DNA of 61,350 bases, counting the filler, from Hausera hauseri (taxonomy: Eukaryota), in the NCBI GenBank assembly GCA_046269625.1. It is 7 parts of 7 records of this genome, joined end to end, with 100 filler letters (N's around TTAATTAATTAA, not from the genome) between each part and the next. Parts side by side here need not be neighbours in the genome. Positions count along the whole stretch, not along the records: positions 46,546 to 52,790 come from JBJURY010120651.1; 6 more parts are not named here. One strand, given 5' to 3'. How positions within the stretch are numbered: the stretch's first letter is position 1; every line of letters starts with the position of its first letter. The position numbers and the translations under genes are program-made. The notes beneath the pieces were generated by a model. That model saw nothing but the letters and a program-made list of their open reading frames with translations. It ran no database searches and was not told the DNA's origin. Shown here piece by piece: positions 1 to 61,350 of the stretch.

Positions 1-3000
1 AGTGGCTTTCAATATTCCCATCCCCTATAAGAAAGCATTCTTGCACAGGTTGGTTTTCAATGGTCCCCCCTCCCCCTCTTGGAACAAAGCATTATGGCGC
101 AGAGTGGACTTCACTATTCCCATCTCCTGGAACACAGCATTGTGGCGCAGACCGGGTTGCTCTATTCGCGCCTACTGGAACACAGCATTCTGGCGGAGAG
201 TGGGTTTCACTCTTTCCATACCCTAGAGTAAAGCATTCTGGCACAGAGTGGGTTTCACTATTCCCGCCCCCTGGAACACAGCATTCTGGTGCCGGGGAGG
301 ATTCATTATTCCCACCCCTAGAGCAAAGCATTCTGGCAGAGATTGGGTTTCACTATTCCCATCCCCGGGAACACAGCATTCTCGCATGGAGTGGAATTCA
401 CTATTCCCCTACCCTAGAATAAAGCATTCTGGCACAGAGTCGATTTCACTATTCCCACCCCCTGAAAGACAGCATTCTCTCACAGAGTGGATTTCTCTAT
501 TCCCATACCTTAGAATAAAGCATTCTGGCACAGAGTGCGTTTCAGTGTCCCCCGTTGGAACAAACGTTATTGCGAACAGTGAGTTTCTCTATTCTCACCC
601 CTGGAATAGAGCATTCTGGCGCAGATTGGGTTTCACTATTACTACTCCTTAAAAAAAAATTCTGGTGCAGAGTGGGTTTTACTATTCCCATCTCCTCGAA
701 CACAGCATTCTGGCACAGAGTGTGTTTTACTATTCCCATCTCCTGGAACACAGCATTCTGGCACAGAGTGGGATTCACTATTCACCCTCCACGCACGCAG
801 CTTCATGACACAGAGTGGGTTTCACTATTCTCAACACATGGAACACAGCATTCTGGCGCAGAGTGGGATACACTCTTCCTCCATCCCATTGAACAAAGCA
901 TTATGGCGCAAAGTGGGTTTCACTATTTCCATCCCCTAGAATAAAGCATTCGGGCGCAGATTGGGTTTTACTATTACTACTCCCTAGAAAAAAAAATTTG
1001 GTGCAGAGTGGGTTTTACTATTCCCATCTCCTCGAACACAGCATTCTAGCACAGAGTGGGTTTCAATATTCTCAACTCCTGGATCACAGCATTCTGACAC
1101 AGAGTGGGTTTCACTATTCCCACACCATAGAATAAAGCATTCTGTCACAGAGTGGGTTTCACTATACCCATCCCCTGGAATAAAGCATTCTAGCACCGAG
1201 TGGGTTTCACTATTCCCACTCCCTGGAACACAGCATTCTGGCACAGAGTGGGCTTCGATATTCCCACATCCTAGAATAATGCAATCGGGCACAGAGTGGG
1301 TTTTCCTGTTCCCACCAACTGGAACACAGCATTCTGGCGCAGAGTGGGTTTCACTCTTACAATACCCTAGAATAAAGCATTAGTGCACAGAGTTGGTTTC
1401 ACTGCTCCAACCCCCGGGATCAAAGAATGCTGGCACAGAGTGGGTTTCACTATAGGGCATATATAGGGTTTCACTGTTCCCACCCCCTGGAACAATGCAT
1501 TATGACGAAGAGTTGGTTTCACTATTTCCATGCCCTAGACTAAAGCATTCTGGCACACGGTGGGGTTCACTATTCCCATATCCTAGTATAAGGAATACTA
1601 GCACAGAGTGAATTTTACTATTCCAATCTCCTAGAATAAAGCATTAAGGCACAGAGTGGGTTTAACAAATCACATCCCCTATAATAAAGCATTCTGGCAC
1701 AAGTTGCGATTCACTATTCCCACCACCTGGAACAAAGCATTATGGTGCAGAGTGGGATACATTATAACCATCCGTTAGAATAAAGCACTCTGGCACAGAG
1801 TGGGTTTTACTTTTACCATCCCCTAGATTAAAGCATTCTGGCGCAGTCTGGGTTTCACAATTCCCACCCCTGGAACACAGCATTCTGTCGCATAGTGGGA
1901 TTCAATATTTCCATACCCTAGAATAAAGCATTCTGGGACCGAGTGAACTTCACTATTCCCATACGCTAGAATAATGCATCCAGGCACAGGGTGGGGTTCA
2001 CTATTCCCCACCGCTGGAACAAGGCATAATGGCGCAGAGTTGGTTCCACTATTCCCATACACTAGAGTAAAGCATTCTGGCACAGGGTTGGTTTCACTAT
2101 TCCCATATCCTAGAATAAAGCATTCTGGCACAGAGTGTGTTTCACTATTCCCATCCCCTAGAATAGACCATTCTGGCTCACAGTACGTTTCACTATTCCC
2201 ATCTCCTGGAACACAGCAGTCTGTCGCAGAGTGGGTTTCAATATTCCCATACCCTAGAATGAAGAATTCTGGCACAGAGTGGGTTTCACTATTCCCACCC
2301 CCTGGAACAATGAATTATAAGGCAGGGAAGGTTTCACTATTCCCATACCTTAGACAAAAGCATTCTGGCACAGAGTGGGGTGCACTATTCTCCGCCGCTG
2401 GATAAAAGCATTCTGGCACAGAGTGGGATTCACTATTCCAATCCGCTAGAATAAAGCATTCTGGCACAGAGTGGGTTTCACTATTCCCACCCCATGGATA
2501 AAAGCTTCCTGGCACAAGTAGGGTTTCACTATTCCCATCCCCTAGAATAAAGCATTCTTGCACAGAGTGGGTTTCACTATTCACACCCCATGGATAAAAG
2601 CTTGCTGGCACAAGTTGGGTTTCACTATTCCCATCCCCCAGAATAAAGCATTCTGGCACAGAGTGGGTTTCACTATTCCCACCCCCTGGAACACAGCATT
2701 CTGGCGCAGACTGGGTTTCACTATTCCTATGCCCTAGAATAAAGCATTATGGCGCAGAGTGGGTTTCACTATTCCTATGCCCTAGAATAATGCATTATGG
2801 TGCAGAGTGGGATTCACTATTCCCATCCGCTAGATTGAAACACTCTGGCAGCAACTGGGTTTCACTATTCCCACCCCCTGGATCAAAGCTTGCTGGAACA
2901 AGGTGGGTTTCACTAATCCCACCCTCTGGAACAATGCATTAGGAGGCAGAGTTGGTTTCACTATTCCCTTACCCTAGAAAAAAGCATTCTGGCACAAGGT

Positions 3001-6000
3001 GGTGTTCACTATTCCCCACCGCTGGAAAAAAGCATTATGCCACAAAGTGGGTTTCACTATTCCCACCCCATGGAACACAGCATTCTGGCGCAGAGTGGGT
3101 TTCACTATTTCTATGCCCTAGTAAAGCATTATGGCGCAGAGTGGGTTTCACTATTCCTATGCCCTAGAATAAAGCATTATGGTGCAGAGTGGGATTCACT
3201 ATTCCCATCCGCTAGATTGAAACACTCTGGCAGAAACTGAGTTTTACTATTCCCACCCCCTGGATCAAAGCTTGCTGGAACAAGGTGGGTTTCAATAATC
3301 CCACCCTCTGGAACAATGCATTAGGAGGCAGAGTGGGTTTCACTATTCCCATACCCTAGAAAAAAGCATTCTGGCACAAGGTGGTGTTCACTATTCCCCA
3401 CCGCTGGAAAAAAGCATTGTGCCACAAAGTGGGTTTCACTATTTCCACCCCCTGGATCACAGCATTCTTGCGCAGAGTGGGTTTCAATATTCCCATACCC
3501 TAGAACAAAGCATTCTGGCACAGGGTGGGTTTCATTATCCTCCCCTCTTGGAACAATGCATTATGGCGCAGAGTGGGTTTCACTATTCCCAGCCCCTAGA
3601 GTAAAGCATTCTGGCACAGGGTGGGTTTTACTATTCCCCCCCTCTTCGAACAATGCATTATGGCGCAGACTTCGTTTCACTATTCCAACCTCCTTGAACA
3701 CAGCATTCTGGCACAAGGTTGGTTTCACTATTCCCACCCCCTGGAACACAGCATTCTGGTGCACAGTAGGATACACTATTCCCATCCGCTAGAATAAAAC
3801 ACTCTGGCACAGAGTGGGTTTCATTATTCCCACCCCTTGGAACAAAGCATGCTGGCAGAGGTTGGGTTTCACTATTCCCATCCCCTAGAATAAAGCATTC
3901 TTGCACATGGTAGGTTTGACTATTTCCACCCCCTGGATCACAGCATTCTGGCGCAGAGTGGGTTTCACTATACCCATACCACAGAATAAAGCATTCTGGC
4001 ACAGAGTGGGTTGCACTATTGCCACCTTCTGGAACAAAGCATTATGACGCACAGTGGGTTTCACTATTCCCATCCCCTAGAATAAAGCATTCTGGCACAG
4101 GGTGGGATTCACAATTCACACCCCCTGGAACAAATCATTATGGTGCAGAGTGGGATTCACTATTCCCATCCGCTAGAATAAAGCACTCCGGCACAGAGTA
4201 GGTTTCACTATTCCCACCCCTTGGAACAAAGCATGCTGGCAGACGTTGGGTTTCACTATTCCCATCCCCTAGAATAAAGCATTCTGTCACAGAGTGGGGT
4301 TCACTACTCCCACCCCGGGAACAAAACATTATAATGCAGAGTGCGTTTCACTGTTCCCATCCCCTAGAATAAAGCATTCTGACACACGGTGGGTTAAAAA
4401 ATCCCCGCCCCTTTTGGAACGCAGCATTCTGGCACTGGGCCGGATTTACTATTCCCATCCCCAGGAACACAGCATTCCGATGCAGAGTGCGTTTCACTAT
4501 TCTCACATCCTGGAACACAGCATTCTGGCACAGAGAAGGTTTCACTGTTTCCACCCCCTGGAACACAGCATTCTGGTGCACAGTAGGATTCACTATTCCT
4601 CCCCCCTGGAACAAAGCATTCTGGCACACATAGGGTTTCAATATTCCCACCCCCTGGAATACAGCATTATGACGCAGAGTGGGTTTCACTATTCCCATCA
4701 TCTAGAATAAAGCATTCTGGAACAGGGTGGGATTCACTATTCCCATCCGCTAGATTGAAACAATCTGGCAGAAAGTGGGTTTCACTATTCCCACCCCCTG
4801 GATCAAAGCTTGCTGGAACAAGGTGGGTTTCACTAATCCAACCCTCTGGAACAATGCACTAGGAGGCAGAGTGGGTTTCACTATTCCCATACCCTAGAAA
4901 AAAGCATTCTGGCACAAGGTGGTCTTCACTATTCCACACCGCTGGATAAAAGCATTATGCCACAAAGTGGGTTTCACTATTCCCACCCCCTGGAACAGAG
5001 CATTCTGCCGCAGAGTGGGTTTCACTATTCCCATGCACTAGAATAAAGCATTATGGCGCAGAGTGGGTTTCACTATTGCCAGCCGCTAGAGTAAAGCATT
5101 CTTGCACATGGTAGGTTTCACTATTTCCACCCTCTGGATCACAGCATTCTTGCGCAGAGTGGGTTTCAATATTCCCATACCCTAGAACAATGCATTATGG
5201 CGCAGAGTGGGTTTCACTATTCCCAGCCCGTAGAGTAAAGCATTCTGGCACAGGGTGGGTTTTACTATCCCCCCCTATTGGAACAATGCATTATGGCGCA
5301 GACTTCGTTTCACTATTCCAACCTCCTTGAACACTGCATTCTGGCACAAGGTTGGTTTCACTATTCCCACCCCCTGGAACACAGCATTCTGGTGCACAGT
5401 AGGATACACTATTCCCATCCGCTAGAATAAAACACTCTGGCACAGAGTGGGTTTCATTATTCCCACCCCTTGGAACAAAGCATGCTGGCAGAGGTTGGGT
5501 TTCACTATTCCCATCCCCTAGAATAAAGCATTCTTGCACATGGTAGGTTTGACTATTTCCACCCCCTGGATCACAGCATTCTGGCGCAGAGTGGGTTTCA
5601 CTATACCCATACCACAGAATAAAGCATTCTGGCACAGAGTGGGTTGCACTATTGCCACCTTCTGGAACAAAGCATTATGACGCACAGTGGGTTTCACTAT
5701 TCCCATCCCCTAGAATAAAGCATTCTGGCACAGGGTGGGATTCACAATTCACACCCCCTGGAACAAATCATTATGGTGCAGAGTGGGATTCACTATTCCC
5801 ATCCGCTAGAATAAAGCACTCCGGCACAGAGTAGGTTTCACTATTCCCACCCCTTGGAACAAAGCATGCTGGCAGACGTTGGGTTTCACTATTCCCATCC
5901 CCTAGAATAAAGCATTCTGTCACAGAGTGGGGTTCACTACTCCCACCCCGGGAACAAAACATTATAATGCAGAGTGCGTTTCACTGTTCCCATCCTTTAG

Positions 6001-9000
6001 AATAAAGCATTCTGGCACACGGTGGGTTAAAAAATCCCCGCCCCTTTTGGAACGCAGCATTCTGGCACAGAGTAGGTTTTACTGTTTCCACCCTCTGGAA
6101 CACAGCATTCTGGTGCACAGTAGGATTCACTATTCCTCCCCCTGGAATAAAGCATTCTGGCACACATAGGGTTTAACTATTCCCACCCCATGGAACACCG
6201 CAATGTCGTGCACAGTAGCATTCACTATTCCTCCCTCCCTGGAACAAAGCATTCTGGCACACATAAGGTTTCAATATTCCCACCCCCTGGAACACAGCAT
6301 TATGACGCAGAGTGGGTTTCACTATTCCCATCATCTAGAATAAAGCATTCTGGCACAGGGTGGGATACACTATTGCCACCTCCTGGATCAAAGCATTATA
6401 ACGCATAGTGTGTTTCACTATTCCCATCCCCTAGAATAAAGCATTTTGGCACAGAGTGGGATTCACTATTCCCACCACTTGGAACAAAGCATTCTGCTGC
6501 ACTGTAGGATACACTATTCCTGCCCCCTTGGAAAAAAGCATTCTGGCACACATAGGGTTTCACTATTACCACTCCCTGGAACAAAGCATTCTGGTGCACA
6601 GTAGGATTAACTAATCCTCCACCCCCGTGGAAAAAAGCATTCTGGCACAAGGTGGGAATCACTATTCCCACCCCCTGGTACACAGCATTCTGGTGCACAG
6701 TAGGATACACTATTCCTTCCCCTGGAGCAAAGCATTCTGGCACACATAGTGTTTCACTATTACCACCCCCTGGAACACAGCATTCTGGCGCAGAGTGTGT
6801 TTCACTATTCCCATCCCCTAGAATAAAGCATTTTGGCTCAGGGTGGGATTCACTATTCCCTCCCCTTGGAACAAAGCATGCTGGCACACATAGGGTTTCA
6901 CTATTCCAACCCCCTGGAACACAGCATTCTGGCGCAGAGTGGGTTTCACTATACCCATACCCTAGAAAAATGTATTCTGGCACAGAGTGGGTTTCACTAT
7001 TGCCACCTTCTGGAACAAAGCATTATGACGCAGAGTGGGATTCACTATTCCCATCCCCTGGAATAAAGCATTCTGGCAAACGGTGGGTTTCACCATCCCC
7101 GCCCTTCTTGGAACACAGCATTCTGGCACAAAGCCGGTTTTACTATTCCCATCCCCAGGAACACAGCATTCCGATGCAGATTGCGTTTTACTATTCTCAC
7201 ATCCTGGAACACAGCATTATGTCACAGAGTGGGTTTCACTGTTTACACCCCCTGGAACACAGCATTCTGGTAAAGAGTGGATTTCCATATTCCCATAGCA
7301 TGGATTAAATCATTCTGGCACAGAGTGGGTTTCATTATTCCCACCCCCTGTAGCAAAACATGATGATGCAGAGTGGGTTTCACTATTCCCATACCCTAGA
7401 ATAAAGCATTCTGGCACAGAGTGAATTGCACTATTCCCATGCCCTAGTATAAAGCATTCTGGCAAAGGGTGGGATTCACTATTCTTCACCCCTGGAACAA
7501 AGCATTATGGCGCAGAGTGGGTTTCACTATGCCCATCCCTTAGAATAAAGCATTCTGGCACAGGGTGGGATCCACTATTCCCACCCCCTGGAACAAAGCA
7601 TTATATTGAATAGTGGGATTCACTATTCCCATCCGCTATAATAAAGCACTATGGCACAGAGTGGGTTTCACTATTCCCACCCCTTGGAACAAAGCATACT
7701 GGAAAAGAGTGGGTTTCACTATACCCATCCGCTATAGTAAAGCATTCTTGCACATGGTAGGTTTCACTATTTTCACCCCCTGGATCACAGCATTCTTGCG
7801 CAGTGTGGGTTTCAATATTACAATACCCTAGAACAAAGCATCCTGTCACATAGTGGGTTTCACTACTCCCACCCCCGGGAAAAAAGCATTATGAGGCAGA
7901 ATGGGTTTCACTATTCCCATCCCCTAGAATAAACCATTCTGGCAGAGGGTGGGTTTCATTACCCCGCCCCTCTTGGAATAATGCATTATGGCGCAGAGGG
8001 GGATTCACTGTTCCCAGCCCCTAGAGTAAAGCATACTGGCACAGAGTGGGTTTCACTCTTCCCACCTACTGGAACACAGCATTCTGTTGCAGAGTGCGTT
8101 TTACTCTTCTAACATCCTGGAACACTGCATTCTGGCACAGAGTGGGTTTCATTATTTCCACACCCTGGATCACAGCATTATGCCGCAGAGTGGGTTTAAC
8201 TATACCCGTACATTACAAAGAAGCATTCTGGCACACAGTGCGTTTCACTATTCCCACCTCCTGGATCAAAGCATGCTGGCACAGTGTGGGTTTCACTATT
8301 CCCATTCCCTAGAATAAAGCACTCTTGCACATAATGGGTTTCACTATTCCCACCTCCTGGATCAATGCATGCTGGCACAGGGTGGGTTTCACTATTCTCA
8401 TCCGCTAGAATAATGCACTCTGGCAGAGAGTGGGTTTCACTCTTCCCACAGCCTGGAAATAGCATGCTGGCACAGAGTGGGTTTCACTATTCCTACTCCC
8501 TGCAGCAAACCTTTATGATGCAGAGTGAGTTTCACTATTCCCACACCCTAGAATAAAGCATTCTGTCACAGAGTGAAATTCACTATCCCGTAATCTAGAA
8601 TAATGCATTTTGGCTCAGGGTGGGATTCACTATTCCCCACCCCTGGAACAAAGCATTATGGCGCAGAGTGGGTTTTACTCTTACCATGCCCTAGAGTAAA
8701 GTATTCTGGCACAGGGTGGGGTTCACTATACACATACCCTATAATAAACAATTGTGGCACAAATTGGGTTTCACTGGTCCCCTCCCCTAAAGTAAAGCAT
8801 TCTGGCACATCGTGGGTTTCACTATTCCCATCTCCTGGAACACAGCATTGTGGAACAGATTGTGTTTCTCTGTGCTCACCTCCTGGAACACAGCATTATG
8901 GCACAGTGTGAGTTTTACTGTTCTCACCCTCTGGGAGAGAGCATTCTGGCACAGAGTGGCATTCACAATTACCCCCCAGGAAGCAAGCATTCTGGCACCC

Positions 9001-12000
9001 AGTGGGATTCACTATACCCCTCTGGAAGAGGGCATTCTGGAGCAGAGTGCGTTTCACTATTCCCACCTCCAGGAACACAGCATTCTGGCGCAGAGTGGAT
9101 TTCACTCTTCCCAACTCCTGGAACACAGCATTCTGGCACAGAGTGGGTTTACTGTTCCCACCTCCACGCACACAGCTTCCTGGGACAGAGTGGGTTTCAC
9201 TATTCTCAATACCTGGAACACCGCATTCTGGCACAGAGTGGAATTCATTATTCCCCCCCCTGGAACAAGGCATTCTGGCGCAGAGTGGGTTTCACTATTC
9301 CCATACACTAGATTAAAGATTTCTGGCGCAGTGGGTTTCATTATTCCCACCTTCTGGAACACAGCATTATGGCGCAGATTGCGTTTCACTATTCCCATAC
9401 CCTAGATTAAAGCATTCTGGCACAGAGTGGGTTTCACTATTCCCACCTCTTGGATCAAAGCATGCTGGCACAGTGTGGGTTTCACTATTCCCATTTCCTA
9501 GAATAAAGCACTCTTGCACATAGTGGGTTTCACTATACCCACCTCCTGGATCAATGCATGCTGGCACAGGGTGGGTTTCACTATTCCAATACCCTAGAAT
9601 AAAGCATTCTGGCACATAGTGGGTTTCACTATTCCCAACTCCTGGAACGAAGCATTATGATGCAGAGTGGGTTTCTCTATTTCCATCCCCTAGAATAAAG
9701 CATTCTGGCACAGAGTGGGTTGCTCTATTCCCACCACCTGGAACAAAGCATTAAGAGGCAGAGTGGGATTCAATATTCCCATCCTATAGAATAAACCATT
9801 CTGGCAAAGAGTGAATTTCACTATTGACACACCCTAGAATAATGCATTCTGGCACAGGGTGGGGTTCACTATTCGCCACCCATGGAACAAAGCATTATGG
9901 CGCATAGTGGGTTTCACTATTCCTATGCCCTAGAGTAAAGCATTCTGGCACACGGTGGGGTACGCTATTCCCCACCCCTGGAACAAAGCATTCTGGCGCA
10001 GAGTGGGTTTCAATATTCCCATACCCTAGAATAAAGCATTCTGTCACAGAGTGGGTTTCACTATACCCAGCCCCTGGAAAACAGCATTCTGTAACATGTG
10101 GGTTTCAATATTCCCATACCCTAGGAAAAAGCATTCTGGCACAGGGTGGGTTTCACTATTCCCCCCACCTCTTGGAACAATGCATTATGGCACAGAGTGG
10201 GTTTCATTATTCCCACCTCCTGGAACACGGCATTCTGGCGCAGGGTGGGTTTCTCTCTTCCAAACTCCTGGAACACAGCATTCTGGCACACATTCGGTTT
10301 TACTATTCCCACCCCCTGGAAAACAGCATGCTGATGCAGAGTTCGTTTCGCTATTCTCACCTCCTGCATCACAGCATTCTGGTACAGAGTGGGTTTTATT
10401 AGTCCCACCCCCTGGAACACGGCATTCTGGTGCAGAGTGCGCCTTACTATTCTCGCCTCATGGAACACAGCATTATGGTGCATAGTGGGATTCACTATTC
10501 CCATCCGCTAGAATAAAGCACTTTGACACAGAGTGGGTTTCACTATTCCCAGCCTCTGGAACACAGAATTCTGTCACTGAATGGGTTTCAATATTCCCAT
10601 ATCCTGGAATAAAGCATTCTGACACAGCGTGGGATTCACTATTCCACCCCCCCTCTCGGAACAAAGCATTATGGCGCAGAGTGGGTTTTACTATTCCCAG
10701 CCCCTACATTAATGCATTCTGGCACAGAGTAGGTTTCACTGTTCCCAACTCCTGGAACAGAGTATCGTGGTGAACAGTAGGATTCACTATTCCTCCCCCC
10801 TGGAACAATGCATTCTGGCACAGAGTGGGTTTCACTATTCCAATCCTCTGAACACAGCATTCTGGCGCAGAATTTGATTTTCTATTTCCATAGCCTAGAA
10901 TACCGCAATCTGTTGCCGAGTTGGATTCACTATTCCCACCTCCTCGAACACAGATTTCTGGTGAACCGTAGGATTCACTATTCCTCCCCCGCTGGAACAG
11001 AGCATTCTGGCACAGAGTGGGTTTCACTCTTCCCACCCCCTGGAACACAGCATTCTGGTACAGAGTGCGTTTTACTATTCCCACCCACTTGAACAAAGCA
11101 TTATGGCGCAGAGTGGATTTCACTATTCCCATCTCCTAGAATAATGCATACTGGCACAGAGTGGGTTTCACAATTCCCACCCCTGGAACACAGCATTCTG
11201 GCACAGAGTGGGTTTCACAATTCCCCCCCCCCCATGGCACACAGCATTCTGGAACAGAGTGGGTTTCACTATTCCCATCCCCTAGAATAAAGCATACTGG
11301 CACAGAGTGGATTTCACAATTCCCACCCACTTGAAAAAAGCATTATGGCGCAGAGTGGATTTCACTATTCCCATCCCCTAGAATAAAGCATACTCGCAGA
11401 GAGTGGGTTTTACTATTCCCACCCACTTCAACAAAGCATTATGGCGCAGCGTGGGTTTCACAATTCCCATCCCCTAGAATAAAGCATACTGGCACAGAGT
11501 GGGTTTCACAATTCCCAACCCTGAAACACAGCATTATGGCGCAGAGTGAGTTTCACTATTGCCATACCTTAGAATGCCGCATACCGCCGCAGAGTGGGAT
11601 TCACTATTGTCACCTAATGGAACACAGCATTCTGGTACAGAGTGGGTTTTACCACTCCCATCCCCTAGAATCAGGCACACTGGCACAGAGTGGGTTTCAC
11701 TATTCCCAGCCCCTGGAAAACAGCATTCTGGTGCAGAGTAGGATTCACTATTCCCACTATTCTCGCACAAAGCGTGTATCACTATTCCCACCCCCTGGAT
11801 GACAACATTCTGGCGCAGAGTGGGTTTCACCATTCTCACCCCCTGGAACACAGTATTGTGGCAAAGGGTGGGTTTCACTATTCTTACCTCCTGGAACACA
11901 GCATTCTGATGAACAGTAGGATTCACTATTCCTCCCCGCCCCCTGGAAGAGAGCAATCTGGCACAGAGTGAGTTTCACTCTCCACATCCCCTGGAGCACA

Positions 12001-15000
12001 ACATTCTGGCGCAGAGTGGGTTTCACTATTCCACTACCTTAGAATACCGTATTGCGGCCCATAGAGGGTTTCACTATTCTGACCTCCTGGAACACAGCAT
12101 TCTGGTACAGAGTGGATTTCACTATTACCAGCCCCTAGAAAAAAGCATACTCGCACAGAGTGGGTTTCATTATTCCCACCCACTTGGACAAAGCATTATG
12201 CGCAGAGTGGGTTTCACTATTCCCGTCCCCTAGAATAAAGCATACTGGCACAGAGTGGGTTTCACAATTCCCAGCCCCTGGAACACAGCATTCTGGTGCA
12301 GCGTAGGATTCACTATGCCCCAACCCCTGGAATAAATCATTCTCGCACAAAGAGGGTATCACTATTCCCAACCCCTGGATCAAAACATTCTGGCGCAGAG
12401 TGGGTTTCACCATTCTCAACCCGTGGAACACAGTATTTTGGCAAAGGTTGGGTTTCACTATTCCCACCTCCTGGAACACAGCATTCTGGTGAACAGTAGG
12501 ATTCACTATTGCTCCCCCTGAAACAATGCATTCTGGCACAGAGTGGGTTTCACTCTTTCCACCCCCTGGAACACAGAATTCTGGCGCAGAGTGGGTTTCA
12601 CTATTCCCATACATTAGAATACCGCATTACGGCGCATAAAGGGTTTCACTATTCTCAACTCCTGGAACACAGCATTCTGGTACAGAGTGCGTTTCACTAT
12701 TCCCAGCCCCTAGAATAAAGCATACTCGCACAGAGTGGGTTTCACAAACCCCAACCCTGGAACACAGCATTCTGGCACAGAGTGGGTTTCACAGTTCCCA
12801 CCCATGGAACACAGCATTCTGGAACAGAGTAGGATTCACTATTCCCCACCCACTGGAATAAAGAATTCTCGCACAAAGCGGGTATCACTATTCCCACCCC
12901 TTGAATCACAACATTCTGGCGCAGAGTGGGTTTCACTATTCCCACCAATGGAACACAGCATTATGGCGCAGAGTGGGTTTCACTATTCCCATACCTTAGA
13001 TTACCGCATTCCGGCGCAGAATGGGATTCACTATTCTCACCTCATGGAACAGAGCATTCTGGTACAGAGTGGGTTTTACCATTCCCATCCCCTAGAATCA
13101 AGCATACTGCCACAGAGTGGGTTTCACTAATCCCGTCCTCTGAACACAGTATTCTGGCGCAGAGTTTGTTTTTCTATTTCCATACCCTAGAATAACGCAT
13201 TCTGTCGCAGACGTGTATTCACTATTCCCACCTCCTGGAACACAGCATTCTTGTGAACAGTAGGATTCACTATTCCATTCCACCTCTCGGAACAAAGCAT
13301 TATGGCGCAGAGTGGGTTTTAGTATTCCCAGCCCCTACAATAAAGCATTCTGGCACAGAGTGGGTTTCACTATTCCATCCTCCTGGAACACAGCATTCTG
13401 GTGCAGAATGGGTTTTACTATTCTCAACTCCTGGAACTCAGCATTCTGGCACAGAATAGGTTTTAATATTCTTAACCCCTGGAACACAGCATTCTGCTGC
13501 AGATTGCGATTTATTATTCTCACCTCCTGGAACACAGCATTCCGGCACATAGTAGGTTTCACTATTACCAACTCCTGGAATAGAGTATTCTGGTGAACAG
13601 TAGGATTCACTATTCCTCCCCCTGGAACAATGCATTCTGGCACAGAGTGGGTTTCACTATTCCCATCCCCTGGAACACAGCATTCTGCTGCAGAGTACGT
13701 TTATTATTCTCACCTCCTGGAACACAGCATTCCGGCACAGAGTAGGTTTCACTATTCCCAACTCCTGGAACACAGTATTCTGGTGAACAGTAGGATTCAC
13801 TATTCCTACCCCCTCGAACAATGCATTCCGGCACAGAGTAGGTTTCACTATTCCCAACTCCTGGAACACAGACTTCTGGTGAACCGTCGGATTCACTATT
13901 CCTCCCCCCTGGAACAGTGCATTCTGGCACAGAGTGGATTTCACTCTTCCCACCCCCTGAACACAGCATTCTGGCGCAGCGTGGGTTTCACTATTCCAAC
14001 CCCCTGGAACACAGCATTCTGGTGCCGAGCGAGATTCACCATTCTCAGACCCTGGAACACAGTATTCTGGCAAAGGGTGGGTTTCACTATTCTAAGTCCC
14101 TGGAACACCGCATGCTGCTGCAGAGTAGGATTCACTTTTCCCTACCACCCTGGAATAAAGCATTCTCGCACAAAGTGGGTATCACTATTCCCACCCCCTG
14201 TAACACAGCATTCTGGCTCAGAGTGGATTTCACCATTCTCATCTCCTGGAACACAGTATTCTGGCAAAGAGTCGGTTTCACTATTCCCAGCCCCTGGAAC
14301 ACAGCATTCTGGTGCAGAGTAGGATACACTGTTCACCACCCCACTAGAATAAAGCATTATGGCACAAAGTGGGTATCACTATTCCCACCTCGTGGAACAC
14401 AGCATTCTGGTACAGAGTGGGTTTCACCATTCTCACCCTCTCGAACACAGTATTTTGGCAAAGGGTGGGTTTCACTACTTCCACCTCATGGAACACAGCA
14501 TTCTGGTGAACAGTAGGATTTACTATTCCTACCCCCCTGGAACAAAGCATTCTGGCACAGAGTGGGTTTCACTATTCCCATACCCTGAACACACCATTCT
14601 GGCGCAGAGTTTGTTTTCTATTTCCATACCCTAGAATAACGCATTCTGCCGCAGAGTGAAATTCACTATTCTCACCTCCTGGAACACAGCATTCCGGCAC
14701 AGAGTAGGTTTCACTATTACCAACTCGTGGAATAGAGTATTCTGCTGAACAGTAGGATTCACTATTCCTCCCCACTGGAACAATGCATTCTGGCACAGAG
14801 TGGGTTTCACTATTCCCATCCCCTGAACACAGCATACTGTCGCAGAGTTGGATTCACTATTCCCACACCTGGAACACAGCATTCTGGTGAACAGTAGGAT
14901 TCACTATTCCCCCCCTGGAACAGAGCACTCTGGCACAGAGTGGATTTCACTGTCCCCACCCCCTTGAACACAGCATTCTGGCGCAGAGTGGGTTTTACTA

Positions 15001-18000
15001 TTCCCATCCCGTAGAATAATGGATACTCGCACAGAGTGGGATTCACTATTCCCACCCACTTGAACAAAGCATTATGGTGCAGAGTGGCTTTCACTATTCC
15101 CATCCCCTAGAATAAAGCATACTGGCACAGAGTGGGTTTCACAATTTCCACCCCTTGAACAAAGCATTCTGGCACAGAGTGTGTTTCACAATTCCCACCC
15201 ATGGAAGACAGCATTCTGGAACAGAGTGGGTTTCACTCTTCCCACCCCCAGGATCACAGCATTCTGGCGCAGAGTGTGTTTCACTATTCCCATTCCTTAG
15301 AATACCGTATACAGGAGCAGAGTGGGATTTACTATTCTAACCTCCTGGAACACAGCATTCCCGCACAGAGTAGGTTGCACTATTCCCAACTCCTGGTGTA
15401 CAGTATTCTGCTGAACACTAGGATTCACTATTCCTCCCACCTGGAACAGTGCATTCTGGCACAGAGTGGGCTTCACTATTCCCATCCCCTGAACACACCA
15501 TTCTGGCGCAGAGTTTGTTTTTCTATTTCCATACGCTAAAAAACGCATTCTGTCGCAGAGTTGGATTCACCATTCCCACCTCCTGGAACACAGCATTGTG
15601 GTGAACAGTAGGATTCACTATTCGTCCCCCCCCCCTGGAAGAGAGCATTCAGCCGCAGAGTGGGTTTCACTCTCCCCACACGCTGGAATACAGCATTCAG
15701 GCGCAGAGTGAGTTTCACTCTTCCAATACCTTAGAATACCGCATTCCGGCGCAGAGTGGGTTTCACTATTCTCACCTCCTGGAACACAGCATTCTGGTAC
15801 AGAGTGGGTTTTACTACTCCGATCCCCTAGAATAAAGCATACTTGCACAGAGTGGGTTCCACTATTCGCACCCATTTGATCAAACCATTAGGGGGCAGAG
15901 TGGGTTTCACTATTCCCATCCCCTACAATAAAGCATACTGCCACAGAGTGGGTTTCACAATTCACACCCCTGGAACACAGCTTCCTGGAACAGAGTGGAT
16001 TTCAAAATTCCCACCCATGGAACATAGCATTCTGGAACAGAGTTGGTTTCACTCTTCCAATACTTTAGAATACCGCATTCCGGCGCAGAGTGGGTTTCAC
16101 TATTCTCACCTCCTGGAACACAGCACTCTGGTACAGAGTGGGTTTACCATTCCCATCACCTAGAATCAAGCATACTGGCACAGAGTGGGTTTCACTATTC
16201 CCAGCCCCTGGAACACAGCATTCTGGTGCAGAGTAGGATTCACTATTCCCCACCCCCTGGAATAAAGCATTCTCGCACAAAGAGGGCATCACTATTCTCA
16301 CCCCCTGGATCACAACATTCTGGCGCAGAGTGGGTTTCACCATTCTCACCTTCTGGAACACAGTATTTTGGCAAAAGGTGGGATTCACTATTCCCACCTC
16401 CTGGAACACAGCATTCTGGAGAAGAGTAGGATTCACTATTCCTCCCCCGCTGGATCAGAGCATTCTGGCACAGAGTGGGTTTCACTGTCCCCACCACCTG
16501 GAATACAGCATTGTGGCGCAGAGTGGGATTACTATTTCCATACATTAGAATACCGCATTCCGGCGCAGAGTGGGTTTCACTATTCTCATCTCCTGGAACA
16601 CAGCATTCTGGTACAGAGTGGGTGTTACTATTCCCATCCCCTAGATTAAAGCATACTCGCACAGAGTGGGTTTCACTGTCCCCACCACCTGGAATAGAGA
16701 ATTGTGGCGCAGAGTGGGTTTTACTATTCCCAGACCTTAGAATACCGCATACCGGCGCAGAGTGGGATTCACTATTCTCACCTCCTGGAACACAGTACTC
16801 TGGTGAATAGTAGGATTCTCTATTCCTCGCCCTGGCACACAGCATTCTGGTACACAGTGGGTTTTACTATTCCCATCCCCTAGAATAAAGCATTCTGGCG
16901 CAGATTGGATTTCACCTATCTCACCCCCTGGAACACAGTATTCTGGCAAAGGGTGGGTTTCTCTATTCCCAGCCCCTGGAACACAGCATTCTGGTGCAGA
17001 GTAGGATTCACTATTCCCCACCCCACTAGAGTAAAGCATTCTGGCGCACAGTGGGTTTCACCTTTCTCACCCCCTGGAACACAGTATTCTTGCAAAGGTT
17101 GGGTTTCACTATTCCCACCTCCTGGAACACAGCATTCTGGTGAACAGTAGGATTCACAATTCTTCCCCCCTGGAACAAAGCATTCCGGCGCAGTGTGGGT
17201 TTCACTATTCTCACCTCCTGGAACACAGCATTCTGGCGCCGTGTGGGTTTTACTATTCCCATCCCCTAAAATAAAGCATACTGGCACAGAGTGGGTTTCA
17301 CTATTCACATCCCCTGGAACACAGCATTCTGGTGCAGAGTAGGATTCTCTATTCCCCACCCCCTGGAGAAAAGCATTCTCGCACAAAGCGGGTATAACTA
17401 TTCCCACCCCCTGGATCACAGCATTCTGGCGCAGAGTAGGATTCACTATTCCACACTTCACTAGAGTAAAGCATTCTGGCACAAAGTGGGTATCACTATT
17501 CCCGCCTCCTGGAACACAGCATTCTAGCGCAGAGTGGGTTTCACCATACTCACCCCCTAGAAAACAGTATTCTGGCAATGGGTTGGTTTAACATTCCCAC
17601 CTCCTGGAAAAAAGCATTCTGGTGAACAGTAGGATTCACTATTCTTACCCCCTGGAACAAAGCATTCTGGCACAGAGTGAGTTTCACTCTCCCTAACCCC
17701 TGTAACACAGCATTCTGGCGCAGAGTTTGTTTTTTTATTCCAATACCGTACAAAAACGCATTCTGTCGCAGAGTTGGATTCACCATTCGCACCTCCCGAA
17801 AAGCAGCATTCCGGCGCAATGTGGGTTTCACTATTCTCAACTCCTGGAACACAGTATTCTGGCCCAGTGTGGGTTTTACTATTCCCATCCTCTAGAATAA
17901 AGCATACTGGCACAGAGTGGGTTTCACTATATCCACCCCTTGAACAAAGCATTATGGCGCAGAGTGGGTTTCACTATTCCCATCCCCTAGATTAAAGCAT

Positions 18001-21000
18001 ACTGGCACAGAGTGGGTTTCACAATTCCCACCCCTGGAACACAGCATTCTGGTGAACAGTAGGATACACTATTCCTCACGCCCTGGAACAATGCATTCTG
18101 GCACCGAATGGGATTCACTCTTCCCACCCCATGGAACACAGTATTCTGGCGCAGAGTGGGTTTCACTATTCCCGTAACCTAGAATACCGCATTCCGGCGC
18201 AGAGTGGGTTTCACTCTTCTCACCTCCTGGAAAACAGCATTCTGGTACAGACTGGGTTTTACAATTCCCATCCCCTAGAATAAAGCATACTGGCACAGAG
18301 TGGGTATCACAATTCCCACCCCTGGAACACAGCATCTGGAACACAGTGTGTTTTACTATTCCCAACCCCTGGAACACAGCATTGTGGTGCAGAGTGCATT
18401 TTACTATACTCACCTATTGGAATACAAAATTCTGGCACAGAGTGGGTTTCTCTACTCCCACTACCTGGAACACAGCATTCTGTCGCATGGTGGGTTGCAC
18501 CATTCTCACCCCCTGGAACACAGAATTCTGACAAAGGGTGGGCTTCACTATTCCCAGCCCCTGGAACACAGCATACTGACACAGAGTGGGTTTCACTATT
18601 CCCACCCCCTGGAACACAACATTCTGGCGCAGAGTGGGTTTCACAATTTTCAACCCCTAGAACACAGTATACTTGCAAAGGGTGGGTTTCACTATTCCCA
18701 GCCCCTGGAACACAGCATTCTCGTCCAGAGTAGGATTCACTATTCCCCACACCCGTGGAACACTGCATTCTGGTGCACACTAGGATTCACTATTCCTCAC
18801 CCCCTGGAACAATGCATTCTGGTACATATAGGGTATCACTCTTCCCACCCACTGGAACACAGCATTCTGGCGCACAGTGGGTTTCACTATTCCCATACAA
18901 TACAATACCGCATTCTGGCGCAGTGTTGGATTCACTATTCCCACGTCCTGCAACACAGCATTCTGGTGAACAGAAGGATTCACTATTTCTCACCCCCTGG
19001 AAAAATGCATTCTGGCACAGAGTGGGTTTCACTATTCCCATCCCCTGAACACAGCATTCTGGCGCAGAGTTGGATTCACTATTCCCGCCTCCTGGAACAG
19101 AGCATTCTGGTGAACAGTAGGATTCACTATTCCTCACCCCCAGAAACAATGCATTCTTGCACAGATTGGGTTTCACTATTCCCATCCCCTGAACACAGCA
19201 TTCTGGAGCAGAGTGGGTTTCACTATTCCCATACCCTAGAATACCGCATTCCGGCGCAGAATGTGTTTCACTCTTCTCACCTCCTAGAACACAGCTAGGA
19301 GGTACAGACTGGGTTTTACTATTCCCATCCCCTAGAATAAAGCATACTGGCACAGAGTGGGCTTCACAATTCCCACCCCTGGATCACAGCACTCTGGAAC
19401 ACAGTGGGTTTTACTATTCCCAACCCCTGGAACACAGATTTCTGGAACAGAGTGGGTTTCTCTACTCCCACCACCTGGAACACAGCATTCTGGAGAAGAG
19501 TGGGTATCTCAATTCCCACCCTTAAAACACAGCATCGGGAACACAGTGTATTTTACTATTCCCAACCCCTGGAACACTGAATTCTGGTGCAGAGTAGGAT
19601 TCACTATTCCTCACACCCTGGAACAATGCATTCTGGCACATGTAGGGTTTCACTATTCCCACACCCTGGAACACAGCATTCTGGCGCACAGTGGGTTTCA
19701 CTATTCCCATACATTACAATACCGCATTCTGCCGCAGTGGTGAATTGACTAATTCCACCTCCTGGAACACAGCATTCTGGTGAACAGTAGGATTAACTAT
19801 TCCTCCCCCCTTGGAAGAAAGCATTCTGAAACAGAGTGGGTTTCACTATTCCCATCCCCTAAACACCGCATTCTGGGGAAGAGTTTGTTTTTCTATTCCC
19901 ATACCCTAGATTAACGCATTCTGTCGCAAATTTCGATTCACCATTCCCAACTCCTGGAACACAGCATTCTGGTGAACACTAGGATTCACTATTCCTACCC
20001 CCTGGAACAATGCATTCTGGCACAGAGTGCGTTTTACTATTCTCACCTATTGGAATACAAAATTCTGGCACAGAGTGGGTTTATCTACTCCCACCACCTG
20101 CAACACAGCATTCCGGCACAGAGTGGGGTTCTCTATTCCCAGCCCCTGGAACACAGCATTCTGGTGCAGAGTAGAATTCACTATTCCCCACCCCCTGGAA
20201 TAAAGCATTCTGGCACAAAGTGGGTATCACTATTCCCACCCCCTGGATCACAGCATTCTGGCACACAGTGGGTTTCACTCTTCTCACCTCCTGGAACACA
20301 GCATTTTGTAGAGAGTGGGTTTCACAATTCCCACCCGTGGAAAACAGCATTCTGGAACAGAGTAGGTTTCACTCTTCCCACCCCCTGGATCACAGCATTC
20401 TGCTGCAGAGTAGTATTCACTATTCCCCACCCCCTGGAATAAAGCATTTTCGCACAAAGCGGTTATCACTATTCCCACCCCCTGGATCACAGAATTCTGG
20501 CGGAGAGTGGGTTTCACCATTCTCACCCCCTGGAACACAGTATTCTGGCAAAGGGTGGGTTTCTCTATCTTCAGCCCCTGGAACACAGCATTCTGGTGCA
20601 GAATAGGATTCACTATTCCCCACCCCCACTGCAATAAAGCATTCTCGCACAAAGCGGGTATCACTATTCTTACCCCCTGGATCACAGCATTCTGGCGCAG
20701 AGTGGGTTTCACCATTCTCACCCCCTGGAACACAGTATTCTGGCAAAGGGTGGGTTGCTCTATTCCCAGCACCTGAAACACAGCATTCTGGTGCAGAGTA
20801 GAATTTCCTATTCCCCACCCCACTGGAATAAAGCATTCTGGCACAAAGCGCGTTTTACTCTCCCCACCCCCTGTAACACAGCATTCTGGCGCAGAGTTTG
20901 TTTTTCTATTCCCATACCGTACAAAAACGCATTCTGTCGCAGAGTTGGATTCACCATTCGCACCTGCCGAAAAGCAGCATTCCGGCGCAGTGTGGGTTTC

Positions 21001-24000
21001 ACTATTTTCATCTCCTGGAAAACAGTATTCTGGCACAGTGTGGGTTTTACTATTCCCATCACCTAGAATAAAGCATATTGGCACAGAGTGGGTTTCACTA
21101 TTCCCATCCCCTGAACACAGCATTCTGGCGTAGAGTGGGTTTCACTATTCCCATACACTACAATACCGCATTCTGGCGCAGTGTTGGATTCACTATTCCC
21201 ACCTCCTGGAACACAGCATTCTGGTGAACAGTAGGATTCACTATTCCACCCCCCCCTGGAACAAAGCATTCTGGCGCAGAGTGGGTTTCAGTATTCCCAT
21301 CTTTTAGATTAAGGCATACTGGCACAGAGTGGGTTTCACAATTCCCACCCCTGGAACACAGCATTCTGGTGAACAGTAAGAAATACTATTCCTCACGCCC
21401 TGGAACAATGCATTCTGGCACCGAATGGGTTGCACTTGTCCCACCCCCTGGAACACAGCATTCTGGAGCAGAGTGGGTTTCACTATTCCCATAACCTAGA
21501 ATACCGCATTTCGGCGCAGAGTGGGTTTCACTATTCTCACCTCCTGGAACACAGCATTCTGGTACAGACTGGGTTTTACAATTCCCATCCCCTAGAATAA
21601 AGCATACTGGCACAGAGTGGGTTTCACAATTCCCACCCTTGGAACACAGCATCTTGAAAACAGTGTGTTTTACCATTCCCAACCCCTGGAACACCGCATT
21701 CTGGTGCAGAGTGCGTTTTACTATTCTCCCCTATTGGAATACAAAATTCTGGCACAGAGTGGGTTTCTCTACTCCCACCACCTGGAACACAGCATTCTGG
21801 TGCAGAGTGGGATTCACTATTCCCCACCCCCCTGGAACACTGCATTCTGGTGCAGAGTAGGATTCACTATTCCCCACCCCACTGGAATAAAGCATTCCGG
21901 CACAAAGCGGGTTTCACTCTCCCCAACACCTGTAACACAGCATTCTGGCGCAGAGTTTATTTTTCTATTCCCTTACCGTACAAAAACGCATTCTGTCGCA
22001 GAGTTGGATTCACCTTTCGCACCTCCCGAAAAGCAGCATTCCGGCCCAGTGTGGGTTTCACTATTCTCACCTCCTGGAACACAGTATTCCGGCACAGTGT
22101 GGGTTTTACTATTCCCATCCCCTAGAATAAAGCATACTGGCACAGAGTGAGTTTCACTATTCCCACCCCCTTGAACAAAGCATTATGGCGCAGAGTGGAT
22201 TTCACTGTTCCCATCCCTTAAAATAAAGCATACTGGCACAGAGTGCGTTTCTCTACTCTCACCACCTGGAAAACAACATTCTGGCGCAGAGTGGGTTTCA
22301 CCTTTCTCAACCCCTGGAACACAGTATTCTGGCAAAGGGTGGGTTTCACTACTCCCATCCCCTGAACACAGCATTCTGGCGCAGAGTGGGTTTCACTATT
22401 CCCATACACCACAATACCGCATTCTGGCGCAGTGTTGGATTCACTATTCCCACCTCCTGGTACACAGCATTCTGGTGAACAGTAGGATTAACTATTCCTC
22501 CCGCCCTTGGAAGAAAGAATTCTGGTACAGAGTGGGTTTCACTATTCCCATCCCCTGAACACAGCATTCTGGCGCATAGTTTGTTTATCTGTTCCCATAC
22601 CCTAGATTAACGCATTCTGTCGCAGAGTGGGATTCACCATTCCCACCTCCTGGAACACAGCATTCTGGTGAACACTAGGATTCACTATGCCTCACCCCCT
22701 GGAACAATGCATTCTGGCACAGAGTGGGTTTCACTATTCCCATCCCCTGAACACAGCATTCTGGCGCAGAGTGGGTTTCACTATTCGCATACCCTAGAAT
22801 ACCGCATTCCGGCGCACATTGGGTTTCACTCTTCTCATCTCCTAGAACACAGCATTCTGGCACAGAGTGGGTTTGTCTTCTCCCACCACCTGGAACACAG
22901 AATTCTGGCAAAGGGTGGGTTTCACTATTCCCAGCCCCTGGAACACAGCATTCTGGGTCAGAGTAGGATTCACTATTCCCGACATCCCTGGAACACTGCA
23001 TTCTGCTGCAGAGTAGGATTCACTATTCCTCACCCCGTGGAACAATGCATTCTGGCACATGTAGGGTTTCACTATTCCCACCCCCTGGAACACAGCATTC
23101 TGGCGCAGTGTGGGTTTCACTATTCCCATCCTCTGAACACAGCATTCTGGCGCAGAGTGGGTTTCACTATTCCAATACATTACAATACCACATTGTGGCG
23201 CAGTGTTGGATTCACTATTCCCATCTCCTGGAACACAGCATTCTGGTGAACAGTAAGATTCACTATTTCACCCCCCCCCCCTGGAAAAAAGCATTCTGGC
23301 GCAGAGTTTGTTTCTCTGTTCTCATACCTTAGAATAACGCATTCCGTCGCAGAGTTGGATTCATTATTCCCACCTCCTGGAACACAGCATTCTGGAACAG
23401 AGTGGGTTTCACTCTCCCCACCACCTGGAACACAGCATTCTGGCGCGGAGTGGGTTTCACCATTCTCACCCTTGGAAAACATTATTCTGGCGCACAGTGG
23501 GTTTTACTATTCCCATACCCAAGAATACCGCATTCCGGCGCAGAGTGGGTTTCACTCTTCTCACCTCCTGGAATACAGAATTCTTGTACAGACTGGGGTT
23601 TACTATTCCCATCCCCTAGAATAAAACATACTGGCACAGAGTGGGCTTCACAATTCCCACCCCTGGAACACAGCATTCTGGCACAGAGTGGGTTTCACAA
23701 TTCCCAGCCCCTGGAACACAACATTCTGGCGCAGAGTGGGTTTTACCATTCTCTCCCTCTGGAACACAGTATTCTGGCAAAGGGTGGGTTACACTATTCC
23801 CAACCCCTGGAACACAGCATTATGGTGCAGTGTAGGATGCACTATTCCCCACCCCCCTCGATTAAAGCATTCTGTCACAAAGTGGGTTTTACTATTCCCA
23901 CCCCTTGGAACACAGGATTCTGGAACAGAGTGGGTTTCTCTACTCCCACGACCTGGAACACAGCATTCTAGCGCAGAGTGGGTTTCACCATTCTCACCCC

Positions 24001-25502
24001 CTGGAACACAGCATTCTGGCAAAGGGTGGGTTTTACTATTCCCAACCCCTGGAACACAGCATTCTGGTGCAGAGTAGGATTCACTATTCCTCACCCCCTG
24101 GAGCAATGCATTCTGGTATATATGGGGTTTCACTCTTCCCACACGCTGGAACACAGCATTCTGGCGCAGAGTGGGTTTCACTATTTTCATACATTGCAAT
24201 ACCGCATTCTGGCGCAGTGTTGGATTTACTATTTCCATCTCCTGGATCACAGCATTCTGGTGAACAGTAGAATTCACTATTCCTCACCCCATGGAACAAT
24301 GCGTTCTGGCACAGAGAGGGTTTCACTATTCCCATCCCCTGAACACCGTATTCTGGCGCAGAGTTTGTTTTTCTATTCCCATACCCTAGAATACCGCATT
24401 TTGTTGCAGAGCTGGATTCACTATTCCCACCTCCTCAAACAGTGCATTCTGGTGAACAGAAGGATTCACTATTCCACCCCCCCTGGAACAAAGCATTTGG
24501 CACAGAATGGGTTTTACTCTTCCCACCCCATGGAACACAGCATACTGGCGCAGAGTGGGTTTCACTATTCACATACCCTAGATTACCGCATTCTGTCGCA
24601 GAGTTGGATTCACTATTCCCACCTCCTGGAACGGAGCATTCTGGTAAACAGTAGGATTTACTATTACAAAACCTGGAACAAACCATTCTGGCACAGAGTG
24701 GGTTTCACTTTTCCAACCCCCTGGAATACAGCATTCTGGCGCAGAGAGGGTTTCACTATTCCCATACCCTAGAATACCCCATTCCGGCGCAGAGTGGGTT
24801 TCACTCTTCCCACCCCCTGGAATACAGAATTCTGGCGAAGAATAGGTTTCACCATTCTCACCCCCTGGAACACAGAATTCTGGCAAAGGGTGGGTTTCAC
24901 TATTCCCAGCCCCTGGAATACAGAATTCTGGCAAAGGGTGGGTTTTACTATTCCCAGCCCCTGGTACACAGCATTGTGGCGCCGAGTAGGATACATTATT
25001 CCCCACCCCCCTGGAACACTGCATTCTGGTGCACAGTGGGTTTCACTATTCCCATGCACTACAATACCGCATTCTGGCGCAGTGTTGGATTCACTATTTT
25101 CACCTCCTGGAACACAGCATTGCTGGTGAACAGTAGGATTAACTATTCCTCCCGCCTTGGAAGAAAACATTCTGGAACAGAGTGGGTTTCAGTATACCCA
25201 TCCCTTGAACACAGCATTCTGGCGAAAGGTTTGTTTTTCTATTCCCATACCTTAGATTAACGCATTCTGTCGCAAAGTTCGAATCACCATTCCCAACTCC
25301 TGGAACACAGCATTCTGGCAAACAGTAGGATTCATTATTCCTACCCCCTGGAACAATGCATTCTGGCACAGAATGGGTTTCACTATTCCCATCCCCTGAA
25401 CACAGCATTCTGGCGCAGAGTGGGATTCACTATTCCCATACACTACAATACCGCATTCTGGCGCAGTGTTGGATTCACTATTCCCACCTCCTGGAACACA
25501 GC
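1..25502. repeat. Satellite DNA array, ~48-bp monomer (roughly 530 diverged copies), consensus CTGGAACACAGCATTCTGGCACAGAGTGGGTTTCACTATTCCCACCCC
   Basis: Continuous head-to-tail repetition from base 1 to the gap; 16-aa periodicity in translated ORFs (FPPPGTQHSGTEWVSL); major variant CTAGAATAAAGC vs CTGGAACACAGC. Confidence 0.97.
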
Positions 25503-25602
25503 NNNNNNNNNNNNNNNNNNNNNNNNNNNNNNNNNNNNNNNNNNNNTTAATTAATTAANNNNNNNNNNNNNNNNNNNNNNNNNNNNNNNNNNNNNNNNNN
25601 NN
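25503..25602. other. Assembly gap/linker N44-TTAATTAATTAA-N44
   Basis: Ns flanking a 12-mer with stop codons in all six frames. Confidence 0.99.
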
Positions 25603-26639
25603 ATTTTTCTCCGCTGGGGGGGGGGCGGGTTGACCTAGTATCCTCACTTCCATCTATTATTATTCAACGCAGAGTTTTATGTATCCTATGATTCATCTCT
25701 TGAGCATTTCTCTAGTGCACTATCGGATAGAAGCACTTAAAATTTAGTAACCAAGAAACCTCCGCCATCCGGCGACATGAGTTACGAAAAGAAATTAACA
25801 TCCAATACTGGAACGCCAAATCACGAAAATATAGATAATCTGAATGAGGCAAATATTTCTGGACAAGGTAAACAGATTCGATTGGCAAGTTCATCTTCAG
25901 AAAGGTTCACAAACAACTGTCGTCAAACCAACAAACTCAAATTGTTGCTGTTAAAGTATTACAGTTCAATGCCGAATATTATCAAAGGAAATGGTCTCAT
26001 AACGCATCAACTCGCTGCTTCACTCGTTAAAATTTATGTTGCGGCACAGAAATTCAACAATTCAATATATGAAATTTCATCAAATAGTTTTAAGGCACCA
26101 AAAAGACATTTTTGTCCAATCATGAATTATCACTCAACGAAAAGCCTAGTATCTGTTCCGGTTCGACAAGTAATCGTTTATTCAACAATCGTTCTCGTTC
26201 AACAATAGATTCAGGATCCAATTCGTCTATCCAGGACAATGAATATGCTATAAATAAAACTGAAAAAATTGAAGATAAAACGTTCCACGGCAGCCTTTGT
26301 ATTTGGTAAATCATTTAGTCCGGCAAAATGAATAAATTATCGAAATTACGATGTAACCAGTAATCTAACTTACAAATACATCTTTTGCTTTTATTTCCGT
26401 TACTGGAATTTGAATTTTGCTTTACTGAAATGTGTAAATGATTTTCTTTGGTAATTTTGATCCCGGTCAAAAAATGCTTTGTGGTTTGGATTAGAAAATC
26501 CGTAAAAACTTTCAGAGTAAGAGACAAATGCAGAATTTTTGCCATATGGTCGCTTTGGCCAACCTAATTATTTTTTGTTGCTTCATTATTTGTAATTAGT
26601 ATTAGATTACCGTAATCTGTAGCTGTTGTTCCAACTGTT

Positions 26640-26726
26640 GTTCCAATCTACAACGTATTCACTAGCTGAATTGTTCGGACTAGTCGTCAAACAACTGTTG
26701 CTCGGCAACACCATGTAAATGCATAT
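26640..26726 (-). pseudogene. N-terminal stub of penton-like minor capsid gene
   Basis: Minus strand reads IYMVLPSNSCLTTSPNNSASEYVVDWNN; DNA closely matches 40495-40578 (MSIYMMLPSNSCPTTRPNNSPSEYAVD). Confidence 0.8.
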
Positions 26727-26732
26727 GATTTC

Positions 26733-26756
26733 GATGATGATGATGATGATGATGAT
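26733..26756 (+). repeat. (GAT)8 microsatellite
   Basis: Direct reading. Confidence 0.95.
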
Positions 26757-26829
26757 TTGTAATAATAACAATAATAGTTAGTTGTTTTGCTTGTGTTATA
26801 AACAAAAATGATCATGTACATTATAAGTA

Positions 26830-27312
26830 ATGGCGACAGGTTTTATAGATATTGAAGCTTTTCAAGATAATAATGCCCGGTACCTGATAAAAGAATTATG
26901 CATTAAGGACGTTGGTAACATTCTCGAACCGCTTGTGTATGTATTTAAGCCCGCAATTATGTGGAATCAGTTGACAGAATAGGCGAAAATTACCAATATA
27001 TATCTCACACGACGTCGTCATGGACTTTATTGGTATAAAGGCAATTAAACGTTTTGTGCGCCGTGTATTATGGGAGAGATTTGTGATCGTTTTGACACTG
27101 AAAATACAATATTTTACATTAAAGACCAAATTGACGGACAAAAGTTTACACAACTCCATTTATACTTTTCAGATTTGCAAATGACAACGTATTCGAACAT
27201 CTCGCTGGCGATGGTACCTGACAATATCCGATGTCCGTATCGTTATCATGGACCCCATCGTGCTTACAAAAAATGTCTACGGCTTTGTATTGACTATATT
27301 TTATGCAAATAA
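26830..27312 (+). pseudogene. Polinton accessory gene, DnaQ/DEDD-like fold with Cys/His C-terminus (copy 1, disrupted)
   Basis: MATGFIDIEAF...YLIKELCI (ExoI-like DxE), RRHGLYW, C-terminal CPYRYHG..AYKKCLRL; internal TAG and frameshift; clear DNA similarity to 45713-46206. Confidence 0.6.
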
Positions 27313-27571
27313 ATAAATGTATTCCTCTGTTATTTCTCTGTTCAAAATTATAATTACAGATAGGTTATAATAATAATAAAAATAATGGACTATAATAGAA
27401 ATTGTACACATTTATTACAAATGAATTTAGTATCACGAAGATAATTTGTACCGTTGAGATGAGACAATACTCAAAGTAAATATCTATTGTTTGAAATGAA
27501 AACAAACCGGTATGAACAAATTTAATATAAATAGAGATGCAATTTCCGTTCACGTTTGTCTCTTTTAAACA

Positions 27572-28003
27572 ATGTCTTTGGTGGAAAACAATTCAGCAGG
27601 TGGTGACATTCTCTCAAAAAAGCCACGGTACAGCGAATATTCGCCCAGAAATTCCCGACTGTATAATGGATACAACTTACATTATCTGCGCAACGCTATT
27701 CAATTGCCATTGATTCAAATGGTCAAAATCAAACCGGTGAAATATTGTATATTGGTGACAAAGATCAGCGGCGATGATTTTGATATGATGGGAGACACAA
27801 TTAGAAAAGTTGACAGTAATTTGGTGTTGACCAACGATATCCGATATACATCATCAATTTTTCTCAAAGGAAATATGGCGAAAATTGTCAGTTCACATGG
27901 CGGAGGGCCAGCAGCAGTTTTGCCACCGGAAGGAGCTAAAGGCCGCCTAGCATTGAAGTTGAAAGGATACAAGGATTTGTACGGTGTTAATTCACCACTA
28001 TAG
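27572..28003 (+). CDS. Polinton-associated hypothetical protein (143 aa; stop probably a mutated Trp codon), homologous to 44659-45099
   Basis: Open ORF with TATAAATA at 27526; shares Y.(L/M)HYL...(I/V)Q and RL...L.GYK...G..SP motifs with 44659 ORF. Confidence 0.65.
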   Translation: MSLVENNSAGGDILSKKPRYSEYSPRNSRLYNGYNLHYLRNAIQLPLIQMVKIKPVKYCILVTKISGDDFDMMGDTIRKVDSNLVLTNDIRYTSSIFLKGNMAKIVSSHGGGPAAVLPPEGAKGRLALKLKGYKDLYGVNSPL

Positions 28004-28261
28004 AAGCTGGGAAAGTTTACGCTAATTTGATTTACTTTGTTTTTGATTTTAGCTTATGGTGATTAATGAATTTTATTGATTTTGTTTGTTTTTCATATTA
28101 TTTCTTGTCACATTAAGTTAAATATATAAATTAAATAATAGTAAAACAAAAGGCAAAATCAACGAACAATATACATTATTTATACAATACAAACAAATCA
28201 CAAAGAATTGTCACAGTAATTTGATCTGTCTGCACTGAATTCATGCGTGCGTGTGCGTGTT

Positions 28262-30950
28262 TTATTCCCAACGCCAATGCCCGTACGCCCAAATCTTATT
28301 CTGCCCCTTTTAATTACGCTTATCATCATTGCATGATAAAGCGACTTGTATTTGTTACGGTATAAAGCTAATGCTCAATCGACCGGATGATCGTTTGTGA
28401 CACAACAGGCTTTGATTCTCCTTTTCCTCCTTCTTCTTCATAGATACGGCGATAATCATCGTGGCCGATTTCCGTCTGTCTCAGCTGAACTCCTCTTGCC
28501 AGAATTTTCGGTCCACAGTCCGTCAGAAGACTGTAGCACTTTGGACGTAGTAATATCCATTCCCGATATTGAACCCTTACTTTACTTTCATCCTTGAAGC
28601 ATCCGATTTTGTTGGTGATTGCGCTAACGTACAATGGATGATCCGGTGGATAGTTGGACGTGTCCAGTAGTCCATCTGCCATCATTTGCCGGAGCAGTTG
28701 GTCTCGATTGACATTATTCATCTGAAGGAAAAACTGTTTGTGTCACCGGCAACGATACTGATCTCACAGCCGTCAAACATTTGCTGGTAACGTGCCAAGT
28801 CGCGATACTGGCGTTCGTACATTCGCAACTTGCTCAGGTCTAATACCACTTGTCCGATATAGCTTGGTCGGTCCAGTACGACGTCTGCCCGGTTTAACAG
28901 CACGGAAACCAATCCATCGGCAATGTGCATTAACTGCATGAACTGAGCCTCGCTGGTATACGTAACCAGTTGTTTTTCATTGTTGCACACGCGCACATTG
29001 AGCCGCTTCTTCAAATTTTCTACTGTTTTTGTGTACAGTGACTTGTTTCTGAGCTTGTAATAGTCCTTTTCGAACTATGTACAAGCTGCGACTCGTTTCT
29101 CTGAATTTCCATCAATGTAGGTCTTGAATATCGGCGCCTGATTGAGGCGGATTGCACGATGCAGCTGTGTGACGCGTACACCAAGCTAAATGTAAAGCTG
29201 CAGTAGACGCAAATGAACCACGTAAATCAGTTTGGGTTCATGCGTCATGAGCAGTTTTTTTACTTTTGAGCCGGGTGAACACTGGCTGATTTGCGCCACT
29301 GGTAATTCTTCCAGAGCGTCATGCAGCTCATATGGTACCAAAAGTTCGACTTCCATTAGGTAGCCGACTGAGCTGCTTTCTCTCGTGTTTTCTGCTGCTT
29401 GCAGACTGTCCAGCAATGCGTCTAGTTCTTGTTTGTCAATATTAATATAGATGCACAACATTGACGTTGTATCATTGTCATCACTGGTTACATGATGCTT
29501 GTTGACAAATGTCATGCCGCCACGAATACCAACAACAATAGTCGGTACATTTTTAGGTCTTTCAAAAGCTCAATTTCCCTATCCAGCGACATTAGTGCCG
29601 ATGCCCAACTCATTCCTGATATAGAGTAAAAGTTTAGTGGCTCCAGCCTACCTTCAGCCAACACTTTCGCTCGAATCGCTTGGAACATATCGGCTAACAT
29701 GTATACCTCCAGTTTAAGATACTGGAGAATGTAGTACAACATGTTTCTACAGCCAACTTCCATGCATCACATTTGTGCATTCCGGTATTTACCCTCTTCA
29801 ATACCGAGCCATCGCAGCGGTAATTCTTTGTTGTCTGGAATCGCTCATACGATGTTGCAAAGTCATATCGGAATATGCCTTTGCTGCGTGCAATATGTGC
29901 GGGGAACTGCGTCCTTCCTATCGGCACATATGGCAAGGCATTTACCAACTTCGCCAATGATTTATTCAGGAACTGTAATGAGTCAAGAAACCGTACCTAG
30001 AACCGGTTAATACGAGTAGACAGTGACAGGTATTTCTTAATCGTAGTCGGAATTATGGATAGTTCTCAGTGCGGAAATCCGTTTATGCCCATTTTAAAAT
30101 ACGGTACAATAATAACCCCAGAAGTTATGAAAATCACCGGCAGGAATGGCCGCACACGCATTGCCAAATTGCATAAATTGCATGCTGCTCCCAAATATTG
30201 ACCGGTAAAATTGTTGTGATCCGGTACTAGTCGTTTCTGCGCATCAAACGGTAATATTTTGTGGCACAGATAACAATTATCTGTGACTTCAAACGTCAAG
30301 CGTTTATCTTCATCTGTCCACATTAAAGGTTTAAAGCTATTTCTATTGTACCAGGGTGCAATTTCCGTTTCTACTACTGTTTCAAACTGTTGCAGGAAAT
30401 GGCGTACACAATTCCATCCGTGAAAAACATAATATTGAAGTTGACGACCTGCGGCTTTCATTGGGATAACCAACATACCGAAGGCGATTGGAACATGTTT
30501 TTGGTCATATATGTTGTGCCGCGATAAGATAGCTTCGATATGAGCATATACTACATATGCCGGAATGTTTGTTTTTGACCAATCAGTGAACAGGAGTTCC
30601 TTTTTGATGGGCATGACATACATTGTAGTTCCCGATGAATTTTTTCTGCACAGAGTCACATGTTTCTCCAATGTTGTTTTCGACCTGAATCCATGCAGAC
30701 ATACAGGACACCATTTACAACGTAAACGTTTTTCGATGATATGGTCATGTTCCATATTCAACATTATGTCTAAATTTGTCACTGCAACGTAATGGTACGT
30801 TTCTTTTTGTTCCAGTAGCAACAAATTTACTAAGCAGCGGCCATTTGGGTTCCGACTACGATAAATTATATCCACATGATGATTTTTGTAAATTTCTTCA
30901 TCTGCTGGTATTTCTATAATTGTGTTGCACCGGAACACGTTGATTGCCAG
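28262..30950 (-). pseudogene. polB: Protein-primed family B DNA polymerase (pPolB) of Polinton type, multiply frameshifted
   Basis: Collinear motifs: zinc finger CPVCLHGF..LEKH..LC; YVVYAHIE (ExoI decayed); EndoVII-like DHNNFTGQYLGAACNLCNL; FHNFWGY; RFLDSLQFL; KGIFRYDF; YLKLEVYMLADMF; GIRGG; YYKLRNKSLYTK (motif B); GDTNS (motif C); DTSNYP; KIGCFKDE; LRPKCYS; LSCNDDKR; AYGHW. Confidence 0.93.
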
Positions 30951-31069
30951 TGTCAGATTACGCCGTTAGTAGAGGAAAAATGAGAGTTCTGGCCCAAAAC
31001 CCTATAGCCCCCCTTGAAATTGATGCGTTTAAACAAAAATGCATTTCACGAATTGATATATCGGTACTT

Positions 31070-31169
31070 NNNNNNNNNNNNNNNNNNNNNNNNNNNNNNN
31101 NNNNNNNNNNNNNTTAATTAATTAANNNNNNNNNNNNNNNNNNNNNNNNNNNNNNNNNNNNNNNNNNNN
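31070..31169. other. Assembly gap/linker
   Basis: Same 100-nt N/TTAATTAATTAA spacer. Confidence 0.99.
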
Positions 31170-32089
31170 AACATCTACTCACTCAGAAGTCCTGAGAATA
31201 CTAGCACTGAGCACATCTGCTCTCTTCGAAGTCTCCTGAATACTGCCTGTCGTTGCTATATTTCCAACACTTTTGTTATCTCCGTTCCTCCGCCTACGCA
31301 ATTGACTTTTTTTTTTTTTTGGTCCTGCCACTTTCTGCCTTCGCATCCTGTTTCTTCATAGTTTTTCACTCCTATTTCCGCTATCCGTGCGTGGGTGTTC
31401 TTTGTAGTTGATTTGTTGATGTCTCTTTCTCGTGTTGCGGTTCTTTTATTATATAGCGCTTTCTGACTTTGCAGTCTTTACTCTACGACAACACGCCCCT
31501 TCCTTAAATGAAAGATGTTTTTTCTACTTCTATAGACAAAACTTCTTTCTAACCATTCTGGTTCATTTGTGTTCTCGATTGAGTATTCATTCTGTGTGCT
31601 TCGTTCTCTATAATCCCCCCCTCCCTTACTGAAAAAGTATTTTTCATGTCCTTCTGGCTTTCTACACGTTTACAATCACTTCAGTTACATATGATGGAAA
31701 TGGAAAATCTTTTCCATTTCGTGCTGAAGTCTTGACTTTTAAACCTTCTGTATAGTGAGGCTCGGATAAATAGTTCCGATGTCGTGATAGTCAACGCTCG
31801 TCGTCTTGATGAGGGTTTTGGCTTTTTTGGATAGTTGCTTCAGTGTTATCGTTATCTCTTTCTTTCTTCCCATGGTATCCCATGTAATTTTGTAGTTTTT
31901 GTAACCATTGAAACCTTCAGTTAATCCCGAATAATGTATCTAGTAGTTCTCCTAGAAACTGAAGTATTGCTCGTTTTCTTCTCTCCTTTGTCAACCAGTT
32001 CAAACTTCTTCTTGCCATAATCTTATTTCTGGTTCGGATTCCAACAGGATCATCTGAAAATGTGTCGCTGGTGGCGTTTTCTGACTTCT

Positions 32090-33600
32090 TTATTTGTGGT
32101 ATACTGCTGTCTGAAGTCGTAATCTGGCATTCTTCAACTGGGTTTCAATATCCGATAACTGTACTTGAAAAGTCATTAGTGATTGTATTATCACTAATTT
32201 CCATCGAGCTTGTACTGTGTGTACATCTTTAACCTTCAGAAATATTGTGCCTTGCGATTGAAACAAGTCTTGCTTGGTGTGTGTCACTCTGACCATAAAC
32301 GAGCATGTAAACACTGTTATCCACTAATACCAGCGCATGGTTCGTTTGTCTGTGGACAACCATGTCATGTGTTAGTCTTATACCAACTGTAACATATTTT
32401 GCAATAATATTTTCATGACCTTTTCTTTTTCTGTTTCGTTTTGAGTGACTTCTACTACCTCCTTTTGTTGAGCTATGTTGGGAAGTTGTGTTTCCTTTTC
32501 CGCTGTCTGTGTATTTGTTTTCTTTTTGTCTGCCCCTACTTCGATTTTCTTGGTTCTGCCGTATGTCTAACTGATTAACTTCAACGAACAGCTCGTTTCT
32601 CTTTATTACTTCAGTCATTTGTTTTCGCAGCTTCATAATCGTTGCTGTTTTCTTCACATTGGCTTCTTCAAGCTTTGTGGTTTGGTGTTCCATTTCTCGA
32701 AGCATAGTTTCGGTTTCATAAACCTTACTTTGCAATTCTTGGGTTTGGTTCTCTGCTTCTCTTCTGGCTTCTATAAGCTTGTTGAGACTGTCTCAGATAT
32801 TCTTTATTTCCTCATCTTTGTGTCATGTTATTTCTTGTATTTCTGCAATCTTGGCTTCTACTTGTTATCTGGCTAAGTCTTGTTTTCGTTTTATTTCTTC
32901 TTCTCGCTGTATATATTTGCATCGAAGTGCAGCTTGTCGAGTTATTTTGTTACATGGCTTGTGTTCCTTAGATATGTTTCTCTTGTTCTTTTAGGGCATC
33001 TTACAATGCATTCAATTTCTGATGTTGCGGTGGTATCAGACTCTTCTACTGCTACTGTCTTGTGGTAGTGCTATCTGTGTTACGTCCTTATCTTTGTCAG
33101 CTTCTTGTGATTGTCTAAGTTCTCTGTCATGTAGCCTGCGTTTTCTTTCGAACAATGGTAGATCACTGTCTTCGGATGACGTAGGCCACAAATTTTGACC
33201 CCGCTTTAGTTGTCGGGCTTTTGCTTCAGCAAACCTTTTCCTAGCTGCTGCTCTAGTGTTTGGGTATGATGTGTTATCTCCTGATTCAGTTCTTTGGTTA
33301 GGTCGTGTGGGCATTGGATCTTTTGTAGGTGTAATTGACAAGGGTATTGGACCTATTGCATATCGAGTATCACTGTCAGAACTATCAAAAGTTTCACTGC
33401 TCGTTTTATCTCTGGATGATTCGGATTCTTCATCAGCTGGTGGGACTACAAATCTGGATTGTCGAGTCCTAGCATCCTTTATTTGTTGGTTTTCTATGGG
33501 CCAAGATCTATCATCGTGTCTGATATAATCTGTGGTTGCTTTAGCTGTCTGGCCTGTGTACTGGTTTTTGACTACATGTCACAGGTCCTAGTTGTTCCTT
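32090..33600 (-). pseudogene. Fragmented post-integrase coding region (S/D-rich then coiled-coil/K-rich), function unknown
   Basis: ORFs 33036-33341 and 32229-32735 on the element's sense strand; heptad-like E/K/Q/L-rich sequence. Confidence 0.45.
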
Positions 33601-33628
33601 GATTGTGAACCCTGGAATCCAGTGGTTG

Positions 33629-34450
33629 TCAAATTTTGACTTTCTGTGATGTTGACGATAGCAGAAATGCATTACTGATGTTTCTGCTTACTTTCACAGC
33701 TATTTCGTGTAATTTCTGTAGGAGATGCTTATGGAAGTCATCTCCCTGATATTTCTGTCTCGGTTTAAGTAGATTATCTACTGGGAGGATGGGTTCACGT
33801 CCATATACCATTTCAAAAGGTGTGTATTTATGGCTTCCATTTCCATACATTGAATGACCATAGCTGCCTTGCTCAAGTGTAGATCCTACTCCTTGGGTTG
33901 GTCTTTAACATGTTTGCCCATTATTATGTTGTACAGGGTAGTGTGTTGTCTTTCATTAATTCTGTTTGCCCCTGGATTGTAGTGTGCCGTTTTGACGTGT
34001 TTGATGTTTAGTTCTTGTAATGTTTCCTCGAGGGCTCGGTTTACAAATTCGGTACTGTTGTCGGTGATTACAACCTTGGGACATCCGAATCTGGGTATGA
34101 AATGTCCTATCAAAATGTCTGTGATATTGTCAGCAGCCTTGTCCGGTATGGCAAAGAGTTCAGGCCAACAACTGTATATGTCGACAATGTGCAGTATGTG
34201 CTTATTGCCTGACAGTGTTAGTGGGTGCGGCCCTGACAGATCTAGGCTTATCTTCTTGAACGGGTATGCTGCATAATCTGGTTTTTGCATCGGGTGCTTG
34301 AGTATTTCGATCCCATGTAATTTACAGACTTCACATTTCTGTACATATTCCAGTAATACTTGCGATTGATAATTGATTGTGCCTGATCTCTACCGAGGTG
34401 TCCTAGGTCATCGTGATATTGTTGGATGACTTATTGTCATAAATATTGTG
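33629..34450 (-). pseudogene. Gypsy integrase
   Basis: ISLDLSGP, VDIYSCWPE, ITDNSTEF, YNPGANRINER, TPFEMVYGREP. Confidence 0.92.
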
Positions 34451-34598
34451 GGACACATTATTGCAACTCGCCTTGTCGGTTCAAACGGTATAAAATTTCA
34501 TCTGCTATAATGTATTGTGACCATTTATTGAGTTTATTTACATTGCCAGATTTCATATCTTTTATTATGCGTGTTAATTCCGTATCTTTAAGCTGTTC

Positions 34599-35381
34599 TT
34601 ATTTCACGTTGAATTCAGTCTCCTCTGTATCTGTTGGTTCCACTGTGATGTCGGTATCATACGTATTCTTGTTGTTTGAATTTATGATGGCAACTTGTAA
34701 TGTGTGGTTGTCTATCTCGGGTGTGCTATCTTTATCTGTCAGCGCTTGGTTATCCTTATTCTTATCAGGCATTCTTGACAGCAAATCGGCTACTGTGTTT
34801 TCTGGACCTGGGATATATTCTATTTGTGCGTCGTATCCCTGTAAGTTGATGCACCACTGTTGGATTCGACGGTTTTGAATATCTCCTTTCAGTAATGCTT
34901 TCAGTGGCATATGGTCTGTCTTGATGATAAACTTGCTATTATGGAGATAAAAATGTAATTTCTGTAGCGCATAGTGGATTGCATACACTTATTTCTCTGT
35001 GACTGACCACTTTCGTTGAGACTTTGTCAAGCGGTGGAACAAAAAGTAAATAGGTTTTTCTCTGGTTCTAAGTTTTCCATTGACCTGTTCAGTACCATCT
35101 TCTTGGGCTAGTACTGCTCCCATTGCATACTCTAATGCATCGGTATGGAGGATTTACTCTTTATTAGGGTCTGGGTAAGCCAATAATGGTACAATTGAGA
35201 GACTCTCCTTTAAATATTCGAAGGCTTTCTGGCATGTAGGTTCCCACTTGAATCTTTTGAACTTGCATGTCAATGCCACAATTTGTTCAGCAATTTGGGA
35301 AAAATTTGGGATAAAACGCCTGTAATATCCACATGTGCCAAGGAAACCACATACTTCTTTGGTGTTTCTAGGAGCAGCCAT
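34599..35381 (-). pseudogene. Gypsy RT connection and RNase H
   Basis: FLGTCGYYRRFIPNFS, LAYPD, HTDALEYAMGAVL, KTDHMPL, PGPENTVADLLSR. Confidence 0.92.
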
Positions 35382-35384
35382 GGA

Positions 35385-36179
35385 CTAGATTGCCTGTACC
35401 TTCTCACAATCGGTTTTAATTCCTTCTTGAGATATTACAAAGCCTAGGTATTTTGTCTCCTCTTTGAGAAACTTGCATTTTGACAGTTTTAACTTGACCT
35501 TGTGTTGACGCATGCGATCAAATACCTTTTCCACATGTTGTAGGTGGTCTTCGATGTTGGACTTAGTGAATATCAAAACATCATTAATATAGGTGAGGGC
35601 ATAACTTTGTAGACCTTCGAGCACGATATTCATAAGCGACATGTATGTGGCCGATGAACCTTTAAGTCCAAACGGCATCACATTCCATGCATAGCTTCTG
35701 GTGTGCGTGCAAAAGGCACTCTTCTCTTTCGCTTCCGGTGTCATAGGAATGCACCAAAATCCAGATCGTGCATCAAGTGTGGTGAAATATGTTGTCCCTT
35801 CTAACAAGCCCAATATGTCATCTATTAAAGGCATGGGATAAGATACATTTGTCGAGATGGCATTCAGCTGGTGATAATCCACACAGAATCTGTGGCTTCC
35901 ATCTTTCTTGGACACTATCACCACAGGGAATGACCATTCTGACCTGGTACATTCTATGATCCCATCACGTAACATCTCCTCAACCACCTTCTCCACTATG
36001 TCTTGGTTTCCCAGACGTGAAAGGTACGGTCTGAGACTTATCGGAGGATGGTTGCCTGTGTGAATTTTCATGGATACTGTCTGTGTTCGACCAAGCTCTG
36101 TCTCTGATATCGCAAACACTTCAGCGTGTTTAGTCACAAACTGTTGAATTCTCTCTTTGTGCTTGTCTTCAACTTTCAA
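35385..36179 (-). pseudogene. Gypsy reverse transcriptase (YxDD mutated to YIND)
   Basis: SEWSFPVVIVSKKDGSHRFCVDY, LDARSGFW, MPFGL, YINDVLIF, KYLGF. Confidence 0.95.
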
Positions 36180-36731
36180 AGTCTTGCTAATCCTTCCATC
36201 GGTCTGGGTAACTGCTACTACGACTGGTGTCTTGCTTCTTTAGCCACCATCCTTGTCTAATTTCTTGTAATGCTTTGTCTCGGTGTTGTCGTTTCTCTGA
36301 CAGTTTCATGTTTGCGTTACTGACCTCTGGTTTCTGCGGTTTCTTTTGTACGTTAGAGGTAGTCTTATTAAATAAGCATGTTTCAAAAACTTCAATGTGT
36401 GGTTTTTCTGCTTTAGTGATAACACATCCTTTGTTAGAGTAATAGTTTTTCCTGTATGATTCATGATCATAACTAGAGCCTGTCTTTTACTATTCAACTG
36501 CACGAGACCACACACAGTCTGTAGTCCAGGTTCATTGACTACTTCATGTTCCGCCAACGGTATTATATGAACATTTTCTCCCTGCTGCCAATAGTCATTT
36601 CGTTTCATTTCTGCTATTACTATGTTTATTGAATTGGGTTTCATTACTATCTTGTTTTTAACTCTGATAATCGAGGCAATGTGTACCACATCTTCGAGAT
36701 CCACATATTCACTGTTTATCCGTATCTTCTT

Positions 36732-37100
36732 TTAGTCAAAATAGATACATGCTTGGTGTCGATTAAAAAAATCTCTCCCGATGATAGCACTACGACTCAT
36801 GTTTCTTACGACCAAGAAGTTATGTGTCATCACTGTATTTCCGATGATGAATAGTAGCTTTGTTTCTCCCAAAACGTTCAGTTGGTTTCCAGATTCTGAT
36901 CGCAAATCAACCGATTGTTTAACTAACGGCCCTGGTTTCTTGATCATTTTAAATACTCTTTCACTGATAATGCTGACCTGCGCTCCCGTGTCTACCAAAC
37001 ATCTAACTTTGATCTTTCCAAAGTAGACAATGCATGAGCTTGGATCAGTGATGTAATTGATCTCGACCATGTGTCTGCTATTCTCTTCTGTAAACTTCAT
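36732..37100 (-). pseudogene. Retropepsin aspartic protease
   Basis: CLVDTGAQVSII ... AIIGRDF. Confidence 0.92.
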
Positions 37101-37122
37101 GGACGACTGACAGTTTCAAACT

Positions 37123-38922
37123 TTAGGGAGTGGACGTTGTAATGGGTGTGGTGTTATGGTGTGAACTTCCGTCTCTAATCACTTTGACCTTTCTACTTTC
37201 ATCCACTTCCATGGGCCCATATTCCTGTTGATTTTCATATCTCATTGTCTTATTTCTGGGATCTGCTCTATTTGGTGTTGCAACTTCATTTCTCTCATAG
37301 TTTCTGTGCTTGTTGTCGTATTTGGTCTTCTTTGGATTAACCTCTTTCTTCTCTGGTTCTTTTTGTAAGTTGTATTTCATCTGCCTTTTTGTGTACATTT
37401 TCCAGCTGTCTGCAGCATACCGTCGCTCCACTGGCCTGTCTGGGTCGTAATTGTTCAAATTCCGTTTGATCATTGACCTTCTGTGGTGTGGTTCTGTATA
37501 TTCATGGTCTCTACCATATTCTTTATGTGATCTGCGTTTTGATGAATTCCTGTGGTAATTCTGATTCTTGTTTCTTACAATACGTGTGTGCGCTTTCCCC
37601 TTGTGTCTGCTCTTATCTGTGTCATATAATCTTCTTTGTGTGTCTTGACCGTTTTTCTCTGACTTCACTTGCTTTCTATGTAAAGGCTGTCATGTATTTT
37701 CATTTATGCCATGTGTAGCTTCCATTAGTTACCTGCTCCGCCGAAAGCTCCTTTCGAAGCAGGGTACTCATTTCCCTGCTTCTCCTGATTGCTCATCTCT
37801 CTTCGTACATTATTGTTGTGATTTCTACAAAATTTGGTGAAATGCCCTTCTTTCCCACATATGAAACATTTTCTGTCATTTTGAGCTGAATTTCTCGATA
37901 AGGTTTACTGTGGCATTCTTTGGCTATGTGTCCATCTTTTCCGCACCGGTAACATCTGGTGTGTTTCTCTACTTCATGAATCATGAGCCTATGTTCATGT
38001 CATCTGTCTCGGTAACGTTTATACTCGGTGTGTCTTCCACGCCATTTATATCTATAATGGTCAACATCCATTTGCTCTTCGTCACATTCTATGGACTTCT
38101 CTCTACCTAATCTTATGTTTATTCATTTGCTGAAGTTTTCTTCATCAACGGCTGTATGGATGGCAGCTTGGATCGTTTTCAGCTCTTCTTTCATCAATTT
38201 AATTTTGATCCGAGTGTTTCTCAAACCATCGATAAAAATCGGGATCAGCAGTTGCCAATTTTTTCCGATAGCACGTCTTGACCTGCGTAAGCTTCTTCAG
38301 CCATGTTCAAAACTTTGTCATCATATAACTGAACAGGAATGTCTTTTTCTTGTCGTATTTTCCTCAGAGCCACAATAGCATATTGCATGTCGCTCACCTC
38401 GGTGTAACATTTGGCGAGAGTCTTCTTAAAGGCATCCCATGTTTTCTTGGGATGGGTGAGAAATCTACGCCTGACAAAGTCGTTTGCTAGTCCATCGGTG
38501 GTCATATAGGCTAGCTCTTTTTTCTCATCTTCCGTTGCCTTTATCATATAACTATATTTCTCGACCTGAGAAATCCATGTCTTGAATTGTCTGGTTTCCC
38601 ATCCATTAAAGGGTTGCACGAATGTTCTAACATTTTGATGTCTGCTATTCAGGTTGACTTTAGTCACCATGGTCTCGATTTTGTCGAGGGCCTTTCTTAT
38701 GGGATCATCTCGTCCAGCACTTGATTTTGGTGGGTGAGGTTTCGCTTCCCTACTGGTAGACTGACTGCTCAGTTGTAAGCTTTCTACCAGTTTTCTCAAT
38801 TCTTCCTTCTCTATGCGCGTGTTACTAAGTTCGGCCATAATGGTGTCCAGTTGTGCTTGAGGCACCATCACCAGCCGTTCACCGCTTCCTTCCGCCATAT
38901 TTTCTATCAAACTTTCTTCCAA
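37123..38922 (-). pseudogene. gag: Gypsy gag with two CCHC zinc knuckles
   Basis: Capsid-like PFNG..FKTWISQVE; MDVD/PMEVD motifs; CYRCGKDGHIAKEC and (shifted frame) CFICGKEGHFTKFC. Confidence 0.88.
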
Positions 38923-39230
38923 ATTGTGTATAAACTTCAGTCAATTTTCTTGTATTTTCCCTTACTTAATGTCAGTTCTGAAACTTAGAATTTTCTCCAT
39001 TGCTAACCACAAATGTTCAGTACATATACAGTCTAGTTAACCTTAGTACACATACAGTTTGGTTTTCGTTTGTAACACGTCTTTACACAATCTTGTCTAC
39101 ATATAGTATACTAAATAATATCAATATAATTACACCGATCTATGCTAATTCTCCAGTTAGATGTCTCTCTTAGACACTTTAGGTTGCTTTTCAGTGCTAT
39201 GCATCCTGTAGTCTGGCGTCGGTGACCGTA

Positions 39231-39245
39231 GTCTCACCGGCACCA
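39231..39245 (-). promoter_or_regulatory. Candidate primer-binding site TGGTGCCGGTGAGAC
   Basis: TGG-initiated, ~300 nt upstream of gag; only 8 nt match the tRNA-His/Phe-type TGGTGCCG; no canonical CA LTR end directly before it. Confidence 0.45.
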
Positions 39246-39633
39246 AATAAACTATATATAATAGTTATTCGCTACACTGCCATTGTGCTCTCACTGGCAC
39301 TATGAAACTATGATCTGAGACAACTACACCTACTGCTCAGCCGTGTAGCTACTGTGATACATCATTGGAGCGCAGTGATCTAATATAGTGTTAGCATTTG
39401 TTAGTCAATTGACGGTGTTTATCAAATGCCCCCAGAGTTCGTGTATTCACAGTGACAAGCCATAACAACACAATGAAAGTTAACATCGTAACACAACAGT
39501 CAAATCGTGCAACTAAGCCTTGGCATGAACTCTATACACTGGAGAATGCCATCGTTTAATAAAATCAACTTTATTAAACGTTAATTGGAACAAGCATATT
39601 AACACTATATATAGGACTTTTAACTTCAACATG
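39246..39633 (-). repeat. Probable partial 5' LTR
   Basis: Minus-strand TATATA (~39606-39613) followed by AATAAA (39570-39575) upstream of the candidate PBS; partner LTR not in the contig. Confidence 0.5.
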
Positions 39634-39733
39634 NNNNNNNNNNNNNNNNNNNNNNNNNNNNNNNNNNNNNNNNNNNNTTAATTAATTAANNNNNNNNNNN
39701 NNNNNNNNNNNNNNNNNNNNNNNNNNNNNNNNN
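39634..39733. other. Assembly gap/linker
   Basis: Same 100-nt spacer. Confidence 0.99.
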
Positions 39734-40578
39734 TACTCCACCGACCAAAATCGGTTCGGTGACATTCACGTAAATGTACATTTGACTTAGTCCAGTTTTC
39801 AGTTTGGGTTCAAGTGTTGCTGCCGCCTTCGTATTCGATGCCTCAAACCGCTGTTTTTCAAAACCCAATACCATGGCCAAAGCTTTATCTAAGGATATGT
39901 TAACAATATCCTTAGCCAGTTCAAATTTAATATACCCATTTGCATCTGACTCGAAAACTTTAAATATCGCTTTGTACTTTTGATTTGAAGAAAAGTGTTG
40001 ACAGAGTTGTGCTACAGATTCACAATAGACATTGTCCCCAATCGATGCGTATGATATTGATACCATTTCTGCTGTATAGGTAAATTTCACCGTTGTCTGG
40101 TAATATAAGGGACTTAATTTTATACCAACTACATATTCACTTTTAATGTGTTGACCTTTGTACTCAGTATTTTTGAATCCAAATTTCTGCACCATCTCAA
40201 AAGACGGAAAGATAACAGTGAATTTAAAATCTGATATAAAATGTAAGTTTTAATCTAAAATAAAAACACCAATTTGCCGTGTGAACCGTAATTTGCTTCG
40301 GTCGTGCAAATGGCCGATTTCTCAACTGTTATTTTATTGTTGGTAAGTGTCAGAGGACAAGAATGCGTTTTGGTTTCAGTAACAGTCTTGTTGTATGTTA
40401 TTTTTATACTACCTTTCAATGTCAACGGTGCGTAGGGAAAGTTAAATTCCGCCAGTGCAACCTCCCATTTTCCAGATAAATCCAAAGGATTGTTTCAGTC
40501 TACAGCGTATTCACTGGGGGAATTGTTCGGACGAGTCGTCGGACAACTGTTGCTCGGCAACATCATGTAAATACTCAT
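39734..40578 (-). pseudogene. Penton-like minor capsid protein 2 (cut by gap)
   Basis: MSIYMMLPSNS...NNPLDLSGKWEVALAEFNFP ... QMYIYVNVTEPILVGG. Confidence 0.82.
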
Positions 40579-40632
40579 GATCTCGATGAAGGAGATTATG
40601 ATGATTATGATAGTGATGACGCAGTTTGTTTA

Positions 40633-41686
40633 TTATCTACGACGAAAATGCAGCATCAAATGTGTCTTGGCTCCGAACAGAAATTTAATGGGTTTTGAAA
40701 ATTCGTATGCTATATACACGGAAATACTGTGCACAACATTGTGAGATAACGATAAATACATGGGCAGGATGATATTTACGTAAGCAGTTTTGCCAGGTGT
40801 TTTGTACTTGTCCGAATCCAGTCCAATAGAAGCCAATAGTTGTTTACGGTCTCCGCCAACATATACGGGTTTGGTTAGATCAGTTAAAATATCGATTCAA
40901 TGAAATGCTTCATAGAGACGTGGTTTGTGTTTAGCAACAATCGGCCGTCCGCCGCCACTGGTTTAACCAAATTCTTGTTTCTTAAAACCCAGATTCTGTG
41001 CCAATAGTTCATCACAGGTAAAATATGTAACATTATTATGCAGTGTAAACAAAATACGACCATTACAGTTTAATTCATATGTCTTGAGATCCAATTTAGA
41101 TACAATCCTGATGGTTGACACAATTCTGTTTCCCTTTCCGTAAGAAAACCAATTCCTGTTGTATGAGAGTAAAAGAATGATTCAGTCTTTTGCCCGTTTA
41201 CTGTAATATCGGTGGTTTTCGCAGTGGAAAAATTCAATTTTTCACTAATTATACTCTGTCCACCGAGCTGTAGACCTTTCGAGCGTACATAGGCAGATGA
41301 TTGAAAACCCTATGCTTGAGCGTCGACTAGTGTTTGAAATAGCAATTCAATCGGATGTTTGTGTTTTAGAACCAATCGGTTGTTTAAATGAAGAATATAA
41401 ACCGGGAAATATTGACGTTGGTAATTGCGAACGTGAAATGTTCCATTAGAGTCTCTGACTAACTGCAAATGACTAGATACAGGAGATTGTCTTACTAGAG
41501 TATAGTATATTCCACTGTTATCACGCATTGTTATTGGTGAAAATGTAAACAAGAATTCCGCCAAAGCCACTTCCTGGCTCCCTGGCGTAAGTCGAGCGGC
41601 TGGTCCAACGCCATGGTAAACCGATCAGCCGTATTGTTGTTGTCATGTTCCTATAATCTGTTTCTATAAAATATCAAATAAGTGCT
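40633..41686 (-). pseudogene. Penton-like minor capsid protein 1
   Basis: NNTADRFTMALDQPLDL..EVALAEF; TDLTKPVYVGGDRKQLLASI; C-terminal HLMLHFRRR. Confidence 0.82.
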
Positions 41687-41688
41687 CG

Positions 41689-42700
41689 TCACTCAATCTG
41701 CGATGCAAATATCCAACTCGGTGTAGTGTATCCGTGCCACTTGACGAGATATTGTTTATTCCAACCTTTTCCACGTGAACGTAGAATTTCATGAATACAA
41801 TACACATCAGGTTTTTCCGGTAGTACTTGCAGTTCCTGTTCGTAGAATTTACCACGTATTTCCTCACCGTTTTCATCCTCTAAAACGTACATGACACGTG
41901 TTTGTTTTGTGTTAATTGCTGAAATGCGGAAAACCTCGTTGCTCCAGTTCTGATTGAAATTTTTAATGAATGGCGTCGTAATTATTTTCGAAATACGTAT
42001 GTAAGCACCGATTTTATATTTTTGGCGTTTAATTGCCTGTCGTTGTGTTCGGTTTTGATAAAGCCACGTGTCAAAATCATCGATTACGTCAATCGGCTGT
42101 AATCCATTGATGCCACGATGTGTCGAATGATTGTATGCATGAATAATATCCGGCAATACATATACCCAGCGTTTGTTGCCTTGCTTCGTAAAGAATTTGT
42201 TTAGGCGACCGCGCAATGTTCGATTAAATCGTTCACCGAGTGCAGCCTTGTATTGCGAAAACATCGAGAAGTGGTTTACACCGAACCGCCTCAAAACCTA
42301 TGCGACATTGGATTTGTAAAATTCTTTACCAAAATCCGTTTGTACATGTATCGGCGGCTGTTGTTCAATTAACCTTTGAACAGCGTCGGCAATCTCTACC
42401 GCATTTAGATTTCACAGCAATTGCACGTGCAAAACGACTAAACACATCAATACATATCAGCACATTGATGCTGGCGTACGGAATCATTTCCATTAGATCC
42501 ACTTGCCATACGTAATTTACACCGGCAGCACGGTATGCACGAATTGGAAACCACCTTCTTATCGGTTTGTTTAGGCTGTATGCTAACTGTTTCCCCAGCC
42601 AACATAGGGTCTGTTGCCGAGTCTGTTTGACAGTCTGCCAGTTTGTCGATGCCAGTATATCCGATTTGATGACGCGGATCGAACCACACGTCGCCCATCG
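41689..42700 (-). pseudogene. Polinton retroviral-like (rve) integrase with C-terminal chromodomain-like segment
   Basis: WFDP..IGYTGIDKL; WQVDLMEM; CIDVFSRF; QTDFGKEF; ERFNRTL; YNHSTH; QNWSNEVF; GKFYEQELQ; YLVKWHGY; frameshifted. Confidence 0.92.
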
Positions 42701-42842
42701 TTGTCGCTGATGATGTCGTTTTTGTTTGCATTGCAGCAAATAGAACGAAATGTTAATAAAAGATTCGGTAAAGTGGGATAAAATGGTGAAAACCATGCAC
42801 CCATATCGCTACATCATCATATACATACCGTCATTGTTTATA

Positions 42843-43166
42843 CTAAACTTTACCACCAATAAGTCCACCCAGTAATGACGTGACAATCGGTAGAATTGCA
42901 CAAAGGAATCGGCCATCTTGCTGATACATGACCTCTCGTTTCAATTGTTTACTACGAGCGTTGGCAAGACCAATGAGTCATTTTCGATACTTCAGTAAAT
43001 TCCGCTTTCCCGTACCAATATCAACGTGACCCATAACGATATTGTACAAAATTTCCATCAAATCGTCTACTACAAATTGCGAAAATGATCGTAGCATGTT
43101 TCTCTTATGTCTCGTAAGTGCCTTGAGCAAAGCAATAAAGTACGGCTGACTACGTTTGAATCGCAT
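42843..43166 (-). pseudogene. Small basic Polinton protein with amphipathic C-terminal peptide (one internal stop)
   Basis: Reading through TGA at 42978 gives LIGLANARSKQLKREVMYQQDGRFLCAILPIVTSLLGGLIGGKV*. Confidence 0.7.
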
Positions 43167-43399
43167 TTTTGGACGTATTGATGCTGAGACGTAGATGTTT
43201 ATAACCGTTGCAACTGTGACGGTTATTTGCGTCTAGTTGCTGCTGTTTTTGTTCGAAGCACAGAAATGATTAATCGTTTGACTGTAGCGGTTCATTTTGA
43301 TACACGTTTCTTGCAGGACACACGCTTGGTAGGTTTACGTTTAACAATTGCTTTTCGGAAATTCTTCATTTTATCACAATCATGTCGTCGATTTTCGAA

Positions 43400-43725
43400 T
43401 TTGTTTAATGAAAATAACCGTAAACAACGGTGTCGTGCAATCTTCGTGAACAGTTGTTGAAGTCCAATTGTTTCGCGACTTCCTGAAATAAATCGTCAAT
43501 GACAATAACATCATTTTTCAGTAATCGTTCAGACCAGTTCGCATCAAACTCATCTGCTACTGTCAGGCCGGACTCTCCATCATCACCACTGTCCTGATGC
43601 CAGTAAATGTGACTGAACAGCGGCGATTGGAATGTCATGGTAGGTCTGCAGCAATTTGCAAAGTGCGTTTTGCCGCTTCCACTGGGGCCTACAATTTGGA
43701 AAATAGCACTATTCTGCAGCTTCAT
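43400..43725 (-). pseudogene. FtsK/A32-like DNA packaging ATPase, truncated
   Basis: Walker A IVGPSGSGKT, Walker B VIVIDDL, then LFTKIARHR in a shifted frame. Confidence 0.85.
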
Positions 43726-43802
43726 TTCGTTGATGATGCATTTCTCATACATTTTGTTTATAATCACACACACAGATAGGTGCAGCACGAACAGTTTCAA
43801 TC

Positions 43803-44261
43803 ATGATAGTCAATATCAACTATCGCGGACGTTACTGAGTGTATTAATGCACTGCCGTTAAGTCAATGCAAGCCGAGTCAGTATGTCCACAAATGTCCGC
43901 CGGATATTACATGCATCATATTTCCATCGGGTGTGTCGTATTATGGTTTGTCACAAACCAATCTCAAATTGTAGACAACTACCATTCGGAATTATCATTG
44001 ACCAAATTCAATCAATAACGGTAGCGGCTCAATTAGATTGCTCACCACCACCACCATCAATTAATCTGCACAAATTAGCAATGGCTACAGAATGTATTTA
44101 TGAGCCCGAACTGTATCCTACACTGCAACTAACACTATTACTCCCGCTTTGTCTATATGTTTAGCAGTGGAAAAATTGTCGTATTGGGGATTCTGTCAAT
44201 CAACTATGAGACGACTATTAATCAAATTAAACATCACAAATGTTTTACTGAATCAAACTAA
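43803..44261 (+). pseudogene. TATA-binding-protein-like gene
   Basis: Stitched frames: MIVNINYRG...CIIFPSG-CRIMVC...INLHKLA...YEPELYP...VYMFSSGKIVVLG; matches TBP repeat signatures (IFxSGK; YEPExFP). Confidence 0.75.
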
Positions 44262-44658
44262 TATACTATGGCTAATGGACTACAAATATCATTCTCATTC
44301 GTTCGGACATTACTACGATGGAAAACGACGATAAAACGATAAAATGATTCTGCTCAACAATAATACATCTGACAATGACGAAAGCACAGATTGGTCATGG
44401 CTGTTTGGTGACAAGAATGTCAATGTCAACTGTCTTGAACCAAAACCTGTCAAATAATTAGTAAAACCGGTATTAAAATGGCAAGGGAGAATTATTGGCG
44501 GTAATCGCATGTCAGACGAAGAGAGCCGTAATACTCAATGGTGATGATGAGTTCCGATGTCACGAGTGCTTGGTTACAACAATTCTAATAACTGTTTGGA
44601 ACCAAAAATAGAACCTCTCGAATAATTAGAAAAGCATAAATTAAAATGACAAGCGTGA

Positions 44659-45099
44659 ATGACTAATGGAATACAGAAACGAAAATTAAAACCCACGAAT
44701 CAAACACGGACATTTTTACCGACACGACGTTTTCGAAAGTATGAAATGCATTATCTGCAATCGCCCGTACAGATTTCATTGAATGATCCGGTGTTGTTGA
44801 TCACACCCAAGTACAGTTATCGTGTAAAGCAGCTACTGAGTAAAAATGTTGCGAAACTTGGTGATTCTTTAACTCAATTAAATATGGACTTAAAGTTGAA
44901 CGAAACGGCCTTACAACGGCAATATGTCGTTTTACCGGCGCAGAAAATGAAACTGTTTGATTTTAGCGGTCGTGAAATGCCTAATGTACCCGATGATTTA
45001 AAGTGTCGACTCAACATTGAATTAGAGGGATACAAAGAAAAAGACGGTATCAAAAGCCCGATTTGGCGTTTATCCGAAGCACGTTTTGATTATCAATAA
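44659..45099 (+). CDS. Polinton-associated hypothetical protein (146 aa), homologous to 27572-28003
   Basis: Intact ORF; AATAAA overlaps stop; shared motifs with 27572 ORF. Confidence 0.7.
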   Translation: MTNGIQKRKLKPTNQTRTFLPTRRFRKYEMHYLQSPVQISLNDPVLLITPKYSYRVKQLLSKNVAKLGDSLTQLNMDLKLNETALQRQYVVLPAQKMKLFDFSGREMPNVPDDLKCRLNIELEGYKEKDGIKSPIWRLSEARFDYQ

Positions 45100-45152
45100 A
45101 TATTGTTGTTTTAATTTTCTTCTTCAACAATGAGTATAAATATACACGTGTA

Positions 45153-45638
45153 ATGGGCTTTTCATTAATAATGATAATGAATGATGTAAAGATTATTTTG
45201 ACGGATGAAAGTGCTACTGCACCGAGATGTGTTACGACAAGTGCGGGCTACGATGTGTTTTCCAATGTCAATACGACAATTCCGGATAGCACAATCAAAT
45301 GCATAACAACTGGGATTCGATTGGCGATTCTACTCGGTTACAACGGCCAACTTTTATTGAAAAGCGAACTAGCAAAGCTCGGACTGACGGTTATTGGCGG
45401 CGTCATTGATTCAGACTTTCGTGGTGAAATTAAGGTGTTGCTGGAAAACCAATCCGGGGAACCGTATGCTTTTTCGAAGGGCAGTGCAATCGCACAAATC
45501 GTTTTTCTTCGCTGTGAAGAGGCGGGATTCAGTGTAATGTCACCGAAACAATGGGGATTGTTTTGCGTTAATGAATTGACACGAAATGAACGCAAAGAAT
45601 TCGGCTTTGGTGATGCGGACAAAACCACCTATGTTTAA
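45153..45638 (+). CDS. dut: Trimeric dUTPase (true start likely 45171 or 45177)
   Basis: Motifs AGYD, (LKSEL), GVIDSDFRGEI, IAQIVF, R...GFG; TATAAATA at 45135. Confidence 0.9.
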   Translation: MGFSLIMIMNDVKIILTDESATAPRCVTTSAGYDVFSNVNTTIPDSTIKCITTGIRLAILLGYNGQLLLKSELAKLGLTVIGGVIDSDFRGEIKVLLENQSGEPYAFSKGSAIAQIVFLRCEEAGFSVMSPKQWGLFCVNELTRNERKEFGFGDADKTTYV

Positions 45639-45712
45639 TGATTGAGATGATATTAATAATAGTTAGTTGTTTTGTTTGTGTTATAAAAAAATGATTTTGT
45701 ACATGATAAGTA

Positions 45713-46206
45713 ATGGCGACAGGATTTAGAGATATTGAAGCTTTCCAAGATGATAATGCCCGGTACATAATAAAGAAATTATGCATTATGGTCGTCAGTA
45801 ACATTTTCAAACCGCTTGTGTACGTATTCAAGCCCTCCGTTATGTGGAATCAATTGACAGAAAAGGCAAAAATTACCAATGGATATCTTATGGACTTTAT
45901 GGACTTTATTGGAACGAAGACAGTTCAACGTTTTGCGTATCATGTATCATGCGAGGCATTTGTGATCGTTTTGACATTGAAAATACAATATTTTACATTA
46001 AAAACCAAATTGACGGACAAAAATTTACACAACTCCATTCACAGCTTCCCGCGTTGCGAATGACGACGTATTCAACAACAACATCGAACAGCTCGCTGGC
46101 GATGGTACTTAACAATATTATATGTCGATATCGTGATCATGGACCGAATTGTACTTACAGAAAATGTCTACGGCTTTTATTGACTATATTTCATGCTAAT
46201 AAATAA
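45713..46206 (+). pseudogene. Polinton accessory DnaQ/DEDD-like gene (copy 2, frameshifted)
   Basis: MATGFRDIEAF..YIIKKLCI; YGLYW; CRYRDHGPNCTYRKCLRL; DNA similar to 26830-27312. Confidence 0.6.
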
Positions 46207-46445
46207 ATAAATGTATTTCGCTGTTTCGTTTTTTGTTTCCGTAAATAAGGTACACCGTATTGGTTAGTTGAATAATTTAAAAACTATAAATACGGGTAGG
46301 AAATAATATTAAGTATCATCATCATGGGAATAGTTAATCAACTGAAGCAATTGCAAAATTTTGGTGCATTATCAATTTCAGACTTGGTACAATAGTGGCA
46401 AGTATTTGATAGTGAGCTGGTTGCGCGAGCGCCAGGTGATTTTGG

Positions 46446-46545
46446 NNNNNNNNNNNNNNNNNNNNNNNNNNNNNNNNNNNNNNNNNNNNTTAATTAATTA
46501 ANNNNNNNNNNNNNNNNNNNNNNNNNNNNNNNNNNNNNNNNNNNN
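46446..46545. other. Assembly gap/linker
   Basis: Same 100-nt spacer. Confidence 0.99.
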
Positions 46546-47110
46546 GTAGAACAATTTCGAGACGTCATGCGAAAGATCGAAAAACTTCGTGAAGTGGACA
46601 ACGAGGAAGGACTATATGCAGTAGAGTCGCGACCATATAAAGAGCGAGGTACAGAAAGGACACATCAGAGTAAGAATTTTGGACAGAGTCATGCACCGCT
46701 GTCTTACGCAAGTGTGGTCCAACAAAAAGCGCATAACGTATATGGTTGGAACAACAAACGAGCAACAAGATGACAGCCGGCTGAGAAACAGAAACCACAA
46801 ATCAGGTTCCAAAAACAGAATGCTGGCATTGCCACATAGAAGGACATATCAGAAGAGACTGCCCAATAATAAACAAAACAAAGGGCATAGGCAGACTTTG
46901 CTACGCATGCCACGAAGAAGGCCACATTCGGAAAGACAGCCCATATGTAAAATGCCTGCACTGCAGAAGGAACGGGCACCTGGGATCGCAGTGCTACCAG
47001 AGACGCCGTGAACAACGAGAATACACGACGAATGCGATCTATCGCGATGTGCAATACGATGAATATACCGACTTCTTCAGACCCACGAAAGAGTCGATCG
47101 TTAAACGATA
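46546..47110 (+). pseudogene. gag: gag C-terminus with three CCHC-type knuckles
   Basis: CWHCHIEGHIRRDC, CYACHEEGHIRKDS (last C lost), CLHCRRNGHLGSQC. Confidence 0.85.
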
Positions 47111-47212
47111 TCCACGGCCACTTAGTGTTTCGTCGTACGACTGTACATCCGATAATGAAACGAACCTATCGGGAAACGACCGTACTCCCCTGTCAAGAAA
47201 GACAGAGGGAGC

Positions 47213-48230
47213 ATGCTAAGTAACTCAGTTATTGAACCTTATCTACAAAGTGGGTTTTGGCAAATCCCAATGGCCGAAGAAGACCGATGGAAAACCGCAT
47301 TCAAGACTCACACCGGAGTCTACCAATTCACTCGTATGCCATTCAATTTAAAAACAACACCCATATTTTTCAAAAATTTATTCGCCTGGTGTTAAAGGGA
47401 GTACGAGGTTTATCATACATTGGTGACATTCTCATCGCATTCAAGACATGGTCTGAGTATTTAATAGAATTAAGAAAAGGGTTTGATCAAATTAGACTTG
47501 CGAAATTAAAGTTAAATCCGAAAAAAATGTGAATGCGCAAGAAGGATGTTAAATATCTAGGATTTGTTGTTTCAAACCAAGGAATTTCGACCAGTCCTGA
47601 TTTAATATCCCAAATATTAGAATATCGCCACCAATAAATGTGCACGAAATGAAGACTTGGTTAGGTCTGGGAGAATTTTATCCCACGTTTATACCTGACT
47701 TTGCAGAAATTAACCAGCCTTAATATAAGCTCCTAAGAAAGGATCAAAAATGGGAATGGACAGAAGAGAATCAAAACGCATTTGACGAGATTAAAAAAGG
47801 AATGGTATCAGCACCTATATAGAGATACCCAGATTTTTCATTACCATTCATTCTGAAAACCGATGTTAGCATAAAAGCTATTAGTTATATATTAGCCCAG
47901 CAAAATCCAGAAGAAACAACTGAGCACGTAATCGCCTACAGAGGACGTAGCTTAAATAATGCACAACGAAAATACTCAACCACTGAATTGGAGTTACTTG
48001 CCATTCGAGATGGATTGCGACATTACGAGTATTACGTTTATGGTCATAAAATCATGATATTTACTGATCATAAAACACTCTTATCTCTACGCTCCGACAA
48101 TAGACGTGTATCAAGTCGAATCCAAAGGTGGAAGTTGGAACTTTTGAATTATGATTTTGAATATCGATACCGTCCTTGAAAAGAAAACATAGACGCCTAT
48201 GCACTTTCGAGAATGCCTTACAAAAAATAG
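47213..48230 (+). pseudogene. RT and RNase H (protease and part of RT N-terminus deleted)
   Basis: MLSNSVIEP fused directly to LQSGFWQI; RMPFNL; YIGDILI; KYLGF; KTDVS; YSTTELELLAI; FTDHK. Confidence 0.9.
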
Positions 48231-48499
48231 TAGCTGCAGTTTATAAACCATTAGATAATGAGAAGGATAAACAACTGAATGAAAAAATTATTAATGATAT
48301 GTTGCAAGAAAAACGTCAAATCCAAGTACGAAATATCGAGACCTTACAAAACCAAGATCCCTTTATTTTTCTAATCAAACAATTAATCAACGGACAATTA
48401 CTTGACTCAATATCAAGTCACATTCAAAAGTTTTATGAAAAAAAAAACAAGAAAATATTGAAATCGAAAATGGCATTTTACGACTAAGAGTCGGAGAAA

Positions 48500-49570
48500 G
48501 AAAATTGATCCTTGTACCACATCAGCCATTAAGGCTGTCATGCTACAAAACACGATTAACACCTGGCTGGACATCCATCTTTAAACAAGACTTTGAAGCG
48601 TATAACCTCAAAATATTACTGGCCTCAAATGAATAAACACATCGATGGATGGGTACGTTCATGTAAAATATGTGCTACAAGAAAAGATAGAGGATTTCGT
48701 GCAAAACCGTTTTAGGAAGCTTACCCGAAGCACGGAAACCAATGGAATTGTGCTCAATGGATATCTCCGGACCCCTCCCAACTTCAGACTAAGGATACAA
48801 ATATATACTTTCATTTGTTGACTACTTTTCTCGTTTTATTGTGTTGGTACCATTAAAAAACATGACAAGTAGTACAGATGCTAAAGCCTTTTTTATGAAA
48901 TTCTTACTGTAGTAGGCACCACGAAACAGTTGTTAACTGACCATGCACCATACTTCATTAGAGACTTCTTCGAAAAGTTGTCAAAAATATTCTAGTGCAA
49001 ACATTTGTTAACGACATCATATCATCCACAATGTAATGTTATGATCGAAATAATGAATCGTACCATTCAGGGCATCCTTTCTACAAAGGTAGCAAATGAT
49101 CAAAAGGATTGACATAACCATTTGAAAACTACGGCCTTTTCAATTATTACCACGCCCACCAAGAGTATCAATAATTCACTTTTTGAGTTAATGTTCAGAC
49201 GATTACCTTTACTACCATTAGATACGAAATTACTACCATCATTCTTGTTAACCAGTGACCACATGGATGATCAATACCAGATTTTGTTAAAACGACTCGA
49301 CTATTTTTAATGAGAAGCAAAACAGTGTGAAGAAAAATACAAAGCCGGATATAAGAAACAATTTAACAAAAAGGCACGACCACATATTTTTAAGATTGGA
49401 GAGTATATAATGGTTCACTACCCTGCGATGAAGAAAGGCAAATAGTTAAAATTAACACGCACAGGTCAAGGACCGTACAAAATTGTTGATGTGAGCCCAC
49501 AAATACTTTTTATTCAGAAAGGACTTGATAAATATGAAACTGTATCTGTTCAACGAGTAACCCGAGCACC
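48500..49570 (+). pseudogene. Gypsy integrase with GPY/F module
   Basis: AGHP, YYWPQM, CKIC, SMDISGPLP, VDYFSRF, LTDH, YHPQCN..IE, GPYKI. Confidence 0.9.
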
Positions 49571-49591
49571 TACATCATATAACGACTTCAT

Positions 49592-51182
49592 ATGCGAAGC
49601 AGAGCTAGAATCACCAAAGATAGAGAGTTCAAAGTAGCAGCAATGTGCAAAATTCACTCGATGAATACCTCAGAACATTACCATGTTTACTTCATCCTGA
49701 GACGATACTTGGCTATCTTTTTCCTCATTTTTCTAGCATTCGTAATACCTATTACGGCTACAAATACCCATACATCAACTATATCACTTACTCAATTGAT
49801 TGAACGCGTTACTATTATCAATATTGAAACACATAAACCTAGTATTTGCCTTAGAACTCACTTGTCTGTAATAATGCGCCATAAAGTTTATTTTGTCTTT
49901 ACATCACAGTATAATCTCTCCATAGTTTGCACAATTCTTGAAACACGTATTAAAACCTGCTGTTTAGTCAATTACGTAATGACTATACACACTAAGTAAT
50001 ATTGAAGGCAAACAGTGCCAACATCACCATGTGGAAACCAAATATAATTCTACACATCCCTGCTTATAATGAGATGAACATATTGAAAACTTCTGATGTC
50101 TTTTTGCGTAATCCTTTTATTGTCCGATTTCTAGAACACAATATTGAAATTTCTAGTATCGATATCACAACACAACCTCCCTGTATATATTTTCGCACCA
50201 CACATTTATTACCCTACAAATTCGAAATCAGCATATGGCTCGAGCCAATCCCTACTCCCATAACACAACCTCATTATTGTTACCTTAAGAGAAATAACAC
50301 TCGTTCATGTTGTACACCCTATCCGTACATATGGTACCGAATTCGTTTAGATGCATACCAAACGCGAGAAAATAGACAATCAATTAGAGTGTATTGTCAC
50401 CGCATTCCTATTTTATTTTCAGTTAAACCAAACATACTCATTCTAGCTTTTGCCAAACAGCACTTTACGTCTCCGCAATCTGTGAAACAGATGATAACAC
50501 CGAGATTAAGGATCACACCCACGGTTAAAGGTAGGGGAGATCAAAATCAAAGTCCCACATTAAAACCACAATTTCAGCTCAAACTACAAAACCAGATTAA
50601 AATACAAGTTCAACGGCCATATACACTGAAACAGAAATTGCATAAACATATATTTTATGGAAAATGGATGAACGAATTTCCTATCAAATTCAAATTAACG
50701 CCCTATATGGACCGCATTGAGATAATATTTCAAAATATAATAAATGAACGAAACGTTGTGGTAACATGTACCGGTTCTCATGAAAGGTTACTATCAAATA
50801 CGAGGCAAATAAAAGAAACTTTTGTGAAAAACTAACGCCAGATACCAATTATTTGGTGAGTATAGGGATCTTAGATAACTCAAAAATTGTGGCTATAAAA
50901 AGACAACCAGCAGTAAATCATTATCGCCACATAAGGTATAATGACGACGACGAAAAATGGAAATTAACTGCTGCTTCGACAAGAACTACCGAAACATATA
51001 TTCTACAATTTTGGTGGATATTCGTATTAATAGCAGGTGCCGGTATAATTATTATGATGTCTATTGCATTGGGCAATAAACCTAGGTGTAAAAAGAAAAT
51101 ACATTACGAATCACACTACTCTATAATTAGAGGCAATCAACCTTGCCTACAATTGAGTAAAATTGAGGAACAAGAGAAATAG
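49592..51182 (+). pseudogene. Putative env-like type I membrane glycoprotein split into three ORFs (49592-49999, 50002-50835, 50853-51182)
   Basis: N-terminal hydrophobic segment YLAIFFLIFLAFVIPITA; sequons NLS/NIT/NNT/NQS; Cys residues; C-terminal TM FWWIFVLIAGAGIIIMMSIALG followed by KPRCKKK; located directly after integrase. Confidence 0.55.
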
Positions 51183-51321
51183 AAAACGTACAGTTGCAAA
51201 CACGATAACAAGTAGTGAAGAGAATATTAATGAAACGACACGTACTACGTTTTGTCTTGTGCCTATCTTGATCTTTAGACTAGTTAATAAAGAATTTTGT
51301 AGCTAACTCAAAGAGAATCTG

Positions 51322-51576
51322 ATGAATTACATACTCGTGTCAAGCATAATGCTCGGACCAATTATGTTCGTTTATACAGTTTATAAATTAATAGCCAATG
51401 AGATGATAATCAAAAATCTTGGAAATTTGATTAGTTGGCTTATCACATTAGACTTAAAAGAACATAAATACGATGTGCAACATCAACAAGACGAAAAAAA
51501 ACATGGAAAAAAATTTTGTGGTCAAGCTCCACAATTCGGAAGCACCCAAACAACAAACTTAGCTTCAAAAGTTTAA
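51322..51576 (+). CDS. Small ORF with N-terminal hydrophobic helix (possibly N-terminus of the next ORF)
   Basis: MNYILVSSIMLGPIMFVYTVYKLI. Confidence 0.35.
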   Translation: MNYILVSSIMLGPIMFVYTVYKLIANEMIIKNLGNLISWLITLDLKEHKYDVQHQQDEKKHGKKFCGQAPQFGSTQTTNLASKV

Positions 51577-51669
51577 AGAATAGATGGTTTCAAGCGACCA
51601 AATGCGGTTACAACAAAAGATGAGTGGGAGGATAACGGAATACAGAAACTTAGTACAGCCAGAAAGAAT

Positions 51670-52482
51670 ATGAAATATTCCTTCTATGACAAATTATTAG
51701 AACATTTGGATGGTTCAGAAGATCGCATCAGTGAAGTTACCAGAATACCCAATGGACTTAAATACGGGGAGCAACGAAATCGAGAGATACTGCCTTTCAA
51801 GATATTTAATTCTGAGACTACATTTAGACTTCCTCAGTGGACTTCAAATAACTTAGGTATAACCATTCATATTGCCGTAGGAAAAGTCATGGCAGTATTT
51901 AGAAAAATTAAAGAAAGAAAAAACGGATTAGAAATAATAACAGGTCAGGAATCCTGCCAAATCAATTACCCAGTGGATCCAACACGTACTCGACTTATAG
52001 CCAAAGAAATATTGAATATCGGAATGATTGAAATCTTCAGAGCCGAAAAGGAACTTCCAGTATTACTACCTTTGAGATACAAAGTTGAACCGGCGGAAAG
52101 GGAGATGTTGGAAGAACCAAACATTTTATACACTAATAAATCAAATAGTACTCGATGTGGCCGATCTTTCGCTTACAGACACAAATCCAATGGATCGCAA
52201 GTTCCACTTCCAATTGAAATAATTATTGCTGAAAGATACGGAGAAATCATATTCAACCAGATAATAGCTCCTAGAAGAACCACTCATAACCTAAGTAACA
52301 TAAAACATGGAATAACTTGGGATAAAATTGAGAATAGCAAGGATTCTCGAGTGGTTCAGAATGAAACTCAGAAATATATCCTAGGATATAAAATAGTGAT
52401 ATTGCAGGCCCACAAAACTTTTAAGGCTTTGTGCATCCCAGTAAACAAGGCCTCCACAATCTTTGACCCATTAAAAATGTGA
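51670..52482 (+). CDS. Accessory ORF with C-terminal REX4/ISG20-like (DEDDh) exonuclease-fold domain, catalytic residues apparently lost
   Basis: IIIAERYGEIIFNQIIAP...HGITWDKIENSKDSRVVQNETQKYILGYKIV...KTFKALCI parallels the REX4-family pattern VSIVN..GEV.YD.YVKP...SGIT...L..A..F..VQ.EV..LL.G.ILVGH...DL.AL. Confidence 0.6.
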   Translation: MKYSFYDKLLEHLDGSEDRISEVTRIPNGLKYGEQRNREILPFKIFNSETTFRLPQWTSNNLGITIHIAVGKVMAVFRKIKERKNGLEIITGQESCQINYPVDPTRTRLIAKEILNIGMIEIFRAEKELPVLLPLRYKVEPAEREMLEEPNILYTNKSNSTRCGRSFAYRHKSNGSQVPLPIEIIIAERYGEIIFNQIIAPRRTTHNLSNIKHGITWDKIENSKDSRVVQNETQKYILGYKIVILQAHKTFKALCIPVNKASTIFDPLKM

Positions 52483-52616
52483 AAATACTATGGACAATAC
52501 AATTAAAACGTTAAGTAAGTTGATAGAGTTTTCAAAAATTACTAGATTTCCCAGTACCACCAGAGGACGATTACAGCTTAGTAGTGTAAATATGGCGGTT
52601 CTACACCACTCCGGGG

Positions 52617-52790
52617 TGTGGTAATCGATAAATCGTTTTTGCACATGTGCCGCCAGGTACCGTTGCTAGGCGCATTTTTGCACTTTTCACAAATCAACCG
52701 CTGCATACTGCATTATTGATCGAATCGATCGGGACAAAGTGCTAATCGATAGTACACATCAGTGCACATCGACTTATGCTCAGTTCAGGT
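52617..52790 (+). repeat. Possible start of 3' LTR
   Basis: TGTGGT after a short GGGG tract where coding-like sequence ends; no partner LTR available. Confidence 0.3.
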
Positions 52791-52890
52791 NNNNNNNNNN
52801 NNNNNNNNNNNNNNNNNNNNNNNNNNNNNNNNNNTTAATTAATTAANNNNNNNNNNNNNNNNNNNNNNNNNNNNNNNNNNNNNNNNNNNN
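52791..52890. other. Assembly gap/linker
   Basis: Same 100-nt spacer. Confidence 0.99.
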
Positions 52891-53250
52891 AGCAATGTGA
52901 ATTACATCAGTTTGGGTCGGAATGCGGATTTCGTTGAGACATACAAGCAGGATTTCGAGACCGGTGACAATGTTTGTACATATATGCAATCTATCGTGCG
53001 CAACATGGGTTTGCTAAACAAAAATATCAACAATGGCGTATCAATGGATTTGATCTAGTGCACCTATCCATTCTTCACCTTTGTCCTGGCTCCGGATTAT
53101 GACGTTGAACAGACTCAATTACTTCAACAGGGAAACTTGAGACTGGAGGTTCACTTTGCTAAAGCGTTGGAGCAATCTACCGTGATGCACATTTACGGTG
53201 TATTTGATGCCGAGGTTGAGGTAACGAAAAACAGAACCGTCATTGTATAA
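52891..53250 (+). pseudogene. Polinton major capsid (hexon-like) C-terminal 120 codons; absent from ORF track
   Basis: Single frame: NVNYISL...YKQDFE...NNGVS..*..FFTFVLAPD...QQGNLRLEVHFAKAL...IYGVFDAEVEVTKNRTVIV*, with AATAAA at the stop. Confidence 0.85.
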
Positions 53251-53327
53251 ATAAAATCCGCTGCGTTTCACCTTTTCTTCGTCTTCATTGTACTACGAAG
53301 TAATCTATTTCGATAACTACTACTATT

Positions 53328-53704
53328 ATGCTTAATTCACATTTTACATTTAGCTCCACTGAGCTTAGTCACTAAGAAAAACTGCTCTTGGGCGCGAAAT
53401 TTCGTGACATGTTTTCACTTGAGTGTGTGCCGCGTGATTTACGATAAACTGGTGGATTTATTGTCAATATACAAACTTCATCTTTGCCGGGAGAACATTG
53501 GATTGCTGTGTACGTCCATCCGACAATCGTCAGAGTATTCAATCCGCTCGGATTTTACTATCCATCATCGTTAGCTTCTCAAACTGAAAGGCAGTCATTA
53601 TCTCCATACAGCGTTGAATATAATAGACTTCATTATCAACATCAATGATTATACTATGTGGACAATACTGCTTATTGTGCCTTACATTACAATCACTTTT
53701 GTAA
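53328..53704 (+). pseudogene. Adenain-like (peptidase C5-type) cysteine protease; absent from ORF track
   Basis: FRDMFS...FIVNIQTSSLPGEHWIAV...VFNPLG...YN...Q...CGQYC; His and Cys present, Asp position is Asn; several stops. Confidence 0.85.
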
Positions 53705-54329
53705 AAAACGTTTTATGAAATATACTTTATTTTGTTGCTGTTGCTGATGCTTTTGGTTTGTGTGTGTAATGAAATTCCGTTACGAAAATCGATTATCGGT
53801 TTTAAGCAAAAAACATAAAACTTGAAATGTGACATTTTACAATTATCATGATGATAATGATTTTCAACGACGATTTTCAACACCTTACAATCGTCTGATC
53901 GTGAGGCGGCTATAATATGAAATGCTCAACCATCGATGGGCTACGTGCTCAAACCATTTCCACCACCGCCTGACGTCTGCAAGGGGAAATTTTGCCCATT
54001 TGAAATTTCCCCATCGATTTTTCCCCATGTTCCCATGGTCAAACAACGTTGCAACCGTGTCCATTCCAATCGCCAATATCGATTTACCATTGTACACATT
54101 TTCTGAGTGCTAGCAACATGTTTCCCGTTATACGTGACACATTTCCCATTTTGCTTCTTCCTCTTCTAGCGCCTCTCCCTTACATTTAGGTATACCCCAC
54201 CTATATTAACTTTTGCCCACCTCGTCACGCGCTATTGATATCACTTGGGCCAGTCCATTACTCGATCTCCTTTTCGGCCATGAGGGAGGAATAGACAAGC
54301 AGGTTGATAAAAGTGGTTTTCCGACCAAT

Positions 54330-54600
54330 CACAGAAGTAATATTGCTGTTGATAGAACACTAGAAGTGACTGATTGTTGTTGAGAAATGCACGGTTTCAC
54401 GAAATTAAGATTTCTGTTTGTTACCAGGCTTGGACGACCGGAATGTTGTTTCCTATTCAGGTTTCCATTCATTTTATACATGTTATGCAACACATGATTT
54501 CGAAATGCCCACTTTAGTAGCAATTTTTCTTATGGATAAGCAATCCTTAAAATATGCTTGAATTACGCCTATTGATTCTCTATTTGACAAATTCGCGTAT
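54330..54600 (-). pseudogene. Tc1/IS630-like transposase N-terminal HTH remnant
   Basis: LSIRKIATKVGISKSCV then GNLNRKQHSGRPSLVT (GRPR-like). Confidence 0.65.
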
Positions 54601-55089
54601 TTAGAAAAATAAATTCGAAAATTAAAATTAAAATTGATTTTGCATAAAGACGTAATTTAAACATAAAATCCAAAGTTCAAAGTTTCGTTCACGTGACACA
54701 TTAAAACTCGCAGAGAAATACATCTATTCTATGTTTCGATTTGACACGGTTGGAGAGTTATCCATAATTTTTGTTCCACGAAGGAAACTGCATTATGTAC
54801 AACTCCTTCGAAGTCTCATTTCGTCATCAGATTTTGACATGGTTGTATTCTATGGAGCATGCGAGACATTCCATCTCGATACAAATTCATTCCTATACCT
54901 GTTGAACATGACGGTTATTACGAAAACATCTTTATACAGAAGATAAAAAAGAATATCATACGAATAAACTACTCTGTTCTGTTTTTATTCTATGCATTTT
55001 TTATTTTATATTTCAATAATGATACTTATTAAAACCTATGAACGTACCTTTTCTGATGATATCTCAAGTTCACATAACCTTATCTACAT

Positions 55090-55870
55090 TAGGGTTTCTT
55101 CCCAGGAACGCTTTCCCGGTCAATCCCGGGATTTTTTTACAAATTACCGATCCCGAATCCCGATGCTATTTTCCCGAAAAATTGCGAATTGTTAATAAAT
55201 TGATATATCTATTTTAAAATGTTTTAAAACAATGAGAATAACGATGAAAATGTTTTAATTTTCCTAAACTACTTAAACAAGCATATCTAAATCGTTGCTG
55301 AAAGGCTTTGTATAAAGAGTTCACTACAGGAGAATGTTCAAAAACTTTGGAGGAGACAGGTTCCGAGGAAATAGATTTGAAAGTAGAATTAAATAAATCC
55401 ATTTTATAATCAACATTAACTTGTAACACTACATCAATGGATAAAATAGCGTGCTCAATAAAAAGAAATGACCTTATATAAATCTAGTCACATACTGACT
55501 ACGAATTTAAAATATGTATTAAATGCTCTAATGACGATGAAACCAAAATCAATTGAAAACGAAAGATATTTTTCAACCTCAAGAATATTTGTTTCTAAAT
55601 TAAGACCACAACTATCTGATCAATAATTGATGCTTTGTTTTAAAAATTTGTCTTTTTGAATTTATTTTGTGGATTTTGAACTTTAAACGTGACCAGTAAT
55701 CGATGAATACGAAACATTTTAAATTTTAAACATTGAAATAGAATGTTTATGTGAACCTTTAATTCAAACTTTTAAACATCAAAAAATGAAGACACGAAAT
55801 CTCGGTATTCAATCGATCCTGTTCCCGATTCCCCAGACTGTTGCAAAAACCCGAGAATTGGGAAACCCTA
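55090..55870. mobile_element. Non-autonomous hAT-type DNA transposon, 781 bp
   Basis: TIR TAGGGTTTC...GAAACCCTA; exact 8-bp TSD ATCTACAT at 55082-55089 and 55871-55878; subterminal CCCG repeats at both ends. Confidence 0.88.
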
Positions 55871-56979
55871 ATCTACATTAATATTAACAAAATAGTAATA
55901 TCAGAATAAAAATTATTGAAAATGACAACACAAAATATTTAAAGTTCATGTTGATTATATATTTAAAGTTAAATAATATAAATAAACAAGAAAATCAATC
56001 TCTACTATAACAAACATTGTAATATAGTTCAAAAACGGAATATATTAGAATTAAGAGTTACTATCCTTAAACTTTTTCGCAGCTATGCATAGAACAGTAA
56101 CATCTTACCGTGAATAAAAAATGTAAATTAGTTTGCTCTTAACTAGAAATGTATCAATTCTCGATTATAACTCATGTGATATCGGCATTCTTGCACAAGT
56201 GTTTCCTGACTATGGTACTTAAAAATACACAAATTTGGAATGTTCCGATTGAATAAAATAATGAACAGATCAAGGTTAACAACTTCACTTTTGGAAAGTA
56301 TTAATATAGAGCTTCGTATAAGAATAAATGTTACCTTATGGTATACAACGTGAAACGTTTGATTGTCTCCTTTATAAGCGTCGCTCATTTGAACCACGGA
56401 CTCAAGAAATGAAATTAACGGATGGGCCAACGTAATCATATTCTCTGTCTGGGTTAAATCATCTGTACATTCTGAGAGATAGTTCTGTAAATCTGCTTTC
56501 TCTTCCGGACTGTATCTCGGTATAAATTTAACACAAAATGTATGACCTTTTACTTAACGTTTTCCTTCAACCGTTCTCCGACTTCCTGAATTATTTTTAT
56601 TAGGTTCTCTTTCCAAACATCCATATGCATTCGCTCTCTATTCAGCTGAATAAGCATGATGTACAGTTCATCGTTCTATTAGAACAGTAATGATTTATCT
56701 TCAATAAAAATAGTTCAACTGTTTTTCCAATCAAATCGGTTGCTGCTATACTCCATCTTTTCGTCTTATCCGTAATGGGATATTTCTTTTTTAACTGTTC
56801 CAGTGGGATTGTTTCCTAAAATTAAATATAATGTTTTTAAGCATTTTTGTCTGGAATAATATTGCATACAAAGGCCGTGTACAGTAAGATATTGTACATC
56901 CCATAATTTAATTCCATAACGTTTAAAACGATCTTTTCTAATTTGTTTAACAAGACCAATGGGTAGTTGTGCTGAAAGT

Positions 56980-57079
56980 NNNNNNNNNNNNNNNNNNNNN
57001 NNNNNNNNNNNNNNNNNNNNNNNTTAATTAATTAANNNNNNNNNNNNNNNNNNNNNNNNNNNNNNNNNNNNNNNNNNNN
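56980..57079. other. Assembly gap/linker
   Basis: Same 100-nt spacer. Confidence 0.99.
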
Positions 57080-58080
57080 TTAAGGAATGCGGTAATATTG
57101 GTGAAATAGTGGTCTGGACACGGTTTCCACTTTTAATTTTTGTAGCAAGTAATGGTATTAATACGACAAGTTGTACGGTGGCATTAAATAACGTAAAATT
57201 GTTAAAACCATGTGTAGTAAAGATTAGTCGAACATTACCGGAACTAGTATTTAACACCGTAGTGCAATAATTTTTCGTAATCACAATTTTATTAAAATTG
57301 ATATTTTTAACACTGTACAACTGAGTCATGACACAGTACTTTTGTTGCTCAATGATACGGGCCTAATAAGATTGTGATCATATCTATATCTTACCGTATA
57401 AAAATCCAGGGCACTCTATAAGTTACCTTTAGTTTATCATCCAGTGTTGTTGATACTCTCCCACAAATATTCTCCTGATAAATTTACCGGTTTAGGTTGT
57501 GTTCGAATCCATTGGAAATTTACATATCGGCGAAGATTGCCTATGCGACAACTATGTTCTAACCAGACTGATTAGGTGTATTTAAACCCACGTTGATATT
57601 CGAATATCGATTTAGAGGTCTCCCCTTGTTTTCTAATTATGAGTGGGCATTTTCGTCCGGCCGAAGCGACTTGTAATTGTATTCCTCTATGGTTCTTGGA
57701 CCAATATATTAAAATCGGGATTACCTTTTGATATATAAACGTCGAGACCTTTAGTAATTCTGAATTCCATCTCCTGATTTGTACATCATTTACCGATTCT
57801 TCAATTACTTGCTGTATTGTTCCTTCATCCGGGTGTTCATAGTAGCAGTGGCCTCCTGGTGGTCTAAGCTCACAGTAGAATCGTTGGTTGCGCTGATGAC
57901 CTTGTATAATAAAAATTCCAATCTTAATATCATTAGGAATATCTCATACAAACGTATATAAACGTAATTCATTTCTCTGCCTAATCCACCTCTACTGAAT
58001 ATTTACTTTATGCGATACTGAGCATAAGCGCATAAGCAAACAAAACGTATACAGTATAGAAAGCTTCGGTACACCCTAAT
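57080..58080 (-). pseudogene. Decayed post-integrase ORF, probable homologue of the env-like region at 49592-50835
   Basis: Hydrophobic start FYTVYVLFAYALMLSIA; ATG-less open frame 57572-57943; collinear motifs FKYT*SVWLE, NNT, YCVMTQLYSVK; several N-glycosylation sequons. Confidence 0.55.
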
Positions 58081-58239
58081 TTGTTAAAGCTAACCCATTT
58101 CTGACCCGGGTAATGCCTGCTCCTTCAGGTATTTCCGCCTCTAAATTTAAAGGATCCTATTTACATCGGTCTGCAGCGACAGTTATGATTTTTTCTCGTT
58201 TCCTCACTTTCTTTCGTATAAAAATATTTGTCTCTAATA

Positions 58240-59250
58240 TTTTCAACTTTATAAGGGCCTTTCCACGGATGGGTTAATTTTGGGGACTTACCTTTTTTAC
58301 TGCCGGTTCCAGTAGCATCACTAAGTCATCTTGTTTAATTGAATGAGGACGTGCCTTTTTATTGCAATTATCCTTACATGTTTTCTGGTAATCAAGTGTT
58401 AATGATTGCGTCAAGGCCCACGCTTTTGTCAACCGTTCTTTCAAGTATTTTATATAACTTAGCTCATATTTCGTCAAAGTCTCATCTGGAATTATTTTCA
58501 GATCTTTCGGCAGTAGGAGATCACGTCCATACATAAGGAAGAATGATGGTTGTTGAGTGGCTGTATATGGTGCAGTTCGTAACGCTACATACATGCTAGG
58601 ATAAACAAGTCCCATCATCTTGCTTATCATCCGTTACCGTTGCCAACATTGATAACAATGTGCTGTTTAATCGTTCGATCATACCGTCACAACAGGGGTG
58701 ATAAGCTGCGGTTTTGAGCTTATACAACAAACAACCGACAAACTTCTTGAAACATCTTATTTATAAATTCCGTTCCTTGGTCTGTTAATATTTTATTGGG
58801 AGCACCGTACTTGAACACTGTTTCCTCGACAAATAATGCTGCAACAGCAAAAGCTGATTTATTAATAATTGGAAACGCCTCCGGGAACCTGGTCAAGTAA
58901 TCGACAAACACCAATATGTACTGGTTCCCACTTTGCGTTTTTGGTAGCGGCACGATTATGTCCATCGTTGAAAATTCCATTGAACTCGCTGGTGGTGGTA
59001 TCGGATGTAGTGGGGACTTACATTTGTATCCCCTATTCCGCCTTGTCGCACATCTTACAACTTGCACACCATTGTTCAACGTCATTTTGAACTGTGCGCC
59101 AGTAATATTTTCGTTTAATTCGACCCAAGGTCCTGTATGCAGGATTGCCTGCCAACAAACCGTCAAGTTCCCATTGCATAATCTTGACTCACCAGGATTC
59201 TTGTATTGCTACTAGTTGCCAATTATTGTGCCAGTAGCGTACTAATTAAG
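58240..59250 (-). pseudogene. Gypsy integrase
   Basis: KYYW, MDIIVPLP, VDYLTRFPEAFP, LTDQGTEF, YHPCCDGMIER, FFLMYGRD, WKGPYKV. Confidence 0.92.
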
Positions 59251-59499
59251 ATGCAATACGGTATTTCGCACCTTGATTTATCAGATGTTGGATCAGTTCC
59301 TTACTAGAGGTATTAATCTTTCGTGTTCGTACAAATTCTCTGATTACGCGCAGTTCGGAATCTTGTTCTTGTTGATTAATTAGCATTTGAATTTCATTAT
59401 CCGGAATATGTGCCGTAGTTGTTTGAAAAATCATCAATTGCGATATATGTTTTGACTCATATCCTTTCTTTAAACGTTCTAGTTCCTCAATTGTAGCAG

Positions 59500-60787
59500 G
59501 CCTGCGTGATAATCCGTCCGCATTTCTATTGCTCTTTCCAGCTCGATAAAATATAGTCAAATATATGCTTGCAATTTAAGTTGCCACCGTTTTAGTCTTG
59601 AGTATGGGTCTTTCACTGTTGACAAACCCAGTGATGCGTGGTCTGTAAAAACTTTCACTTCGTTCTCCTATACATAATATCGGAGCTTATCCATTTCAAA
59701 GACAATAGCCAACATCTCCTTTTCTATTACGGCACATTTTTGTTAGGCTTCTGACAATGTTCTGCTTGCATAAGCAATTACCAATTCCTATTTGGTATTT
59801 GGCGGCATCTGTGATAATACAGCTCCCACTCCTGTGTTACTTGCGTCAGTAAATATAATGAACGGCAGCAATAAATCCAGGTACCTGAGTATTGGTGCTG
59901 ACGACAACAATTTTTTTAGTGTCAAACGATTCGTGAGTTTCCATCATTCATAAGAATTTAGTTTCTTCGAGCGTTAGCTCAAACAATGAGACTGCTGTTG
60001 TACTGAAATTTGGAATGTGCTTTCTGTAATAACCACAGATACTTTCTCTGGATTCACTTCTACGCCTTTAGCAGAAACATTATGTCCAAGGAAAACTACT
60101 TTCAATATGGCAAATGCACACTTATGTTTCGGCTTGATTCCCCATACTTACAACAAGTCAAGAATTCTTTCGATATCATCTAAATGTTCATCCAGTGTCT
60201 GCCAAAATATCACAATATCATCGATTTAAACTTGCGTGCGTACAGTCTATCAACATAGCCTCTAAGGCTTCTTAGAACGTAGAAGGTGCATTGCATAATT
60301 CAATGGGCATTACATTGAACTCATTATAACCTTTACCAGCGGAAAATGCTGTCTTATATTTGTCTTCCTCGTCTAGTGGGACTTGCCAGTACGCACTATG
60401 CATATCAATCGTCATAAAACATTTTGAGCCTCTTAACTTATCAAATGTGTCTTCCTGCGGGTATGAATTCTTTACTGTTTGACTATTTAACTGTTGAAAA
60501 TCCACACAAATTCTGGCTCCACCAACCTTTTTCACTGTTACTACAATTGACGATAGCCACGAAGAATTGCTTTTTCTAATGACATCATTTTCCAACATCT
60601 GTTGCAACTGACGAGTGACTTCTTGCAACACATATGGAACACGATGCGGTCGTTGTTTTACCGGTCGTTCATTTAGCAAAGGAATGTGATGGACTATGCG
60701 ATCCGTTTCACCAAGATCTATGTCGGACTTAGCAAAAATCTTTAGGTGCTTCCTAAGAACACACAGTAGAAGTATTTTGTCTTCCAA
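59500..60787 (-). pseudogene. Gypsy RT and RNase H
   Basis: RICVDF, IDMHSAYWQV, FNVMP..LCNAPSTF, IDDIVIF, FLGH, FTDASNTGVGAVL, FTDH, NADGLSR. Confidence 0.93.
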
Positions 60788-61350
60788 TTAGATCAGTTTT
60801 TACATTACCCGCATCTTCAAACGTACGGACACATTCCTCAGACTCGGTGATGTGCCATATTGCACATAGTTGCCCAATAGTTGCATTTGGTCTGGGTACA
60901 ACTGCTTGTCTATCGGTATTCACTACTCGAACTGGTAAGTAACTTTCATTGATGGGACTAATACTGCATGCAGCTTTTATTCCATGCCGGTTATTTAATA
61001 CAACATCAGTTTCAAATAGCAAAGTTCCATTTACTACGTTTGGTGCATAGATTTGTATTATGTGCTCACTGGTAGGTTCCAAAATGATTCCTTCCTGTAT
61101 GATAACTACTTTTTTTCGAAACTTTATGGATGGTATCCAAGCTGTCCTGTAGCTAGGTTTAATATCGTCCTGAGCGTCTACGTTGTAAATCAAGTCCCAC
61201 AATTACATCCTCGACCAGTTTGTCAAATACTTTGAATGTATGCCTCAAGCGTTTGTTATAAAGAATAATCTGAGTCGTCCAATAACCTACCTGCATTGAT
61301 CTGCCGCCCCAACCGCATACGTCGCTTAGTCCTCTTTCCTGGGTGGTTCC

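Follow-up and report, generated by a model that had tools for sequence, protein, structure and literature searches.

Polinton-type elements related to a fragment in the genome of Hausera hauseri encode a reduced protein predicted to fold like TATA-binding protein (TBP). The patterns described below make it probable that this protein is an early-made factor that reads a variant TATA box, YATAAAC[AG], at late promoters and recruits host TFIIB and RNA polymerase II (Pol II). Chances are about even for a larger claim: that a wide clade of animal Polintons has a private late switch, built on one minimal TBP of altered specificity, a box poorly used by host TBP, a direct plug-in to host TFIIB, and a regulatory lobe shed stepwise, which would together amount to an orthogonal TBP-promoter pair of natural origin and to the smallest TBP known to work. 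The sequences themselves show a gene family set among Polinton genes and held under purifying selection, a residue pattern, and a box with a gene-class bias, whereas the fold is predicted. The DNA analysed (the window) is 61,350 nucleotides long, filler included (GenBank assembly GCA_046269625.1); analyses that go beyond the window's own copy of the gene were done on intact homologues.

A broken TBP-like gene in a Polinton fragment

The gene, which encodes a reduced TBP-fold protein of a short subgroup, lies at 43803..44261 on the plus strand (ATG at 43803, TAA at 44261) and is broken into four pieces by three frame changes, near 43833, near 43933, and at 44151-44165. An earlier note on this DNA had quoted TBP signature motifs here, and they are present. 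The longest stop-free piece matched the Pfam TBP profile at E 0.012 (15.9 bits, under the 22.9 cut-off) and gave weak matches against the PDB; taken alone, the window copy is suggestive of TBP identity, not conclusive. With the same piece as query, one intact natural homologue was found (P0001; 160 residues, 66% identity, E 1.8e-20). Mapped back onto the window, P0001 accounted for three of the four pieces at 61-70% identity (E 1e-34), and the first ten codons were covered by a related locus. Four positions that are invariant in the family are changed in the window copy, which is therefore very probably a dead pseudogene, as are its neighbours. One sequencing run, its kind unrecorded, contained 9780 contigs at 80-99% identity to the stretch, with all 30 bins covered; this suggests many diverged copies, and the run may be the window's own source. 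Among the runs listed as containing the stretch, none was of RNA.

By its gene content, the surrounding fragment is of Polinton/adintovirus type. On the gap-free contig at 39734-46445, the genes of the minus strand are a broken packaging ATPase of A32/FtsK type (43200..43725, lower end approximate; tblastn 49% to the locus ATPases), a small conserved gene, F4 (42846..43166; one member gave a weak match to adenovirus pX, E 0.005), a broken rve integrase of retroviral type (41695..42808; Pfam rve 23 bits, below the cut-off; 58% to a locus integrase), and two broken F7 genes (39734..41142; no library match). From its gene position, we take F7 to be a putative minor capsid (penton) protein. The ATPase of a relative, L012, matched Pfam Pox_A32 above the cut-off. 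Downstream of the TBP-like gene, on the plus strand, are F3 (44659..45096), a dUTPase (45090..45638; Pfam E 7.5e-21), and F2, a broken conserved element gene with no Pfam match (45725..46179). F3 is likely an OB-fold single-stranded-DNA-binding protein (SSB) by fold matches that are middling (Z 7.1-7.5 to Enc34, T7 gp2.5, and ASFV CP312R; Foldseek E 0.045), and it adjoins a short TBP gene in 22 loci. Because F3 models as an OB fold, a role for it as a TBP cofactor was no longer considered. Pieces of PolB, major capsid, and protease genes lie on other contigs of the window, and the only repeats found in the window in place of terminal repeats were those of gap filler, the element being cut by gaps.

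Two other contigs also carry Polinton material. A second fragment (26628-30890) comprises the start of F7 together with F2, F3, and a broken PolB that most resembles the one in L023; this F2 has a TATAAACA box of its own at 26797. The end of a major capsid gene and a protease gene lie at 52894-53639.

A metagenome scan found 173 relatives, and 80 loci were kept. At least one Polinton core gene was present in 36 of the 80, loci without core genes being mostly too short, and in 18 of the 21 loci of at least 4 kb. The TBP-like gene occurs with all Polinton core genes, protease excepted, in L012, L023, L062, L066, and L072; the identity given to the major capsid rests on a Pfam DJR protein that it matched modestly by profile (probability 67.5, E 5e-5). 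Related elements widely carry the TBP-like gene, contrary to an absence from other copies of the family. Its head-to-head arrangement with the packaging ATPase, to which the earlier note had drawn attention, holds in the window, where about 77 nt separate the two starts, but is not conserved in relatives: among 26 loci that carry both, the pair shares a strand in 24 and is divergent, with intervening ORFs, in 2. The layout was rejected as a conserved autoregulatory device on that count. Across these loci gene order is variable, and the head-to-head layout is local.

An intact family under purifying selection

The Pfam TBP search fell under the cut-off for the broken window piece but succeeded with intact proteins (P0001, 59 bits; L012, 63; L062, 57). 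Sequence matches of P0001 to solved TBP structures began at E 2e-14. Relatives of P0001 numbered 240 among 251 candidates; a representative search returned 106 proteins at E <=1e-10, most among the matches listed being of the P0001 type, and the clusters returned by an Atlas search were of the TBP domain only. Family members are mostly 135-195 residues long. A model of P0001 built from 113 aligned relatives had a pLDDT of 95.3, and among the Foldseek matches listed, 44 had E <0.001, all of them TBP entries. In the VIA superposition, residues 1-148 of the model were placed on human TBP 164-337 with Z 13.2 over 145 residues (rmsd 2.6 A), and the top-scoring structure other than TBP reached Z 6.3. 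The family is predicted to form a two-lobed saddle that spans the whole TBP core. An element-encoded TBP-fold factor, as claimed before, is well supported by the Pfam match, the model, and the superposition, with the P0001 model matching the TBP fold.

Both half-repeat signatures that had been read from the window are present, but the first repeat is not a full one: in the P0001 model the C-lobe is complete and the N-lobe keeps its strands with no helix of at least 4 residues (DSSP). Both N-lobe segments are deleted in the short subgroup, where the spans are 36 and 30 residues as compared to 47 and 43 in canonical TBP; in the long subgroup both are present but divergent (44 and 40 residues). 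The comparison of long and short forms hints at a stepwise loss of N-lobe segments. The subgroup labels are author-assigned, and L077, labelled long, clusters with the short forms. Long forms (L060-L080) go with PLA2 and a Pfam-type PolB, short forms (L001-L059) with a divergent PolB.

Nei-Gojobori dN/dS was below 0.5 in 38 of 40 computable pairs, with a median of 0.17 (45 pairs, 5 not computable); by this measure the gene is under purifying selection. In phylogenetic trees a single branch separated the family from 14 canonical TBPs (support 100/98; 99 in the other tree); these trees have long branches, include no animal TBP or TRF2 rows, and do not allow a donor to be named. A test of the family as one clade with P0264 gave p-AU 0.455. 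Scans of viral contigs with P0001, the capsid alignment, the L086 capsid, and P0264 returned no matches. A scan with A1 returned a single contig of 44 kb (L081), which carries a TBP of canonical type, and a scan with A3 returned two distant elements (L082, L083) that were kept out of the controls described below.

A variant TATA box before virion genes

Box counts were made on 256 de-duplicated upstream regions of 150 nt, with L081 and regions shorter than 60 nt left out. ATAAACA and TATAAAC ranked top in unbiased k-mer counts. The consensus YATAAAC[AG], which takes in TATAAACA and CATAAACG, was found in 116 of the 256 regions, as compared to 4 on the antisense strand and a mean of 7 (largest 14) in shuffled sequence; 65 of 126 matches start 30-49 nt before the ATG, and the first base of the box is C in 32 of 97. 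TATAAAC differs by one base from the canonical box, TATAAAAG.

The box is common before ATPase (22/23), F4 (15/17), integrase (11/14), penton (8/13), major capsid (9/10), PLA2 (10/12), pX-like (6/6), protease (3/6), F2 (17/24), and LRR (5/5) genes, and is scarce before TBP (0/62), SSB-like (2/18), zinc finger (0/8), F10 (0/6), and PolB (1/3) genes. Taken together, the virion, packaging, and integrase genes have it in 84 of 101 cases and in 33 of 36 loci, this "late" class having been grouped after the per-gene counts were seen and taking in F4. The two subgroups have it in common (42/51 and 42/50). Before TBP genes, the canonical TATAWAWR occurs in 25 of 62 regions as compared to 10 expected. 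CCAAT also seemed enriched there by eye and was found not to be (20/62 as compared to 14.9).

Three TATAAACA boxes lie on the minus strand of the window fragment. The first (43755..43762) starts 37 nt ahead of the ATG of the ATPase, within the 77 nt that separate this start from that of the TBP-like gene, and overlaps the sole TATA-like word before the TBP-like gene; the second (43196..43203) lies 37 nt before the ATG of F4; the third (42835..42842) is ahead of the integrase, the true start codon of which is unclear in this decayed copy. The box occurs 14 times in the whole window, with 11 expected by chance, and only its position is telling.

Control elements were fetched by ATPase or integrase search. 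One of them, L085, was found to carry the family TBP, and the box precedes 3 of 4 genes there. In seven loci without a TBP match, which represent about five elements, none of 28 virion, packaging, and integrase genes has it, and a 22.9-kb element with a different TBP and its own TFIIB has it at none of 6 genes. The controls come to about five independent elements, each of them partial and more distantly related, so that box and gene may simply have been inherited together; a Fisher test is invalid for rows that are not independent. The controls are consistent with a link between box and TBP. Before the late genes of the TBP-negative L084, L086, and L087, other TATA-like words, such as GTATAAGACG, were seen. 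The Polinton contigs of L084-L088 come from bins of bacterial genomes, in which they are evidently contaminants of eukaryotic or viral origin.

The different TBP, at L094:3778-5042 (22.9-kb contig G004:C86, also L088), scored 44 bits with Pfam and lacks the acidic loop considered below. Adjoining it is a TFIIB (27.2 bits, above the cut-off) with a zinc ribbon and 24 relatives, several of which are on 20-24 kb contigs. With its distinct TBP and its TFIIB, L094 represents a further class of Polinton-type element. The scan that found this TFIIB detected none in the family loci, as covered by 127 of the 193 ORFs on 19 partial loci and by 34 family representatives.

The DNA face and the partner-binding surfaces

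Residues are numbered as in yeast TBP, with the offset checked on a plant TBP (P0195), and DNA-contact positions follow Table 1 of PMC12529657. The intercalating phenylalanines F116, F190, and F207 are each present in 113 of 113 relatives. The position of F99, the fourth of the canonical set, is a proline in 112 of 113 relatives and in all 69 locus proteins, and the mode of DNA kinking must therefore differ. P191 is kept. Elsewhere on the DNA face, V71 is replaced by N (111/113), V122 by R (111), N159 by S (111), V161 by T (104), I194 by R (113/113), and L205 by N (113/113); T124 is replaced by M as well. The same pattern recurs in the 69 locus proteins of both subgroups, with the exception of I194, which is variable in the long one. 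On this evidence, the DNA face of the family is rebuilt and polar. The altered-specificity mutant TBPm3, as described in PMC1636458, is changed at three positions, among them I194 and L205; the equivalence of the third, V203, is ambiguous (C113 by MAFFT, V114 by HMMER and hhalign).

According to PMC7221094, TFIIB binds the acidic loop of TBP, and TFIIA, TAF1, Mot1, and Brf bind the basic patch of the N-lobe. The loop is kept: the equivalent of E186 is present in 111 of 113 relatives and that of E188 in 113 of 113 (67/69 and 68/69 in locus proteins). The N-lobe helices with the basic patch are missing in the short subgroup. The Polinton protein otherwise resembles cellular and archaeal TBP (PF00352; PDB 7egb_P, 1ytb, 1mp9) in its two-lobed saddle, predicted here at full length, and in the retention of F116, F190, P191, F207, and the E186/E188 loop; it differs in its length of about 145-170 residues, in the proline at F99, and in the change of hydrophobic DNA-face residues to N, R, S, and T. 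It is a TBP superfamily member that lacks two features of canonical TBP.

A proposed late switch and its alternatives

We propose the following course of events. The TBP-like gene would be transcribed early, by host TBP, from a canonical, host-type TATA promoter. The rebuilt polar face of its product would then read the variant box, with the altered N-lobe facing the altered 3' end of the box (C at position 7); the published orientation on TATA, in which the C-lobe lies over the 5' half and the N-lobe over the 3' half (PMC1636458), sets the most altered lobe over the altered base. The kept E-P-E loop would recruit TFIIB, presumably that of the host, given that the scanned ORFs gave no match to a viral TFIIB. 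Without its N-lobe helices the protein would be free of TFIIA, TAF1, Mot1/BTAF1, and Brf, and this freedom would confine it to Pol II and shield it from eviction. The outcome would be an early-to-late switch by one protein of 150 residues, with the virion, packaging, and integration genes as its targets. Two functions had been put forward in the earlier note, redirection of host Pol II to element promoters and a TBP decoy; the YATAAAC[AG] box and the kept acidic loop appear to give real support to the first and none to the second. Counting against a late factor are the loss of F99 and the boxes that start with C despite the kept P191, a residue said to demand a 5' T (PMC1636458), as does the occurrence of the box before F2 and LRR genes too.

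We consider it unlikely that host TBP or a host paralogue instead reads the box as a weak TATA, with the element protein binding DNA in another capacity, such as to repress early promoters or to act at the termini during replication or packaging. A crystal of wild-type TBP with a C(-25) variant of TATA is on record (title of PDB 1qn3), and given that crystal and the single base that separates TATAAAC from the canonical box, host TBP itself may read TATAAAC. The frequent adjacency of short TBP and likely SSB genes (the 22 loci above) and the overlap of the window's ATPase box with the sole TATA-like word before the TBP gene would also suit a host-read box. It leaves unexplained why the TFIIB-binding acidic loop is near-invariant and why the box is absent from TBP-negative elements and from all 62 TBP upstream regions.

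Distinctly unlikely is a late-promoter factor that requires a further element-encoded partner, as do herpesvirus ORF24 and the elements with both TBP and TFIIB. In most cases a viral TBP is accompanied by a TFIIB that is also viral (PMC7221094), both are present in one Polinton-type control, and several small neighbour genes belong to no Pfam family. Against such a partner, the scanned ORFs of these partial loci gave no TFIIB match, the neighbour genes differ between subgroups, and the acidic loop is host-like here but lost in the TBP that comes with its own TFIIB.

A decoy, titrating host TFIIB or occupying host promoters and so dampening host transcription, we regard as very unlikely. Retention of the TFIIB loop in a protein that has dropped its regulator-binding lobe would suit a dominant-negative role; a decoy, however, needs neither a conserved, rebuilt DNA face nor a matching box before element genes. 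That the gene is a passenger, a decayed host TBP or TRF copy landed in the element by chance, would fit the broken window copy with its lost invariant residues but is scarcely credible, being largely refuted by the many intact relatives, their dN/dS, the Polinton context, and the branch against canonical TBPs (100/98, in a tree with no animal TBP or TRF2 rows).

Comparison with known systems

The proposed late switch has its closest working analogue, of a different family, in the TBP mimics of herpesvirus late promoters (KSHV ORF24, EBV BcRF1; TATTWAA box), as described in PMC12529657. Shared are a viral TBP fold, a variant TATA box before virion genes, and the use of host Pol II; V122, V161, and L205 are polar there too (Table 1 of that paper). 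By the same account, ORF24 differs in its 752 residues, its direct binding of Pol II, its need for five other viral factors, its retention of all four phenylalanines, and a modelled incompatibility with TFIIB. The Polinton protein is by comparison a bare core with the TFIIB loop kept, and the lengths of family members are not those of the large, multi-domain proteins of ORF24/BcRF1/UL87 type with their six-factor complex. BcRF1 was a weak structural match to the P0001 model (E 0.004). Matches to viral structures (BFVD) were weaker than those to solved TBPs.

Nucleocytoviricota with TBP-like factors usually encode an RNA polymerase too. As reported in PMC7221094, these factors likewise have a TBP fold encoded by the virus, and the regulatory surface of their N-lobe has diverged; they are mostly without the acidic loop and are paired with a viral TFIIB. 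Their identity to the Polinton protein is 8-20%, and its best sequence matches were cellular TBPs.

The family loci share PolB, rve integrase, packaging ATPase, adenain, and capsid genes with the adintoviruses, Polintons, and Mavericks described by Starrett et al. (2021; PMC8502044), and PLA2 in one subgroup of loci only. In the parts consulted of the text and supplement map labels of that paper, TBP is not among the genes described for animal adintoviruses. The earlier placing of TBP outside the Polinton core set needs one qualification: the only mention found for related elements is a label in the legend of Fig. 5 of PMC8502044 (preprint 10.1101/697771), which refers to MELD elements, is accompanied by no analysis in the text consulted, and may or may not concern the same family. 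In the parts consulted of PMC12220804 and bioRxiv 2022.05.25.493380, nothing relevant was found.

Whether Polintons still make virions is a long-open question, and to our knowledge the timing of their gene expression is essentially unknown. A dedicated factor with a defined late box, if confirmed, would allow early and late genes to be classified from sequence, offer a handle for reporter assays, and mark entry into the virion-making phase. It would also extend the viral-TBP late switch of herpesviruses and giant viruses to elements of 15-25 kb, by a route that is seemingly separate and far simpler. The family may serve as an experiment of nature on which losses TBP can bear while still functioning, and as a candidate orthogonal TBP-promoter pair for synthetic use.

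Other features of the window

Six 100-bp gaps, each filled with TTAATTAATTAA, begin at 25503, 31070, 39634, 46446, 52791, and 56980, and adjacency across them is not reliable. Positions 1-25502 are a tandem satellite with a 48-bp unit in about 530 copies and higher periods of 96 and 144 bp. Three broken LTR retrotransposons, with pieces of gag, protease, RT, RNase H, and integrase, lie at 33889-38940, 46785-48900, and 58723-60787. Four plus-strand ORFs (132-301 codons) occupy 49583-52479; neither Pfam nor NCBIfam gave a convincing match for them.

Follow-up and report, generated by a model that had tools for sequence, protein, structure and literature searches.

Organisation of the Gypsy element

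The accessory open reading frame (ORF) described here belongs to a decayed multi-copy Gypsy element of Hausera hauseri (GCA_046269625.1), located at positions 46546–52790 (JBJURY010120651.1) of the window, namely, the 61,350-nucleotide stretch of DNA that was analysed, composed of seven pieces joined by N spacers. Since these pieces are separate, only positions 46546–52790 are relevant to this ORF. The piece starts within gag and, on the plus strand like all of its features, displays the Ty3/Gypsy order, with gag CCHC knuckles followed by reverse transcriptase (RT), RNase H, and integrase, as recognised by Pfam and homology-bearing frames. The C-terminal part of gag, harbouring three CCHC zinc knuckles, spans 46785–47219 (zf-CCHC in three stretches, E 3.6e-06), and the broken C-terminal part of RT, traced by translations and by a blastp comparison of three frames with related pieces of pol, spans 47204–47820; the protease and the N-terminal part of RT were not seen in this copy. 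RNase H (47823–48179; RT_RNaseH, E 1.8e-30) precedes an integrase (48560–49640), whose zinc-binding, core, and C-terminal parts carry stops and frameshifts (Integrase_H2C2, E 2.9e-16, and homology frames). A broken membrane-protein ORF occupies the env position (49583–51182), and the accessory ORF, starting at 51322, lies between it and a high-copy LTR-like terminal repeat (52617–52790), which begins with TG after a short G run and is truncated by the end of the piece. The Gypsy context put forward in the preliminary description is borne out.

With regard to an enclosing LTR pair, the piece contains only the 3' high-copy repeat, its 5' end lying within gag. Single differences involve 125–128 contigs in the terminal repeat versus 1–18 in the accessory ORF. 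Judged by differences and loose ends, the repeat is matched by most of 7,913 contigs, and it may stem from solo LTRs present in abundance or from a derived repeat that is non-autonomous; in both candidate frames, the end of the accessory ORF runs into the beginning of this repeat. Over the gag part (46546–47250), contig depth, which we did not take as copy number, is far above that of pol, with loose ends at 47243, as if gag-only derivatives exist.

Other copies were read from the contigs of one public run, which is perhaps the source of the window itself and so non-independent. These contigs cover the stretch in 30 of 30 bins and diverge by 8–17% over the accessory ORF, identifying the family as multi-copy. 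Within this run, no intact copy and no contig joining pol to the accessory ORF were found, none of the contigs listed spans the whole stretch, and 51510–51613, including the stop at 51574, is covered by a near-identical copy only. The differences between copies considered below are 40 of 393, chosen by the tool, many of them likely private to this decayed copy. Indels separating the other copies from this one were used to infer the reading frame of the family; in pol, they correctly chain the homology-bearing frames from RNase H to the zinc-binding part of integrase, as well as within RT and within integrase, and we therefore consider that they mark the frame of the family elsewhere.

The membrane-protein ORF bears a hydrophobic segment at 49706 (hydropathy 2.42) and a transmembrane (TM) segment at 51018 (2.57), followed by a short basic tail; the TM-bearing ORF reported upstream of the accessory ORF is therefore present. 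The ORFs previously regarded as separate env and TM genes resemble the remains of a single type-I membrane protein, and its three broken pieces match no fusogen in Pfam or NCBIfam, nor, for two of them, in the PDB. The proposed gag-pol-env-TM-nuclease layout holds for the order of gag and pol, the TM ORF, and the position of the last ORF; its likeness to a complex retrovirus becomes an analogy, since env and TM seem to be one broken protein devoid of a fusion-protein match. In six other-copy contigs, integrase seems to read into the membrane ORF in one frame. The ectodomain is beta-rich and, by eye only, FN3-like; an FN3 profile seeded with a motif seen in the query itself gave 7.3 bits versus 5.4 for the best shuffle. 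In appearance, the protein is closer to a receptor-type protein carrying FN3-like repeats than to a fusogen, the FN3 appearance being a lead only, and we found no paper on an FN3 ORF in LTR elements in the open-access literature searched. A ribonucleotide-reductase identity offered by NCBIfam was rejected, the matches reaching 15 bits against cut-offs near 480.

The other pieces of the window are repetitive or mobile-element-like. Positions 1–25502 form a tandem array of 25 kb, in which copies about 75–80% alike recur with a period of 48 bases. A second Gypsy element, on the minus strand (31170–39633), carries extra ORFs beyond integrase (33036–33578 and 32229–32792, coiled-coil-like) and, before RT, a domain devoid of family assignment (36306–36731), a similar one being present at 60753–61202 in a third element. 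The pieces at 25603–31069, 39734–46445, and 52891–56979 appear, by eye, Polinton/Maverick-like (polymerase fragments, integrase with a chromo-like end, ATPase), and the second of them includes a dUTPase at 45090–45638 (Pfam E 7.5e-21). Judged by the neighbouring Gypsy and Polinton-type pieces, the host is probably an animal.

The accessory ORF and its resemblance to REX4/ISG20

The accessory ORF consists of an open frame of 301 codons (51577–52482), preceded in the same frame by 51322–51573, from which a single stop at 51574 separates it. We infer that 51322–52630 was once one gene, comprising a mildly hydrophobic N-terminus (hydropathy 1.69 within 51322–51573), a middle domain, and a pseudo-nuclease. 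The middle domain (51577–52110) has no family match, and a dUTPase-like character suspected by eye was unsupported. The differences listed between copies show a third-position excess in the N-terminal part (51322–51573), and over 51322–52110, 9 of 17 are synonymous versus 26% expected (P 0.018), which argues that the accessory ORF was once under selection. The nuclease-like part comprises a putative ExoI region (52145–52175), where this copy shows a short, compensated frame break, a domain core (52210–52479), and a broken C-terminal part (52480–52633).

The preliminary description had recognised a C-terminal DEDDh pattern of the REX4/ISG20 type, and all of the peptides that it quoted are present; GEIIFNQIIAP, HGIT, VVQNETQKYILGYKIV, and FKAL lie in the open frame 51577–52482 and align in order with a REX4-like profile. 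This profile was built from 120 listed members of 1,514 REX4-like relatives, from which the query was excluded, but the members had been ranked by an alignment containing it. The domain (52210–52470) scores 13.9 bits, a value far too weak for significance in a general database, versus 8.6 for the best of 5,000 shuffles (4,678 of which were given a score), and ranks first among the 2,464 stop-free pieces of the window; its reversed sequence gives −1.2 bits. Over about 90 residues, beginning at the second strand and ending shortly after ExoII, the alignment remains colinear, and the unbroken main frame from 52096 reaches 13.0 bits alone. An hhalign comparison gave E 0.003 over 79 columns, and the identity to REX4-like proteins is about 20–25%. 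The pattern is accordingly present, though weakly.

In the ESM Atlas, the top set for residues 170–301 consists of eukaryotic RNase_T clusters, at 0.91 and in 20 of 30 matches, a level to be read against shuffled proteins, which attain 0.9 in 4–10 of 100 cases; the shared features number 153 versus 170 usual for true family members. A single-sequence AlphaFold model had a pLDDT of 31.7. When fed with the REX4 alignment, the model reached 64.4 and retrieved ISG20 first (Z 6.2, rmsd 2.9, 94 aligned residues; best Foldseek E 0.024), a match that is circular because of the alignment supplied. Three intact REX4-like genes were taken from viral contigs (three of five pattern matches), and a profile of these had ISG20L2 and ISG20 as its first matches among PDB entries. 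As an observation in its own right, intact DEDDh exonucleases of the REX4/ISG20-like kind, which have many close relatives, are encoded by these viral contigs, two of which are long and one of which bears the label of a giant-virus assembly.

General searches returned no relative of the accessory ORF or its domain in Pfam (RNase_T included), NCBIfam, or PDB sequences, nor in a set of 5.8 billion proteins queried with both (proteins up to 527 residues); the lone match in a set of 1.84 billion, to a repetitive protein, was judged spurious. Viral and metagenome contigs yielded no relative of the ORF, phages gave only two matches (E 2 and 6), 26 metagenome Gypsy loci found via RNase H held no match to the accessory ORFs, and Rfam was blank; by these searches, no relative was found in another species. 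Taken from sequence comparison, homology of the domain to REX4/ISG20-type DEDDh proteins is nevertheless, in our estimation, highly probable.

Status of the catalytic positions

Motif windows were ranked over the 6,154 positions of the piece by HMM emissions, since a position-specific matrix built on the narrow set of REX4 proteins proved overly strict for this purpose. For ExoII, the aligned window ranks third and lies in unbroken frame; a Thr (52417) replaces the Asp, and the Gly-His-x-x-x-Asn-Asp motif is wholly changed, its Gly-His pair being gone. For ExoI, the main frame of this copy is free of Asp and Glu from 52117 to 52213. When the register is chosen to agree with the spacing in ISG20 (25 residues to the conserved Gly here, 24 in ISG20), Ser and Ala occupy the positions of the catalytic Asp and Glu. 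Relative to Asp/Glu/Asp codons, the three catalytic codons in this register differ by six base changes at nine sites, an outcome whose chance is 6e-5 if copies diverge by 10% and 1e-3 if they diverge by 17%, so that the residue loss is likely older than the decay of this copy. None of the 40 differences listed (of 393) restores a catalytic position.

An IVLDVAD strand in an alternative frame had been proposed for ExoI. It does occur in the next frame, starting at 52145, and with 4.1 bits gives the best match to ExoI locally, ranking sixth of 6,154, but it is not confirmed as the true first strand, and its D-V-A places an Ala at the Glu position as well. The ExoI region is covered by one other-copy contig only, in which IVLDVAD is not restored to frame: this contig differs within the strand by small indels that together preserve the frame, and the first residues of IVLDVAD are therefore non-coding in that copy.

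With regard to ExoIII, the IKTLSKL...LSSVNMA continuation that had been noted is present in a stop-free frame (52484–52621), where the helix preceding ExoIII gives 5.8 bits (rank 16); as a degenerate ExoIII it is surpassed by the third frame, the ExoIII helix scoring 0.9 bits (rank 59 of 6,154) versus 6.7 bits (rank 3) at 52560–52604, and the His and Asp of ExoIII are not in place. The third frame, to which four other-copy contigs point and which has four stops in this copy, provides an Asp (52569) and no His, while a His on the ExoIII side occurs in the main frame after three stops. When read through entirely, the main frame scores 16.9 bits with five further stops, versus 13.8 and 12.8 for the other two, and in none of the three does the profile alignment extend to ExoIII.

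In this copy, three metal-binding positions out of four are thus devoid of acidic residues, in agreement with the catalytic alteration first suspected, and the fourth, the Asp of ExoIII, may survive. Judged by its sequence, the gene would not be counted among active REX4/ISG20 enzymes, the D-x-E of ExoI and the Asp of ExoII being absent; a pseudo-nuclease is likely, since ExoI lacks Asp and Glu in the main frame and the Asp of ExoII is a Thr.

A putative pseudo-nuclease and its known counterparts

We propose that the Gypsy element captured a REX4/ISG20-type DEDDh exonuclease gene, from which the C-terminal domain of its last gene would descend, and that the product has been kept as a non-cutting pseudo-nuclease that binds and shields element RNA, a proposal whose chances we regard as even. 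A non-cutting RNA-binding protein is predicted because at most one of the four metal-binding positions retains an acidic residue. By analogy with the dead DEDD folds discussed below, the domain might grip RNA 3' ends or structured RNA, and the bound protein would protect the transcripts of the element from 3'-5' nucleases and small-RNA processing of the host, perhaps at a membrane where particles are assembled. The anti-silencing or RNA-processing role raised in the preliminary description is thereby a putative one. If this were true, the accessory ORF would become a candidate counter-silencing factor encoded by an animal element, and few such factors are known.

It is possible, though rather unlikely, that the captured nuclease gene has become inactive and persists as a passenger free of selection, the N-terminal part alone mattering, or having mattered, to the element. 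Among the listed differences, those of the nuclease part are non-synonymous in 9 of 10 cases and those of the N-terminal half in 8 of 17 (Fisher P 0.04); the former show no sign of selection on the domain, as if it were unselected, but they are drawn from the 40 chosen by the tool, many likely private to this dead copy. The low identity to REX4-like proteins and the lack of relatives from other species in the sets searched would also suit a passenger, as would the ORF3s of rotifer elements, for which the available text of PMC5408684 indicates no clear departure from neutrality. However, the structural motifs keep their order and spacing over about 90 residues although the catalytic residues are gone, and copies 8–17% apart still have the region.

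An active DEDDh 3'-5' exonuclease encoded by the family, which would trim the ends of element RNA or cDNA or clear dsRNA and be damaged in this copy only, seems improbable. The heavy decay of this copy, the acidic cluster accompanying the good ExoIII helix of the third frame, the Asp that IVLDVAD supplies at a plausible place, and the catalytic residues retained by known element-borne DEDD ORFs (PMC5408684, in the part available) speak for it; yet it needs the six base changes at the catalytic codons and is at odds with the wholly changed ExoII in unbroken frame, the Ala of IVLDVAD, and the missing His of the third frame. A resemblance due to chance, or limited to a generic RNase H-like beta/alpha segment, is the least probable reading, for although general searches were blank, the score is only 13.9 bits, and the profile members, ranked by a query-containing alignment, are Lys/Glu/Ile-rich like the query, two methods of different kind (ESM Atlas and the 120-member profile) concur, the motifs are colinear, and composition-keeping shuffles and the reversed sequence fail.

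The retained, RNA-binding pseudo-nuclease could also be combined with the other features of the element into a single joint reading, which we consider doubtful as a whole. It would describe an invertebrate Gypsy lineage with four genes: gag; pol, reading into an FN3-like receptor-type membrane protein that is not a fusogen; and a last, membrane-anchored gene, which would overlap the 3' LTR as retroviral accessory genes do and in which a captured host ISG20/REX4 antiviral-type nuclease would have been turned into a dead RNA-binding decoy against silencing by the host. DEDD nucleases have been acquired by retrotransposons repeatedly.

Compared with ISG20, ISG20L2, and REX4 (PDB 1wlj and 7yw5), the accessory domain shares an ordered motif match of about 90 residues and differs by the absence of the ExoI Asp/Glu and the ExoII Asp, by a His that was not found, and by its identity of only about 20–25% to the REX4-like set. 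Exuperantia and the PXL domain of PML are dead DEDD folds that bind RNA, according to the accessible part of PMC13659232; they have the DEDD fold without its acidic residues, as predicted for the accessory domain, and may serve as a model for the putative action of the accessory protein. However, they are cellular genes in which, from the same partial source, a SAM-like subdomain aids RNA binding, and none was seen in the accessory ORF. KolobokD elements carry a DEDDh exonuclease aboard an invertebrate mobile element (PMC9587614, available portion), but these are DNA transposons, and their nuclease, which resembles Exuperantia, TREX, and ERI1 rather than REX4, is proposed to be active on DNA.

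Within the literature searched, outside of which lay subscription journals, Repbase, and supplements, an ORF of the ISG20/REX4 type or a dead DEDDh one was not found in print for any LTR element; PMC13524379, on envelope-carrying Gypsy elements, mentions neither exonuclease nor fibronectin by a search for these terms. A DEDD ORF3 as cargo is already known from rotifers, the dead DEDDh version being the one not found in print. In the bdelloid rotifers, the Juno and Vesta LTR retrotransposons and Athena elements encode a DEDDy ORF3 with intact invariant residues, for which roles in RNA 3'-end processing or silencing have been proposed (PMC5408684, accessible text); these ORFs are noted again in the parts available of PMC5718144 and PMC6338049. 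In both cases, a DnaQ-like nuclease ORF, here a putative one, follows pol in an element of the Gypsy type, the membrane ORF intervening here. If our reading is true, a second nuclease class, DEDDh, would occupy the same slot without its catalytic residues, and this would argue for RNA binding, not cutting, as the selected property. From what is accessible on them, the rotifer ORF3s are RNase D-like DEDDy proteins with intact residues and with neither TM nor coiled-coil segments, whereas the accessory ORF is nearest to REX4/ISG20-type DEDDh proteins, lacks catalytic residues, and is distinguished by a long N-terminal extension and a separate membrane ORF upstream.
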